64,000 bases of DNA, taken from contig OZ076409.1 of the NCBI GenBank assembly GCA_964187785.1, forward strand, positions 57,414,001 to 57,478,000, in the 5' to 3' direction. The first letter of the stretch is position 1. Every line of letters starts with the position of its first letter. This document shows positions 1 to 64,000 of the stretch, one piece after another. A program made the translations under genes and the position numbers. The stretch is from Amphiscolops sp. MND2022 (Eukaryota). The notes beneath the pieces are model-generated. The model ran no database searches. It was not told the DNA's origin and worked only from the letters and a program-made list of their open reading frames with translations.

Positions 1-2533
1 CACTGTAGGGACTGTAAGGGCTTCCATCCACTAGCTGCACAGTTTTGGCGCTACTACCAGTACAACTGACAAGAGCGGGCTTGGTTGAGATGGCACCCAT
101 GATGTATGACACCAAACTGATCTCAGCATCAGTTTGGCCCTGTATCCTCCCGGTCCGCTTGAGGAAGACCCGACACAGTTCGCTGTCTCGCCAGTATCGT
201 ATGAAGATGAGAACGAAGGCACCATCATTCGCAAATTCGATCGAGTACTCTCAATTGGAGTTTACTTGGGAGGCAATATCACAGATGATCTCGTGGAACA
301 TGTGATGGAACAATACCTGAAACAGAAAGACGAAGACGGTTACCACTGGATACCACCTTGAGAAGCAGAGTAGACTACTTCTAAGAAATAGTAAAAGTTT
401 ACTTACAGTCAAGCGCTCTTTGCTCCAGTTGAAATCAGTAAACAGAGCCTGGTGGTTCACGATGACCCCCACGTCACTCCAGAATAACTTCAGCACTTCA
501 AGATCGCCATACGAAGGGAGAAATCGGCCCAGTACTGACAATTGGATGCGAGCTCTGCTATCGGCCGATGAAGCCATGTAGTCCATGCCAGACATGTACT
601 CGTCATAGAAGGGAAGCTTTTGCCCGCTTTCTATCAGCTCAACATCAATAAAGTTTGGCAGCTCCAGTTCTAAATGGTAAGGGGTTAAAACCTTCCCGTC
701 CTTTCCTCGCACTTGGTGAATCTTGTTTTTAGTGACCGGATCGATTTTGTAGAGGTACTCGTACCTCCACCTTTGGTCTTTCCTCAGATGTTTTTCGGTG
801 GAGTGGTGACGCAGAATTTCCCTAGCTCCTTTCCCTTAGATGGAAATATTGGCCTTACAAACTTGGCAATAAAATTTGTATTTGTTCCACCTGGGGTCTA
901 CTGGCCCAGAGACAAAGGTTCGCGTCCACTCCATCCCCTTGAAGTACGCTTCCTTCATGATTTTGCAACTTCGGGTCACTTTTCGTCTTGCCCCTTGGGA
1001 AGCGGAACTCGTTGCTTGTCGCCCTCGCTTGCTAGTGGTTCGTTTGGAGCGTTCCTGCATTCCTTCTGCCTTCAAGGAAGCCAAAGTTTGTCCCCCGGGA
1101 CTGTCAGCGCAGTACTCGAGTGCTAGAGACCCTGAGTCCACTGGGCTATAACTTGTGCGCTTTGTGGAGGCACTTTGTGGAGGGGGAGCAATACCATCAT
1201 GACTGGGAGCTTCAAATGAGTACCCAATGCTGGAAAATTCGTCATCACTTTGTATAGCTCCGCTTGTGTCGCTAAAACGACCGGGAGTTTCGCTCCTAGT
1301 TCGCCGCTTTCCAAGCCCACTGGGTTCTGTCGAGGTCAAAGTTTGCAGGGATCCTGGTCCCAGATTCAATTCACTGGCTCTCTTAATCAGATCTTCAAGC
1401 GCACCATGAGCCGTCCGAACAGTCTCTTCTGCCACAACCTTCAGAACGCTGCTGATTTGGTCTTCTGTGAAAGCTATAACAGGGTGTCCTCTTGGAAGGC
1501 TTGAAGGTTCGACGTTGGCAAAGTACTCTTTGATTAGGGCCCGGCCACTTGACTTGAGGAAAGAGCTGTGATTAGTACCCTGTGTGACTACCGGTGCAAA
1601 GGCGCTATCTAAATCACCGGACCCAAGAGGGACCGCATGCCGCTTCAGATTCATGGCTTGACCTATAGTAGATCCGCCAGGATTCGTGGTAGACTCAACG
1701 TCAGTTTCTCGACCAAGTTCCGACTCGCTGTAAGTTGACGTTAAACAAGCAGCTGTATTGGAACGCTTGGCTCCAGGGCCAAATTGGGTTGTTCCAGTAC
1801 TAGTGGACGGAAGGTCATGGAGACCAGCTTTGGGAACCGGCAAAACTTCGAAGTTAGAAGAACTTTCCATTCTGGGCCTTTTACTAATCTCTTGGTTTGC
1901 CTTGTCACCTGCAGGGCTGGAAGCAGTTAGTGGCGGTTCGAGGAAAGTTACTATTGGATTCGGCAATTCTTGATCAGTAAAGTCAGAAAGCACGTTCAAC
2001 CCAGGAGTAACACACAGTTTTCCGCTTTCGCTCGCCTTTAGCAAAGAATTTGTCTCACTAGGTGCCCCTTGTGTGAAAGTTTCATCTCCTAGACTCATCA
2101 TCTTGCGTGCAAAATATGCTTGGACGCTCTCTTCTGAACTACTGGCGTCGGTCGCTAGCAGGTTGATTAAGGAGGGAGAGTAATCTGGCGATCCTGGCAG
2201 CTGAGATTTTGGGTCCACTTGGGTGGACGATTCTGGCGAGTTTGTCCCTTTGCAATCTTGCTCCAATGAGGCGTGAGAAGATGCTTCCTCAATTATTTCA
2301 ATCCCAGGCGTTAGCAATCTAAGCGGTCCTGGTGAAGGCGTAGTAGGACTGGTTACAGTGGTTTCTTGAGCTTCTAGACAATGAGTCTCTTCAGCGGCAG
2401 GAGGATTAGTGATCATTGGTGTTTCTCCGTTACTGTTACTCTCACTCTCAGTTCGAGTTGGTTGGCCGTTTGATTCTTTGCCTAAACGGAAAGAAATAAA
2501 TTCGGGCGACTCACTTCTTGCAAATATATCCAT
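1..2533 (-). pseudogene. Antisense cargo gene of element A: Ser/Pro-rich N-terminus, BED-like zinc finger, hAT-like domain; spliced, with in-frame stops
   Basis: ORF 836-2533 ends FYCQVCKANISI* and continues in frame as GKGAREILRHHSTEKHLRKDQRW into ORF 251-712. GT..AG intron 406-317 (90 nt). Second stop at 251-253, then EYSIEFANDGAFVLIFIRYW. Confidence 0.7.
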
Positions 2534-3697
2534 CTTGCCGCATTTTAAAACTTCCGGAAGTAAAGCTCAACTAATTCAACAGCTTTTGAAAATATTTCAC
2601 GATGGTGGAAGTAAAATTAGTCAAACCTAAACCCTGTTCAAGTTTAGTCTAGTCAAAACTCTAAAAAAACCAACCTGACGTTATTCCCATGATAGGAAAG
2701 CGGAATTCCTCAGACTCAACTATTTCGGTGAGATTTAGCTCTGTAGTCCTTTGGACTGGGGGACACAAATGTCTGTTACTTCCAAAGAGGTGAATATCCA
2801 ACTTCTTCCTTTTCCCTTCTGTAGCTGCTGCGACTCACAGGCAAGAAGTAAATCGGGGAATTCAAGTAGCAATGTAATAATTACACAATTCAATAGGAAG
2901 AAGGTGAACGCGTTGCATAAAGGCTAGACACAGAAACATATATAATGCTATATAGTATGCATTAACTTGACTTTCTTACTCTACTCGACTAAAAGGATAG
3001 TTTACCAAACGATTATTACATTATTCAAAAAAGTCGGTCATTAACTTTGTTTAAAGAGGACGTCGTGGCTTACCCATTAGTTCTTTCTCTCGTAATTATT
3101 CTTCACCTATTCTTCACACTTCCATACAATTATCTAATTAGTTTTTTACCATGAATGGAACCTGCCAGTGAAATTCACGCTCATTATTTCGCTTCCTAGT
3201 TTAGTTCATTTCATGAAAATTGCTTCGATTAGGGTTAAAACTCCATTTTCATTCATCATTTACCAAAATTTTCTTCATTTATTTATCGGAATCACCCTAA
3301 TGGTTGATTCGGTTGATGTAGCTTCGTGGACCGAAGGTCTTTGATGGTGGAAATATTTACTGACAGTTTACTTGAGTTAGCACTTAACTCACTCACTAAC
3401 TACTGTTAAGTGTTTGTGTAAACAACTTACAAGTCCCTCAAGGACCAATTAACATGAAATTTACCTCAGTTGTTACTTCTAGAAATTCCGTAAAATTACA
3501 AATATGGAATGTTTGGCAAGAATTTAGAGAAAATGAAAAACGGTTTCCCCGCTGGGGATTCCCGCGAAAAGGGTGAAACCACTAGTCCGAATAACTAGAA
3601 GAAAATCATTCAGTCAAATTTCAAAAGCCAAACCAGTTGACTACTAGCAAACCTCAAAATTGCCAAGAAAATCCTCCTTAGAAAATATAAATCTCAG

Positions 3698-4519
3698 ATG
3701 GGAACTCAATTCACAATTGATGAATTGGCCAAATGTTTGGTCAGCCCAGCCTACTTCTCTTCAGAGGAAGAGGAGGATATGGAAGTAGACATCCTGTCTG
3801 TGTCACCGCAAGGGACCGAACGTCACTTGGACGACAGTGACATAGAAGTCATCGCCTGTTATGGCCACGTGCCAATTGCCCCAACTAAACAGAATGCCAC
3901 ACGCAAGATGACTACGGACCTCTCTAGTTGCGTGGACGACGGGTTGCCCGAGTTCCCCTGGGACGACTTTTCGGACTTCTGGCCTGAAGATTTCAAAACA
4001 GCAATAGTCGAATTAGGAACTGGCCCAGACGCAATCGGCAGAGAGAACAATTGTCCAATCAACCAGTGCTCAAAGCTTGTCCCTCAGGTGGACACGCCGC
4101 TTTCTCCACCTCTGTGCGAGCAAGGGCCCAGCTATGGTCGTTATGATTACGCTGGACCCAATGTGACAGATTTTACTGTGCCCGTAAACTCTCACATTCA
4201 GGGGATTAGTGTGCGAATTGGAGCAAACTGTGGTGAACCGAACGCTGCAGCTTATGGAGATTGCATTGTGTGTGGCAGATCATACGAACAATTCCGCGAG
4301 ACTGCAGTCCTGACGTACCTTGAGTCGACTACAAGACGAGGCGAAACGCATTACGATCAACAGAGACGGAGAGATGCTTACTTAGCTGGAATGAACCAAG
4401 GGACAGTACTTTTGGTCCCTAGGGGAGTGTCGCAGGCTGCCGCCTGTGACGGGAATTATTATCAAATTCCCCAAGAATATGTAGAATCCAACCCCCCACC
4501 CGGAGTATTGCCAATTTGA
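3698..4519 (+). CDS. Small cargo ORF of element A (273 aa; acidic N-terminus, CxxC motif) overlapping the 3' LTR start
   Basis: Intact ORF. C-terminal GDCIVCGRSYE...GET...AYLAG...GVSQAAACDG aligns with GNCHWCGRTYD...GET...AYLDG...GLSQPRACVG read from elements B and C. Confidence 0.7.
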   Translation: MGTQFTIDELAKCLVSPAYFSSEEEEDMEVDILSVSPQGTERHLDDSDIEVIACYGHVPIAPTKQNATRKMTTDLSSCVDDGLPEFPWDDFSDFWPEDFKTAIVELGTGPDAIGRENNCPINQCSKLVPQVDTPLSPPLCEQGPSYGRYDYAGPNVTDFTVPVNSHIQGISVRIGANCGEPNAAAYGDCIVCGRSYEQFRETAVLTYLESTTRRGETHYDQQRRRDAYLAGMNQGTVLLVPRGVSQAAACDGNYYQIPQEYVESNPPPGVLPI

Positions 4520-6078
4520 AAGACTTACGGTAAAACAATTCATAACTATGTTTAATCTTATCCCAATAGTGCTATTTTATATTTTTACCGTGGCGGACCT
4601 GTGGTCCACACGGCTACATGTTAGTTTTCATTTTTACCTTACGGGAATATACTTAATTGATGAGTCCTGTGCCTGTTTGATTGATTAAATGAATTTGTAA
4701 TATAGTCAATTGAATGTAAAATAATGCGTACAATGCTTGCTGAATACTAGGAAACCTGTTCAAATGAACGCTTGTTGACGCCCAGCGTACGTACCGGCCT
4801 TATTTAAATAAACCAATCAGAGTGCTGTACATTCTTATCATTATTATTGCTGTAGCCACGTGGACCGAAGGTCTACCGTGGTGTTATTAGCTGCCAATTA
4901 GTCGATGCTATTATGTTTACTGTAGCCGCGCGTACTGTCAGTCCGCGACGGTTACTACTATTTAGAGCTGCAATTTAAATAAACTGATGTAGTTACTCGG
5001 ACCTTAAGTCTATTAGTACAGTAATAATGGACGATTTGTTTGTTATGATACTTGTCAGACTTGAAATATTAAAGTAAACATGTAACTATCCAAAGCAAAA
5101 TGTGCTAATTTTAGAACTAATATCACACTTACAGACCATTGGTCAATCCCTCCATTTTACCCTGATGCTATATTTAGCTGTAATTTGATGTAGTAATATT
5201 GACGTCATGTATCAAAATATAACCCGGGAGCTATTATTAGTACCATGACCAGCATAATTTTGCGGGTCATGCAGTGTGAAGTATATATAGCGGGGACCCG
5301 TAGGCCCCAGGATGATTCTTTCTGATTTCATGAAACTATCAACTATATACACTGCTGATTCAATTTGTTACGTTACGAGACTTATTGGAATAATAGACCG
5401 TTTGTCAATTCAATATTAATCTCCAAAGTTTGTTCAATGACATCAACAAGGAGACAGAATGCCAAAGAGAGACGCTCTGGGCAACTGGACATAATGTCTG
5501 ATGTAAAAAATGTTGATATAATGCTTGGAAGTTACTCTAGATGTGATGAAGAGAATAACATTAGCGAAAAAGAAGGGAATTTGGACTCAGGGTCTAGTAG
5601 ACCACAACAAAGTTCAAACGATATAGGAGAAGATTTCAGATCTTTACTTAATACCAATAGTAGGGAAAACAGCGAAATCACAATTGAGACCACTAGGTTG
5701 ATTAATGAGGAAATTTCAAATCAAATGTCTAGAAGACTCAATGAGGTCAAAACTAGCTTGAGTTCTCAAGTCCAGGAAGCTATCACAGCTGCAATAACAA
5801 GTACAGTGCTTCCGGCTATTCAAAATACGCTAGAAACGCAGGGGAGACTTGATTTCACCATGGTGGACCGAGGGTCCAACGGGCCACATCCGAGCCCAAG
5901 GCCAACGATTTCACCGTAAGGGACCGAAGGTCCAGTGGGCTACAACGGAACACCGAAGTTGGAAATGCTCAGAAATCGTGGGAAAATCGTCCCAGAACTT
6001 GCTTTACACAGGAAAATACTAGACTGAGGTCTAGAGAGGGTTCAACAGACTCTAATAATAGTGAACAAATTCACGACA
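4428..6078 (+). repeat. 3' LTR of element A (about 1.65 kb)
   Basis: Starts TGTCGCAG after the purine tract and ends ...TTCACGACA (or 2 bp later), similar to the ...ATTATCACA end of the B/C LTRs. Contains a gag-leader-like ORF (MTSTRRQNAKERRSG..., in 5365-5919) as the B/C LTRs do. The partner LTR is outside the window. Confidence 0.6.
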
Positions 6079-6640
6079 CAAGGCTTGAATCAGAACCTTT
6101 TGAGTCTGTGCGAAATCAGTTTTCATCTGCGCTGAGATTTCCTCTCTTTGGAATGCCTTCAACTCCTGATATTCTGTAAGATATTATCAGATGGACCCGG
6201 AATAGAGACGTGCTGCTCACGTATCCCGAAACTATAATCTGTAACTGATCGTTCTCAGAAAAACTAAGATTCTCCTCGCAATTCAGGATTATTACTGGTT
6301 TCCCTTTCTCATTTCTTTTAATCATCTTTTTGAGGAAGTATTTTCATTTCTCGAGATGTAAGTTGAGAGTCGCAAAAAGATCAACAAAGAGCTGAACTCT
6401 TATCAAAAAAAATATATAAATATATACATACAAATATATACACGTATTCATTTCATAGTGTCAGTTGTTCAAGACGGCGTACGCTGAATGATTTGAAGAT
6501 TGAGTCATTTCCGGATTATTCAGTTCGAAATTCGTAACATTTCATGCATAACGTCGACATTTCGATGATTTCCGCTTTTAAAGTCACTATTAGTCATCCG
6601 TTATAATCAGATCATTCTGATATGTGACCACACAACTTCA

Positions 6641-6905
6641 AGTTTCGTTTATGATCGCATGGATTTCGTTTTCGATTTCCACGCTATTCTAAAAGTTGAT
6701 TTGTAACAGTGAAAAAAAGTAGCATTTCCTGTTTTACGAAACTCAGTTAGATATGTGTTCCCGATCAAGTAAGTTTCTTGAACAGGAACGCATATCTAAC
6801 TGAGTTTCGTAATACAGGAAATGCAGCTTTTTTTCACTGTTACAACTCAATTTTTAGAATAGCGTGGAAAACGAGGACGCAATCCAAGCGATCATAAAAA
6901 AAACT
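6641..6905. repeat. Long imperfect palindrome (foldback/MITE-like)
   Basis: Arms of about 120 bp (e.g. TACGAAACTCAGTTAGATATG / CATATCTAACTGAGTTTCGTA) around a spacer of about 22 bp. Confidence 0.8.
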
Positions 6906-7131
6906 GATGCGTAATACGAGGGAGAATGCTTGCTAAGCTATTCAGACTTCTAAAGATAAAATAGGGAGTATAAATTGTGGAAGAAAATTCAGAATTTAGA
7001 CAATACAATCCCACTTCATACAATTATTTAGCATTACAGAATTGATATTGTCTCATGTTGGATGAGGGGGATAGAGATTAGATTATCGAACAACTTGCAT
7101 ATCAGCCTTGTTGGCGCTATGACATTATAGA

Positions 7132-8621
7132 TGTGATAATCCTCTTCTGTGCGATCCTCATTTATGACCACAGAGTCATTTAAATCAATGTTTTGTATGC
7201 TCAAAGGTTGCATTGGCGTTCTAAGTTCGTTTAAATTAGATGGCCTGAAAGGATTATCCTGTATCTCACATTCTTGATTTTCTGGTTCAGATGCGTTTTC
7301 TTCACCGTCTTCATTACTGGTGTATTTCGAGGTTCCTGCTTTGGCAGTGTTTTGTTCTCGATATCTTCTGTTTGGTACGGACTGTGTCCTTCTGTTATTT
7401 TTCATCTCTTTCAGTATTTTCTCTAATTTTTCATCCATTTCTTTTCTTAAGTTTGTTACTTCTTTATTCGTTTTATCTGTTATTTTTTGGGTCCAAATTT
7501 GCATTTCGTTTCCATATTGTGTTCCGCTATCTAGAGCTATTTCTTCCTCCCTAACTGAACTAACGTTTTCAAAGTTACTTAAAGTTTCAATAACAGTTTC
7601 ATTACCTTGTGATGTCTCTATTTCTGATGCGCTCAGCTCTCTCTCAAGTGAGGGTGATTGTCCTCGTCTAGATCTCCTATTTCTCTTGTTTCCCATTTTG
7701 GCCAGATTAAAATGCAATGTTGGAGAGAAGAATTTTAATTAAACTTGAGAAGCAAAGTGAAATCGGGTTGAAATGAGATTGAAGAAAATGTGCATAACGT
7801 TGAATTATCGAAGTTGAAACAAAGGTTGTGAAGATGAAAAGAGAGGTCTGATCAGTCTGGAAGTTTTCTGTTGAATGAATTTTATTGAGTTTCTTACTCT
7901 CCTTTTTGATTTGGGCTAAATTTAGCAGCATGACAACCAATTTTTGGAATGTCACGGTCACATCACGATTATGTAATTACTAAAAATAGTACCCAATCTG
8001 ATATAAAAATAGGTATGTAAGTTACATCACTTCTATAAATAGATTCCTGCATGACAAATATTTTCCTGCGTTTTGATTGGTCATCACACTAACTGTACCA
8101 ATCCGTTCATCGTTAATGGGAAAATGTGGCAACACGTAGTATGACTCATATGTAGTGCAAGTATTAATTCCAACGTATTACTGCATGCGTGATCAGATTG
8201 TTATGATGAATCATACTATCAAATGTCATGATTAAAAATATTAAAAATGTGAGGTTATACTGCAATATGCTGCAAACTTAGTAAAGCAATTCAATTCAAA
8301 TACTTAAGTCAGTATGCGTTAGTGTTACATAGAAGCCACGTATAATTTATTCTTTTCACAAGAATTCGCTTTAAACAGTATTATGCGTCAAATAAGTTAT
8401 CACCATGTAAAAAATCATTTATGAATGAGTGTTGTTTTACCAATCTAGCTAGCAACAATAGCAAACAAATTCAGACATAGCTGATAATCAAAAGTTATGT
8501 ATAAATCCATACAATATAAGTTTCAAGAAGTGATGAGTTGTCTCTGAATTCACTGCAGATGGGTGAGTCATTTGCCTTCAATGCTGCACCGCGGATCCAA
8601 CGCAAGCTCTAGGCTGCGACA
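7132..8621 (-). repeat. 3' LTR of element B
   Basis: Direct repeat of 13082-14577 with roughly 30 differences counted by eye. Confidence 0.95.
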
Positions 8622-10484
8622 GGCCAGCATTCTTGAAGTAAATGAGTGCTGCCTCGAACCCATCTAGATAGGCCCGTCATATGATGTTTCTATTTCTCAC
8701 TGTCTCGCCTGGGTATTCAGTCGTAGCTGTATAGGCCGCCAGAGCATCAAGAGCAACTTCGTCGTAAACAATTCTCGATGTCATCTTTCTTTTAGCTTGC
8801 AATTTTCCCGGCGATTTCATAGCAGACTCAGAGTTATGCTCCTGTTTTTCATTTAAATAGCTCCATAACAAAATACACTTTGTGATTTCCGTTTATGGTT
8901 ACAATCGTTTCAATTATCCCAACAAGATGAAATTTCTTTTCGCAGCTTCCATATATGGCGAATAGAAGCGTTGACTTTTCCATTCAAAGTGACAAAGGCA
9001 CACTAAATTATTATAAACAAATATGAATGAAGCTTTTCATGATGAATTTTAACAACCCGGATTTTATTTTTTGAATTTTACAAATTTTATGAAATTTTAC
9101 ATGCAATCTTAAATAAAACAACGAGTAAAATAGAAATGAAAGTTTATGGGGGCAAAGTTTCTGTATAATTGTGTATTTAAACACTACAGAGTTTCTCAAA
9201 AGTTTAGGTTCACACTCATTTACTTTCTATATCCATCTCATATTGTTCATTTCAGCATCATGATGTCAACTGAATGATACACTGTTATCTTCATAGCAAT
9301 AAAGCGATGCATGGGGTCATGAGATGCTGTTTCTTTTTAGGTCAACACCAGTTCAAGTTGTACTGCAAGATGCATTTCACTTTGCGCTTTTCTTCGAACT
9401 GCCACTAGGGGGCGACGCATCATGCGTATGTAAATGAATTCGGTTATGCTGTATTAAGTACCAATTTCGCTGGCAGGTTTGATCGGTTTCCAAATATTTC
9501 AGCCAATCAGCGCGCAGTTTTTGCGCAAATATGTTAATGTAATTTGTTGAACCGGAAGCCACGCCGCATCTTTTGTTTGTTTATCGTATCAGTTTTGGTC
9601 AGTTTCAAAGTCGTTTGTCGTCAAATTTCTCTAAATTCTTCAATTCATCAAGTTTCCATTTTTATTTTGTAATCATAGTTTGTAGTTCAGCTTTCATTTC
9701 CAATCAGCAATTTTCTTTTGAATTCGTAATTACAATTCCATTTTTATTTCTTGCTTCACTTGGTTGTTTACCAAATGGTGCGTTCGCGTTCTTCTTCCCG
9801 CAGGAAGGCAACCCCCCGCAGAAGAGAGCTGCAGTTGCTAGGAATCTCCGGTCATCCACTACTACTACATCATGCGGTAAGCTTGAATTTTGGTTGATTT
9901 TTCTGATTGACTCAGACAGTATTTTTTTTCTTTGTGACGTCACGGATTTTAAATGCAAGTTGGCCAGACTCACATTTTGGTGTCGACTATCTTTTGATTT
10001 GTCAACTTCCGGTTTCCGAGTTTTGGGCGGAAATAATATTTTTCCTGTTACTGATTTCTGTTATCGACATCAGTACAATGCAGGATTTTTGTTTCAGATT
10101 CTTCCGCAGCTCAGCCGCGAAGTAGAGTTTCTAAACCTTCTGATACCAGCAAAGCGCCCGTAACACAACAAACTGTTTCCTGGAAAAATTTTCCCAGCGG
10201 ACAATTCCGGATGATCTTCAACTTCCCCCAAGCTTGACCCCTGTTGTGAGTCCTGTGGTGCAGCGCCTGACTGAAGTCCAGGTTATCCCTGATTGCGTGG
10301 TTTCGAGTTCAAAACAGAAGAAAAAGAGTAGTGCTAGTGTCCTCTAGAACAGACATCATCTGTTCCCGCAAAGGATGGTTTTCTGATTTGTATCTATATA
10401 CTTTTTGTTTGTATTTACTATTCCATTTTAAAAGAAAAGAAGAAGATGAGAAGTATGAGGACTTGAGATTTGTTAGTCTTTGTT

Positions 10485-13400
10485 TGTAATATCTGTATGA
10501 GTCTGAAATGTTAGGGTTTGGGTAGGGTCGTAAATTGTATTTTTCACCACGTGTATTGTTAGGGTTTTTTTCTTTTTGAACCTCATCATTTTCTTGATTT
10601 TCATCTGTATTTCCTGAGGATTTTTCTGCATCAATAGTAGGGTTAGGTTGTAAGTCTTGTTGATTATCAATTGCATCAATTTCATTTTCTGCATTTTCGG
10701 TTGGGGTTTCTTCATTAGGAACTGCAGTTTGTTCTACCGGGGCTCCCCTACTGTTTTTTGAAATTTCGAGGGAATGTGGGCGGTTTATCGGTACATATTC
10801 TTGTATCTCATCTTGTTCGTTATCTGGGAGTTCTGTGTCAAATGGATCTGTACCAAAGTTTGTATCCCATGTGTGGGCATACAGATCATCGTGTGTTACT
10901 ATTATGTTGTCATCTTTTTGCCAATCTGTTTCTCCGATAAAATTATCTGCTAGTGGTGCACTAGGTGTAAATTTTCTCAAACGTATTCAGTGTAACAGTT
11001 GTGATTTGTTTGTCCCTATTCTTCGTACAATGTAGTTATTGTTAGGTAGGACATTTTTGACCCTGTAGGGATCTATCCAACGGAATTCTCGGAACGGAAT
11101 TTTCGTTGCTTGTGTATCTGCTTTTGGGTTCAGTTTGTAGCAATAGTCTGTTGTAGTAAGTGGTGCTTTTGCAAGTAGTGGTGTTGATTGTCGTGTTGGA
11201 AGATTGTGTTCTGGTTTCAGTTGCATTGATAAATGCGGAAAAGTTAATACTCCTTGTCGAATGTCGAAAATGGCATTGTTCCTTTTTAGGAAGCAAAGTC
11301 CAATTAGAGGATTGGGTAAGACTTTCATAACGATGAAATTTTCTTTGAACTTAACATCTGCCACTTCAAATGTTAGGCAGACTGTTCCGATTGGTGTTTC
11401 CAATTGTCCGTTTGCTACCATTATTTGAAAATTGGGTGCGGGACCTGTGTCTGTTATTGCTTCCGGTGCAAGGAGTTTGATTTTATTTAAATCTTGTTCC
11501 GATATTGCGCTCGTGAGAGCTCCAGTATCGACTAGACCGTCAAGTGTAAGCTTTTCAAAATCCATTGGAAAATAATACATATGGCGTTTGCTTTTTAGTG
11601 TCAGGTTGGTTGATAGAAGAAGCATTGGTATATCTATTTCTTTTATTAATTATAACATGATTTTGAATTTCATCATCTATGAGGGGTAGGTTTTGTGTTG
11701 ATGCAGGTTCGATTGGTACTTCAGATGGGTCTTGTGTTTGGAGAGGTTCGGGTAAATTTTGTGGTGAGGTTTCGTGTTCGAATTCATACTAATTGTTAGA
11801 GATTTTTTCGTTATTTTTGTTATTTTTGTCAAAAGTTGTGGTTGTATATCTATCAGGGGCGTCTCTGTATATTTCATACGAATCGTCTTCTGATTCATTT
11901 TGTTGATTTTCTTGAGTCTGAGATTCAGTGTTATGTGTGAAAGTGTTTGTTTTTATTGGGTGAGGAGTTGGATGCTGCCAGTCATCTTTCTCCTCTGGTT
12001 TTGTGGCGCGTGGCCTTATTAGTTTAAATCCTTCGATGATGAAGGTTGTTGACGGGGTGCTTTCGGGTTAATATGTTTGTTGGAGTTTTTGTAATTTTCA
12101 CTGAGTTTTTTCTGTGCTTCAGTTAGTGTCCACTTTGGGGGGTGGTTTTCCATATTTGCTCCGAAGTAGCATTGTGGTTCCTCATGTCCTGGTGCGTTAC
12201 AATGCGTACAACGCATGGCCTCAGTGTCTTCTTCCAGTTTACGACGTTTTGCTAGTTTAGCGCTGTCTGCTGCCTTGTGCCCCGTGTTTTTACAAAAACG
12301 ACAATGGTCATCTTGCAATGTTTTGTTGGGCACTATTTTTGGTGTTTGTTGCTTCTTTGTTGTTGCAGTTTTCTGCTGCGTTGGTTTGTCTTCTGCTTGT
12401 TTGTTTATTACCGCCATTTGCGTTTTAACGCCAGCGTCTTCTGATTCAAGTCCGTTTAATTCCATCTCACGTTCGAGATGTCGGATTATTTGCTCGTATG
12501 TTCCATTCTCAAGATAGGCTTGATTAATAGAACGTTTCAAATGTGGTGGCATTTTTGCATATAATAGACTTTTTATCATTTGTGATGCAATGTCACGGAA
12601 AGCTTTTTCGGCGCTTTTTTGTAATTCTTCTAGGAAGTCTGGTAGTTTCTGGCGTTCCGGGTCAAAAACCAAGCGACATATTTTCTCCTGAACACTACCA
12701 GTATATCTTCAAGTGTGGTTGTTGGTGTTCGTTGAATATTTTTGAATGTTTTCAATGCTAGTCCACGCAAATGTGCGTGAAAATGATTTATTTTCATTTC
12801 CTCAGTTAATGCGGGTTGCATTCTGAGTGTTGTGTGGAAAAGATCTTCGAAATATTCGAATTTCTCGTTCTTTTCCAATTTCCCATTGAAAGTGAGTGTA
12901 TTTTTTGGATGAAAGAGTGATGGTTGTGTGTTGCGGCTTGCTAGTTTCTCAATAGCCATTGCTATTTGATTAACGGGGTCTTGCTGAATATTGAGTGGTT
13001 AAGCAATGAGATGTTCATTGTGTGTTGTTGTTGTATTGTTTGAGCTTTGACGATGAAGAGGTTTGGTAGCTCCTGTCACCATGTGATAATCCTCTTCTGT
13101 GCGGTCCTCATTTATGACCACAGAGTCATTTAAATCAATGTTTTGTATGCTCAAAGGTTGCATTGGCGTTCTAAGTTCGTTTAAATTAGATGGCCTGAAA
13201 GGATTATCCTGTATCTCACATTCTTGATTTTCTGGTTCAGATGCGTTTTCTTCACCGTCTTCATTACTGGTGTATTTCGAGGTTCCTGCTTTGGGAGTGT
13301 TTTGTTCTCGATATCTTCTGTTTGGTACGGACTGTGTCCTTCTGTTATTTTTCATCTCTTTCAGTTTTTTCTCTAATTTTTCATCAATTGTTTTTCTTAA

Positions 13401-13650
13401 GTTTGTTACTTCTTTATTCGTTTTATCTGTTATTCTTTGGGTCCAAATTTGCATTTCGTTTTCATTTTGTGTTCCGCTATCTAGAGCTATTTCTTCGTCC
13501 CTAACTGAACTAACATTTTCAAAGTTACTTAAAGTTTCAAAAACAGTTTCATTACCTTGTGATCTCTCTATTTCTGATGCGCTCAACTCTCTCTCAAGTG
13601 AGGGTGATTGTCCTCGTCTAGATCTCCTATTTCTCTTGTTTCCCATTTTG
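10485..13650 (-). pseudogene. gag-protease-integrase C-terminus remnant of element B
   Basis: ORFs 12999-13667, 12630-12959, 12019-12672 (CRFCKNTGH, CTHCNAPGHEEPQC), 10987-11625 (GLVDTGA ... FREFRWIDPYRV) and 10309-10980, broken by stops and frameshifts. Confidence 0.9.
13065..13081 (-). promoter_or_regulatory. Primer binding site of element B
   Basis: TGGTGACAGGAGCTACC directly follows the LTR-terminal CA. The equivalent in C is at 32963-32979. It resembles tRNA-Leu-type PBS, but the tRNA is not established. Confidence 0.75.
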
Positions 13651-14577
13651 GCCAGATTAAAATGCAATGTTGGAGAGAAGAATTTTAATTAAGTTTGAGA
13701 AGCAAAGTGAAATCGGGTTGAAATGAGATTGAAGAAAATGTGCATAACGTTGAATTATCGAAGTTGAAACAAAGGTTGTGAAGATGAAAAGAGAGGTCTG
13801 ATCAGTCTGGAAGTTTTCTGTTGAATGAATATTATTGAGTTTCTTACTCTCCTTTTTGATTTGGGCTAAATTTAGCAGCATGACAACCAATTTTTGGAAT
13901 GTCACGGTAAATCACGATTATGTAATTACTAAAAATAGTACCCAATCTGATATAAAAATAGGTATGTAAGTTACATCACTTCTATAAATAGATTCCTGCA
14001 TGACAAATATTTTCCTGCGTTTTGATTGGTCATCACACTAACTGTACCAATCCGTTCATCGTTAATGGGAAAATGTGGCAACACGTAGTATGACTCATAT
14101 GTAGTGCAAGTATTAATTCCAACATATTACTGCATGCGTGATCAGATTGTTAAGATGAATCATACTCTCAAATGTCATGATTAAAAATATTAAAAATGTG
14201 AAATTATACTGCAATATGCTGCAAACTTAGTAAAGCAATTCAATTCAAATACTTAAGTCAGTATGCGTTAGTGTTACATAGAAGCCACGTATAATTTATT
14301 CTTTTCACAAGAATTCGCTATAAACAGCATTATGCGTCAAATAAGTTATCACCATGTAACATCTGGTAAATCATTTATGAATGAGTGTTGTTTTACCAAT
14401 CTGGCTAGCAACAATAGCAAACAAATTCAGACATAGCTGATAATCAAAAGTTATGTATAAATCCATACAATATAAGTTTCAAGAAGTGATGAGTTGTCTC
14501 TGAATTCACCGCAGATGGGTGAGTCATTTGCCTTCAATGCTGCACCGCGGATCCAACGCAAGCTCTAGGCTGCGACA
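13082..14577 (-). repeat. 5' LTR of element B
   Basis: Direct repeat of 7132-8621, flanked by the TSD on the outside and the PBS on the inside. Confidence 0.95.
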
Positions 14578-14934
14578 ATAGATGAATGATGATAGCAACT
14601 TTACCTTAGCATACTTGAAGATCAACAATCATTAGGTCAACATGAAACAGTTTTACCAAAACATAGGTTTCAATCAACATGTTTATGATACGTTTACAGG
14701 GATGGGACTGAGTAGTTAGGTATGTTTCGTCGGAATATTAAAAGAGTAATATGATGTGACTTATCCTCTAAAAAATTCCTGAAAATTACGGTATAAGGTG
14801 TTGACGTATCCCTGACGCAAATCAATCTTTCATTTATTGGTAGCAGTAGCGACGTAGATGAGACGTAACTAATTCTTTCGTTCGTAGAATTTTAGTGGCG
14901 TACGCGCCACGTAGTTTAGTCCATCACTCGTAGC

Positions 14935-15885
14935 CTTGGCTGTCGGAAATATGCGGGTTTTTTCTACAAAATATGCAACTTTATGTTATTGAATGTCGTG
15001 AAAAATATGCAAATTCGTGTTTTCGAAAATGACTAACATCATAACATTTCTTGTTGGAAATAAAGTTGGTATGGATTCAAAATGTGTCCTTTCAATTAGT
15101 TGAGCTCACAAACAACTGAAAAAAGTGCTTTTGTTGGCTAGCTTGCATTAGTTAGGTGATAAAGTGAGGGGTAAAAAATCAGCTGTAGCGATGACAAAAA
15201 GTTTATCAAACATGAAATTTTCAACCGCAGTTTTTTTTCGAAAATTAGAGTCAACTCTTGAGAAAAACGCAGTTGAATCTTAAATTTTAGGAATCAACAT
15301 TTAGATTTCTGGGGAATATGCAGTTGCATATGCGGAACATGGTGCCGTTGTAAGTTCGCCATATTTAAGTTCGCCACGTATAAGTTAGCCCGTAAAACTT
15401 AGCCACGTTTAAGTTAGCCACCATATAAAATCGCCACGTTTATTTTCGCCACATTTCAGCTAATGAAAGAATTCCATATCAGCGATTATTTTCATTTGGT
15501 TATTTTTAGTGGCGATTAGCATACTTGTTATATGGCTCGGTCCCTTCGCTCCCTTCGCCAAGTAGCAACATTGAGGCATGGCCATATGGCACGTCGCTCC
15601 GCTTCGCTTCGCTTCGCTCCTGCATTGAGGGCACTAGGGGTATGTGAACATATCTGACTACGTTATCGTAATTTTGAATGCTCGAATTTGATTGGCCGAA
15701 AATGTGGCGAACTTGTATGTGGCGAACATATATGGGGGCTAAATTAAATATGGCTAAGATTTAGGGGCTAACTTATATGTGACGAACTTAAAAGTGGCGA
15801 ACTTAAACGGACACGGCGGAACATCAAAAGCTAAAAATATGCGGGAATATGCAAAAATACGTCCCGCATATTTCTGCCAGCCATG
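14935..15885. mobile_element. hAT-like non-autonomous element (MITE)
   Basis: TIRs CTTGGCTGTCGGAAATATGCGGG / CCCGCATATTTCTGCCAGCCATG; degenerate 8-bp TSD CTCGTAGC / CACGTAGT. Confidence 0.7.
15341..15815. mobile_element. Mutator/foldback-like MITE nested in the hAT-like MITE
   Basis: Perfect 9-bp TSD GCGGAACAT (15332-15340 and 15816-15824); inverted arrays of subterminal AAGTTCGCCAC / GTGGCGAACTT units. Confidence 0.8.
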
Positions 15886-17158
15886 CACGTAGTTCATTAG
15901 TGACGCGAAGGAGACGTATAATTGATGAAGAAACTTTGCATTGATTTGTAGGTTTGTTGATAATTCAACTTTATTTTAATTCATAAATACCCAATATTTA
16001 CGTCACTCATGTATAGGCTTAGGTTGCCACTTTCGAAGTTTATTTGATCAATGTACTTATAATCGTCATTAAGACACTGATTGGTACTTAACATTTTTTA
16101 TCATCTCTTCAATTGTCTTGCTAATTGTCTTTTGATGTTCATTGTGTTTTGCATTTGCGGTATGATTACGTCATTACTTAGGACGAAGAATATAGATCTA
16201 TATGAAGAGCATTCCAATGCTTACATTAGTTTAAATTTCTTTCCTCAGGGATATTTGCTCACAGGGATATTTGAGTTTTGATTTAGTTTGAGTTTTCATT
16301 TCTAAGAGTACTTAGCTTTCAATAGACAACCATGTCCTCTTTCGAATTGTTTTCGTCGGCACAAACAAGCCAGTCCTGGAGCAGACAGTGGCAGTCGGAC
16401 TATCTTTTCTGATACGAGTTGCCACTGAAAGTGTGAACGTTTTGAAATGAACTGTCCTGGTTTCAAACAATAGCCCTCCTTATTAATTTCTGTCTTTTTT
16501 TCTGTTGTTTCTTCATTTTGTTGTTTCTTAGTTTCCTGAAACTGCTGAATATTATACGGGGAATTTTGTTTTAAGCCATATAAGAAGTGTCGGTTAAAAA
16601 TCCTGAAAAACTCTAAAGCAACAAGTAAATCCATTTAGAAGCACTCTATGTCATTTTCATTGACCGCGGTAGCTGAGAGTAGGGCAACCGAAACGGATGG
16701 AAATCATGTCATGGTTCATTGACTGGTAGGGTGAAAAAAGTGGTGAAATAGGTAGACTTTATGCAAACGTCTAACTCTTCTATGCACATTTTCTTAAGCA
16801 GCAGTAAAACACAGTGAAAATCATTTAACCTCGAACTTGAAAGTTTCCAAACTTTTTGACAACTTATTTGAATTTGCTATTGCGGAGCATTCTGGTCTCA
16901 AGGGCTAAATTTATTGACAGTTTTCTGCTGTTCCGCTATTCTGAAATTTGGCAAAAATATATATGATTTTCAAATTTGTAATATAAACATCGAATACAAT
17001 ACATGTAAACAACCATACAGTAAATGTACTCGAATACACATAGCGTTATGATATAAGAAAATGAAAAGGGTAAAAAAATCAGGGTTGAATGATTCCAAAA
17101 CTTCTTGCAAATTTTGATGAAGGAACAACAATCAGTTTATTGTATGATAATTTCTACT

Positions 17159-19015
17159 TCAATTTCTGAGCCATGCAAAGTACCTTATTTTGAATGTGTT
17201 TCTGAAAAGGTTGCCCCTGAGGTGAAAGAAGAAGTTGAATGCGTGGTTTGCGAGAACGAATATTCTTCCTACTAAAGCAATGCATTGCAACCCTTCGTCT
17301 CCCAAAACATCTTTGTCCGAATGGTTGGCCAGAAACGTCATTGGCACTCCGATGATCATGCACAGCAGGAACCACGCACATATGAGTTGACAGCTTGCAA
17401 TAGCCTTGCGGTCTTCCAAGGACAAATTTGGCTGGGCTTTTGTTTTCTTCCCTTCATTTTGCGACTTTTCATGAGCTTCAACGCCCTTCACTGCTCCGCT
17501 ATCCAATGTTATCCGCACTTTATCCACTTTCATTTTGCTTTGGGCTTCTGAAGAATTAGATCCCCCAGAGCTGGTTGATAACTGAGATGTACATGGATTC
17601 TCACTTGATCTTTGGTTTCCTTCGCTTTGGCTTGAAATGTTGCAGTGCCACTGTGGCCGCTTCTGCGTCCCGACAAAGCTCACTTTTGTTTCTTCCTTGA
17701 TTTTTTGCGTTTGCTCATCTTCCTTTTCTTCTTCTTTTTCTTCCTTTTTAGATGCCTTAGTTTCCTTTGGCAAAACGAGTTCCTGCTTGACTTTGTCCCC
17801 AATCGTTCTCCCAATGACAGTTTGCTGGCTTCCCTTCTCGTCTGAATCTGGCACAGTGACAGAATCACATTTGGAATCCTCGACTTGATTTTGTAGAGGA
17901 TATGTTGCGTTATTTTCTGCTGCTGCTGCTGCAATAGAAGCATCGCCAGGCATGTCATGATCGTGCTGCTCGATATCGACTGTAACCTGAACAACCTGAG
18001 ACCCACGTTCGATTTGATTCGATGTCGAAACAGCAGTGAAATGATCGTCAGGAACACCAACTGCTGTTCCACCCGCAATGTTATCATGTTTTGGTGTCTG
18101 GGAATTCTCAGCGATGGGGTTATCGTTTTCCACGAGGACACCGACTTCTCCGTTCGTTGCTTCTGGAGCAGAACCCCGCGGAAGCTTGGGCTGTCTGGGG
18201 TGGTTCAGAGCCGACACGGGTAGCTTCGGTTTTGGGGTTCGTCTTTCACGCATTTGATGGATAAATATGGCTGTAGTGACGGAAATGATAGCAAAGTGTG
18301 TGAAAAAGGAACAAACGGTTGTTAAAAATCCATGATATAGTGTAGCCAGTGTATTTTTGTCTGGAAATTCTTTACAAATATTTTCATCCAGTTGGGAGAT
18401 GAAGAAAACCGGGACAAAAAGTATCAAGTACAGTAAGGAAATGGCCAATGAAATCTTTCTGTTTATCTTGTTCCAAGAGAGAGTGTAGTGCAACGTCGGA
18501 TATGCCATGTTGAAAGCCCGGTCGACTGACATAGCGACAAGGTGAGCGTTGGCGATGGTAATAGTTCCAGACCCAGTGCAAGAGAGAACTTTGCAGACAA
18601 TTTCATTCGAACTGGCCAAATCTATTCCAAACAGACGAAATACCCCTCTCACAAGTCCCTGTACAAGTGCCAAATTGTCCCAGATTGCAATGTACTTCAT
18701 CCAAATTGTGCCAGATGTTGGACGGCGAAACTGTCTGGCAGTGTCAAAAACTATCCAGTTGAAAAGAAGGCCAACAACGCAAATTCCTACCTGTATTGCA
18801 AACATGATATGACGGAAAGGTTTTATCTGGATGATAATCCAGTAAAACCAGTTCAATTTGCCTGAGTCCAGAAGCTCATGAGTGGTTTCATTAATCAAAG
18901 ACAAATTCAGCGAACTTTTACTCATCCTCTTCAAAAACTTTTGATGTCCAAAAATTTGAACCATATTTTTAACAAACCCCCTTCCCCAAGCGGCTGCTTT
19001 CATTATAAGGAACAA
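17159..19015 (-). CDS. Rhodopsin-like (class A) GPCR, single exon, long third intracellular loop
   Basis: 618-aa ORF with seven hydrophobic segments; TM1 GLLFN; TM2 IAIWD; Cys before TM3; TM3 end AMSVDRA (DRY-like); TM7 ANHAFNFFFH. The true start may be a downstream Met. Confidence 0.85.
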   Translation of the reverse strand: MFLIMKAAAWGRGFVKNMVQIFGHQKFLKRMSKSSLNLSLINETTHELLDSGKLNWFYWIIIQIKPFRHIMFAIQVGICVVGLLFNWIVFDTARQFRRPTSGTIWMKYIAIWDNLALVQGLVRGVFRLFGIDLASSNEIVCKVLSCTGSGTITIANAHLVAMSVDRAFNMAYPTLHYTLSWNKINRKISLAISLLYLILFVPVFFISQLDENICKEFPDKNTLATLYHGFLTTVCSFFTHFAIISVTTAIFIHQMRERRTPKPKLPVSALNHPRQPKLPRGSAPEATNGEVGVLVENDNPIAENSQTPKHDNIAGGTAVGVPDDHFTAVSTSNQIERGSQVVQVTVDIEQHDHDMPGDASIAAAAAENNATYPLQNQVEDSKCDSVTVPDSDEKGSQQTVIGRTIGDKVKQELVLPKETKASKKEEKEEEKEDEQTQKIKEETKVSFVGTQKRPQWHCNISSQSEGNQRSSENPCTSQLSTSSGGSNSSEAQSKMKVDKVRITLDSGAVKGVEAHEKSQNEGKKTKAQPNLSLEDRKAIASCQLICAWFLLCMIIGVPMTFLANHSDKDVLGDEGLQCIALVGRIFVLANHAFNFFFHLRGNLFRNTFKIRYFAWLRN

Positions 19016-19794
19016 GGTTCAAGAACCATTGTGTCGACATGGTTTGCGGTGGACTTTCGGCACAATAAAACGCCCGCTGACCAGCAGTATGTTTTCTGTC
19101 CAAACAACTGTTAGCAACGACTGAATTTTGAGGCTCAAGAGTAGCCAATGCACTGTAAAAACGCATAGAAGTTTTGAATCTTTTGATTAAAATCCTCCCG
19201 TTTAAAAAGGAAACACTTAATTCAAGAACACAGTAAAAACCTAAGTGTTTTGTTGTCGAACTATATCTGAAAATTTTTGAAAAAACGCTCAAAAATACTT
19301 GCATAAAATTGTCACGAACGTTTCATTTTTGGTTATTCTGCGGTTATTTTCCTCAATAGAAAACTGCAAACTCTTTAAAACTAATACTGCGTCGCGAGTT
19401 ATTTCGGACGGAGCCTAATGGAACAATGCTCGGCAAAAAGGTTTAAAAAACGTTTCCGATGACAATTTTGTTCTATTTTTATTCGAAACGCTTACTGATA
19501 TCTTTATGCTGAGCCTGATGATTTTTCTATTCCAAAAGCTTTGGAAATTGTCCAAAATTAGGAGTAATTTGTTAATATTTTATAAGTTCGAATTACTTTT
19601 GACTTCTTGTTAATACGTTTGAGGAACTTCATTCAACTTTTTCTCTCGAATAGCGTTTTTGGTTGCGTTTTCTTCAACGCTTAGGTCACTGGATGGTCTA
19701 ACAAAAAGTTTGAAGTGAACAAAAATGGGACGATTTTGTCAAACAGTTAGTTTTTGCAGAGTTTTTGGTATCTTATGTGCTTTTGTGTCCTACT

Positions 19795-20692
19795 TTTGAT
19801 AATCTTCCTCTGCGCGGTTTTCATTTATGATTACAGAGTCGTTTAAATCTATGATTTGTATATTCGAAGGTTGCATTGGCGTTCTAAGTTAATTCATATT
19901 AGACGGCTTGAAAGGATTATCCTGTATTTCATTTTCCTGGTCTTCCGGCTCAGATGCGGTATCTTCATTGTCCCTGTTGTTTGGTTTTTGAGGTTCCTGC
20001 TTGAGGGTATTTTGTTCTTGATATCTTCTGCTCGGCACAGATTGTGCTCTTCTGCTATCTTTCATCTCTTTCATCTATTTCTCCAATTTTTATTCATTTC
20101 TTTCCTCAGGTCTGATAATTCTTTATTTGTCTTTTCGGTTATTCTTTGAGTCCACACTTGCATTTGAGAACCACTTACTACCGCCTATTTCTCCTTCCCA
20201 AACCGAATCAACATTTTCAAAATTACTAAGAATTTCAATAGTAGTTTCATTACATAGTGATGTTTCAACCTCAGATGCGCTCAAGTTTCTCTCAAGTGAG
20301 GGTGATTGTGCTTGTCTTGGTCTTCTATTTCTTCTATTTCCTATCTCAGCCAGATGAAAATATTGTTTGTTGGAGGGAAGAATTTTTAATAAATTGAGAG
20401 ACAAAATAGGATAAAGTCAAACGAGCCGAGAACGTCCAAAGTCGGCGCCATATCTAAGGCTCAAAATTGAAAAAGGGGCACTCTTCGGGCTTTGAGAAAC
20501 TCCAGCTGGTTGCAAAAAATGAAAAAAAATAGAAGGGGGACCCTTTGATGACATGAAAAACTTTCCCAAAAAAATTTTTCAATTAGATTTTTGAACGGTG
20601 TCACAGTGCCGAAAAATATAAAAGACTTTATAAAATAGACTTTTGCCATCATTGCTGCACCACGGATCCAACACAAGCTCTAGGCTGTGACA
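19795..20692 (-). repeat. 3' LTR of element C, partly deleted and interrupted by a HINE-like fragment
   Basis: Homologous to 32980-34106. About 430 bp are replaced by 20421-20635. Confidence 0.85.
20421..20635 (-). mobile_element. Truncated Helentron-associated (HINE-like) repeat
   Basis: AGTCGGCGCCATATCTAAGGCTCAAAA and AGTGCCGAAAAAT are shared with the element at 46530-46908. Confidence 0.7.
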
Positions 20693-21593
20693 GGCCAGCA
20701 TACTTGAAGCAAATGAGTGCTGCTTCGAACGCACGCGATCTAATGTTTCTGTCTCTTACTGTCTCGCCGGGATATTCAGTTGCGGTTGTATAGGCTGCCA
20801 GAGCATCTGAGCAACTTCATCGTAAGGTCTACCACACCAGTGTCAGTTCCCCTGAACGTGTGACATAACAGGAGTGTTAAGCTGTCTTCGTAAGGGGTTC
20901 TTCTGTTGCTGAGTAGAATTTTCACATCGGGCAGCACCTACATCAAACGTCTCCAGGTTGCTATGAGTGCCTTGGGTGTCCAGGTATAACTGACCAATGG
21001 CGTTACAGTAATATGCAACATTAGGAAGCTCGCTTGGTTGTAATATTCCGGCATTTATGTCATATGGGTACTGACCCATACCTTGGGTGACTAATTTTTG
21101 GTAAGTTCAATTGAACTCTCGGTACGCTGTATTGATTTATCATGGGTGTCTGCATTTTTCTCTCCCATTATACGGGTGAGCATAGTTTGGTTGAGGGATC
21201 TCATGCGGTATTACTAAGGGTGTAATAGGTATAGGCCTGATTGGTCCATTCACTTGGTCGTTACTGGGGGATTAATAACATTAACGTCAGATCGAGTGGG
21301 TATATGCCTTGTCGGTCTTTCAGCTTGCATGGGCGGAACTCTCAGCACAGGTCCACCGTAGTTGTTCCTCGGGACATTAGCAAATTTGGCATTTGTTAGT
21401 AAGTCTCCACTGTCACTCTTGATTCAAAGAACGAAAAAGGTGAGATTTTAGGTAATTTGGTATGTTCCGAGATCATACTCAGCATTTCCCTTTCAATATC
21501 AGTGACGGTGATATCTATTACAGAGTCTTCTCCTTTTTCAGATTCACTTACAGCGATCAATCTGACAGCGTCTTCGTTAACAAAGGCTGTCAT
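20649..21593 (-). pseudogene. Small cargo ORF of element C (homolog of 3698-4519), decayed
   Basis: N-terminal SESEKGEDSVIDIT resembles SSEEEEDMEVDIL. C-terminal GN*HWCGRPYDEV...YPGETVRDRNI...GLSQPRACVG; the duplicate near 34250 keeps CHWC. Confidence 0.65.
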
Positions 21594-22865
21594 GGGGTCA
21601 TTAGGTGGTCCCCAAATTCTAAATCTCTGGTCTATAGGTTCTGAGTTAGATTGTTCAGTCACAAACTCTCCCCAGAGTCGCTAGAAATGTTCAATAATCC
21701 GGGGGAGTTTGTAGAGACGGATCGCATGTCTTCGTCGATTGTGAAGAGATGAGAATTTTTTGGAGGTCTATGGTCCATCCGAATTTGAAATTATCAACTG
21801 ATTCGTTTCGTGAATATTCGCAGAACAAACACTTTTCGCTTCTTTTCGGTTGGTGTGTATTTTCCCGGGGCTTAGGGGTGTCGTAAACAATTCTCGATGT
21901 CATCTTCCTTCTAGTTTACGGTTTTTCCGGCAATTCCAAAGCAGACGCAGGGTTATGTTCCTAATTCTTCATTTGAATAGCTCCATAACAAAATATAATT
22001 CACCTTGTGAATTTCATTTATGTACTGATCGCTTCACAACAAAATGATATTTTTCTTCGTAGTTTCCGTTTATGGCGGATAAAAGCGTTAAATTTTCTGT
22101 TCAAAGTGACAAAGGCATAATAATTGACTGTAAACAAATATGAATGAAAATTTGCATGACGGAGTTTAACAACTCATTTTTTATTTTTGAATTTTACAAT
22201 TTTTTTTTGAAATTTTCATGTAAATTTAGTTGGGATGAATAACATCATCAGAACTAATGCACTAATACAAATACATCTCGAGTTATTTATAGGCATAAAG
22301 TTACAAGGGTAAAACATGACTATCTCAAATTTTCTTGTTTCATGTTGTTTATTTCAGCAACAGAATGCCATTTTCTGGGTACGGAGTTATTCCATGGTGT
22401 CAAAACGATGCAGGAGGTTATGTGATGTTTTTCATTTTAGGTCAAATACCATCTCACGTTGTACTGCAAGATGCATGCAATTTGCTCATTTCTTCATACA
22501 GTCACTAGGGGGCGGCACATCATGCGTATGTAAATGTTCTAAGCCGCACTGTTCTAAATACCAATCTCGCTGGCAGGCAAGCTTGGTTTCAAAGTATTTC
22601 AGCCAATCAGCAATGAGCATTTGCGCAAATATGCTAATTGCGTTTCATCCAGCCAGAAGCCACGCCATATATAATTTTGTTTGTTTGTAAAGTTTGGTAA
22701 TCCAAAGTCAATTTTCACAGTTTCACAGTAATTTCCACCAACATCTCCTTGCTACCTGATTTCGTATTTCTGTCTGTAACGCACAATCCTTTATTTTTCA
22801 TTCTCTTCATTGTTAATTTCAATTGTTAAATAGTTGCGCCTTTCCATTTCCAATTCTCCTCCACT

Positions 22866-25800
22866 ATGGTTCGTTCAAGGAGCGTTTCTAACCGGCGTTC
22901 CAAGATTTCCGAGGGCAAATGGACAGCTTGAACTTCCTTGGATCAGACACCAGATACAGCAGTTACATTGACAGGTAAGCTTGGGTTTATTTTCTTTGAT
23001 TATTCATGTTGCTTTCTTGCCTTTTTGAGACGTCTCAGATTTTTAAAATACGAGTTGGCCAGACTCATCTTTCCGTTGACATATCTTTTTGATTCATCAA
23101 CTTCCTGTCTTCGAGTTTTTTGAACGGAATCACTAACTTCCTGTTCCGGTTTCTAGCATATTTCCATTCAAATTTTGTTTCAAATTCTTCCCAGCTACAC
23201 CATCAAAAAGCAACGCCAAATGTTCTAAACCACGAAAGGCTACTAGTGTCCAAAAAACTCTGTTAGAGTGCAGCTACAATCCTCGACTTTCTCTCGACGA
23301 AGATGATCTCCCTTCTGCTTTCGTTCCTCAAGTCCTGCTAGAGGTAATTTTGACGAGCTTGTGGTTGGTTTACGGGACAGCACCACTTTAGATGCAAAAT
23401 AAGCGGACGCAATTGAAGATATCCAGATCAAATCGACGTAAAAAACAACGCGCCCAAGGTAACGGGAGCTGTTAACGCTCCTGTAGACGGGGTTCCACCC
23501 GGACCATCATCACCACCAGTCACTGCTTCCAATAAATTTATTTATCGCGGGGAAAAGAGCCCTCCAACAACACAATCTGGGAATGTGCTAGCTTCAAGGA
23601 AAGGGTCTCCTTTAAAAAGGTATCTAATCAAGGAAACAGATCGTCTAAAGGAACAAGAAAAAGTCGACACTAGGGCTGCCACCCCAGAGCTGATTAAAAG
23701 CACCGAAATCCCTTCAAGCCCTCAAAGAAACTGGAGCACCCCGATTAGAGAGACTATTAGTTGAAGCAGCAGAAGAAGCCGCCACAAGTCAATTTCATCT
23801 CAGTCCCACATTGCATTGATGGTTCCCAACTCACCTGAGACTAGTGACAAAAACGGACGGAAAGCACGTCCCAAAACTGAGACTTCTGCCACGGCAAATC
23901 CACCAGATGTGATTGGGGATGATTATCAGCAACCCAGTTCAGACTCAGACAACAGCTTCTACTGAAGAAATCGTAGCTACCTCTGAGAAACCTCTCAGGA
24001 AACGCAAAACGCAGCAGAAGTGTAGTCCAGTCAGAAAACGGGCTAAGCCTCAACACATGCTGGCCGAATGGATGTACGATAAGTATCCCATCCTTGGGTT
24101 CTTTGCCACAGCGCCTTCTGACGCGGCCAGCCATCCGAACAAGTGTCGTTGTCGCAATTGATTGGTGCAACTTTCTCTGAAGACCAAAGGTCCTCTGAAA
24201 ATGTTACGACACTATCGGACTGATGCGCAATTGGTACGGGAACACAGGATCCGTGTGGAGACTCCCGAACTTGCACTATTCGATAAACAGTGTAAAGAAT
24301 TGAATGGAATTGCCTTGAAATACGCGAAGGAGAGAGCTAATCGGGAGTACCCGATTGCCCTCAAACTTGGCGATTAGTACCTTTGTGTTGATCAGCAAAC
24401 ACAGCCGGAAGGAACAGAACCAGAGAATCCTGACAAAGACACATTGTCACCCTTAACCCTCCTCAAGTTTGGGTTACGACATGGCGGACATTTGGACTCT
24501 CTGATAGCTCTCTGGCATGATCTAATCACAGAAACTAGGACTTCAGAATCCATCTCACCACATGATTGGAGGCCACACAGAATCTTGGTAGGTTGTTTTG
24601 GTAGTCGCTTTTGTTTGCAAAAATACTAGACGTTGAAGGAAATAATTTCTTTGCAGGCTCTTCTGACCCACATGTTCCACGAGCTCTTGTCGTACAGCAT
24701 CACCTCTATTGAGTCTTCAGGCAGCTACTCCCTTCAATTGGCATTCACAGTGCAAGAAACTCGGCTCTTTGTGAATATCTGGTCTGGAAATCCATTACAC
24801 AGCATGTATTTAGCCGTCCTCCCTGGCCGCCTTACCAATCAGTCTGATTTGATTCCGATTATCAGCAATTTCTTCGCCTTGCTACACTAAGAGGCGCACT
24901 TGATCTTCCTATCTGGGTTTTCCCAACGTCTTGTTTGGACGATTTCCCGGGTACTACCCTAGCAGAAAAGGATCTGCACCACGCCAAAATTTGACCCCGA
25001 GGATTTAGAAGAACTGTTATTAGTCCCCACAGTGCGCATTCTTGACAGGTTCGACTTCAGAAGTGTCCTGGAATTCCTGCTTCTTCGACTGAGATCCGCC
25101 TGTGGGAGTTCCTGGCTATCATCCCTTCCAACTTTCGAAAAGGTGTATATCTTGTATTCTGTTTTTCAAACTATTCTGTTAAAATATTTGCTTGGTGAAA
25201 AAATTACTATTTCCGTATGAAAACGGTCAGTATTTCTCCCGTCTGTAGATTTTATTCTCTCTCGTGAGATTTTCATTCTTTTTAGTAGAACAATTCTTTC
25301 TTCGCATATGACACTATGCAAATATCTCTTTGTTGCATATTTGAACTTGCGGCATAATGCAGCACAATTGGTCTTTTCAATCAATTTTTTCGTAATTGTT
25401 TCTTCTTTGCTAATGATTACGTAATTTGGTAGATTGAAAGATGAGTCACTGTACGATATTTGTTTCAATTTTCTGCACGTGAATAGGATATTTGTGTTGG
25501 ACTGCTTCGTTGATTTTTGGTACGTGAACATTTTGACTTCATGATGTTACGTAAAAGAAGTTGAATTTTTTTGTGTTGTTATAGCTGGCGTCCAATCTTG
25601 ACTATGATCTAAAACAAGCTGTGGAATTTCTCGATCAGTTAATCCAGAACTGGAAGCATGTCACATCCTATGTGCGGAACAGCAGAAGAGTAGCTGCTTA
25701 TCGCTCTCATTTTCAAGAAGTTTGTCCTCTTATTTTCTTCCTTATCGGGTATTCTGCTCCTGGTTGTTAAAAAATTTCGCGTTTCCTTTTAGCCATCTGG

Positions 25801-27192
25801 GATGGATGACATCATCATCAAGGATCGTGTGCTGGTTGTACGACTGTTTATCATTCGCCACATTCTAAGCCAGTGTTAGTATTTTTTTTCATTGTTTCGC
25901 TTCGATAGATATTACCTTAGTAAATTTCAATGCATGGCACAAAATTCCTTCTATTCTAATGGTTCCTCCATAGTGGTTTCATATCATACTTCATTGGTTT
26001 CTTCTCGTTTCACACAATTCAGCTTTCAAGGAAGTGGAAACGAGTGTAGCTGGAGGATTTTGTATCTACAACCAGTTCTGTGTTTTCGTGTACACACTGA
26101 TGCAAACCATTTTTCCTACATCCTTCCTTGGGAGCATCAACAATTGGGAGAGCTACATGCAGCTGAACATGAGTGAAAGCACCCTGCCTGTCAAAACAGT
26201 TGATGAATTTTTGCAGTACAAGAACCTCTCCGATTAGCTGTACAGGAACAAGAACCCTACCCCTCGAAAGTTTGTTGAGCAAGCTATATCTTTCTATCGT
26301 TAGTTTATAAAACTGTTGTTTTCGTGTGAAGTAACTACATCGTCATTTGCTCGTGGGCTGTCATCGTTTGACGAGGCTGGGATCCGTGATGGAGAGGAGG
26401 CACAGTACGAGGACTCTATTCAGTTCCTTGCTGGGTACCTCGTTCAACAACGATGGATATCCCCCCATACCAAACCCGTTGTGATTAGTGAGTTCTGCTC
26501 TCCCGTCACTAAAATCCGAGCCGACAAAGTCCATATTTCACAAGAATTGGTCAGCTTCATTTCCTGTTACTATGATCTTCAGTGTAGGGTTAAATTTTCC
26601 CGCATCTTTAAGATTGGCAGTGAAACTCTGAGAAGCCCTTGTTTTCCTCCCCTACACTTTACTGTATCTCTGCCTGGTTTAAAGTCTACCAAAATAGAGT
26701 TTTCTTCTTGCGTGAGACGCCTCCAGTGTTCCCTTAGTTCCATCCAAAAAGTAGAGAGACTTTTCTTGTCTCCGACTGCCCTCCCTCGCACATACGAGCT
26801 CCTTAATCAAGGGCCCGGGCTACTTTTAACGCGCAAGTTCTCAGTGTGGAATTATCTGAGTTCTACTCCATTTTTGAAAATTGGCCTGCTATCTACTTTG
26901 GAGTCCTGTTATGCCGAGAATGTTGCTGTTGACAGTCGTACTTGGATTACTGGAGAGAGAACCCAGCCTTTGTTCTAGCCGTACTAGCAGTATTGCCAGT
27001 TCTCCTGTAAAGTCTTCTTCTTTAAAGTCTTCTCCTGAGAAAACCAAGCAGCCAGCTACTACAGGTTCCGTTGTTGCCCCAGCAGTTCGCAGTTTGATTG
27101 AACTTCCTTTCCTGACTGCCTCAACTTCTACTGTTCCTTCCACTGGTGATAAGAAGAAGAACAAGAACGGAAAACCCACTGTGCCTCAGTAG
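22866..27192 (+). pseudogene. Antisense, multi-exon cargo gene of element C (BED-like finger plus hAT-like domain), decayed
   Basis: Putative ATG at 22866 with donor at 22975 (also in B: ATG 9775, donor 9877). Finger region HPNKCRCRN*LVQLSLKTKGPLKMLRHYRTDAQL. Intron 24588-24656, then ALLTHMFHE...SYSLQLAF...LFVNIW. Probable intron about 25144-25584. Ends with 26316-26978 and a Ser/Lys-rich tail. Confidence 0.65.
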
Positions 27193-27336
27193 ATCATTGG
27201 ATTTAGTCAAACTTTGTTTACGCCAATGACTTGACTTAGACTACAACTTTTCTGCAATTGTCATTGCTCTTTTCTTCATTTTTGTTGATTATTTAACCGG
27301 AACAAGGGAGTTGAATTTGTATTACTTTTGTTTTTA

Positions 27337-30300
27337 ATATCGGTATGAGTCTGAGATGTTAGGATTTGGGTTGGGTTAAAAATTGTAATTTTCACAACGA
27401 GTACTAGTAGTTGGTTTTTCTTTTTGAACCTCTTCATTATCTTCTGATAATGTCGTTACTTGATTTTCATCTGTATTTTCTGGGGATTTTTTTGCGTCAA
27501 AAGTAGGGTTAGCTTGTAGGCCTTGTTGATTATCAATTGCATCAATTTCATTGCCTACACTTTCAGCTAGGGTTTCTTCATTAGGAACGGTAGTTTCTTC
27601 TACCGGGGCTCCCCACTAATTTTTGAAATTTCAAGGCTGGGTGGGTGATTTATTGGGACGTATTCTTGTATGTCATCTTGCTCATTATTAGGTAGTTCAG
27701 TATCAAACAAATTTGAACCAAAACTTGTGTCCCAAGTGTGGGCATACAAATCATCGTGTGTTACTGTTTTGTTGTCGTCTTTTTGCCAGTCTGTTTCCCT
27801 GACGAAGTTATCTGCTAGTGGCGCACTAGGTGTAAATATTTTCAAATGTATTCGGTGTAACAGTTGTGTTTTGTTTGTCCCTAGCATACGCACAATGTAG
27901 TTATTGTTAGATAGGACTTTTCCGACTTTGTAGGGACCTATCCAATGAAATTCTCCTAACGGAATTTTTGTTGCTTGTGTGTCTGCTTTTGGATTCAGTA
28001 TATAACAATAATCTGTTGTTGTAAGTGGTGCTGCTTTTGCCTTGCGGTCATAGTATGTTTTTCCTTTAGAAAATGACTGCATGATATTCTTTTTGGATTG
28101 GTCATTGAGTATCTTCATTCTGCGGTGTATTTCTTCTGCAATGTCAGTCTGTGGAGTATATCGTGGATAAGGGTTGGAGCCTAGTTTGTAGTCTAGTATG
28201 TTATGTGGTATCCTGCCGTGAATAACACGAATCGGTTCACATCCTAAACTAACATGGTACGTTGTATTATGATTAAGGACGGCTAGTGGTATGAATTTAT
28301 GCCAGTTATTGCGGAATTCACCGGTGGCTGCTTTTAGATGTGCTTTTACTGTAGCATGGGATAGATGTAACATAGACATTTTAGTTCGACACCAAGTACT
28401 GCTGCTACTTCTCGCGTAATTTGTGAGTTGAATTGTGTGCCCATATCAGTTATTATGGTTGTTGAAAAATATGTATGTTAGCACAAAATGTCCACAATGA
28501 CTCTTGCGACTGTAGGGGCTGTAATATGGGTTGTTGGGTTAGCAAACAAATATCTTGAAAAGACATCAATTGCTGTTACTATATTATCGAAACCTCCACT
28601 TGGTGTGAGATTATGTAAGATGTCCATTTGAAGTACGTCTTCTGGACCGAGCTTCCATTCTGGGCAATTGAGACGTTTTGTTTTCAATAAATCGATATTG
28701 ATTCTTTTGTTTTGGATGCACATTTGACAATTTTGTACTCAATTCTTGATGTGCTTTACTGAACACGGGTAATAGTATTTTGGTCCTTCTTCTTGGATCA
28801 TTTTTTTTATTCTTGGGTGATTTGCATTGTGTCCATGCAATGCCCGTAGGAATACTTCAATGAGCTGTTTCGGTAAGAAAATCTGATAATGGGAGCTTTG
28901 TCCAATATCATTGTAGTGTTTTCTTTTCGCGCAAGAATGTCTTGACGGATTCCAAAACGGGGTATATTTTGTAGGTAGTGTTGATAGCGATTATCGTGTG
29001 TGAATGCTGATTCGCCAAAAAATTCTCCTTCAATTTTTGCTCTGAATTTTTGGAGAACGTTTCGGAGGATCGTTTTTTTGTTCGAGTCTAATTTTTGCGT
29101 TATCACGAAAATGTCCTTCTCGGTAGTTTATTGTTCCTGCAGTGGGTTCATGAAAATTTTGTAATTCGATTAATTCGTTTTTCGGTTCGTTGTGTGTTTC
29201 TGTTTGGGCTTGCTTTCTGATTTTATCTTTTTGTTCCCAATGTGTTTGTTCATCGATTTCGTCATCTGGATAAAGGTATATTTGTTCTCCCTCTGCTATG
29301 CCGGAGGATTGTATATTAACCTCAATGGCTTTTGTTTGTATGTCGTTTCGTAGATTCCTCTCTAGTTTCTCTGTTGGATTGATTTCTGTTCGTGACAAGA
29401 AGTCTACAGCCGTGTTCATTGCTCCTGCTACATGTGCTATGACGAAATTGTACTGCAAGACATAGTTGTATGCATACCACAATTCGGGAGGAATTATTTT
29501 TGTTTGAAAAAATCTCGTAACTGCTCGGTTGTCAGTGAAAACTATTACAGGAAAAGTACTTTCCCACATTAGATGTCCAAATTCTGAGAATGCGAAGAAG
29601 ATTGCTAGAAACTCTTTTCAATTGCGTTGGGTTGAAAGATTTTGAGCCAAATGCTTTTGGGGCACATACTTTGCGTTTTGATTGTAGTTTTTGTTGAGAG
29701 TCGCCGTCAATCATAATCGCATATCCTGCAGCTGTGAAGCTTGCATCTGACATGACGATTAGTTGTTTGTCTTCGAAAGGTTCTTTGAGTACTATTTAGC
29801 AAGATTGAAGGAGGTTGTTCAATTGTCCGAAATTGCTGGTAAGCTCGTTAGAAACATAAAATTTGTTTGTTTCTTTCAGTAATTTGAAGAAAGGGGTAAG
29901 TGGTTCCGAAAGGCGCGGTATATAATTTCTGTAATGATTCAGAAAACCAATATACCTTTGAAGGCCTTTTTTGGATTTGGGGAATTTAAGTTTCGCTAGG
30001 AAGTTTTTGACTTTGTCTACTTGGGAGAAACTCCTTCAGGTGTGATCGTTCTTCCCAGGAGGTCCACTTGTTTCACACCAGAGTGACATTTTGACATTGA
30101 CAATTTCAGTCCCGCGATCCGTATACATTCAAAGACTGCTCGGATGTTTATACACAGTTGTGCGACTGTGTTTGCTGCAATTCCGATGTCGTCTACGTAT
30201 TGGCCGCACTGGTCTGCTTTGATGAGGGTGTCCAAGTATTCTCGGATGAAACTGGAGAATGCTGATAGTGATCGACTAAGGCCTTGTGCTAATCGCCTAT

Positions 30301-33300
30301 ACGCAAAAGTTCGGCAAGAAAAGTTGAAGGCCAACATTTGGATTGAAAGATAGTCTGCCATCTGAAGGCAGTGGTACGCTTGTGAACAGTCAATTTTACA
30401 AAATAATTTTTTCCTGCCGTTTGTTGGGCTGCATCGGAAAGTGTACTGACTGGGTGGTTGTTGTTTACATAGTGGTCTCATACAGGGTTGTTCATCTTGC
30501 GCAGGTCGTCTAGCAGTCGTAGTCGGCCTTTAGGGTTTCGTTGCACAAAAATAGGACTTGCGTATTTAGAGAAAAGTAGAGTTGTTATTATGCCATACTT
30601 GTGAAGTAGGGCGAGTTCTACCGTGATGTCGTCTTTTAGGTTGATTGGAGTTGGAAGGTTTTGGCTATATGATGTTCGGTCATCATTTGAGGTGAGTTTT
30701 TTTAAATCCCGGTTTGTCCCGATGTCAAACCTGCATCGGGAAAAGATATTGTGGAATTGAACCAGCAGTTCTTCCACTTTCTGTCGTTCAAAAAGTGTGA
30801 GTGTTGTGTCACTCCAATCAAAACTGTCGAAGAATGTTTTCGTGATGGTTCGTCGTCATGTGGGTTGAGTTTTTCTAGTGTTTGGAGTTCCACTAGTTCA
30901 TGAACTTTTGTTTTTAAATGGGTGTGTTTATTGTGGGGTCTCCTGGTTTTTCCGGTGTTAGAAACCAGTACAGCTCTGTTTTGTCTTCTTTGTTGTTTAC
31001 TTTAAGAAGTTCGTTGAGATATGCTTCCGTAACTTCAGTATGTTGATGCGTGATGAATTTTAGTGTTGAAAGATTAATTGGTTTGATAAATTTTAACTGT
31101 TCTGGAGTTGAAACTCGAAAGTCGTCTAGTTGTGTGTTAGTTGTGATTGTATTTGGTAGTTCTGAGAAATTACAGATTTGATATCCTACTGCGTTATTGT
31201 TGACTGTGCAGAGGGAAGAGTTAAGGAAGAGTGTGTCGTGATCTTCAAGATGCGCAGATGGCGTTACTATGCCGGTTGCATCATGATGGATTAAGTAAGG
31301 CGTTCTGCTTGCAATAAGTCTCGTTTCACCCGGTTGCAATGTGTACGTTTCTTCTGCAAGTAGTGGTGTTGATTGTCGTGTTGGGAGGTTGTGTTCGGGT
31401 TTTAATTGCATTGATAAGTGAGGAAAATTCAATACTCCTTGTCTGATGTCGAAAATGGCATCGTTCCGCTTTAAGAAACAAAATCGAATTAGAGGATCCG
31501 GTAAGACTTTCATGACGCTGAAATTTTCTTTGAACATAAAATTTGCCACTTCAAATGTGAGGCAGAATGTTCCAGTTGGTGTTTCTAATTGTCCAATTGC
31601 TACCATTTTTTGGAATTTATTACGGTCTTGTTCTGATATAGCGTTTGTGAGAGCTCCAGTATCAATTAAAGTGTAGGTTTTTCAAAATCCATTGAAAAGT
31701 AATACATATGACGTTTACATTTCAGCGTGAGGTTTGGTGATAAAAGTAGAAAAGGGATATCTGTTTCCCTGTTAATCGTAAAAGTCAGTATGTTGTGTGA
31801 AAGTATTTGTTTTTTTAAAATGAGGATTTGGATGCTGCCAGTCATCTTTCTCATCTGATTTTGTGGGGCGTGGTTTTATTAGTTTGAATCCGTCGATGAT
31901 GAAAGTTGTTGTCGGGGTGCTTTCAGGTTGATGTGTTTATTGGAATTTTTATAACATTCAATGAGTTTTTTCTGTGCTTCAGTCAGTGTCCACTTCGGGG
32001 GACGGTTTTCCATATTTGCTCCGAAGTAGCTTGCTGGTTCTTCGTGTCCTACAGCGGATAGCATCAGGGTCTTGTTCCAGCTTACGACGTTTTGCTAACT
32101 TTGCGCAGTCTGCTGCCTTGTGCCCCGTGTTTTTACCAGAACGACATTGGTTGTCTTGCATTGTGTTGTTGGGCACTGTTTTTGGTACCTGTTGTTTCTT
32201 TTGTTTTGGTGTCGAGGTTTTCTGCTGTGTTGTTTTGTCTTCTGATTATTTTTTCATTACTGTCATTTGCGTTTTGACGCCGGTGTCTTCTGATTCAAGT
32301 CCGTTTATTTCCATCTCACGTTCGAGATGTCGGACTAATTGTTCATACGTTCCGTTCTCAAGATAAGCTTGATTAATAGAACGTTTCAAGTGTGGAAGCA
32401 TTTTTGCATATTATAGACTTTCTATCATTTGTGTTGCTATGTCACCAAAGTCTTTTTCAGCCTTTTCTTGTAAATGCTCGAGGAAATGCGGTAGTCTCTA
32501 ACGTTCCGGGTCAAATACCAAGCAATGAAATCTAATCTATGTCTTGCTGACGCACTAGATTCGGGCTTAACGAATTTTCTTCGGAACACTACCAGTATAT
32601 CTTCAAGCGTAGTTGTTGGTGATCGTAGGATGTTCGTTTTCGAATGTTTTCAATTCTAATCTACGCAAATGTGCATGAAAATGATTTATTTTCACTTCCT
32701 CAGTTAATGCGGGTTGCATTCTGAGTGTTGTGAGGAAAAGATCTTCAAAACATTCAAATTTCTTGTTCTTCTCCAATTTGCCGTTAAATGTAAAGGTATT
32801 TTTCGGGTAAAAGAGTGATGATTGTGTGTTGCAGCTTGCTAGTTTCTCAATAGCTATTGCTGTTTGATTAACAGTGTCTTGCTGAATATTAAGTGGTTCA
32901 GCAATCAGATGTTCATTGTGTGTAGTTATTGTATTGTTTGAGCTTTGATGATGAAGTGGTTTGGTAGCTTCTGTCACCATGTGATATTCCTCTTCTGCGC
33001 GGTTTTCATTTATAATTACAGAATCGTTTAAATCGATGTTTTGTATATTCGAAGGTTGCATTGGCGTTCTAAGTTTATTCATATTAGATGGCCTGAAAGG
33101 ATTATCCTGTATTTCATTTTCCTGGTCTTCCGGCTGAGATGCGGTATCTTCATTGTCCCTGTTATTTGGTTTTTGAGGTTCCTACTTGAGGGGTTTTTTG
33201 TTCTTGATATCTTCTGCTCGGCACAGATTGTGCTCTCTTCTGCTATCTTTCATCTCTTTCATCTTTTTCTCCAAGTTTTTATTCTTTTCTTTCCTCAGGT

Positions 33301-33545
33301 CTGATACTTCTTTATTCGTCTTTTCAGTTGTTCTTTGAGTCCACACTTGCATTTCGTCCTCGTTTCGAGAAACACTTACTAACGCTGTTTCTCCTCCCCA
33401 AACCGAATCAACATTTTCAAAATTACTAACAATTTCAATTGCGGTTTCATTACATTGTGATGTTTCAACCTCAGATGCGCTCAAGTCTCTTTCAAGTGAG
33501 GGTGATTGTTTTTGTCTGGGTCTTCTATTTTTTCTTATTTCCCAT
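27337..33545 (-). pseudogene. gag-pol of element C
   Basis: Fragmented ORFs: gag; protease; RT (KIDCSQAYH, LAQGL, QYVDDI); RNase H (MSDASF, FTDN); integrase (QMDI, IDVFSRY, C-terminal WIGPYKV). Confidence 0.92.
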
Positions 33546-34106
33546 CTCAGTCAGGTGAAAATGTTGTTTGTTGGAGAGAAGAATTTTAATTATGTTGAGA
33601 GACGAAATAGGATAAGGTCAAATACAGAGTTGGAAAACTTGTATATAACATCAAATTATCACCAAAAATAGGAAGTGAGAAAGTAGGTCTGAACAGTGTG
33701 GCAATTTTTTTTGTTGTGTCCTTTTTTTCGGGCGCTTACTCTCCTTTTTTAGGGTCTAAATTTAGCATCCTGATCCGTCACAAGTCAGTATGCATTAGTA
33801 GTTATCAGGGTTCTCGCATAATTTGTTCATTTCCTCGGAATTCACGTGAAGTACTGTCATATGTTAAATATGTTAACATAAAGCAACTTTTCATGAAATA
33901 TTTATGAATGAACATTATTTAACACGTGTCGTTAACAACAATAGCAATTAAATCCGATTATCGCTGTCATTCCAAAGTTATGCACAAGTTTACTAAAAAT
34001 GAGTCTTATGAAGTAGTGAGTTTTCCGTCTGATTTCTCCGTAGATGGGTGAGACATTTGCCATCATTGCTGCACCACGGATCCAACACAAGCTCTAGGCT
34101 GTGACA
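32980..34106 (-). repeat. 5' LTR of element C
   Basis: TGTCACAGCC...ATCACA on the minus strand, followed by PBS TGGTGACAGAAGC; related to the B LTRs. Confidence 0.85.
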
Positions 34107-34669
34107 GGCCAGCATTCTTGAAGCGAACGAGTGCTGCTTCGAACCCACGCTATCTTATGTTTCTGTCTTTTACTGTCTCGCCGGGATTTTCAGTTGCCGT
34201 TGTATAGGCTGCCAGAGGATCTGAGCAACTTCATCGTACGTTCTACCACACCAGTGACAGTTCCCCTGAACGTGTGGCATAACAGAAGTGTTAAGCTGTC
34301 TTCGTAAGGGGTTCCTCTGTTGCTAAGTAGAATTTTCACATCGGGCAGCACCTACATCAAACGTCTCCAGGTTGCTATGAGTGACTTGGGTATCCAGGTA
34401 TAACTGACCTTTAGCGTTATAGTAATAAGCAACATTAGGAATCTCGCTTGGTTGTAATATTCCGGCATTTATGTCATTTGGGTACTGACCCATACCTTGG
34501 GTGACTAAATTTTGGTAAGTTCAATTGAACACTCGGTACGCTGTATTGTTTTATCATCATACCCATTATACGGGTGAGCATAGTTTGGTTGAGGGATCTC
34601 ATGCGGTATTACTAAGGGTGCAATAGGTATAGGCCTGATTGGTTAATTCACTTGGTCGTTACTGGGGGA
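34107..34669. repeat. Duplicate of the internal segment 20693-21271, placed outside the 5' LTR
   Basis: Collinear match from GGCCAGCAT to GTTACTGGGGGA, followed by a second AGGCTGTGACA terminus and the TSD. Confidence 0.9.
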
Positions 34670-35117
34670 ATACAGGCTGTGACACTACTCTATCATGAAA
34701 CTGGAGTTAACTCTTCAAAGCCTAATATGCATTTGTTTTATTCGTCTATGAAAAATTAGACAATTGTACGTCAAGAAATGTTTCGAAATACTCAAAGAAC
34801 GTGCATGGATTATGTCGCAACTTGGAGACTTTGGAGTTTTAGATTCTTTATACTTTTGTTGGCGGCAGTCATCAGCAGGGAAAGAAAAAACGATTGGGAC
34901 CATGCTAATTGAAAAACAAGAATCAAGTTCTTCGAAAGTTGGAAGCAAATTCACAGAAAAGTCGACCATTACCAATCTGCAAACACCCCCAAGGGGTTTT
35001 CTCGAAGACTTTTGGTCATGGAGCCAAGAAAATTGGCACACATATGGGGTACCTAACACTAACACGTCGACCAAATTTCACGTTCATTTGCCTTTATAAT
35101 CCCATTTACCTCTCACA

Positions 35118-38100
35118 TGTTCGAAGTTCAAGGTCTTTGAGCTGGCTGAAACGTGAAACGTAAAAATTATTTTTTACCTATATGACCTCGTTAGAAGGTA
35201 ACTCTGTTGAAATTGATGATATTAATTTTGTGTAAACGTCAAATGAGACCACCTAACCAACGATCAAAGACCACATTTTGATTCCTTTACGTAGCCAAAA
35301 CCTTGACTTGTGCTTTATATGTCGTTCATTTGTATTTACTTGTATTCGATTTATTTTTACTGAGGTATTGTAAACGAGATCTAGAATCAAGTTGGGTCTC
35401 AAGGCCCCGAGACAATTCATTTTTCAAATATTTTCAACTTTTCTATAAAAAGTGAGAGCAATTAAGTAGCTACTCTGATAGTTGGAGAGTTGGAGCGCGT
35501 GAGAAGAGAGGGCCCATCAAAAAAAGATACCGTCCTTTACAAACACGAAAACCAAACTGTTCAGAAACGGTTCACAGTTCTAAACAACGGAAACGGGCAG
35601 CGTAAATTTTGTCAAGTTCAGCGTAAGATGAGGGCAAGTAGCTGTTATATTTGGTGCGTTCACCCGGACAAAGAGGAAGAAGACAACTCGTTGGTGGACA
35701 CAACTGAATACTGCCCAAGAAGAGCAGGTGTCTGACTTTTGGAGTCTGCGCTGTTGTGTCTCTGAATGTTGCGGAGTTGTTTTTTTGGTCTTTTGAGCTA
35801 TTGCCTCTGGGTTATTGGGCTTTTGTGTCTCTCGGGAAAGTGGACCATTGTGTCTTTGGGCGATTGGGCTGACACGTGATGCCTGAACGCAAGCAGATTG
35901 ATATCAACAAATTTGAAAAATTTCCCAAAAACTCAGCAGACGAAGCCCAAATCAAAAATCAACCTCAGATACCCGAATTGTTCTCAGCAATGAACAAAGC
36001 GTTGCAGAGCCCAATTTATGAGTTGAAGTTGCAGCAACAGAAATCTAGCCTTGGAAAATCAGATTGAAATTACTGATGCCATTTCACGATGAAAATGAGA
36101 CACAAAACTGTTTGGAGCTTGGGGAACAGGAAATTTTGGTTTCAAAAATGTTCTGGCCTCAAACTGAAAACTGAAGCTTTTCTGAAATCAGGAGACACGG
36201 TAGATTTTTGCCAAAAAAAAAGAATTTTGTGATTTCAGCATCGAATGGAAGACGAGGTCTGCAATTCGAGCTGAAAACTTTGAAAGAGCAAGAATAACTA
36301 CACATCCATCAGGGGAAGCTGGAACGTGAAGCAAAACAAAAGAAAAAAGCTGACTTGCAAGAAGAGTTGGGCTGCAAAACCAGAATTGCTGAAAAAGAAA
36401 TAAAAAGGTCAAAAGCTTCGAGCCGTTGTGATTCTAGCATTCGAAGTTTCTCACCTGTCGGGTTACCAGACGACAATTTGACTGACATCTCAAATCTGGA
36501 GCAGCTGAACACATGACTCAGTCCTTCAACGAGCCATCAGTACACCCGGAAACGACCGTCTCAAAACCAGTAACTACAATGCGGGCAACGCACCGAGGAC
36601 AAATTTCCGCGCACGGAAAGGACTTCAAATCTTCAGTGAAACCAACCATTTCCACAGAAGCGGCTGTGCGAGGTTATGGACGGACATAACAACGACTGAC
36701 CACTGTGCTGGTAGTCAAAGAGCAGCAGCAGATCAAACAACTGAAATTTGCCACATCGAAGCCGTCAAGGACCATTAGTGGATAGCAAACTTGGTTACTG
36801 TCTACAATTGGAGGCAACCTGAGTGGTGCATTTCGACTAAAGCCGTTCGCGAAACGCAGAAGCAGTATTCGCCAAGTCAAAGGACAAACTTTGCCTCAAA
36901 TGCAAGAGACGACTATTAAATCAGATCTAGTTTACCAAAGCTAAAGCAAATAACTCATTACGATACACATGCCGCAAAAATGAATTTCATCATCTGTTGT
37001 TATGCGTAATTTCCGTAAAACAAGAGTGAACCGCATTCTAGTCAAACAGGGTATCGGGTTCATCGCACATTGCGATGCACAGTTTAATCAGACACTGCGG
37101 ATTTTGATCATTGAGCGTAATTAGAAAATAGTGGAAACCAGCCAAGAATTTTCAATCTGAACTCCGTAACGTAATGAAGTGTCAATTAGTCAATCGTTGA
37201 CTAGAATTCCGTTTCCAATTACTTAAAAATGTTTTTCATTAAATACGGGAGGGTCGTCAAGATGACTACTTTACGCCAAATAAACAATTCTTCCTTTTTG
37301 CTTTCTTCTTCCACAACAAAGCTGCACATTGTAATTGCAGTCGTTAAATAGTTTGACTGTTTTACCCCGTTTGATTTAACTGCGGTGCACATTTTTGACT
37401 AATTTACATAATTACATTTGACCCTTATACATCAATATAATTGTTTTCCAACATACGCTAAATATTATATTTCCAGACCTTAAAGATTATTTATTACGCA
37501 AAATTATATGTATATGTATACGTATTATATTTACATATTACGTCTATTGATTGAGATTGTTTCATAAATTTCATAAGTGTATGCTGGAATAAATGTGTAC
37601 CAGGTTAAGGTGTAAAACAATCAAATTCCATCTTCGTGAGTGAAGTAGAAACCAGTCAATGTACTTAAGTGTAGAGAGTGTAAAGTAGTCATTTACTGTT
37701 TTTTGATCACTACGCGTAACGACAAATCACAGAGTGTTACGAGCAAAGCCGGTAATAGGTATCTTAAATACCGCGTTTTTATTGGCTGTTAACCGAACTA
37801 GCAAGATCTTGGTAGTTTGTTGCAGCATATGTATGGTAATGGTCAGAACTTTTTGCTGACCACTTGGAGTGGCCAAAATGGTTGCAAATATATCAAACAA
37901 GTAACTTTGCCGCGAACATGGACGACAATTCGATGAAAGACCTGAAAACCATGGTAACGGGTAAAGCCAAAGAGGCGGTTGTCGGCTTAGGATACACTGC
38001 TAAGATGTATGATATGGAGATGAAAGAACTAGTTTGTAACCTTGGGTAAACCTCAAAAGGTTGTGAACGCTCAACTGAAGCTCATTTAGTCCCTTCGAAC

Positions 38101-41100
38101 TATTGAACGTCATTACGGAGCCGCACGATATGCAAGAATAGTGTCGAGTTTCGTGATTGTTTTGACACAACTCAATTACGTGGGAGATCTAATCCCAGAG
38201 GGGATCTTGGCAATGCCACAAGGAAGTCAACACTGAACATGAAAAAAGTGGCTCACTTATGTCAAGCAAAGGAACCTGGGTCAACCTTGGACTCCATGTG
38301 TTCAGCGAAAGGCTCAATGATACAGCAGATGCGCAAGATGAATTCAACCCTGAACTCTGATCGCTCGAATTCGAACTACACAGAAAAAGGTCAAAGGCTC
38401 CACGTTTGCAATATGAGCAACAAATACAGTGGCGAACTATTCCGAATCTCATCGAAGGTGTGCGCTGAAAGATGGGAAACATCCAGTACGGAAAAACAAA
38501 AATATCACGAAGATGAAAGTCGAAGAAAGACAAGAGAATGCAAAAAAAACTGAAGCTGTGCGTCAGATGTTTTTCAGACGGACAACAGAGGAATATTTCT
38601 CTGGCAGTCTCTGCGACGTCAACAGTTGCGGATAGCCTCATCACAGATTGCTACAATAACCATACCAGAACGTAAAACGAAAGCAAAAAGTTGAAAATAT
38701 CAAAGAGGCTTCTAACCAGTCCTAAATAAGTAGCAATGGATTGCTTCCAGTCATTCCAGTATCAATAGGGAGTGGGCGTAAAACACTGAAAACGTTAGCT
38801 TTGTGCGACTTTGCAGCCAGTCTGTCGTTTGTGGACAAGACTTTGGTGAAAGCTCTGAAATTGACAAAGCAGCTAGTTGAATTGAATGTCGCAGGGATTC
38901 ATGGAACGTTAAATATCAGTAGCGAAAGAATTAAAGTGGATATGGGTAGTCAAGGTAGAAAAGTCTACGAAATCTTCCATGCCTATTGTTATCCCGACGT
39001 AAATGCGGGAAATCGAACGTACAACCTCAAGAAACTTAAGGAAGAAAATCCTCTTCTGTCAGCTCTAAAAGAAACGACCATCAACTTCGGAGATGTCAAA
39101 GCCACCTTGTGCAACGATTGTTATCATTTGCATGAGCAACAGAACTTAGAAAATATTAGAACGCAAAGCTTGGGCAGTGCAAACGACGTTGACATGGATG
39201 GTCAGTGGACTGGACCCTTACCTCAACAAGAGACTGCGAAATTATTAAGTGGAAGCTGGAAGCCTAGTTGCAGCAGAAGCAGGCCTTTGGCCGATTAGAT
39301 GAAACCTTGGTGAAGTATGGAATCAGTGAAACCAACCATTTCCACAGAAGCAGCAGTGCGAGATTATGGACGGACAGAATAAAGACTGACCATGGTGCTG
39401 GTAGTCAAAGAGCAGCAGCAGATCAAACAATTAAAATTTGCCACATCGAAGCCGTCAAGGACCATTAGTGCCTAGCAAACTTGGTAACTGTCTACAACTG
39501 GAGGCAACCTGAGTGGTGAATTTCAACTACAGCCGTTCACGAAACGCAGAAGCAGTATTCGCCAAGTCAAAGGACAAACTTTGCCTCAAATGCAAGAGAC
39601 GACTATTAAATCAGATCTAGTTTACCAAAGCTAAAGCAAATAACTCATTACGATACATATGCCGCAAAAATGAATTTCATCATCTTTTGTTATGCGTAAT
39701 TTCCGTAAAACAAGAGTGAACCGCATTCTAGTCAAACAGGGTATCGGGTTCATCGCACATTGCGATGCACAGTTTAATCAGACACTGCGGATTTTGATCA
39801 TTGAGCGTAATTAGAAAATAGTGGAAACCAGCCAAGAATTTTCAATCTGAACTCCGTAACGTAATGAAGTGTCAATTAGTCAATCGTTGACTAGAATTCC
39901 GTTTCCAATTACTTAAAAATGTTTTTCATTAAATACGGGACTGATATACACCAAATAAACAATTCATTCTATTGCTTTTTTCTTCCATAAAAAAGCTGCA
40001 CATTAAAATTGCAGTCGTTAATTAGTTTGACTGTTTTACCCCGTTTGATTAAACTGCTGTGCACATTTTTGACTAGTTTACATAAATACATTTGACAATT
40101 TTACATCGATATTATTGTTTTCCAACATACGCTAAATATTATATTTCCAGACAATAAAGATTTTTTATTACGCAAAAATATATGTACATGTATACGTATT
40201 ATATTTACATATTACGACTATTGGTTGAGATTGTTTCATAAATCTCATCCGTGTATGTTGGAATAAATGTGTACCAGGTAAAAGTGTAAAACAATCAACT
40301 TCCATCTTCGTGTGTGAAGTAGAAACCAGTCAATGTACGTAATTGTAGAGAGTGTAAAATAGTCATTTACTGTATTTTGATCACTACGCGTAACGACAAA
40401 TCACAGAGTCATGCGAGCAAAACTCGCAATACGTATCTTAATTCAGAACGCGTTTTTATTGGCTGTTAACCGAACTAGCAAGATCTTGGTAGTTTGTTGC
40501 AGCATATGTATGGTATTGGTCGGACCTTTTTGCTGACCCCTTGGAGTGACCGAAATGGTTGCAGCTATATCAAACAACTAGCCTTGCAGCGAACATGGAC
40601 GACAATTTGAAGATGAATGGCCTGCAAACCATGGTAACGGGTAAAGCCAAAGAGGCGGTTGTCAGCTTAGGATACACTGCTGATATGTATAATATGGAGT
40701 TGAAAGATCTAGTTTGTGACTGTGGGGAAACCTCAAATGGTTGTGAACCCTCAACTGAAACTAATTAAATCTTTTCCAGTTATTGAACTTCATTACGAAG
40801 TTGCATGATTTGCGAGAATAGTGTCGAGTTTCGTGAATGTTTTGACACAACTGAACTACGTGGAAGACCTAATCCCAGAGGAGGGGATCTTGGCAATGCC
40901 ACAAGCAAGTCAACACTGAATATGAAAAAAGTGGCTCACTTATGTCAAGCAGTGGAACCTGCGTTAACCTTGGACTCCATGTGTTCAGCGAATGGCTCAA
41001 TGATACAGCAGACGTGCAAATTGAATTCAACCCTGAACTCTGATCGCGCGAATACGAACTACGCAGAGAAAGGCCATAGGCTCCACGTTTGCAATGTGAG

Positions 41101-44100
41101 CAACAAACGACGAACTTTTCCAAATCTCAGCGAGCGTGTGCACGAGAAATGGCAAACATCCAATACGGAAAAACAAAAAATTTACGAAGATGAAAGTCGA
41201 AGAAAGACGTTAACCAGTCCTAAACAAGTAGCAGTGGAGTGCTTCCAGTCATTCCAGTAACAAAAGGGTGTGGGAGTAAAACACTGAAAACGTTAGCTTT
41301 GTGCGACTCTGTATCCAGTCTGTTGTTTGTGGACAAGACTTTGATGAAAGCTCTAAAATTGACGGGGCAGCTAGTTGAATAGTTGAATTGAATATCGCAG
41401 GGATTCATGGAACGTCATATATCAGTAGCGAAAGAATTAAAGTGGATATGGGTAGTCAAGGTAGAAAAGTCTACGAAATCTTCCATGCCTATTCTTATCC
41501 CGACGTAAATGCGGGAAATCGAACGTACAACCTCAAGAAACTTAAGGAAGAAAATCCTCTTCTGTCAGCTCTGAAAGAAACAACCATCAGCTTCGGAGAT
41601 GTCAAGACCACCTTGGGCAACGATTGTTATCATTTGCATAAGCAACAGAACGTCGAAAATGTGGGAATGCAAAGAAACTTGGGCATTGCAAACGACGTTA
41701 ACATGAATCGTCAGTGGACTGGGCCCTTACCCCAAGAAAAGACTGCGAAACTATCAAGTGGAAGCCTTGTTGCAGCAGAAGGGGACCCATTAGCGGATTA
41801 GGTGAAACCTTGGTGGAGTATGGAATAGTATGTTTCCAACTGCAGCGTATCCAGGAGGTCCAAGGAATATGAGAGAGCCCTTGAAGTGCTCGAGACAACC
41901 ACGAACTTCGACGGAGACAGAGAGATGACGTATGGCTACTGTAGAAAAACGCGAAGTCACAGTTGCCAAACAATTAAAGTTCAGCAGTGAGTCAATTCAA
42001 CTACCTTGGCTAATGTTGGAAAAAATGAGCAATTTAAACAACGCTACTAAGAAACGTAATGTGAACGCTGCCTGATGTGGACGTAAAAAAGTGGTTTTTG
42101 AGAACTCTGGATGAAACAGAGCTTGAAAACATCAAAACACTAAATCAGACTTTCAGTGCTAAGTTCTGCATTTCCCTGTGCTGACCCCAAAAATGACGCA
42201 AAAAAGCGAGACGCGTTTTCAATGCTGCTTCAAATTTCGGAGGTTTTTCACTAAACGATATTTTGATGGGTCCAGAACTTTACGATCGCTCATGGAAACT
42301 ATTTTCAGATTCAGCAAACTGAATTGAGAGCAGACGTTGAAGCGATCCTTCTTCAAGTGAAAATCCCTCCAGCAAACTGCAAAGTGGTAGGATTTTTTTG
42401 GAGACAAATCAACCTAACTCCGTGTTTGAACATTGACGACACATTTTGTGAGCTATTAGTCCAACAACATGTGCCAACTATGCTTTGCAACAAGTCGAAC
42501 GAGGCTGCGGAGATGAAAATGGGTTGGTTGCAAAGTTGATTACCACAAATTTGTTTATAGGTGATTTTGTGAATTCATTAGCTACAGAGGAAGAAGCTGT
42601 TCATGTCTACAAAAGGTTGTGAAATTTCTTAGCGGATGGCGCTTTTCAACTGACGCAACTCCGAGAAAGTAATGGAAGAAGTATTTCCTGAAGATAAGAC
42701 AGTCGCGCTGAGCAATACTTTCGAAGCAGAACATTTGGCACCATCTATTTTGGGGTTTCCAATGGAATGTTGAGTCAGACAGTCTTGACATCTGATGGTA
42801 TGGCAAAAGAAGTGCCTGTCAAGGTCACTCAGAGAATTTTTCTCAAGAATCTTCTGTGTTTGACTCGTTGGGGTCGTTTTCCCATTTCAGCGTGGGGATG
42901 ATATTGCGGCTCAAAGGACTTTGGAAGAAGCATGGACAATCGTGGGACGAAGAATTAAATCAAGAAGTCGAGACGACTTCAAAGGATTGGGCATCGGAAT
43001 TGTGTACCATGAATGAGATGGCTATTGAAAAAAGTATCTATCGGAAAAGGCTGAAGTGGTGCAATTGCACTTTTTCGACGATGCATCCCTGAAAGCAATG
43101 TGCATAGTACTATACTGTAAAATCAGCTCACTCGACAGATCGCCTATGTAAAAGGAAAATGCCGAGTAGCGCCAATGAAGCAACAATCTATACCACGACA
43201 AGAGCTGCAAGCAGATTTGAATGGGACTCGGTTAGACAATTAAACGTAGATGAACCCGATTTTGAAACTGGACGAACTTTGTTTTTGGACAAATTCGACA
43301 CTTTTTTGCAATGGTTGCATGAAGCTGAAACAAAACCGGTGTTTGCCGCAAACAGAGGCGTTGAAATCCTGGTGAAACCAATCATCAACGGAAACATGTC
43401 GAAAGGTCCTTAGACCTGGCTGACCTTGAAACACCAGGTAAATCTGTTTAGGAACTGGAAAAGAGGAAATGGTTGACATGGCTTCGCGATAACGAAAACG
43501 CTTGGCCACAACCCTCACCACTGTTGTTTCAACAGGTAACACAAGACACTGAACAAATCTTCGAAGACGTGTCGGAAGAAAAAGACATCGATTGGTAGAT
43601 GTTAGGTAGAGCTATGGTAGCATCGAATCACTTGAACAAATTATCGTCATTTATGAGGGGTCAGAACCGCATGCGAATATGAGGACGACATCGTCATGCC
43701 GAAGCGAAATATGACAAGAAACATCCAGTTTTACTAATTTCCTTAGCACTCAATAGTGCGGAAATTCCTTGCGGCTACGCACGAAAATACGTATCACGAA
43801 TGAACAAAGTATGTTTGCTGTATTTGCTGGAAACATATCGAATGATAGGACTTCGAAACTCTCTCAGTAATGTGGAGTCGAAGTGTGTCAAGTGCAGAAA
43901 ACAACATGTTTGGGGAGTTCAACCTTTCATGGAAGCCTGCATAAAAAAGAATGGAAGAAAGCGTTTCTCTGTTTCAATTTTTCCCTTGGACCAAAACTGG
44001 AGTAGATAACTTGGACCATTTGAAGTGAGATTGATGAGGAAATCAATAAACGATAGCGTTGTATGTTCACATGGTTGAGAACAAGAGCTGTACATGCTGA

Positions 44101-45598
44101 AATTGTGCCCAGTCTGGAAGACGACGGATGTCCTGCTGCCACTACGAGATCCATCGCACCAAGACGAAAACTTAATGTTATTTAAGGTGATAATGGAACG
44201 AATTTTGTGGTTGCAGCAACAAAAATTCGAGAGTGAATAGAAGGTTGGAATTAACTGGAAATTGAGCAGTCCCTGGCTCAAAACCAAACAAAATGGAAGT
44301 CAACCCTGTAGATGTGCTTTTTCAATAGAACAGAAAATGTTGTATGCGCAACCCTGTGTCTAGTTGAGATTTTGAGTTCGAGACCTCATACTGGTGATAA
44401 TCCTGAGGATTTGAACGCGCGAGTCCGGCAACTCCATTCATACCTGATGCTCAACGATACACGGATCTGCGAAGAGTATTCCGAGTAACGAAAGTTTATG
44501 CAGATATGTTTATGCAGATAGTTTTTGCCCATCAATTTGGTTTTGATAGTGGATTAAAATTTGAAAAGAGCACACTGAAAGATGAGTGAAGTATTCGAAA
44601 ATTATCATGGAAGCGATGGGTGAGCGAGATCAGCGCTGCTGAAAACGGATGGAAATCTCACAAAACCAGTCGTGAAACAAGCACTCCTGTTCTATGGAAA
44701 TGTTTCTTGGGTAAAACAGGGCCGGCGATGTTGGCGCCATTCGTCAGCAGGCAGAGACAACTTATTAGGAATATGTTGGTCGAAATACGAGAATTAAACT
44801 CTGAGAATCTTGAATGAAATCATAACAAAAAGTTAAGAGTCACAAATCTGCAAAACCCGCTCGAATGTGTTTCCTCGAAGACTGTTAGTCATAGAGCCAC
44901 CATGAAACTTGGCACATAAATGGAGGTGCCTAACACGAACACCCCGTCTGGGGCTCAAAGTCATTCGCCCATTATAGTTCCTTCTACCCCTAACAGGTGT
45001 GGTGTGCAAGGTCATTAAGCTAGACTTTAAAGATTATCTTTTACCTATATGACCTCGTTAGAAGGTAACTCTGTTGAAATTGATGATATTTAAATTTTGT
45101 AAACATGTCATATGAGACCACCTAACCAACAATCAAAGTCCACAATTTATCTGTCGTTTATTTATACTTACTTATGTTTGATCTATTTTTACTGAAGAAA
45201 CACTAAACCAGAGGTACCATTACTAGTTAGAGATTTTACGACTGAAAGCTAGAGTCAAGTTGGGTCGCAGTACCACGAGACAATTCACTTCTCGTATCTC
45301 TTCAACTTTTCGCTAGAAACTGAGAGCCAACAAGTAGCTGCTCTGATTGTTGGAGAGTTGAAGCGCGTGAAGAGACAGATTGGGAAGCTTGTGACAGATC
45401 TCAAAGTTTCCACTCTAGTGCAAGACGGGATGGCAGCAGAACCCACGGTTCGCATCGGACACTTCAACTAAACGAAACAGTCCTTCACAAACACGAAAAC
45501 CGGGATTGTTTAATAATGGTCCACATTACTAAACAACGGAGCAGGGCTGCGTAAAGCTTGTCAAACTTAGTGCAAGATTCGCGCAAGCAGCCGTTACA
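35118..45598 (+). mobile_element. Degenerate BEL/Pao LTR retrotransposon
   Basis: Diverged LTRs at about 35118-35648 and 44998-45598; PBS TGGTGCGTTCACCCGG at about 35652; gag (LKTMVTGKAKEAV); protease (LPVIPV...ALCD); RT (ADVEAILLQV); RNase H (LHFFDDAS); integrase (DNGTNFV). TSD not resolved. Confidence 0.85.
36633..41826 (+). repeat. Tandem duplication of the gag-protease region inside the BEL element
   Basis: Units 36633-39322 and 39323-41826 both start TCAGTGAAACCAACCATTTCCACAGAAGC and end GAAACCTTGGTG.AGTATGGAA. Confidence 0.9.
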
Positions 45599-46529
45599 TT
45601 TACTTCTGAAATAAACTGCAGGTAACAACTAAAAAAACTTACTGGAAAACAATTTCAGCGTCGTTGAACCTTTTTATCATGCATATCAACATTTTTATTT
45701 CAAACTGTACGAAACTTGTGAAACAGAGAATTAAAAACCGAAAAACTTTTGCGTCATTCCAAAGTAATTTCCGTAAAAAACTGTAATGCACAACTAATTG
45801 AATGTTTGGAGTTATTGAACAGACTGATTTATCAGTTTATTATGTTTCCGCAGGTAATGTTTACTTTAATATAGTCAATTCTGAACCTTTTGATTTTTGG
45901 ACTTTTTAGCGCTCATTCTGAAGCACCTTTCCAGGAAAAAGCTGATGTTTTTCAGAAACTTCTTCAGTGTCAGTCATTGGTGGTTGCGTACGCCGTTCTA
46001 ATTCACCAAATCAGGGAAAGGTTTCCAAATTGTGCATTCAAATTATAATTTTTTTCTACTTTTGAGATACTTTTCCTCAAACTTTTCCTATTCGAGATTC
46101 TTTTCCAAAAAGAAAACTGCAAAAAAACTTGTTTAGAAAACGCGCTGCATACCTAATTATACCGTTTAGAATTTTTTAAAAATGTCTCGGGTACAAAACA
46201 AATTTGCCATGTTATGATTTTTTGCGATTACTTCGCAATCATTTCGATGCCGTTTTCTACCTGGAAACTGCATTTCTCTTTCAAAAGGTCTAATGGATAA
46301 CGGTTTGTTTGCTGTGGAAAATTTTGATTCTTCTAACAAGGGAAATTTTTAAATATTTTACAAGTCTTCAATTTAAAAAAGTTGGAGTTTTTTCTATTTC
46401 GTCTTCTCGAAAGGTCTCTTTCAAGTAACTTTGAAGCAAAATTCTGCAACTCGCTCATCAATAAAAACATCTTTCATTACTAGTTTGTTCCTCCATGAAA
46501 GTTTTCAATCTCTTCAGCCACAAAAACCG

Positions 46530-46908
46530 AAACAGGCCGGGAACGGCCCAAGTCGGCGCCATATCTAAGGCTCAAAACGACTCGAAAACCACTTTTTCTA
46601 CAACTGGAGACAACAAAAGCTCTCAAAAAACTAAAAATTGAGAAAAAAATTCCGAATTTTTTTTGAATTTTCTTTTGAAGTTTTCGGTAAGTCGCATAGT
46701 GCCGAAAAATGTAAAAGGGGGGACGCTTTTTATCTCATGTTAAACGCTTTGGATGCGTTGAAAATGAAGTACTAATCACATATGGTAAAAATTGGTAAAT
46801 GTGCATTAATTGCCTTAATGCACAAAAAGTGGACGTTCGCGTTGAACTGACGAAAAAAAAACTGGCCACTGTAAGAGTCGGGATTTTCTTCGAAAGCGCC
46901 GACTAAAA
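46530..46908 (-). mobile_element. Helentron-associated interspersed element (HINE/DINE-1-like)
   Basis: Minus strand: TTTT, sub-TIR AGTCGGCGC, nearby partial IR CCGACT, body, 3' sub-TIR GCGCCGACT, hairpin GGCCG-TTCC-CGGCC, TGTTT. Confidence 0.75.
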
Positions 46909-49475
46909 GTCGTACACAGAATGCATGGCAAATGACTCTTCGGGGTCAACAATTCTTTCGACTTTTTGGGGTCAAGGTGAGGCAGATTTCCTTTAGAAAC
47001 TTGCATTCATTTTCAAAAAAGCAATTGGACTATGAAATTGAATTTTCATGGGGAGTTTCACATACCAACTTTACGAAATTTTCAAAATTCACAAAGTTGG
47101 CGCTGAATTACATAGTGGAAAATTTAGGATTGTTTTTATTTTGGGACAACCTTTAGGCTTTTTTACAACTTAATTTGCAATTGACTCATGCAAAAAGGCC
47201 ACTGTATACCCTGATTTTATGCTGTTGAATGTTTTCATTTTTCTAATTGACAAAATCTTACAAAAAGTTTAAGAAGTTTCCAAAAGACTCGATCTTCGGA
47301 TTTCCGACAGCTTTGCGTCCTTCTGAGACCTTCTACTACATCATAAAGCAGAACAAAGTTTTCCTTCGAAAGGAAAAAAACTGCACAGCTTGATGAACCG
47401 TCTACCTCACGATATTGTTCGCAAACTATCATTAAATTTTCTAAAAACAGGAAATTTTTTTGCTTTGGACTTTTTGGGTCAAATATAGGCCTTTTCTGAA
47501 CACAAATCCGCAAACATCTCTTCTCGAAAGCCAACCTGTTGTCAATTGAGAGTGTTGCAGAACTTTTCACCATTGTAACTCTCGGGAAGTTTCGAAACTT
47601 TCACATAACTTTTCACCATCTTTTGAATACTTGAACTTTTAATTTCCCGACCCAATGATGCAGAACACTGCAACGTTCTTTTCCAAAAAGCATACAGCAT
47701 AGCTAGTTTGTTCGTGATTCAAAATCTTGAAACGTTCAATCTGCAAAAACTTTCCAAAATTGGACTCAAATTGTATGAAAAACAACATAAGGTGCAAAAT
47801 TTTGGACTTTTTGGATCTTTTGGTTTCAAATTAGGACATTTTTTGTCGAAAAGATCTATTTCTCTCTTCAAAATCCTACTGTGCAAAGGATACCAGATTC
47901 ATTTGATTTTGAATAGTTTCGAAGTTTTTATCTACAAAGTTTTCGAAAAATCACGAAAACGGAAGAGAAGAAGTCAACTCTTTTTAGTTTTTGCGATCTG
48001 TTTGTGGCAATTTTCTATCAAGGTGCAATTCTCTTGCAAAAACGCATATTAGACAACAAAATTGTTTGTTTGTGAACGTATACATTGTTCAAATCTACAA
48101 AATCTGTCGGTAGCTCGACGAAAATTGCATGGAAACCCTGAAAATTGGAAGTTTTTGTTTTTTTGTTATTTCTGGTGTCAATTTGAGGCACTTTTCTATT
48201 GAGTTCCTATATTCATCCCTTCATAAAAGTCTTCTGGACAACAATGTTTTCGTGGTCGAAAATTTTCAATGTTTCAATCCACGGAATCTATCGAGAAAAG
48301 ATGATGAAAATTGCTTTAAAACAATAGAAAGAGGACAATTGGTTCTGATTTTGGACAATTTCGAGCCCTTTTCTACAAAACATTGCATTTTACTCATGCA
48401 AAAAAACTACTGTATAACGCAATTGTAGTCTTATGAACATTTTCATTCCTCAAATGATCAAAACCTTACAAAAAAATTACGAAGTTTCCAAAAAAAACTC
48501 GATCTTTGGTTTTTCAACGTTCTAATCGACAAAATCTATCGAAAAAGTGATGAAAAGTGCTTAAAAACAATAAAAAGCGGAAAGTTTTCTAGTTTTGTCA
48601 TTTTTGGGGGTCAATTTGAGATATTTTTGCATCGAAAACCACATTTAGTTTTTGTGAAAAGCCTACTGGAAAACGAATTGTTTCCTTGTTCAACGTTGTT
48701 TAACATTGCACTACTCGAACTTTGTCGAAAATTTGACAAAAATTGCATAAAATGTTGAAACTTGGAATTTTTTGTCCAATTCGGGGTCATCTTGGGTCAA
48801 TCTTGGGATCTTGGGGATCTTGGGTCAATCAAAAATCTCTACAAATACATTTCACATGAAACTTTAAAGTTATGTCAGTTGAATTTTTTTGGTGAAACCC
48901 TATTAACTTCAGTACAATTTTCAAATTTGGGATATGGCAAGTTCTGAAAAAAAACGCGGCTGATTTAAATATTTTCCTTTCCCATATGAAACATGGACGG
49001 AAAGTAATAAAACCGTTGCTGTCGACATAATGTTGACTTGGGCATTAACTCACAGTTAACAATTTCTCAGTTTTAATTTATGGCGGAGAAAAGTTGCGTT
49101 AAATATGGGCTTTCCTATACGATTTTAGCTCGTTCCAGGGGTGATTTTTTTCTTAAACCTTTGGGGAGGGGGGTTGTAGGTTTCATGTTCAAATAAGAAA
49201 ATAAAAAACATGGTCCAAATTTTCCACTGGAATGTGTGACTAACCGACTTTGAGATGCTTGTACGAAAATTCCTGACATAAAGTTGCTGCTGAAAACTGA
49301 CACAAAACAAAAATACAAACAAATCCTTGTTTGTTTTGAATTTTTGAAAAATTCAATAAAAAATCAGCCATCATTCATTGGTCTGTTTGAGAGCAAATAA
49401 TTTAACCTCAGAAGTCAACAATGCCCAAACGAACGCTAACTACTTTGTTTGAAATTTCTGAGGTTTAAAACTGTA

Positions 49476-49615
49476 AAGCGACAATTCGTCCCAAGCGGCG
49501 ATTCGTCCCAAGCGTTGATTCGTCCCAAGCGACAATTCGTTCAAAATTCCAAACAGCGACAATTTGTGCCAAGCGTCAATTCGTCCCATTTTGAAAAGGC
49601 GACATTTCGTCCCAA
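49476..49615. repeat. 17-bp tandem repeat array (AAGCGACAATTCGTCCC)
   Basis: About seven degenerate copies; probably the subterminal array of a truncated MITE. Confidence 0.8.
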
Positions 49616-51559
49616 TTATTACAAGCTGCAATTCTTTGGCAACTTGTAGAATGTGTGTAGAATTTTTAAGGTCACTTCGAGCAGACTGAAAATATTAGGC
49701 AACCCGGCGAGAAGGCACTTTAATAATCGCGTCTTTCATTAGGTGTAGACTAAGAACTACCGCAGTAGATAGGACAGTAGTTGCTAGGACCGTAATCATT
49801 AGTTAGTTGTTTGAGCAACGGGCGTATGTATTGTCAAGCTTCAAAAGTTTATAAGCGACGACTGTATCAAAGTTCGCGATAAAGCAAGGGTTTCTCCTTG
49901 AGCTTTTTGCATGTACTTTAATGCTGCCAGCAACTTTCCATACAATTTTCTAAAACTCTCACGGAAACTATCATGCGAAAATATTTCCCTGTTGTATTCA
50001 ACTTTTATCAAGCTGCTTGAAAGATTCATCAACGTCTTGCCAACAACTTTAAGCCTTGAAGTTTTGCAGGTTTCATTAAGCAGCAGTTATAGTTTTAAAA
50101 GCAAATAAGCTATATATCGTATTGCTCTTTGAAATTGAGGCAAAACCAGTAAACGTTTTTTGTTTCACAAACACATGAAAACCTTGCAGAGTAAGCTTGG
50201 TAGTTGTACCCTTATGAAAATATGTACGCTCTGGAATTTCTTGAGCATCATCTTTCCTGATTTTTTCTGGTACCTCATTTCTTATAGGTGGCTATCAGTT
50301 CTGGGTGTAACAAAACATCTAACAAACATCGGAGAAAACGAATTTCATTTATCAGCAGAATTGGGAGATACTCACAAAGAGACTTATAAACGCTTAATAA
50401 ACAATTGTTATATCCAACGCAACGAAACATCAGAGCCGACAAAATCACAAGACGTGTGAGAGACAAAGTTATCTAATATCCACTGCTATCTAATAGGGAA
50501 ACGAGTAGTCTTGGTTGACATGTGACTAGAATCGACCAAAAAGTGTTGAAAAGAAGGTTGTAAGATTCATCAACACGGATTTGCGAGAAGCGACGTTACT
50601 CAACTATTAGTCAATAAGTCATGAGGACTTGACGGAAAAATCTAATTTAACCGATTGAGCGAGTAACTGAAAGTTATATTCACGAGGGAATCAAATCAGT
50701 GCAAATTACTGAGTCGATTTGATTTCGAGTCTAGAGTACGGTTCAGTCAGAGTACGGTCTTAGAGTAGAGAAATGCATAGCTTAAAAGCGATCGCCTTCG
50801 CTTAGCGTCATTGTTTTTACGTAATAATACTTATTCTTGGTGGTATTAACACATTGATTGCTCAAATATGCACTTACTGTTGAAACTGCATTTGAGAACA
50901 TTGAAAATTCCAATTTACGATCCTTATTGTATCATCTGTTGGAGCAATTATCGATTAAAGAGGGGAAAAGGAGAATATGTTATCATTGGAACACCGTGTA
51001 TCTGATTTGGAGGTGAGGATCCCTAGGAAAATAACTATCCGCCTGCAACAAGCGTTGAATCAAGTATACCTGAAACCAATTTAAATAAAAGGAAGACTTC
51101 CACCTCCGCAAATGTCTATCAAACAGAAAGTTGACGATTTCGGTTTTTTACTACAACACAAAATTCCAACTTGAAAGTCTTCATGAAAATTAGGATGATA
51201 CCTATAAACCAGTGGTGGTAAAAAGCGTACAAGCAGTTGAAGATGTCAAACACTGTGTTGTCAAAAAGGAAAAAACTGAACGATCCAAATGAAAACGAGT
51301 GTTTCTTCTACTCCTGCACACACAAAATCCGATGTGGAGTCGCAACACAAAAGTGTGCTTAAACGAATACGCAGCTCACCAGATGCAGACGGAATGACAA
51401 CTTTGAAAAACCTTTCTTTTGCAAATGCAGGCAATGACCCAGCCAATGACGAGCAAATTCCAATAAATTGTGGTCAAACGTCTCGAAAGTAAAAAGCTCA
51501 ACGATGATCAACCGCTAACTCAACGCTGAAAGCAAAAAAAACGGTTAGCACGTTTGACT

Positions 51560-52113
51560 GCAATTTATGCTGACCAAACAATCAAACGAAAACTTTGTTT
51601 AAAGTGTGGTAGAGGGATTGGCATTATTTTATAAAATAGAAGATCAGTGTCAAACTTAGAAGAAACTGATCCGGAACTATATTGTCTCGAAGGATACCAG
51701 AGGACACTCGCGACTACTAGAAACCAAAAGAAGGTGGAGTAGCAAATTATGTTATATTAGACCTGGAGGCAGAACTATTACACAGCGATGAAAATAATGT
51801 GTCATTATCCGTGAGACGTGAAAAAGAAAAGATTCCAAAAAGAATAAGAAAAAATAGTTTCTTGTTTTTATTGTGATCCTTCCAGAGATAGAAGTCAGTA
51901 TGTAAAGCATTTTGAAGAAGTGTTAGACAAAAACGGTGGTGATTTTAATATAGATTTATTGAACGAAAACCTTGCAGTGCGAACAGCGTTAGAAAACTTG
52001 ATGACAGGTCGGGTTTTGGAAATGGTCAGCTTGCGAGAACCTACCAAAGAAACAGCTATATCTAGTACATGTATAGATTCTTAAGAAAGTTTTATCCCTG
52101 TCCAACTCAGCTA
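51560..52113 (+). mobile_element. Non-LTR retrotransposon remnant, AP-endonuclease region
   Basis: Decayed motifs GGVANYV, GGDFNIDLL and REPTKETAISSTCID. Confidence 0.7.
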
Positions 52114-54832
52114 ATGTGATGTCATGATGCATGTCCTCAAAGATTCTATAAATTTGAAATAGCTTGAACTCCTAACCAAAGTAATTAGTAAATGTAATCT
52201 CATTTGAAAGCTAATTATTCTAGAAGAAACTTCACTTAATATATCCTGTAACAAGCTTCTTAGATTCATCCTGTTGCTGTCACATTGTTAATTGATGGAA
52301 CCTACCCTAGTTAAAAGAATATATCTACTCGGAGAAATTGAGAATTCATCCTGACGATGGGTCTTCTCTCCAGCACTTCAAGAACTGAGATCTCAGAAAT
52401 AGATTGTACTTAGAATTAGCTAGATACAAGGTATAAAGTAAGACGACTCTGCTGTTAAAATCTTAGACTTCTTATGTCCGTAATAAAACATCTAAAAGAA
52501 ACAACAACCACACTTTTTAACAGCTCAATTGGTGCGACCAAGAAAATTCTTCTTTCTCTCCCATTCATTTCACAACTCTACACTTGTTGTACACCTTTTC
52601 TCGACTTTCTCATCCGATATTTCTTTGTTCGACACACAGTTTCTCCACCTCTCAATATAGCCTACCGTTATTAACTTCAACGTTGCAACCAATTTCCAAT
52701 AGAAATTGATTCGTGTGTCTATGGTTCTGACTACGTCTCCTCACGTAATTCCTGTCAGTTACACTTCTTGGTTCTGACTGCGTTTCTCAACGTAATTCCT
52801 GTCAGTCATATTTCTTGGTTCTGACTACGTTTATTCACGTAGTTCCTGTCAGTAAAATTTTTTCGTTCCAACCACCTCTGAGTGAATTCGTGTTGGCTTT
52901 CTCTCTCTTCCGTTCCAACCGCAGACGTGCGATACGTGTTGGCCCTTCTACAGTGCTATCCAGCGATTCCTGCTAGTAAAAAAAATCCTTTGGTTCTAGC
53001 TGCTAGGATCAACTCTAAAGTTGGCACACTTATATAACATATATTTTTTACATAACACCATTATAACACTTTTCTTTCTCTCTCTTCTATAGTACAAACA
53101 TCATACAAAACTCTTTCAAAACAAGTTTACGGATCCAAATACATAACAATTAAAATATATAACAACTCTATCAAACTTCATTTTTCATACATTTATATAA
53201 CACATTTTTATACAAACTTCTTGACATACTAATAGGACTTTATTGTACATGCCGTCGTCAGTAGACACTGTAGTTAAACTCATTATCTGCCTCTGGTTCT
53301 TTATTGCTATTGTTGCCGGTCTTGCACTTTTTCTTGACAATTTCTTAATTTCGTTCATACCAAAATTTTAAAAAACAACCTTTTCCTTCTATGTTAACAA
53401 GTATAGTACTACCTCTTTTTGGACTGCTTAGTATTTACCATACTTTTTATACACTTATCCAATATATACAAAACCCATTCCTTCTTTTCATAAGTACAGC
53501 ACTTACAATCTTCTTACATGTTGTATTCATAGACCAAATCTTATCATATAGTTCACAATTCAACACAAAATATCTTCTTTTCCAATACATCTATCCTTTA
53601 TGGCAATCGTAATGTACTAACTAAATCTTACACCATATAATGCTTCCTACTCCATTTACATTAACTACTGAAAAAAGACAAAATCGATCTCTCATACAAG
53701 ATGTAACACCTTTTCTGAATAACATTATCTTTCAGTACACAAATCCACTTCCTTCAAAACAGAACCCCATACAGTACATACTATTCCATTAGCACGAGAA
53801 CATTGTGATTCTTATCTTTATTACATTCGATATAAAACACTTGAAATAACATCATCACAAACTCCTTTTCAAGTTATTTTTAACCCAGTTAAAGGAAAAA
53901 GCTCAAGAACATTTTATAGAACCATTCACACACAAAATATTACACTTTCTATACAAGATGTTTTCCGCACATATATGCAAAAACTCATCGAATTCAATGA
54001 AGACAAAGACACACCACTCTATTGTCCTTCTCACCTACAAGAACTAAAACACAGATCTGAATATTTCGAGGTCCCCGATCTTGACACAAAAGTTCAAAGA
54101 CATGATAACCCTCACTATTGGCTACAACGAGATGTTTTACAAATAAAAAATTTTCAATACAGATTCTTTAACAACATTATCCTTACGGATGACACTATAC
54201 CTCAAGTCAAAACTTTTACCCAATTCCTATTAAAGTTTCTTAAATTTAACTTTAAATTACTTTGGGAACAAAAAGATCAACAAGCTTACATTAACTTCCC
54301 TCAAATACTAACACATTTAGAATTTTTACCACACATCATCAAAAATGAAAACAAACATTTACACTACAGAGATCCTACATCATTTAATGTTACACATTTT
54401 GAACAAATAAACTTAGATCACAACTTTTTGCTTGAACATTCTGAAACATCAGCTAACAGACCTTTTATTACATCCGATACTTCTCCTGAAACAACTCCTG
54501 AAGAGCAAACCTCTAAAATTGAACCTTTATATATGAGACAACAATCAGAACAATCAGAACAAGAAGCCCTTGCTAACCTGTTTCAAAACTCTGATCCTCC
54601 TCAAGAACAACCACTATACCCACCACTATCACAAATCTCAGATATACAACAACCAAATCCTTCTGAAACAACTACACTTCACGATACATCAGAATTCTCT
54701 GAAGAAACAGTACAAAATACACGAAGTTTTACAATAACTGCTGATTCAAATCTTATCATAATTCCTACCCACAATATCACACAAAACGAATTTAACAACC
54801 AAAATCATGACATCACACTAAATCAAAAAATT
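52114..54832 (+). mobile_element. 5' fragment of an LTR retrotransposon inserted into the LINE remnant
   Basis: Begins TGTGATGTCA; AATAAA near 52482; PBS-like TGGTTCTAGCTGCTAGGATC at 52991; A/C-rich ORF 53975-54841 without recognisable motifs. The LINE resumes at about 54835. Confidence 0.5.
52722..52862 (+). repeat. Three 47-bp tandem repeats with internal hairpins
   Basis: Units start at 52722, 52769 and 52816: TGGTTCTGACTACGT...ACGTAATTCCTGTCAGT. Confidence 0.9.
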
Positions 54833-54834
54833 TT

Positions 54835-55540
54835 TCTGTGACTATCATTGTTTACAAGTGTCTTTGAATTACAGGTGCACCATGAATTTACAGAAAACTT
54901 CTTTGAATATCAATCCTTGAAGAAAATAGAAGACCCTATTCACTGTGATAAGTTCCTCTTCTCCATGAATCATTCTCCGGATAAAATTGGTGAACAAATT
55001 GCAGTTGCCGAAAATATTTTGACAAGATCGCACATGGAACCGAAGAGTCAACGGATAAATAGATTCCCCGGTAAGCAAATGAAACGATGTGATCCCGAAA
55101 AATCATGGATTACAAACCGTATTAAAACGCATATCGCAGACAGAGATAAACTCTACCAGATATGGATTAAGTCAAAATCAAATGAAGATTACGAGAAGTA
55201 CAAAAAGAACGAAATGTATTTAATATGGAAATTTGAAAAGCAAAGCGAAAAAATATAAAGTGAAAGGAATCGAGAATCATGCGACAAAGTGAATGATCTA
55301 TCTGTTTAAGATTTCAACAACTACTTCATAACTGCTGCTGACACCCCAGAGACCATTGTAGGTCTCCAACGGAAAATGCAGCAAGTTGGTCAACCGTTTG
55401 TCATTTTTGAGAAGAGATTAAAAAAACATCCAAACGTAGTTTTCGGGGACTTTGAAGATTCTTCCTGTGAAAGTCACAAATACTTCGGTATACATTTCGA
55501 TAAATGAATGAACTTTGAAAAACACATTAACAAAATGTTA
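54835..55540 (+). mobile_element. Non-LTR retrotransposon remnant, continuation (tether region and RT C-terminus; RT core deleted)
   Basis: KSWITNRIKTHIADRDKLYQIW (PWIT-type motif) and KYFGIHFDK*MNFEKHI. Confidence 0.7.
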
Positions 55541-56907
55541 GTGTGATATCTACAATACTGATGAAACTGGACGTTTCTGGAAAATGTTACTAAGTTGTGG
55601 GTATTGTGGAAAAAGTGATTCATACCATTACGGGAAACGCAGTATAGACCGAGTTACATGGCTCTCGTGTACAAGCATTGATGGTTTTCAGGCATCTACG
55701 CTAACAGCAGGTGTTATAAGGTTATTCAGATCTTACCTTGCACGTATACAAACTGCAGAAAAAGCCTCGATGACTCTCCAAATCTTCCAAAGGGGGCCTT
55801 AATAAATTGAACTCAAAACTTTCAAGAAGCGAATGGAAAAAATGTCTACAAATTGACAATTGCATCGCCCACAATGCTGATGAAAACGACTTTTCACAAA
55901 TTGAAATTCTTTTTACCTCTGTCTCTTACCTTGTCTTTTTACATCCAAAAACAGCGACTGATGCCAAACGCTACGTGCTGGAACTGTTTATTCTCTTGAA
56001 AAACACTACCGACATCAACTGTTGAGGAAAATTTCATCGGACAAGGACGTGAATGAAACTTCATTTTCAGAGTCTGTTCTACTTCTTCAATGAATGAAGC
56101 AGATGGAAGATGTGTGGTTCAATGTTTCAAAAGAAGCAATTTTAAGAAGCAATTTTTTAAATAATGGGTTATGCAGCGTTGATGAAAGCACCAGTTTACT
56201 ATCACTTTTGGACCAAATGGATTCAAACTTTTTAGGTGACGAATGTTTAACCCTAAATGGACCATGGTACGATTTCGTACCAGTTAGTTTCTGCAAACTT
56301 CTAAACGAACCAGCTGATCGCATGGTACAGAAAACTCTTGAAGAAGAGTTTCAGACAATATTACATAGCATTGCACGCCTTTTCACGGAATTTTGACATA
56401 ATGCCTCCGAAATCAAGAACATGGGACCAACAAATCAGAAAAAAATTGATCGCAGATTTTGCAGTTTTTCTTCCCGGCACATTCAACCCACTGGTATCAA
56501 GATTGGTTCAAAGTGACCCTAGCATGTTTTGAAACATGCTAAAATGCAATCAGAGACACGAGGCGTGCAAAGGTTTGGCGCAAAGTCCGGAGCCAGTGCG
56601 GCGAAGCCGCAGGCCAGCGGAGGACTTCGCGCAAAAAACTTTGAGCGCAAAGCGTCTGTGCTAGCGGGCCCCCAGCCCAGCAGTTCAAAAATCAATTGAA
56701 AGCCCTGATTGTGTTCTTTCGAACGCGCTATGAATCGTTTGTCGGACTTGAATAGTTTAGGAGATATTGCGGTTTAGAGTTTAAACACCAGATTTTTGGA
56801 TGGATCCGGAAATGTCCTGGCCCATTTAGGGTTAAAGCGACACTTTAACTCAGACCTCGGTGGTTTGGATGATGAAATCATAATTTAAATGTTTCAGGTC
56901 AAACAGG

Positions 56908-58793
56908 CAGGGCTGGTAAAATGTTAGTTAAATATATTTTTAACAGTTAAAAACAGTTAAAATGGAAAAAAACATGTTAAATTTGTTAAAAATGTTAAAA
57001 ATAAAATCTAAGCTATTCTAAGATATATCTAAGTCTACCTAAGGAATTTAACTAAGTACATAAGTCAGTCGAGGTTCAGTTGTCGGTATAAAAATGCAAG
57101 TTTGCCAGCTTTTTCAACTCCCATCGATGTTCTGAGTTTTCCATAGGTTGCCCCCAAAGTCGAAAAACAACGTTCAATCCCCCCAGAAGAACTTGTACAA
57201 GACACCAACGAAACAGCAATATCAGACAATGTTTTATCAAACCCCAATCTTAATCCCGATGTCCACCATGATACAGGGTCAGCGTCTTTAAAGGTTCCTT
57301 CAAAATAATGTTGGCTGTATGGTGGTACTTTCGAAATGTATTTCATTACCTCTGGAATGATACTTTCGTTAATTTCTTTAAGATATGCGAGCGCTTTTGC
57401 ATTTTCTTGGGAATCGAGATTTTGGCCAACATAACGATGGTCAAGTAGGTTTGCTGCCAGCATCACTGGAGTATCCAATACAGCTTTGTTATACCTATGG
57501 CTCATTTCTTGGGCAAACTGTTCGGGCACTTTCATTCGTAGATTAAACCAAAGCTCAAGACATTCGCTGAGAGTTGACGAGTCGCTTTGAGCAGTGTCCA
57601 AAGATGTGCTCAGTGGATTAAAAATTTCGAGTAGCTCTGATGCCGTTCTTTTTAGTTGTACATCTTCCATGGAACGATAAATGGGATCGGTTGGTTTCAT
57701 GATTGTATTGATAACAACAACCAACGTCGACCAGTGGTCAACAAAATACTTTAAAGTATCGGTCAGGGAGTTCCACCGTGTTTCAACAGGGAGAGGGGGA
57801 CGGGGCAATTCATGTTGTCGTAGCAAAGCACTTTCAGCATGATGATTCCTCAAATGTTTAACCACTTTCACTATCTTTTCAATTGGGACTTTCATTTTAC
57901 TTCCTATTTCCTTTGCCAGTAAGTTCATATGATGTGCTTGGCACCCATATGTATGCAATAGTGCTGAAGGGTCCTTAATCATACGACGAAAACCTGCCAT
58001 GTTGCTGGCGTTATCCGTAACAACAGAACTGACACGAACACCCCACTCATTCTCTATTTTTGCTATCTGATTCTTACAAAGATCAATGAGATAATCGCTT
58101 GTATGTGGCTGACCAGTAGTGTCAAGAGTATCAAAGAGGTAACCTTTACCCACTACATTTATTGCTACTCCAATAACTGGTTCCATCATTTTTGTAGACC
58201 AGCCATCGATAATCATTGTGCATACTTGGCCTTTTACAAGTCGTTCAATTTTATTCTTTTCTTGCTCAAACAACTTGTCAAGAAGAGGACCTGCAAGTGT
58301 TCGACGATTTGGAATCTTTGTTCCAGGGCGCAAGGCGTCAACAAGACGACAGAAGTTTTTATTCTCGACATGCAAAAATGGACTGTTGGTTCCAATAATA
58401 AATTTGGCAATGAGCATGTTAATTTCGTCTTCCTTTTTGTGTGAATTTGTTGGAATACTTAAAGTGGACTGGGTAAGACGGGGCTGTTTTGGGGCGCTAG
58501 GGCCTTCACTTGTATCATTTTTCTTGGAACATGATGCCCAGTGACTTTTCATCCGCTCTGCGTTGTTCACCATTTCGTGATTACAACCCTTACAACGAGC
58601 TCTTACAACATCTCCCACTTTAACTTCCGTAAAATGTATCCATATGTCACTTTTAACACGTCCCATGGCTATCTGAAATGCCCAATTTGAATGAAATATT
58701 TAACATAATTAACACATTGTTAAAAATCTTTGTGTTAAAAACAGTTAAATAAGGTATTGTTAATTAACACTGTTATTTAACATGCCAGCCTTG
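56908..58793 (-). mobile_element. Complete hAT DNA transposon (1886 bp)
   Basis: Perfect 8-bp TSD CAAACAGG (56900-56907 and 58794-58801); TIRs CAGGGCTGG / CCAGCCTTG; intact transposase ORF. Confidence 0.95.
57065..58666 (-). CDS. hAT transposase with BED zinc finger (533 aa)
   Basis: IWIHF...CKGC...HWASC; catalytic IIDGW, VTDNASN and IERCFS; CQAH; TRWNS; C-terminal SWW dimerisation region. Confidence 0.95.
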   Translation of the reverse strand: MGRVKSDIWIHFTEVKVGDVVRARCKGCNHEMVNNAERMKSHWASCSKKNDTSEGPSAPKQPRLTQSTLSIPTNSHKKEDEINMLIAKFIIGTNSPFLHVENKNFCRLVDALRPGTKIPNRRTLAGPLLDKLFEQEKNKIERLVKGQVCTMIIDGWSTKMMEPVIGVAINVVGKGYLFDTLDTTGQPHTSDYLIDLCKNQIAKIENEWGVRVSSVVTDNASNMAGFRRMIKDPSALLHTYGCQAHHMNLLAKEIGSKMKVPIEKIVKVVKHLRNHHAESALLRQHELPRPPLPVETRWNSLTDTLKYFVDHWSTLVVVINTIMKPTDPIYRSMEDVQLKRTASELLEIFNPLSTSLDTAQSDSSTLSECLELWFNLRMKVPEQFAQEMSHRYNKAVLDTPVMLAANLLDHRYVGQNLDSQENAKALAYLKEINESIIPEVMKYISKVPPYSQHYFEGTFKDADPVSWWTSGLRLGFDKTLSDIAVSLVSCTSSSGGIERCFSTLGATYGKLRTSMGVEKAGKLAFLYRQLNLD

Positions 58794-59101
58794 CAAACAG
58801 GTGATTTAGTTGAAATTCAATCAGAACACAGTGACGATCAAAATATCGATCTCAAAAAATTTAGAATTTCTGTATTTTTGAATCTGTGTTTTTTGTCTCA
58901 CTAAAAAGTCCATGTTTTCAATTTTGAATTGATTAATCTAAATCACTAACTAATCTGGAATTATTAACTAAATCTAATGCGTAATTACAGGAAATCAAAA
59001 TCAAATCGAAATACACTAATGAGGCAACTGACTAATTTATTAACTAATAATCTACGTTGAATCTGGAGCTGCTTTTTGATATGTAATGTGTCTCTAGGGA
59101 G

Positions 59102-62100
59102 TCATTCCTTTGTCTGGTGCAGTCTGTGCATGTGTTTAGTCAGGTGGTCTTTGCGGGTGAACCTCTGACAGCAGGTACTGCATACATGGTTCTTCTCCCC
59201 CGTGTGGGACCTTTTGTGACGGGCGAGTTCATCACTTCGGGTGAAAGCACGATCGCACGAATCACATGAGAAGGGTTTCTCTCCTGAAAAACACAAAGAA
59301 AAACGCTAATTGATTGTTTTCTGCAAAAATACTTGCGATGAATCAAGAATACATGACTTACGTGATTCACATTTGTTATAAGTTTCAATGATACTATCAT
59401 GTTCAAGAACTAGAAACAATACCACAGTCGAACTTCACTTTCATGTACCCTCATTATGAGGTAAAACTCGTTATTGTTAATCAATTTGAATCTCCGTTTT
59501 CCCAAGTTCTATATATAAACGCCATTCTATATAACGTAAACTTCGAATTAACGTTTTCTTCTCATTCTTCCCGTATAGGTATATAATATAGAAGTTCGAC
59601 TGTAATTTTATTTGAGTTTTTCGTAGATGAATCATAGCTTGATTCTATTGAAAAATTCTAGCTTGAATCTAGTGAAAAAATAGACTAATCACAATAGAAA
59701 GCTTGAAAAGTTCTGTGAAAAAAAACAGGCGTGAAATTTTTCGATTAGTAAGTTATACAACTTTGATTCATTAAGTGCCATACCGTAATACAAGACGAGC
59801 CTGTTCAAAAGACCACCGATACAGCGTCTTAACCGAACAGTCGCGTGACAGGATGTGATTCATGACCGTTTTATTTCGCGGCGTGATCAAATGAGTGAGT
59901 GGATTATCGAGTCATTTGGACTTACAAGTTTCAACTTAGAACTTTGTACTTAGACCTCTCGTGGGTCAAAGTACAATATTCAGCCGAACGTTGAGTTGTC
60001 GAAAGGCGTAATGTGTTGGCTTGTGTTGATTAAAGTGGGTGTTAAACGATGTTGGTACCTTCTGACCAATAGAAATTAAGACACGTGAAACAGCTTCAAA
60101 CAACTAATTCACGCCTTTTGCAGGAATTTCAAATGATTCTCATGTTGAATCAGATATAAATTGAGGAACTGAATGGGGTACATAGTTACATGTAACATGG
60201 GGTTTTAGCTACATTGGGTTACATGGGGTTTTAGCTGCTTATCTAAGCGGCAATACTTTTTAAATTTTAACCAATTTTGGTTCATAAAAGGAAGCATAAA
60301 AAGAAATCTGAAACTGTAGCTTCAGAGCGGCAATTATTTGACAAGTTTGACTAACTATTGGATGCAACTATGAACCTACCTATTCCACCTACCTACGACA
60401 GTAGTGACATTAGATACCAAACAACTGACTTTCAATAAACTATCGATGGCGACTTGACTCGTTTCCACTAAATGTCAACTAACTTCATAGAAACTCAAGT
60501 CAACCAAAGAAATTGAACGATGCCACGGTTTCTTCATCCAAAACAATGCAACAGTTGAGCATAATTTTATACCTTTGGACTTTGCATTCACAGAATACTT
60601 TCTATGTGCTTTTTAGAGAATATCCGCCTCTATTGTGATGAATTTGATGTAATCGAAGCTAACGTGAACTCTAATTCTTATATCCTAGTTCTACATCGGA
60701 TCTTTTTATAATAAACCTAAACTGAAGAATTCATCGAACTTTACCAATACAAATTGTAAAAATATTGTTAGATAGTTGACAATTGCGAACCTATGAGCAT
60801 GTAAGCATTCCTTAGAAATGAATGACATAAATTTTAATGAATCTTATTTTGCGCGTTGGTGTGAACAATGACTAACCGGTATGTGTTCTATGATGGGCTC
60901 TCAAATGACTGTTTTTCATGTAAGCTTTCCCGCAGTTGGCATGTTCGCACACAAAAGGCCTTTTCCTCGTGTCCAAAGTCTTTGGGTCAACTTCTTGATT
61001 AGAGCTGTCACTTTGTACGGATGAGTCATCCGACGGTGAGAGAGACCGTTGGCTGTTCTGATTGACTGGGACTAAACCATTGCCACCAAGTGTGGAATTC
61101 AAGGCAGTGTTTGCCATAGGTTTCAAGGTTACGGGGGCCGGTCGGATCTCTCTAGAACAATTCGAATATTCAAACAAAAGGCACTCGAGACATGTTTGTT
61201 CTTTCTTCTGTTACGTTTACTGTTGGATTGCATGGCAATCTAGTGTCACCAAAGTTCATCGAGACACATTATATTTTGACGGTCAAAAATACGCTAGTAG
61301 ATCACGTCACATTGTGCTAAATGAGTTGTTGATGACCCTTGGACATGCAGATAGGTTTTGCAAGAACATGGAAAAGAGGAATTGGCGTAATGCGTTGGTT
61401 CGTGTTGATTAAAGTGGGTGTGTAAACTATGTTGACCTTTTGACCAATAGAAAGTGAGACACGTGAAACAGTTTTAAACAACTAATTCACGCCTTTTGCA
61501 GGAATTTCGAATGATTCTCATGTTGAATCAGACACAAATTCAGGAACTGACATAGTTACATGGCATTTTAGCGTTGTTAGTCTCAGCGACGATACTTTTC
61601 AAATTTTAAACCAATTTTGGTTCAAAAAAGCAGCATAAAAACTTTGAAAGAAAATTGAAATTGCTTCAGAGCGGCAATTACTTGACCAAGTTTACCAATT
61701 TGATGCAACTATGAACTATGAAATTTGAATGACTTTTTCAAAAGTTTTTCAAAGATAATATCAATGGTCTTATTATTACTTCTAAGTTCATAGAAAATGG
61801 TAGTACAACTGGTTGCAAGGAGCAAAATATTATCGAGTCAAATTTTAATCTCAGTTTCTTGAAGCAGTTAAAAAATTTCTAGATCAATCTTGAGATCAAA
61901 TAAGTATACGTCCAAAGACTTAATTTTTCAAATTGCCAGCAGATGTTTATTAAAGACCGAAAACAGGACATGAGCTACCATTCAACAGCTTTCAAGAGGA
62001 TGGTATTTCAGATGATTGATAACAAAAACAGAAAACATGATGCAAAATTCTGAGATTGATGAGATTTCTATTTTTTTTTCAGAAACTGCCTGGGGTAAAC

Positions 62101-63708
62101 ATGATTTTATAATTTGCGACGACGAAATTTCTGGTTATCAGTTTTAACTGATTTAGGTGGGTTTGGACTCGTCTCTAATCAATTTTTGTTTTTAGAAGTT
62201 TTGCATGCAATGAAACGTTAAAGTACAGTTAAAATACGAGAAAGTACCACCAGCTTGAAGGTTCGCAAAAGCGAATGACTGTTGAATCAACAGTCATACG
62301 TTTTTGCGAACATTCAAGCTGGTACTTTCCTGTTATAAACAGATTTTGGGGTCTAAACGATCACTTCTTCACTAACGGGCGAGCTGTTATGGCATCATCT
62401 TTCGCAGTTCATGCAAAGCTGCTTCAGCAACGACGATCATAAATTTTAATTCATATCCTATAATGTCGACATCTCAGAGCTTGCGAAAGCACACTTACCA
62501 CCCCCGCGTAGTGAAAATATCATGTGGAGGTATTGGTTTCTAAATTAAATGCTTTTTATTTAAAGCCTCATTTAAAGGTTGTCGGCCTAATGCGCGCGTT
62601 TCAATTTTTTGCATCATAATGCTATTACTTCGGCACAATGGTGCATGAATCACAAAAACAATGACCATTCCTATTTCAGTTCAGAAGTTAACTTTTTCGA
62701 TCAAAGTTTTTTCTCGTAAATTCACCCGTCCATGCTCCATTGTAAGACATTTCCAACTTTAGTGCTAGGTGAAGGAAAACGGAATTGGTCAAGAAAAAAT
62801 TCCACCTTTAGAGAGCTGCATTATTTGTAAACAAGATGCATGTACTAAAAGTGATCAAACGTTCAAGTTGACAAGGATTCTGTCAATCATTCAAGGTGGA
62901 CTTCGCACTGCCTAACAACTTTGAATGGCTGAATGAAAATACGCGGCTGCAGCATTTCGTTCTCACTTCAGATCTGTGAATGTCGTTGATTAAATTTCAA
63001 GATAAGCAACCTTTTCAAAGCTGAGGTGCAAGGTTTTATGCTGTTTCGAAACAGTTGTTGACAAATAAGGAAAAAATTGAGAAATCAAACATTTCTTCGT
63101 TCCATTTTGATGCACCAAAGACTGAAAAAATTTCATGTTGGTCATTTAAGTAAGTGTGATATTTTGGTATTGAAAACATTGACGTTTTGATGTTTTCGCT
63201 TATATAGTGGTGTCATAAATTGAGACCAAACTCACCTGTAATTCTGGACAATAGCCGGTTGTCTGGAAGCGATGATGCAGATAATGTTGGGTTGTCCTTG
63301 AGGCGTAATGGGAGCAGTGAGAAGTTTAGCCAGCTGGGGGAACAGGGGAACAGTTTTGAGTAATTGTACGGGTGCCGGAGGCGTCACGCAATTCTGTGAG
63401 TCTTCGCTTGACACGGCGGGTTCTTCTGGGTTCTGATTGCACTGTATTGGGCTGCCGATGGACTGAGAATCTTCTGAGGAATAGTCTACAGATCGATCTG
63501 AGTCCGATTGTTCGGAAAAACTGGATTCCAACAAGGAACTCTCGTTCAAATACTTGTGCATTTTAGCCAATTGAGGGGAAACATTTAGGGAAATGGTCTC
63601 TATTTCCAGAGCTTCCAGGGAAAGTTTCCTTTTTTTCAGAGGCAGCATTTTCTGGTCGAAAACAGTACTGCACGTTCGTTTGAGATTCATAGTTTCCACA
63701 ATCACCAT
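59102..63708 (-). CDS. Kruppel-like factor (KLF/Sp family), 3 coding exons: 63708-63236, 61151-60877, 59283-59102 (309 aa)
   Basis: GT/AG sites are phase compatible (473+275+182=930 nt). Three C-terminal C2H2 fingers: [49 protein letters not shown]. Subfamily not assignable by eye. Confidence 0.92.
59425..59602. mobile_element. Tc1/mariner-pogo-like MITE in KLF intron 2
   Basis: TIRs CAGTCGAACTTC / GAAGTTCGACTG; TA on the right flank, CA on the left. Confidence 0.7.
60005..60375. repeat. Intronic direct repeat, copy 1 (KLF intron 2)
   Basis: Collinear with 61384-61716. Confidence 0.9.
61384..61716. repeat. Intronic direct repeat, copy 2 (KLF intron 1)
   Basis: Collinear with 60005-60375. 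Confidence 0.9.
62240..62329. repeat. Near-perfect 90-nt hairpin in KLF intron 1
   Basis: CCAGCTTGAAGGTTCGCAAAAGCGAATGACTGTTGA pairs with TCAACAGTCATACGTTTTTGCGAACATTCAAGCTGG. Confidence 0.85.
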
Positions 63709-64000
63709 TTTTACTGGTTAAATTTCTAACTTCACGTCAAGATTATTTTGCCGTTGATTTTAGGTCACCGATCAGGTCGATGGAAAGTTTATTAAATGAT
63801 TTCGCTTTGAATTATCTTTGTATGAAATATTCGGCTGCTTTTTCCTTGAACAAAGGCTGCTTTGCTTTGATACTTGACGTCAAAATTGGTATGATCGGTT
63901 ATGGTTGTATTGGTATATTACCATCGAATCAGCGGCATGAACAATGTTTTTACAAACGGCGTGAACGAATTCTCAACCGGCGTGGACTGCTATCAACCAT

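Follow-up and report, generated by a model that had tools for sequence, protein, structure and literature searches.

An intron-bearing gene of probable hAT-transposase ancestry carried antisense in Ty3/gypsy retrotransposons of Amphiscolops sp. MND2022

How does a gene resembling a broken DNA transposase come to lie, antisense and interrupted by introns, in an LTR retrotransposon, and what might it do there? The question arises at one end of a 64,000-nucleotide stretch of the Amphiscolops sp. MND2022 genome (contig OZ076409.1, positions 57,414,001 to 57,478,000; hereafter the window), where a sequence-only reading had proposed a catalytically dead BED-finger/hAT transposase derivative, perhaps domesticated by a retrotransposon as a DNA-binding regulator or anti-silencing factor. 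Window bases 1-2533 hold the first one and a half exons, broken, of a five-exon antisense gene, here called the cargo gene, and every motif quoted in that reading was located in the window sequence, in copies A and C. Copy A lies on the minus strand in a single frame, with the ATG at 2533, CQVC at 868, HHSTEKH at 808, MFHE at 301 and YSIEF at 247. Its exon 1 (407..2533, minus strand) encodes a Ser/Pro-rich, poorly conserved N-terminus of ~520 aa followed by a zinc finger and a helical region; the finger (788..868, minus strand) has the spacing CxxC-x16-H-x5-H, correcting the 15 residues originally counted after the cysteines. Translation meets in-frame stops within the finger (836..838) and at 253-251, so that copy A is broken. 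Intron 1 (317..406, minus strand; 90 nt, GT..AG) lies between the finger exon and the MFHE exon, exon 2 (1..316, minus strand), which would encode RNase H-like strands and extends beyond the window start; the gene runs past window base 1, with three further exons there. Copy C, decayed and assigned to clade V, occupies approximately 23438..27141 on the plus strand, with MFHE at 24672, YSLQL at 24726, a 69-nt intron (24588-24656) between the finger and MFHE exons, exon 2 at ~24657-25145 and the last exon at ~25977-27141. The decayed gag-pol of element C follows on the minus strand (27600..33181), with Pfam matches to RT, RNase H and the integrase C-terminus.

The carrier is a 15-16 kb Ty3/gypsy element with the cargo antisense between pol and the 3' LTR. 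Element A measures 15.9 kb, and the window holds its 3' end, including the 3' LTR (4428..6078, plus strand), which shares 97.9% identity with its 5' counterpart, located upstream of the window; the LTRs have TG..CA ends and are flanked by the 5-bp duplication CAAGG. A purine-rich run directly before the 3' LTR (4416..4427, plus strand) is likely the polypurine tract. The elements read LTR, gag, pol, antisense cargo, sense ORF, LTR, where the sense ORF (3641..4519, plus strand, ATG at 3698) diverges from the cargo gene, ends within the 3' LTR and has a conserved CxxC; it gave no Pfam match. Assignment to Ty3/gypsy follows from the TG..CA LTRs, the target duplication, a primer-binding site and polypurine tract, and gag plus pol ordered PR-RT-RH-IN, the domain order being taken from copy C and pol alignments. 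The claim that an LTR retrotransposon, not a pair of hAT TIRs, delimits the mobile unit thus held, since LTRs form the element ends and the target duplications are 5 bp. Five scanned regions show no inverted repeat in common around the cargo, in agreement with the reported lack of TIRs flanking the gene, and short TIRs of hAT type with an 8-bp target duplication were likewise not found around the cargo in those regions.

Several further observations concern these elements and their surroundings. The sense accessory ORF is kept in all gypsy clades examined, its C-terminus being encoded by the first 90 LTR bases. The gag frame starts inside the LTR (window 5359-6179) and, in intact copies, continues through the primer-binding region, so that each 3' LTR of the carrier elements holds a gag start. 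Element B (window 7131-14577), whose two LTRs are 97.6% identical, seems to belong to C's family and to have lost most of pol and the cargo through internal deletion. Elsewhere in the window we noted a 619-aa minus-strand ORF matching 7tm_1, the rhodopsin-type receptors, with a long loop (17159-19018), a ~2.7 kb tandem duplication with copies 88-90% identical and decayed ORFs (36633-41826), and a minus-strand exon with two C2H2 fingers (~59100-59290) that resemble the KLF/Sp type. At another locus (L024, c826 flank), a 326-aa ORF that looks SET-like by eye lies beside a truncated element.

The same arrangement recurs in many other copies. A search with a 151-aa cargo piece returned 4,879 first-look candidates, a figure not to be equated with copy number, and all 150 that were scored had E<1e-72. 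Among 69 fetched copies, the sense pol ends at most 4.5 kb from the antisense cargo in 59; nine others are borne by a CACTA element (see below) and one (L058) has a short pol end only, and since the choice among search matches favoured diverse copies with long open frames, these counts describe the sample, not the genome. The antisense layout spans six clades, including clade V of copy C, whose cargo is 20-26% identical to that of A's clade; against copy c721b (L021+22), clade V cargo shows this same 20-26% identity and pol 58%. Most full-length copies have LTR pairs 95-100% identical, TG..CA ends and 5-bp duplications, and all conserved exon regions are open in 11 of the 16 LTR-paired copies checked.

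The cargo gene comprises five exons and four introns, ~1,300 codons in all, with intron lengths from 64 to 1,024 nt and all three phases present. Intron positions are fixed, and of the junctions scored for introns 1 to 4, 35/40, 38/40, 36/39 and 38/39, respectively, are GT..AG, the exceptions being mostly imprecise HMM borders, and exact loss was seen for intron 3 in three copies and for intron 4 in one. The antisense orientation may be what allows the introns to survive reverse transcription, because the packaged RNA would be the opposite strand, from which cargo introns would not be spliced; the cargo itself would be transcribed from a divergent promoter common to the sense ORF. The case also illustrates how an intron-containing gene can persist within a retroelement.

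Where did this gene come from? The proposed hAT ancestry was borne out at the level of predicted fold only. For modelling, two natural read-throughs, an N-half and a C-half (exons 3-5), were folded separately. The C-half model (pLDDT 75.5), compared by VIA with 48,161 chains, ranked Hermes first (Z 8.5, rmsd 6.2, 218 aligned, Hermes 313-609; next best Z 5.7), and Foldseek returned zero matches for this same model. For the N-half model (pLDDT 64.8, pTM 0.34), Hermes chains fill ranks 1-11 of the Foldseek list (best E 1.4e-3, prob 0.92); in the wide VIA search Hermes came only 10th, the RNase H-like sheet being common to many folds, with an alignment spanning Hermes 25-264 and including the BED finger, while the core alone superposed on Hermes 142-264 with Z 6.5 and rmsd 3.2 over 107 aligned residues. 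In the ESM Atlas, the N-half fell among DUF4371/FAM200/ZBED1/DUF659 clusters (0.92) and the C-half among FAM200-GTF2IRD2/hAT-dimer clusters (0.91), recognition being low. The BED-type assignment of the finger, also part of the sequence-only reading, gained support from the model, which aligns to Hermes from residue 25, and from near-invariant ligands in 68 copies (C 67/68, C 68/68, H 68/68, H 67/68). An RNase H-like core and helical insertion domain are present in the predicted models, with middling scores (the best Foldseek E lies above 0.001). As for the PF05699 dimerisation region, 34-48% of members among the Atlas neighbours carry it and the predicted fold reaches Hermes 609, with no Pfam match in the cargo.

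Sequence comparison was largely silent. Pfam searches of cargo pieces returned nothing above cut-off and no zf-BED, in a setting where the intact hAT of the window (57065-58699) was found directly; searches of PDB sequences gave no significant match, and cargo exon HMMs against the hATs of this genome reached at best E 0.012. In hhalign comparisons with 68 ZMYM-type and 12 resident hATs, the cargo did no better than reversed controls, with 7 of 40 shuffles reaching the score; neither ZMYM-type nor Ac-type hATs were significant, and the Buster/Charlie placement of the sequence-only reading stays a candidate, Buster/FAM200 affinities being Atlas leads only. A DUF4371 search of the genome found nothing, its controls being silent too. 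Of the 101 database homologues of the cargo, all are unnamed; a representative-protein search gave 996 matches, the best 150 of which are unnamed proteins of 127-419 aa, and a search for longer, spliced homologues scored none, which is weak evidence. In the cargo alignment used, the exon 2 rows have some 5 and 9 residues out of place at their termini. Divergent homologues also occur on short contigs (P0039, P0076, P0077, P0087, P0090, P0092); P0039, 35-44% identical to its best matches in this genome and without intron 1, hints that the family is present in another species. The window's hAT at 57065-58699 is an open 544-aa transposase frame (DUF659, PF05699) with apparent catalytic motifs and no perfect 14-bp inverted repeat within ~1.2 kb.

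This silence would fit a generic likeness, with a C2H2 finger, an RNase H-like sheet and helices in a gene that arose in a different DDE family or from a host gene with no relation to hATs; kinases, integrases and Argonaute, all RNase H-like, equal or beat Hermes for the core, and the Z of 8.5 falls in the range that the tool flags as doubtful for helical models. A generic likeness is nevertheless very improbable, as the separately modelled halves map in order to Hermes 25-264 and 313-609, the Atlas places each half with hAT families, hhalign, run without guidance on four query windows, in three of them matched strands 1-3 of exon 2 to the correct block of a hAT template 683 aa long, and exon 3 reads LLDNW where Hermes reads ILDNW. 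It is this collinear agreement of two halves with Hermes that leads us to accept a hAT origin, no single score being decisive: as judged from the models, the cargo very probably derives from a hAT transposase. The donor may have been a transposon or a domesticated host gene that already had introns.

The catalytic residues fared otherwise. Hermes requires the triad D180, D248 and E572 (as described in PMC2533014). The corresponding cargo positions were placed by strand position and spacing relative to ZMYM-type hATs, not by residue pairs, with an uncertainty of two residues for the first; the hairpin bearing this first position is five residues shorter in the cargo than in ZMYM-type hATs. In copy A (minus strand), the inferred first Asp site is Ala (232-230) and the second Gly (58-56). 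Loss of the DDE triad, as proposed, extends across the copies: Asp occupies the inferred first site in 0 of 68, the second is Gly in 67 of 67, and the third acid is not conserved, with no conserved acid in the 20 columns after LSCLC and no helix predicted there. The Ala emphasised at the first site is indeed found in A and C, yet as the family residue it was rejected, because the column is clade-specific and Glu is commonest (E39, A20, V4, Q3, I1 and T1 in 68 copies). CxxH and RW motifs, which are features of hAT transposases, were also sought: no His occurs in the five columns of the equivalent region (64 copies) and no Trp in exon 3 columns 3-11 (58 copies).

Could other conserved acids give the cargo a nuclease site, retained or rebuilt? 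The column two before the inferred first Asp site, strand 1 +3, holds Glu in 58 of 68 copies (with R9 and Q1), integrase superpositions start such that, judging from their ranges, a first Asp could fall on this position, and clades I-IV conserve a few acids elsewhere. The idea is scarcely credible, as the same column is Arg or Gln in 10 of 10 clade V copies, the second site holds Gly throughout the 67 copies, no helix is predicted to bear the third residue, and in Hermes E572A blocks every step (as described in PMC2533014). An invariant Glu as catalytic residue was accordingly rejected, since it fails in clade V. The cargo thus fails as an active hAT transposase and retains a predicted DNA-binding end. 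An absence of any RNase H/hAT fold, or an intact DDE triad in TIR-bounded copies, had been named as grounds for abandoning the original proposal; the searches turned up neither, and hAT ancestry together with loss of catalysis is, as a joint prediction, highly probable. TIR-bounded copies of the cargo do exist, but their TIRs are those of a CACTA element.

The gene is nonetheless maintained. Between cargo subfamilies, dN/dS is 0.02-0.05 in five pairs (dS 0.09-2.5; 25 pairs in total), dS is saturated in 14 of the 25 pairs at dN 0.13-0.30, and six near-identical sister pairs show omega 0.21-0.71. The cargo gene is under purifying selection, and its position, orientation, conservation and intact CCHH finger recur from copy to copy. 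Across 35 copies, the distances between cargo genes follow those between integrases (Mantel rho 0.69, against a null maximum of 0.18). In some pairs, pol dS is 0.07-0.16 yet cargo dS is saturated, which suggests that cargo cassettes have been exchanged over a common pol backbone.

The cargo has also left its retroelement. Nine copies lie without gag, pol or LTRs inside a repeat that exceeds 30 kb, has one sharply defined end and also holds an ORF resembling Tnp2 and two with weak likeness to SET. One complete copy is 38 kb long, its TIR measuring 37 bp and its target duplication being TA; the right ends of the other eight lie beyond the region read. The transposase ORF has a DUF1258 match (E 3.9e-9), and the scores for Transposase_21 and DUF4218 stay below cut-off. 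Assignment to CACTA/CMC, with TIRs, a 2-3 bp duplication and a Tnp2-type transposase, comes from this one complete copy. That copy lies at G000:C6:60038701-60078700 and contains 41-47 TTGCAAG repeats, most copies being 95-99.8% identical; further copies are L071-L082, L033/34 and L065. This carrier holds a 350-bp pol-end remnant, 73% identical to clade IV gypsy, which shows that the cargo reached CACTA via the retroelement. Two cargo variants with saturated dS sit in CACTA backbones 93-96% identical, and tip pairs of cargo show omega 0.45-0.71. Retention of the gene suggests that it is under selection within CACTA too.

What the cargo might do is hinted at by short palindromes, whose specificity to clades lends indirect support to the putative regulatory or anti-silencing role. 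The elements are strewn with clade-specific spaced palindromes, GAC-N5-GTC or GCC-N6-GGC, even within pol. In the window, 16 GAC-N5-GTC palindromes, candidate binding sites spanning 1128..5932 with no strand assigned, fall in bases 1-6078 (at 1128, 1692, 1806, 2377, 3329, 3788, 3814, 4596, 4863, 5000, 5134, 5396, 5488, 5584, 5866 and 5922), against 10 in the other 57,922 bases. Five clade I elements contain 172 in 71 kb, compared with 5-29 at other spacers, 9 in 59 kb of flanks, and 0 and 1 in two unrelated elements; they lie in LTRs, upstream of the cargo ATG (~0.8 kb), in the cargo and in gag-pol. In gag-pol of all five clade I copies and two of the three clade III copies, none of 200 synonymous shuffles matches the observed count; in the third clade III copy, 2 of 200 do. 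Clade II elements have only 1-2 GAC-N5-GTC each but 8-16 GCC-N6-GGC (reached by 0, 3 and 3 of 200 shuffles). Clade-specific enrichment was thus seen in clades I, II, III and VI, and no clear motif emerged in clades IV, V and the CACTA carriers. Mismatched palindrome pairs show no G-U bias, for which reason RNA hairpins were rejected as the cause of the motif, and this together with the exact spacing favours a DNA-binding dimer.

By analogy with Hermes, whose BED fingers are described as binding short quasi-palindromic subterminal repeats (PMC10368747), the finger helix of the cargo would read DNA. A basic residue (Arg/Lys) in this helix accompanies at least 1 GAC-N5-GTC per kb in 30 of 33 copies, against 0 of 32 with a non-basic residue (4 unscored); the three exceptions are Arg copies under 1 site per kb (L045+46, L068, L070). 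This rule is post hoc and amounts to 2-3 independent contrasts, phylogeny confounding it since pol, gag, LTR and sense ORF co-vary. An advance prediction, that elements with the helix GPKEI would be without GAC-N5-GTC, failed, as they have 28-37 per element. Helix variants of the P0045 and P0048 types were not located in the genome. With slightly better than an even chance, the two fingers of a cargo dimer recognise GAC-N5-GTC, with GCC-N6-GGC as the clade II counterpart. Should it do so, coating of LTRs and gag-pol would fairly likely favour transcription or resist silencing, because sites have been gained even inside coding sequence. The whole proposal, a transposase-derived DNA-binding self-regulator that binds the palindromes of its own elements and favours their expression, we regard as an even bet.

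The palindromes might instead be read by another factor, be it the sense-ORF product, Gag, integrase or a host protein, leaving the dead-hAT cargo to tether the integration complex, pick targets or aid nuclear entry. The motif does track element clade, where all parts co-vary, the strict helix prediction failed, the sense ORF has its conserved CxxC, and the CACTA carriers retain the cargo without a clear motif. Such a division of labour seems unlikely all the same: the cargo is the sole predicted sequence-specific DNA-binding fold of the element, the spacing and absent G-U bias speak for a DNA-binding dimer, and a helper of retro-integration would be useless to CACTA, which kept the cargo and lost gag and pol. 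Alternatively, the cargo could repress its own elements as a copy-number control, or block rival hATs as a dominant negative. A DNA-binding dead transposase is a natural inhibitor, truncated P and mariner transposases act in this way, sites occur both in the LTR and ~0.8 kb ahead of the cargo start codon, and the genome has many intact hATs. Repression is distinctly improbable, however, given that gag-pol sites beyond synonymous expectation cost the element and fit self-benefit, that the cargo is too diverged from resident hATs for HMM detection, and that the carrier families are young and abundant. Self-regulation in favour of the element remains our preferred reading. In its fullest form, a retrotransposon would have adopted a DNA-transposon enzyme as an anti-silencing factor, its helix and thousands of palindromes co-evolving by clade, with the cassette swapped between pol backbones that are nearly identical and of enough use to be captured anew by a 38-kb CACTA element with SET-like genes; this chain is possible, though short of probable.

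Set beside known systems, the cargo shares with hAT transposases (Hermes; ZMYM/P52rIPK and FAM200/GTF2IRD2 types) the predicted order of BED finger, helical region, RNase H-like sheet, helical insertion and C-terminal region. Unlike them, it lacks the inferred DDE, CxxH, RW and hAT TIRs, has a variable N-terminus of ~520 aa and four introns, and is mobile inside an LTR element. The domesticated hAT genes ZBED, FAM200, GTF2IRD2 and ZNF862 combine a decayed hAT fold with purifying selection; these are single-locus host genes, whereas the cargo is multi-copy and mobile. Closer in proposed function are Spm TnpA and other transposase-derived regulators, element-encoded or domesticated, described as having lost catalysis and being sequence-specific (bioRxiv 10.64898/2026.08.24.746577). 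The putative regulation by the cargo would likewise come from a transposase-derived protein with lost catalysis; TnpA-type regulators are portrayed in that source as arising from the element's own transposase or a low-copy host gene, whereas the cargo is a high-copy class II gene serving a class I element, and the main text of that preprint contains neither "LTR" nor "retrotransposon". VANC of VANDAL transposons offers a parallel for the motifs: subfamily-specific short motifs are described as accumulating along the element, in proposed co-evolution with an element-encoded protein (PMC5735166). Enrichment of a subfamily-specific motif along the element is likewise found in clades I, II, III and VI of the cargo elements; the VANC motifs described there are 8-9 bp, non-coding and expanded by tandem repeats, whereas the candidate sites here are dispersed spaced palindromes, also in coding sequence. 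In location the nearest counterpart is TRP28, an antisense ORF of plant Retand/Grande elements, which lies between pol and the 3' LTR lineage-wide, has been proposed to bind DNA and regulate, and is described as plant-limited and of unknown origin (PMC11963269, PMC7264820). The cargo also sits antisense between pol and the 3' LTR; unlike TRP28, it has a traceable predicted hAT fold and spliceosomal introns, and a Pfam search found no match to PF04195.

Within open-access text of the literature, we found no report of an LTR element that carries an accessory gene of hAT derivation. Element-encoded regulators with known targets, TnpA and VANC, are described for plant DNA transposons (bioRxiv 10.64898/2026.08.24.746577, PMC5735166), and the antisense extra ORFs of LTR elements are presented as of unknown origin and function (PMC7264820, PMC11963269). 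Here, a traceable hAT origin and cross-class transfer come together with candidate target sites that differ by clade, and this origin and these sites make the role of an accessory gene directly testable with natural variants. By analogy, the cargo would act like TnpA or VANC and sits like TRP28, and it belongs to none of them.

Follow-up and report, generated by a model that had tools for sequence, protein, structure and literature searches.

A repeated, fixed-spacing DNA motif in an animal Ty3/gypsy-type retrotransposon as the probable operator of its own antisense cargo protein

The question raised by this locus is what protein, if any, reads a long motif that recurs on both strands of a single retrotransposon. 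In the window (the whole 64,000-nucleotide stretch analysed), the 32-bp consensus TGTAGCC-N4-GGACC-N3-GGTCY-N3-RYGGT occurred in about ten copies over 6 kb of one element, here called element A (Table 1). Among its relatives the motif is a family-wide, fixed-spacing, repeated DNA site of animal Ty3/gypsy-type retrotransposons. It is probably an operator for the element's own antisense cargo protein, which would act as a family-specific regulator, as judged from sequence comparison.

Table 1. Positions in the window of the motif copies and of the element A features that carry them.
Feature	Positions	Strand	Remarks
Antisense cargo gene, runs off the window	1..2533	-	GT-AG intron 406-317; broken copy
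Extra motif copy within the cargo exon; the motif's top strand is the coding one	1119..1150	-	23.8 bits; kept in cargo relatives
Extra weaker motif copy, intergenic, about 210 bp before cargo start	2742..2773	+	17.6 bits, against 11.8 bits for the best outside element A
Motif copy in the divergent intergenic region, some 350 bp ahead of the ORF2 start	3317..3348	+	32.5 bits, left-out score
ORF2, 273 aa, acidic N-terminus, conserved CxxC, ends within LTR	3698..4519	+	283 relatives
Degenerate possible motif copy inside ORF2	3805..3836	-	14.7 bits; core 12.0 bits, at background level
3' LTR, TGTCG...CGACA, after purine run	4428..6078	+	Ends placed from start and stop of relatives' fragments
Motif copy, LTR upstream part; 12-pair hairpin possible	4587..4618	-	Fold z -4.1
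Motif copy, LTR upstream part; hairpin possible	4851..4882	+	Fold z -3.0
Motif copy, LTR upstream part, variant core; hairpin possible	4921..4952	+	Fold z -3.5
Weak motif copy, limited to core and left arm	4988..5019	+	9.1 bits; core 19.9 bits
Extra motif copy (core and left arm), gag N-terminal region	5575..5606	-	19.4 bits; profile rho 0.84 with copy 5857; kept in relatives
Motif copy within gag frame	5857..5888	-	Matrix score; kept in Gag relatives
Motif copy within gag frame, tandem partner of 5857	5913..5944	-	Matrix score; kept in Gag relatives

Element A corresponds to the 3' end of a Ty3/gypsy-type retrotransposon. The left end of its LTR was preceded by AGGGGAG, and four of the six ORF2 fragments examined began at that boundary; at the right boundary, 71 of 119 Gag relatives ran on into a primer-site peptide, 28 diverged and 20 had no anchor. 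The LTR contained the promoter features CCAAT (4811), a CRE-like site (5200) and a TATA-like site (5282). The 5' part of gag lay inside the LTR, with its start at 5437 and a frameshift near 5900 in element A; capsid-type and zinc-knuckle matches were found in Gag relatives, and both pol and the second LTR of element A lay beyond the window. The LTR began at 4428, and a role of the motif as LTR start was ruled out. A reading of the copies as terminal inverted repeats of small DNA transposons (3317-4618 and 4851-5944) was also set aside, as no target-site duplication was seen by eye and copies lay in conserved frames. The window also had animal-like gene features, namely a GT-AG intron and a rhodopsin-family receptor.

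The seven copies listed by the sequence-only reading were all found at its coordinates and on its strands, six of them strong and the one at 4988 weak; their occurrence on both strands and the location of six of them in the LTR were likewise as it had described. Left-out matrix scores were 30 to 38 bits for the six strong copies against a background maximum of 9 to 15 bits (122,578 positions), and one background position scored as high as copy 4988. A 24-base pattern allowing two mismatches or fewer gave six matches (0.01 expected), and an unseeded search recovered the motif at 32.9 bits, against 12 to 13 bits in three shuffles. The matrix of the 24-bp core added three copies (1119, 2742 and 5575), all above the best core score in the other 58 kb of the window (11.8 bits). 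Nothing in those 58 kb, a small sample, exceeded that score. The exact full pattern was absent from viral contigs and from prokaryote genomes; metagenomes gave two matches, each a single copy in a GC-rich contig otherwise unlike the window, and both chance-like.

The motif had been called palindromic, with freely varying spacers, and each description held in part. The central 13 bp formed a true dyad, but the whole site was polar, as the TGTAG end had no mirror, and the outer CC and GG blocks were offset by one base. The spacers were free in part only, column 11 being a pyrimidine in 7/7 copies, and they were complementary in copies 4587, 4851 and 4921 (11/12 pairs) against 2/16 pairs in the remaining four. 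Copies 5857 and 5913 shared flanks within the gag frame, which indicates a single tandem duplication.

Coding copies were assessed through the protein sequences of relatives, as peptide patterns; all of these relatives were ENA records, possibly from one assembly. Read on the gag strand, the core gives D-x-x-S-x-[GRE]-[LPRQ], which was present in frame in 184 of 185 Gag relatives, with 456 matches against 4.75 in shuffles (the pattern was tuned on these proteins) and none in the 44,205 Gag-relative residues past the LTR-encoded part. Where I, V, M or F were allowed, 264 of the 278 unique units carried L, P, R or Q (two carried I or M), the mark of a fixed first base, and some first-base changes, silent or stop-creating and so hidden in protein data, could explain part of this fixity. 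As the residue swaps followed bases and not chemistry, they indicate a constraint on DNA. Two of the three correlations between the change profiles of the gag copies, rho 0.73 and 0.84, exceeded all 175 control windows; the third, rho 0.46, was matched by 8 of the 175. Changes were fewer in block columns than in spacer columns (p = 0.031) or in linker columns (p = 0.027), a modest difference obtained on a tree of 101 rows, with 14 distant Gags and four short rows left out. The Gag linker held one to eight tandem motif units, with seven or eight in some Gag types.

In the cargo gene, the copy at 1119 is read from the opposite strand as C-S-[RQ]-x-D-[LP]-x-S, and 34 of the 63 near-clade cargos had this peptide at the corresponding position (0.33 in shuffles). 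One set of bases was thus retained outside coding sequence and also as two unlike peptides, which means that the constraint acts on the nucleic acid itself. Conservation in family members, proposed earlier as a check, was seen in the proteins of both Gag and near-clade cargo relatives. There is good support for the earlier proposal of a sequence-specific DNA-binding site, since the motif occurs in both orientations and its bases are conserved, on opposite strands, in two proteins across hundreds of relatives.

These observations bear on two alternatives in which no protein would read a double-stranded site. One, that the copies are leftovers of a repeated peptide or of tandem duplication without function, is scarcely credible and is largely refuted: the tandem pair 5857/5913 would suit it, and the D and S of the gag pattern could be kept by the protein like other linker serines, but the bases recur outside coding sequence and, from opposite strands, in gag and cargo, where they encode two peptides, and swaps among L, P and R or among R, G, W and E are senseless at the protein level. 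The motif might instead act as a stem-loop in RNA or single-stranded DNA, such as a TAR-like element or a replication signal, an option that the sequence-only reading had kept in the form of an RNA hairpin and that is highly improbable. The three non-coding LTR copies folded well (z -3.0 to -4.1) and had compensating spacers, and two outer pairs were slightly above shuffle in coding copies (p 0.01 to 0.03, relatedness not corrected). The other four copies, however, did not fold beyond a 5-bp core. In 264 coding units the inner pair did not covary (51/103 against 51.3 expected), the outer pairs were mostly unpaired (29/130 and 19/155), and Rfam gave only sub-threshold matches, none of them over a motif copy. 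The motif occurs in both orientations, and family-wide support for a hairpin was absent. A double-stranded site fits best, and greater symmetry probably accounts for the three copies that fold. A likeness to a tRNA A-box or a ribozyme was dropped because the A-box adenine was not kept and both strands occur.

The sequence-only reading had proposed a BED-finger cargo protein as the ligand. A BED-like finger was present, but the protein was larger and looked like a whole, spliced, catalytically dead hAT transposase. It had a long Ser/Thr/Pro-rich N-terminus, a C2H2 (BED-like) finger and a putative RNase H-like part, and the copy in element A was broken, with a stop codon at 836-838 and a disrupted frame near 251. 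There were 148 cargo relatives, many of them within multi-member clusters (ENA records), and the finger, CxxC-x16-H-x5-H, was found in 107 of 120. Pfam gave a sub-threshold C2H2 match only and did not match zf-BED, a PDB sequence search with the cargo profile gave nothing significant, a CGGBP1-like lead from the Atlas (0.75) was below the bar, and the cargo did not match the window's own hAT. A Foldseek search with the cargo model ranked Hermes transposase first (E 0.56) and the ZBED1 BED domain third (E 0.94), neither significantly. Structurally, the Hermes match had Z 5.9 and rmsd 5.2 over 112 aligned residues, tied with other RNase H-like folds; with a second cargo model, Hermes was not listed and no match exceeded Z 5.

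The expected places of the first two catalytic Asp, set by the hAT pattern and the Hermes offset, were occupied by E or A at the first and by S or T at the second in the 13 proteins that span this region. From the modelled fold and these places, the cargo is likely a catalytically dead hAT transposase. In Hermes, N67 and R70 read bases, and the part before the finger helix contacts bases (PMC10368747). The cargo places matching these two residues (aligned by eye on His spacing) held E in 104 of 107 proteins and R in 103 of 107.

Matching cargo and Gag by the length of their contigs gave 36 pairs, four of them clearly discordant, the links being noisy. Their distances co-varied (Mantel rho 0.41, p = 0.0002, 33 pairs, the three pairs with short N-termini being left out). 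Of the 15 contigs of cargo cluster P0054, 10 were shared with the 572-residue Gag type, whereas the remaining cargos shared 1 of 266. This clade had an altered loop before the finger helix, and it lacked the motif's TG end at two coding sites (H or Q in 0/13 and 0/8, against 69/78 and 154/161 elsewhere) and at a third (Cys in 0/8, against 29/44). The TG end is altered in concert at three sites that are unrelated to one another, which suggests a clade-specific binder, although this amounts to a single event. The 677-residue Gag type had H or Q in 0 of 53 linker units and 9 of 17 N-terminal units, with cargo linkage on 0 of 23 contigs; as it mixes both motif ends, the TG end is possibly just dispensable. 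The Gag capsid tree was distorted by frameshifted members and showed only that the 572- and 568-residue types group.

The suggested comparison of motif variants with cargo subfamilies thus gave one matching clade, a single phylogenetic event on a long branch. The cargo protein as candidate ligand gained indirect support from the co-divergence of cargo and Gag and from a motif end and a finger loop that differ in the same clade. From the presence of the motif, the constraint on its bases and the co-inheritance of cargo and Gag, all observed, we infer binding and its effect. ORF2 is a second candidate ligand, absent from the sequence-only reading.

Two sister elements, B and C, shared the layout of element A, and C had the pol order RT-RNase H-integrase. 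The cargo of C was distant from that of element A (20% identity). No equivalent motif array was found in B and C (best 13.6 to 16.6 bits, against 14 to 15 bits in three shuffles). Both carried a CTCF-like site, so the sister elements appear to use host-type sites.

In the preferred reading, several cargo subunits would engage the CC/GG half-sites through their zinc fingers and their DNA-binding domains, with predicted contacts at top-strand columns 5-7 and 14-16 and bottom-strand columns 20-22 and 30-32, modelled on the Hermes fingers at a quasi-palindrome. The long disordered N-terminus would recruit host machinery. Cargo multimers at the LTR promoter, the divergent promoter and the gene bodies would probably keep the element and its kin active in trans; the likeliest effect would be activation or anti-silencing, with feedback on the cargo's own promoter, and repression is less likely. 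The sites would multiply through tandem duplication. The wider proposition, that a captured and disarmed hAT transposase was made the trans-regulator of an animal LTR element, with an operator spread across the element, including two reading frames on opposite strands, and changing with the zinc finger by clade, is put at slightly better than even.

Several results weigh against the cargo as the reader of the operator. Finger and motif changed together only once, on a long branch, and the 677-residue Gag type mixes motif ends; the array was found in neither of the sister elements, although C encodes a distant cargo; in the far cargo clade the finger loop was the same, and the in-gene copy was found in 1 of 44; the hAT origin comes from non-significant fold matches and the contig-length links are noisy. 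In one alternative, a host multi-finger transcription factor or insulator protein binds the sites while the cargo has another role, as Su(Hw) binds gypsy. The core was steady in all 185 Gag relatives while cargo cores spanned 53 to 100% identity, a zinc-finger array would match a long, polar site whose spacers are free, and B and C bear the CTCF-like site instead; the left half of the motif, which has the spacing of the REST site but lacks its ACC and AG bases, also counts for a host factor. A fixed host protein would, however, hardly account for the clade-wide TG-end change at three unrelated coding sites, and the 58 kb of other repeats and host DNA, a small sample, contained no copy. A host factor is considered unlikely, although with more weight than the remaining candidates. 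In one of these, ORF2 or integrase/Gag would bind the sites, or the cargo would tether or protect the integration complex on the DNA copy. ORF2 is family-wide, with an acidic N-terminus and conserved cysteines, and seven LTR sites would stand at both ends of the linear DNA copy. The ORF2 profile, however, had no Pfam or PDB match and no known DNA-binding domain, copies 1119, 2742 and 3317 are distant from the ends, and an ORF2 homologue, recognised by eye, is retained in B and C, which lack the motif; this explanation is improbable.

As a self-encoded regulator, the cargo would have its closest functional parallels in plant DNA transposons. Spm/CACTA TnpA and Arabidopsis VANDAL-VANC are transposon-encoded regulators that act on dense motifs of their own families; TnpA is transposase-derived, and the TnpA and VANC motifs are clade-specific and spread as tandem repeats (bioRxiv 10.64898/2026.08.24.746577, PMC5735166). 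The element A family would resemble them in its motif cluster (ten copies in 6 kb, none in the other 58 kb of the window), its candidate self-encoded regulator and the tandem expansions in its Gag linkers. TnpA and VANC, however, belong to plant DNA transposons and have motifs of 8-10 bp, non-coding for VANC, whereas element A is an animal LTR retrotransposon with 24-32 bp in coding frames. Its protein, a candidate regulator with putative binding and demethylating roles, looks hAT-derived, unlike TnpA and VANC.

By position, the nearest likeness is to the Retand/Tat Ty3/gypsy elements of plants, which have a long region from pol to the 3' LTR, an antisense TRP28 gene for which DNA binding and regulation were proposed, and family-specific tandem repeats; the available part of the source reports TRP28 in flowering plants only (PMC11963269). 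Both families have an antisense gene at the same position, named after a transposase in Retand, but the cargo did not match TRP28 profiles, and no cognate site is named for TRP28 in that part of the source. By domain, Hermes, CGGBP and ZBED proteins combine a BED finger with a DNA-binding domain and act cooperatively on imperfect palindromes with strict spacing (PMC10368747, PMC8097297), and hAT-derived CGGBPs bind varied motifs, a CGG-type preference being common (PMC8097297). These are active transposases or host genes, whereas the cargo is a spliced, multi-copy retrotransposon gene without a Pfam zf-BED match.

The element A family is a member of none of the TnpA/VANC, Tas, Retand and CGGBP systems, and the literature searched (partial coverage, supplements excluded) held no LTR element with a captured hAT regulator. 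Self-encoded, sequence-specific regulators that defeat silencing are known for plant DNA transposons, and the function of the Retand antisense gene is only guessed; in the element A family a candidate protein can be named, the site is defined and both vary naturally among clades, which makes the role of an accessory gene testable. If the preferred reading is true, a transposase was domesticated by another mobile element and not by a host, and a class II regulator circuit runs a class I element.

A comparison by layout only may be made with Tas of the foamy viruses, which is the product of a sense-strand retroviral gene and for which, to our knowledge, no transposase origin is known. The sites of element A are likewise at LTR and internal promoters, as foamy virus Tas/Bel1 binds DNA at the LTR promoter and at an internal promoter (PMC517496). 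The accessory genes of tunicate Tor elements are treated in PMC4402516.

The antisense cargo gene of element C, one of two sister elements (B and C) of the Ty3/gypsy-type element A, encoded a protein of the same kind as the zinc-finger cargo of A, distant from it (20% identity) and broken. Its finger helix differed from that of the cargo of A, and no motif array was found with it. No relationship was detectable between the hAT transposase ORF of the window and the cargo of A.

Features of the window outside element A
Feature	Position	Strand	Remarks
Element B	7131-14577	-	
Element C	19797-34672	-	
Element C cargo	about 23200-27000	+	antisense
CTCF-like site	9402-9414, 22502-22514	-	conserved intergenic block of B and C
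GCA-N3-TGCAGTA	8258-8270, 9361-9373, 14207-14219, 22462-22474	-	elements B and C
Inverted repeat	6641-6905		265-bp, near-perfect (88%)
Second inverted pair	15342-15814		contains 15-bp tandem units
Tandem duplication	36633-41826		unit ~2.6 kb, 89-90% identity
hAT transposase ORF	57065-58699	-	DUF659 + dimerisation domain
Rhodopsin-family receptor ORF	17159-19018	-	619-aa

The word GCA-N3-TGCAGTA occurred in the intergenic region and in each LTR of element B (one copy each), and also in the intergenic region of element C, a placement (intergenic plus LTR) that is the layout of the spaced motif of element A. With one mismatch allowed, its count was no higher than chance. The two sites that we take to resemble a CTCF site (2 matches vs. 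0.15 expected) were accompanied by two CCAAT boxes, and were absent from element A.

Element B is a young, non-autonomous copy, with 97.6% identity between its LTRs and a 5-bp target duplication (TCTAT); it was internally deleted, and an RT search gave no match. The inverted repeats at 6641-6905 and 15342-15814 are probably MITE-like.

In A (LTR at 4428-6078), B and C, genes overlapped both LTR ends, with the ORF2 stop codon falling within the LTR and approximately 200 codons of gag lying inside it, upstream of the primer site.

Follow-up and report, generated by a model that had tools for sequence, protein, structure and literature searches.

Three related LTR elements and their accessory genes

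The window, by which we mean the whole 64,000-nucleotide stretch analysed here, is AT-rich animal DNA that holds three related LTR elements (A, B and C). Element A lies on the + strand and is visible only from its internal region onward, its 5′ LTR and target-site duplication (TSD) falling beyond the window. The last gene of A, an intact accessory open reading frame (ORF), occupies the env position of this Ty3/gypsy element, and its final 30 codons fall within the 3′ LTR. The main features are:

251..2533, −: second accessory gene, C2H2/BED-like finger, with a stop at 836 in A; it diverges from the accessory ORF
2534..3697, no strand: AT-rich spacer between the two divergent genes; its counterparts in B and C are ~74-79% alike
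3698..4519, +: accessory ORF, last gene of A, 273 aa, open frame
3740..3859, +: acidic, low-confidence N-terminal region with a decayed first site (AYFSSEEE) and a reversed site (DSDIEVI, residues 46-52)
4094..4111, +: [ST]PxSP motif, residues 133-138
4262..4426, +: core outside the LTR, with C189-x2-C192, helix 196-211, helix 218-233 with R224/R225, and A227-x3-G231
4421..4427, +: 7-nt purine run, the sole sequence at the boundary that resembles a polypurine tract (PPT); not conserved
4428..4451, +: first 24 nt of the 3′ LTR, a 10-bp hairpin with a 4-nt loop, read as VSQAAACD
4428..6078, +: 3′ LTR of A (1,651 bp), its start placed by homology to B and C and its end by Gag homology
5437..6078, +: Gag N-terminus inside the LTR of A, with a frameshift near 5900 in this 3′ copy
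7132..14577, −: element B, a deletion derivative without most of pol, TSD TCTAT
8766-8575, −: accessory remnant of B, the last ~60 codons with an in-frame stop
19795..34684, −: element C, a decayed gag-pol element, TSD AGTAG
~21778-20650, −: broken accessory gene of C, with SIM-like LLNISSDS and DSVIDIT
34672-34060, −: second 3′ accessory piece of C

Because the 5′ LTR and TSD of A lie outside the window, the LTR start at 4428 rests on homology. The 3′ limit comes from Gag: 114 Gag-like proteins align through their N-termini with the frame at 5437, the similarity to full-length Gag breaks off at ~6068-6078, and in 83 of the 114 Gag homologues the LTR end and primer-binding site (PBS) are read as xxDMVTG. 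The sequence from 4428 onward is thus LTR, and the 3′ LTR spans 4428-6078, encoding ~210 Gag residues. Judged from these frames, both LTR ends of A are protein-coding, with the accessory tail at the start and ~210 Gag codons at the end. Gag also begins inside the LTR at 13082-13646 and 32980-33550 (−). The PBS may be of a tRNA-Leu-like type.

Several features place the elements with Ty3/gypsy. Paired TG...CA LTRs, a 5-bp TSD and a PBS are present in B and C, and in A by homology; gag followed by PR-RT-RNase H-IN and a GPY/F-type integrase tail are seen in the frames of C, the pol of A being out of view. In this gene-order test, Pfam returned RVT_1, Integrase_p58_C, Ty3_capsid (E=4e-4) and a protease. 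The A-type Gag scores DUF1759 in Pfam, a domain that we assume to be Bel/Pao-associated, yet it aligns with the B and C Gag at 39-56% identity. Since these Gag proteins are clear homologues, we treat A, B and C as one lineage, and we rejected the idea, raised by DUF1759, that the accessory gene is cargo common to Bel/Pao and gypsy elements. By tblastx, the LTR of A had no similarity to the LTRs of B and C.

The LTRs of B (14577-13082 and 8621-7132) are 97.6% identical, and C retains gag and PR-RT-RNase H-integrase frames that are decayed and ordered as in gypsy elements. The preliminary description called the block of the accessory protein conserved; of the three elements, only A carries it whole. 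In B no more than the last ~60 codons survive, CxxCGR being among the parts lost, and the two C copies have in common a frameshift and the loss of 12 nt that takes out the Ala-Tyr-Leu stretch. The similarity between these copies, 92%, is close to the 90% of the C LTRs, so the lesions probably predate the insertion of C, which probably arrived with an already dead accessory gene. As B inserted or persists without most of the gene, and C probably inserted with a dead one, the gene is dispensable in cis. At 34051-34684 (−) in C, an 11-nt LTR start is joined to the second 3′ accessory piece, before the full 5′ LTR and inside the TSD; this arrangement represents a tandem that has collapsed or a product of recombination.

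Between pol and the accessory ORF lies an antisense gene with apparent introns. It has a counterpart in C at 22866-27190 (+) and a remnant near 9773-10330 (+). The antisense genes of A and C are homologous at 24% identity (E=2e-6) in direct blastp, the one comparison that recovered this; tblastx between A and the B and C antisense regions gave no similarity, and Pfam gave only a sub-threshold zinc-finger match. From the layout, the spacer at 2534..3697 is presumed to be a bidirectional promoter. We discarded a TATAAA at 3686 as a promoter element of the accessory ORF because it lies too near the ATG, and the CAG immediately before the ATG in A is absent from two metagenome loci that carry the gene (L001 and L002). 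TTTCCCGC-like sequences, presumably E2F-type, were seen by eye 120-200 nt upstream of the start codon in three intact copies (A 3540-3575 (+), L001 250-290 and L002 420-450). A motif that we take to be CTCF-like occurs only twice in the window, at 9402 and 22502 (+), once in the internal spacer of B and once in that of C, each time close to a CCAAT box; A has no match.

The remaining sequence holds several unrelated features. An apparently intact hAT DNA transposon at 56908-58793 (−) encodes a 533-aa transposase (DUF659, hAT dimerisation) and has terminal inverted repeats and an 8-bp TSD, CAAACAGG. Between B and C, an intronless gene for a rhodopsin-family GPCR of 614 aa (17159-19003, −), whose third intracellular loop is very long, is probably a host gene. 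A 132-nt inverted repeat at 6641-6905, 88% complementary with arms 1 nt apart, is MITE- or foldback-like, and 36633-41826 consists of ~2.7 kb tandem units, ~90% alike, with short decayed retroelement-like frames. At 52030-55250 (+), a strongly strand-skewed stretch that starts like a TG...CA repeat and holds an orphan ORF of 288 aa (53975-54841) is probably the 3′ portion of a further LTR family that carries cargo of its own.

Coding sequence across the LTR boundary

The LTR begins with TGTCGCAG/TGTCACAG, a start that is fixed in B by paired LTRs with the 5-bp TSD TCTAT on both sides and in C by the TSD AGTAG. The preliminary description proposed that these LTR-initial letters encode part of G-V/L-S-Q in A, B and C, and the reading frame is indeed the same in all: the V/L codon spans the boundary and S-Q follows in A, B, both C copies, L001 and L002. 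The accessory gene is joined to the LTR junction in all six DNA copies that include it. The same description placed a PPT at this boundary, which our comparison contradicts. The boundary purine run measures 7 nt in A, 5 nt in L002 and 0 nt in L001, B and the 3′ and 5′ copies of C, and no run of at least 8 nt occurs within 300 nt upstream of the LTR in A or in either C copy. Among 242 distinct junction-covering proteins, V/L follows a G residue in 194 and an A residue in 31, so that G-rich sequence is itself not a constant feature here. Known PPTs have no single consensus but are purine runs with rare pyrimidines at most (PMC3185511, in the text available). A PPT abutting the 3′ LTR, as expected of Ty3/gypsy elements, was thus not found at this boundary; this marks the lineage as atypical and does not exclude it from Ty3/gypsy. 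In a folding prediction for A (4398-4451, +), the 7-nt purine run is single-stranded between two hairpins (z -2.5, 70 nt).

The hairpin formed by the first 24 nt of the LTR is stable in the A-type copies A, L001 and L002 (z -3.6, -4.7 and -2.0). The peptide that it encodes, SQAAACD, is present in 170 of the 242 proteins. Among A, L001 and L002, third-position identity is 0.67-0.89 over the nine LTR codons versus 0.31-0.40 over the 55 preceding ones. T249 occurs in 10 of the 242 proteins, and five of the seven proteins with V247 also carry T249; together the two changes swap one stem base pair, although the five proteins may be one lineage. These patterns indicate that the invariance of SQAAACD largely reflects constraint on DNA or RNA at the LTR end. 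Of the earlier view that this block shows protein conservation across a PPT, the encoding of S-Q stands, whereas the conserved PPT falls away and SQAAACD is mostly a matter of nucleic-acid constraint. We rejected a conserved hairpin in B and C, in which the sequence differs and z is +1.2 and +1.4; their different LTR starts still encode S-Q-x3-C. Beyond the hairpin, Y255 and a terminal PGxLP are 75-82% conserved. C250 sits within the hairpin and may therefore be conserved for reasons other than zinc binding.

A conserved core and an acidic arm

A homologue search recovered 96 clusters among 411 candidates (1,191 sequences, all from ENA assemblies), with 283 family representatives at 50% identity, 150 of them listed. 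The exact sequence of the window protein was found in the searched collection, and relatives also lay on short contigs of other datasets, scattered over the tree. The family reaches down to ~26% identity with frames of 245-316 codons remaining open. In six large clusters, for each of which 15 of 40 members were listed, 58 of the 90 listed members differed from full length by at most 3 residues. Among 6,902 candidates, 0 were fused proteins of 554-2000 aa, which is weak evidence, and none of 101 pattern matches on viral contigs was confirmed.

The most conserved part of the protein is a nearly gap-free CxxC and amphipathic helical hairpin. Across 220 proteins, residues 189-251 show an insertion in 5 rows and a deletion in 8, and the cysteines are kept in 212 (C189), 213 (C192) and 216 (C250). 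In the 242-protein set, E216, R225, A227 and G231 are 92-95% conserved, with R224 at 87% and R225 at 92%. These 242- and 220-protein figures are unfiltered; the invariance of CxxCG in two of our alignments (A2 and A3) stems largely from the selection filter. Three pairwise comparisons among A, L001 and L002 over the 55 core codons outside the LTR gave pN of 0.34-0.41 and pS of 0.61-0.76 (Fisher p of 3e-5, 0.02 and 2e-5), with dS saturated or nearly so in distant pairs. Over 44 codons, B against the two C copies gave pN of 0.07 and 0.10 and pS of 0.28 (p 0.003 and 0.026), and the two C copies compared with each other did not depart from neutrality (pN 0.052, pS 0.028, p=1). On these codon comparisons, with pN below pS in five of six pairs, the core is under purifying selection.

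We next consider the structure of the protein. AlphaFold modelled the N-terminal two-thirds with low confidence (AF2 pLDDT <50 for residues 1-132), whereas residues 161-273, modelled with 74 sequences, had a mean pLDDT of 73. Two helices, at 196-211 and 218-233, are confident there, and the tail encoded in the LTR is weaker. The accessory ORF matched no Pfam family; across 51 members Pfam returned 14 scattered families, none in more than three members and the best at E=0.007. A profile search of PDB sequences gave only three matches at E~0.76, and Foldseek found none at E<=0.001 with the full model against PDB or the domain model against BFVD. VIA-align against 48,161 chains reached a best Z of 5.1 for generic helix pairs; the ESM Atlas had no usable match to the whole protein and a best of 0.78 for residues 180-273. 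These blank sequence and fold searches do not prove a new fold.

A homodimer was predicted for two copies of residues 180-273 with zinc, which scored 0.38 versus 0.00 for the best of three controls. In a microbial calibration, 21 of 30 solved pairs and none of 23 single chains scored at or above the mark for a dimer; among eukaryotes it was reached by 17 of 29 pairs, and by only one of the seven without an older solved relative. One of the three runs scored 0.00, contact agreement was as low as 3% and pLDDT fell to 46. The tightest contacts and the axis involve A227, Y228 and G231, with Y207, T211 and R224 also in the interface. The prediction made no use of the alignment, in which the interface residues other than Y228 are 82-95% conserved (A227 and G231, 95%). 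A core homodimer through the AxxxG helix is thus supported as a prediction that remains uncertain. The CxxC lies outside the confident interface. Potential ligands conserved in more than 30% of core sequences are C189, C192, C250, H166 (162 of 220, with 54 gaps) and, in part, C178.

Two known uses of zinc were set aside. In the zinc hook of Rad50, a CxxC has coiled coil on both sides and a pair of CxxC motifs makes the dimer; here Pfam matched this family weakly in 2 of 51 members (best E=0.007), no helix precedes the CxxC and the CxxC is not in the confident interface. The RING domain of SUMO-targeted ubiquitin ligases of the RNF4/ICP0 type has eight zinc ligands; the family conserves too few, and Pfam found no RING in 51 members.

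The N-terminal arm is acidic (24 D/E versus 6 K/R in residues 1-110 of the window protein), and a signal peptide is therefore not apparent, as judged from hydropathy and composition. The best 19-residue Kyte-Doolittle mean in the window protein is 0.65, with 2 of 44 members reaching 1.6, so no transmembrane (TM) segment is visible. We searched the first 80 residues for SUMO-interacting motifs (SIMs), defined as a hydrophobic core with at least three D/E/S on one side, in 44 proteins: 41 of 43 non-redundant proteins of at least 240 aa (two longer variants were dropped), the window protein and two more. The pattern was present in 37 of the 44, against a mean of 6.3 and a maximum of 15 in 1,000 composition-preserving shuffles; the sequences are related, so these are not 37 independent events. 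A strict SIM is absent from 7 of the 44, and a phospho-SIM-like pattern occurs in 19, against 0.1 in shuffles. The sites show the hXhh/hhXh core and the acidic or serine flank of SIMs and lie in a region of pLDDT <50, consistent with disorder. They also turn over between clades. In the 13-row clade of the window protein (support 97/96), 12 rows have a reversed DSDIEVI-type site and the first site is decayed; in the other large group, the first site (for example, IIISSDE) is kept in all 18 tested rows.

The [ST]PxSP motif, which the preliminary description did not mention, is present in 42 of the 44 members and is, we assume, a candidate proline-directed phosphosite. A conserved nuclear localization signal was not found; K[KR]x[KR] occurs in 5 of the 44, the window protein not among them. 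Myristoylation was rejected, as only 1 of the 44 starts with Met-Gly.

The preliminary description presented a novel accessory protein unlike env, with SIM-like motifs in acidic patches, and most of this is borne out: neither a signal peptide nor a TM segment is visible, no known domain emerged from Pfam, PDB or BFVD, selection acts on the core outside the LTR, and SIM-like sites are enriched at the level of pattern. Its further proposal, an action on chromatin or silencing, remains a hypothesis. Its two acidic patches fared differently. DSDIEVIA is conserved within the clade of the window protein, whereas the VDIL core of EEEDMEVDIL passes the SIM pattern in only 2 of the 44.

Possible roles of the accessory protein

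Extra ORFs after pol, and ORFs that run into the 3′ LTR as in nef and CRM elements, are already known, so the architecture is of a known kind; the accessory protein is a new family within it. Nef carries acidic and proline-rich motifs in a flexible arm, a likeness to the accessory protein, and has a conserved N-terminal Met-Gly myristoylation site. Met-Gly is rare here, nothing matches Nef in sequence or fold, and the SIM-like motifs and CxxC are features of the accessory family. Lentiviral nef is likewise a small non-env ORF that runs through att into U3 of the 3′ LTR (PMC11076291, in the part available); it spans a true PPT, whereas the accessory family has none conserved. CERV of the Caenorhabditis elegans element Cer1 is another accessory protein of an animal LTR retrotransposon, with a cysteine cluster, helical domains, a predicted multimer and phospho-regulation, but it has 517 aa, shares sequence with Gag and forms rings of at least 5; neither SUMO nor CxxC occurs in the available text of that paper (PMC10309623). 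By description, on which this comparison is based, the accessory protein differs in having 273 aa, lying downstream of pol and overlapping the LTR. The CR motif of CRM-clade chromoviruses also runs into the 3′ LTR, but as the integrase C-terminus of a plant gag-pol after a normal PPT, rather than as a separate gene in an animal (PMC3605345, in part). Non-env ORF3 cargo in bdelloid rotifers and the Burro domains of planarians are further additions to invertebrate gypsy-like elements; these are recognisable captured GDSL, DEDDy, MATH and BIR domains, whereas the accessory family has no recognisable source (PMC5408684 and PMC6431247, in the text available). VANC of plant Mu-like DNA transposons is a functional analogue, an accessory anti-silencing factor predicted to form a helical homodimer; it differs in belonging to a DNA transposon, deriving from MAIN and being DNA-sequence-specific, it showed no similarity in our Pfam and fold searches, and SUMO does not occur in the available text (PMC13547354).

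The first SIM-like site resembles the SIM of Daxx (IIVLSDSD) and that of PML (VVVI, then serines and acids), both strengthened by phosphorylation; in each, serines and acidic residues come after a hydrophobic core (PMC8616421, in the portion available). This is a likeness of motif only, the clade of the window protein using its reversed site instead, and the same portion of that review warns that many SIM pattern matches are false. The literature that we covered, in part as excerpts, held no match for the family, for SIMs that change position, for a tail encoded by a hairpin or for the lack of a PPT, and no SIM-bearing accessory protein of an animal LTR retrotransposon; repeat databases and supplements (for example, the repeat tables of PMC9911081) could hold an annotation.

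A gene that can be lost in cis and is retained by the lineage, and whose product joins a disordered SIM-bearing arm to a small core predicted to dimerise, is most simply read as encoding a trans-acting adaptor for SUMOylated nuclear proteins, and we give somewhat less than an even chance to a dimeric SUMO-binding one that counters host silencing. The accessory ORF would be a lineage-wide gene of these Ty3/gypsy elements, expressed from the internal divergent promoter, with a product that acts in trans in the nucleus. Its disordered acidic arm would carry a SIM with CK2-type serines and acidic flanks, the CxxC and helical-hairpin core would probably bind zinc via C189, C192, C250 and perhaps H166, and dimerisation via the AxxxG helix, as predicted, would present two SIMs. 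By binding or sequestering SUMOylated factors of silencing, or by recruiting activators to them, the dimer would then sustain transcription of the element family. SUMO is needed for piRNA-guided transposon silencing in Drosophila (10.1101/533091, in the part available). As the protein has no RING or other effector domain, the direction of the effect (anti-silencing, pro-silencing or other) is not fixed. A fuller version is doubtful: that the protein is a dedicated SUMO-pathway antagonist, a zinc-bound dimer with two phospho-SIMs working family-wide in trans, in elements that have packed their cis-signals into reading frames at the two ends of the LTR, with the accessory tail covering the U3 att and hairpin and with Gag covering U5 and the PBS, and that prime the plus strand without a PPT.

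Other roles have to be weighed against the SUMO-binding adaptor. The protein could instead be a Rev- or CERV-like RNA adaptor, in which a dimeric hairpin binds genomic RNA, possibly at the LTR-start hairpin, for nuclear export or stability, and the SIMs only place it in nuclear bodies. CERV, a multimerising, phospho-regulated, cysteine-loop protein, is needed for export of Cer1 genomic RNA (PMC10309623, in the text available), helix 2 averages 3.35 R/K in residues 218-226 with both arginines well conserved, and the A-type LTR start does fold stably. We nevertheless consider this unlikely: the mean net charge of the core is -0.4, R224/R225 fall within the predicted dimer surface, the LTR-start hairpin is not significant in B and C, and the transposition or persistence of these elements with a broken gene would require the function to be supplied in trans. 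The chance is smaller for a replication or integration cofactor in the particle or pre-integration complex, one that helps to define the plus-strand start without a proper PPT or tethers integration to SUMO-rich chromatin. The TSDs of B and C attest precise LTR ends though no PPT is conserved, PPTs elsewhere departing little from pure purine (PMC3185511, in the text available), and the gene is tied to the junction in every DNA copy that includes it; but no nucleic-acid-processing fold or motif was found, and RT/RNase H with local structure could recognise the junction alone.

A SIM dimer that recruits SUMO-dependent repressors, as a self-restraint factor that limits copy number or confines expression to particular cells, would have the same anatomy, and the best-matching known SIMs, those of Daxx and PML, belong to repressive factors (PMC8616421, in the portion available). 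It is improbable for a family so abundant (96 clusters with 1,191 sequences) and retained through deep splits; a benefit to transposition accounts for this more easily. That the frame lacks a protein function, being open by chance and through cis-constraints at the LTR end, would suit the broken copies in B and C and the most invariant block, which LTR DNA explains. Selection on the 55 codons outside the LTR, frames open to ~26% identity, the gap-free amphipathic core and the conservation of Y255 and PGxLP past the hairpin make it very improbable. An env-like or membrane-acting protein for cell-to-cell spread has in its favour the env position of the ORF, and is hardly credible for a protein with an acidic N-terminus, no TM segment, Met-Gly in one of 44 members and no env match in Pfam, PDB or BFVD (E<=0.001).

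Beyond the role of the protein, precise LTR ends without a conserved PPT pose a concrete question of plus-strand priming, and the CxxC and helical-hairpin core is a small domain without a catalogued family. The anti-silencing proteins that we found in the literature, where available to us in part, come from plant DNA transposons. Given the need for SUMO in piRNA-guided silencing, a SIM adaptor encoded by a transposon would counter that defence directly and, if true, might explain the rise of this lineage to many hundreds of copies.
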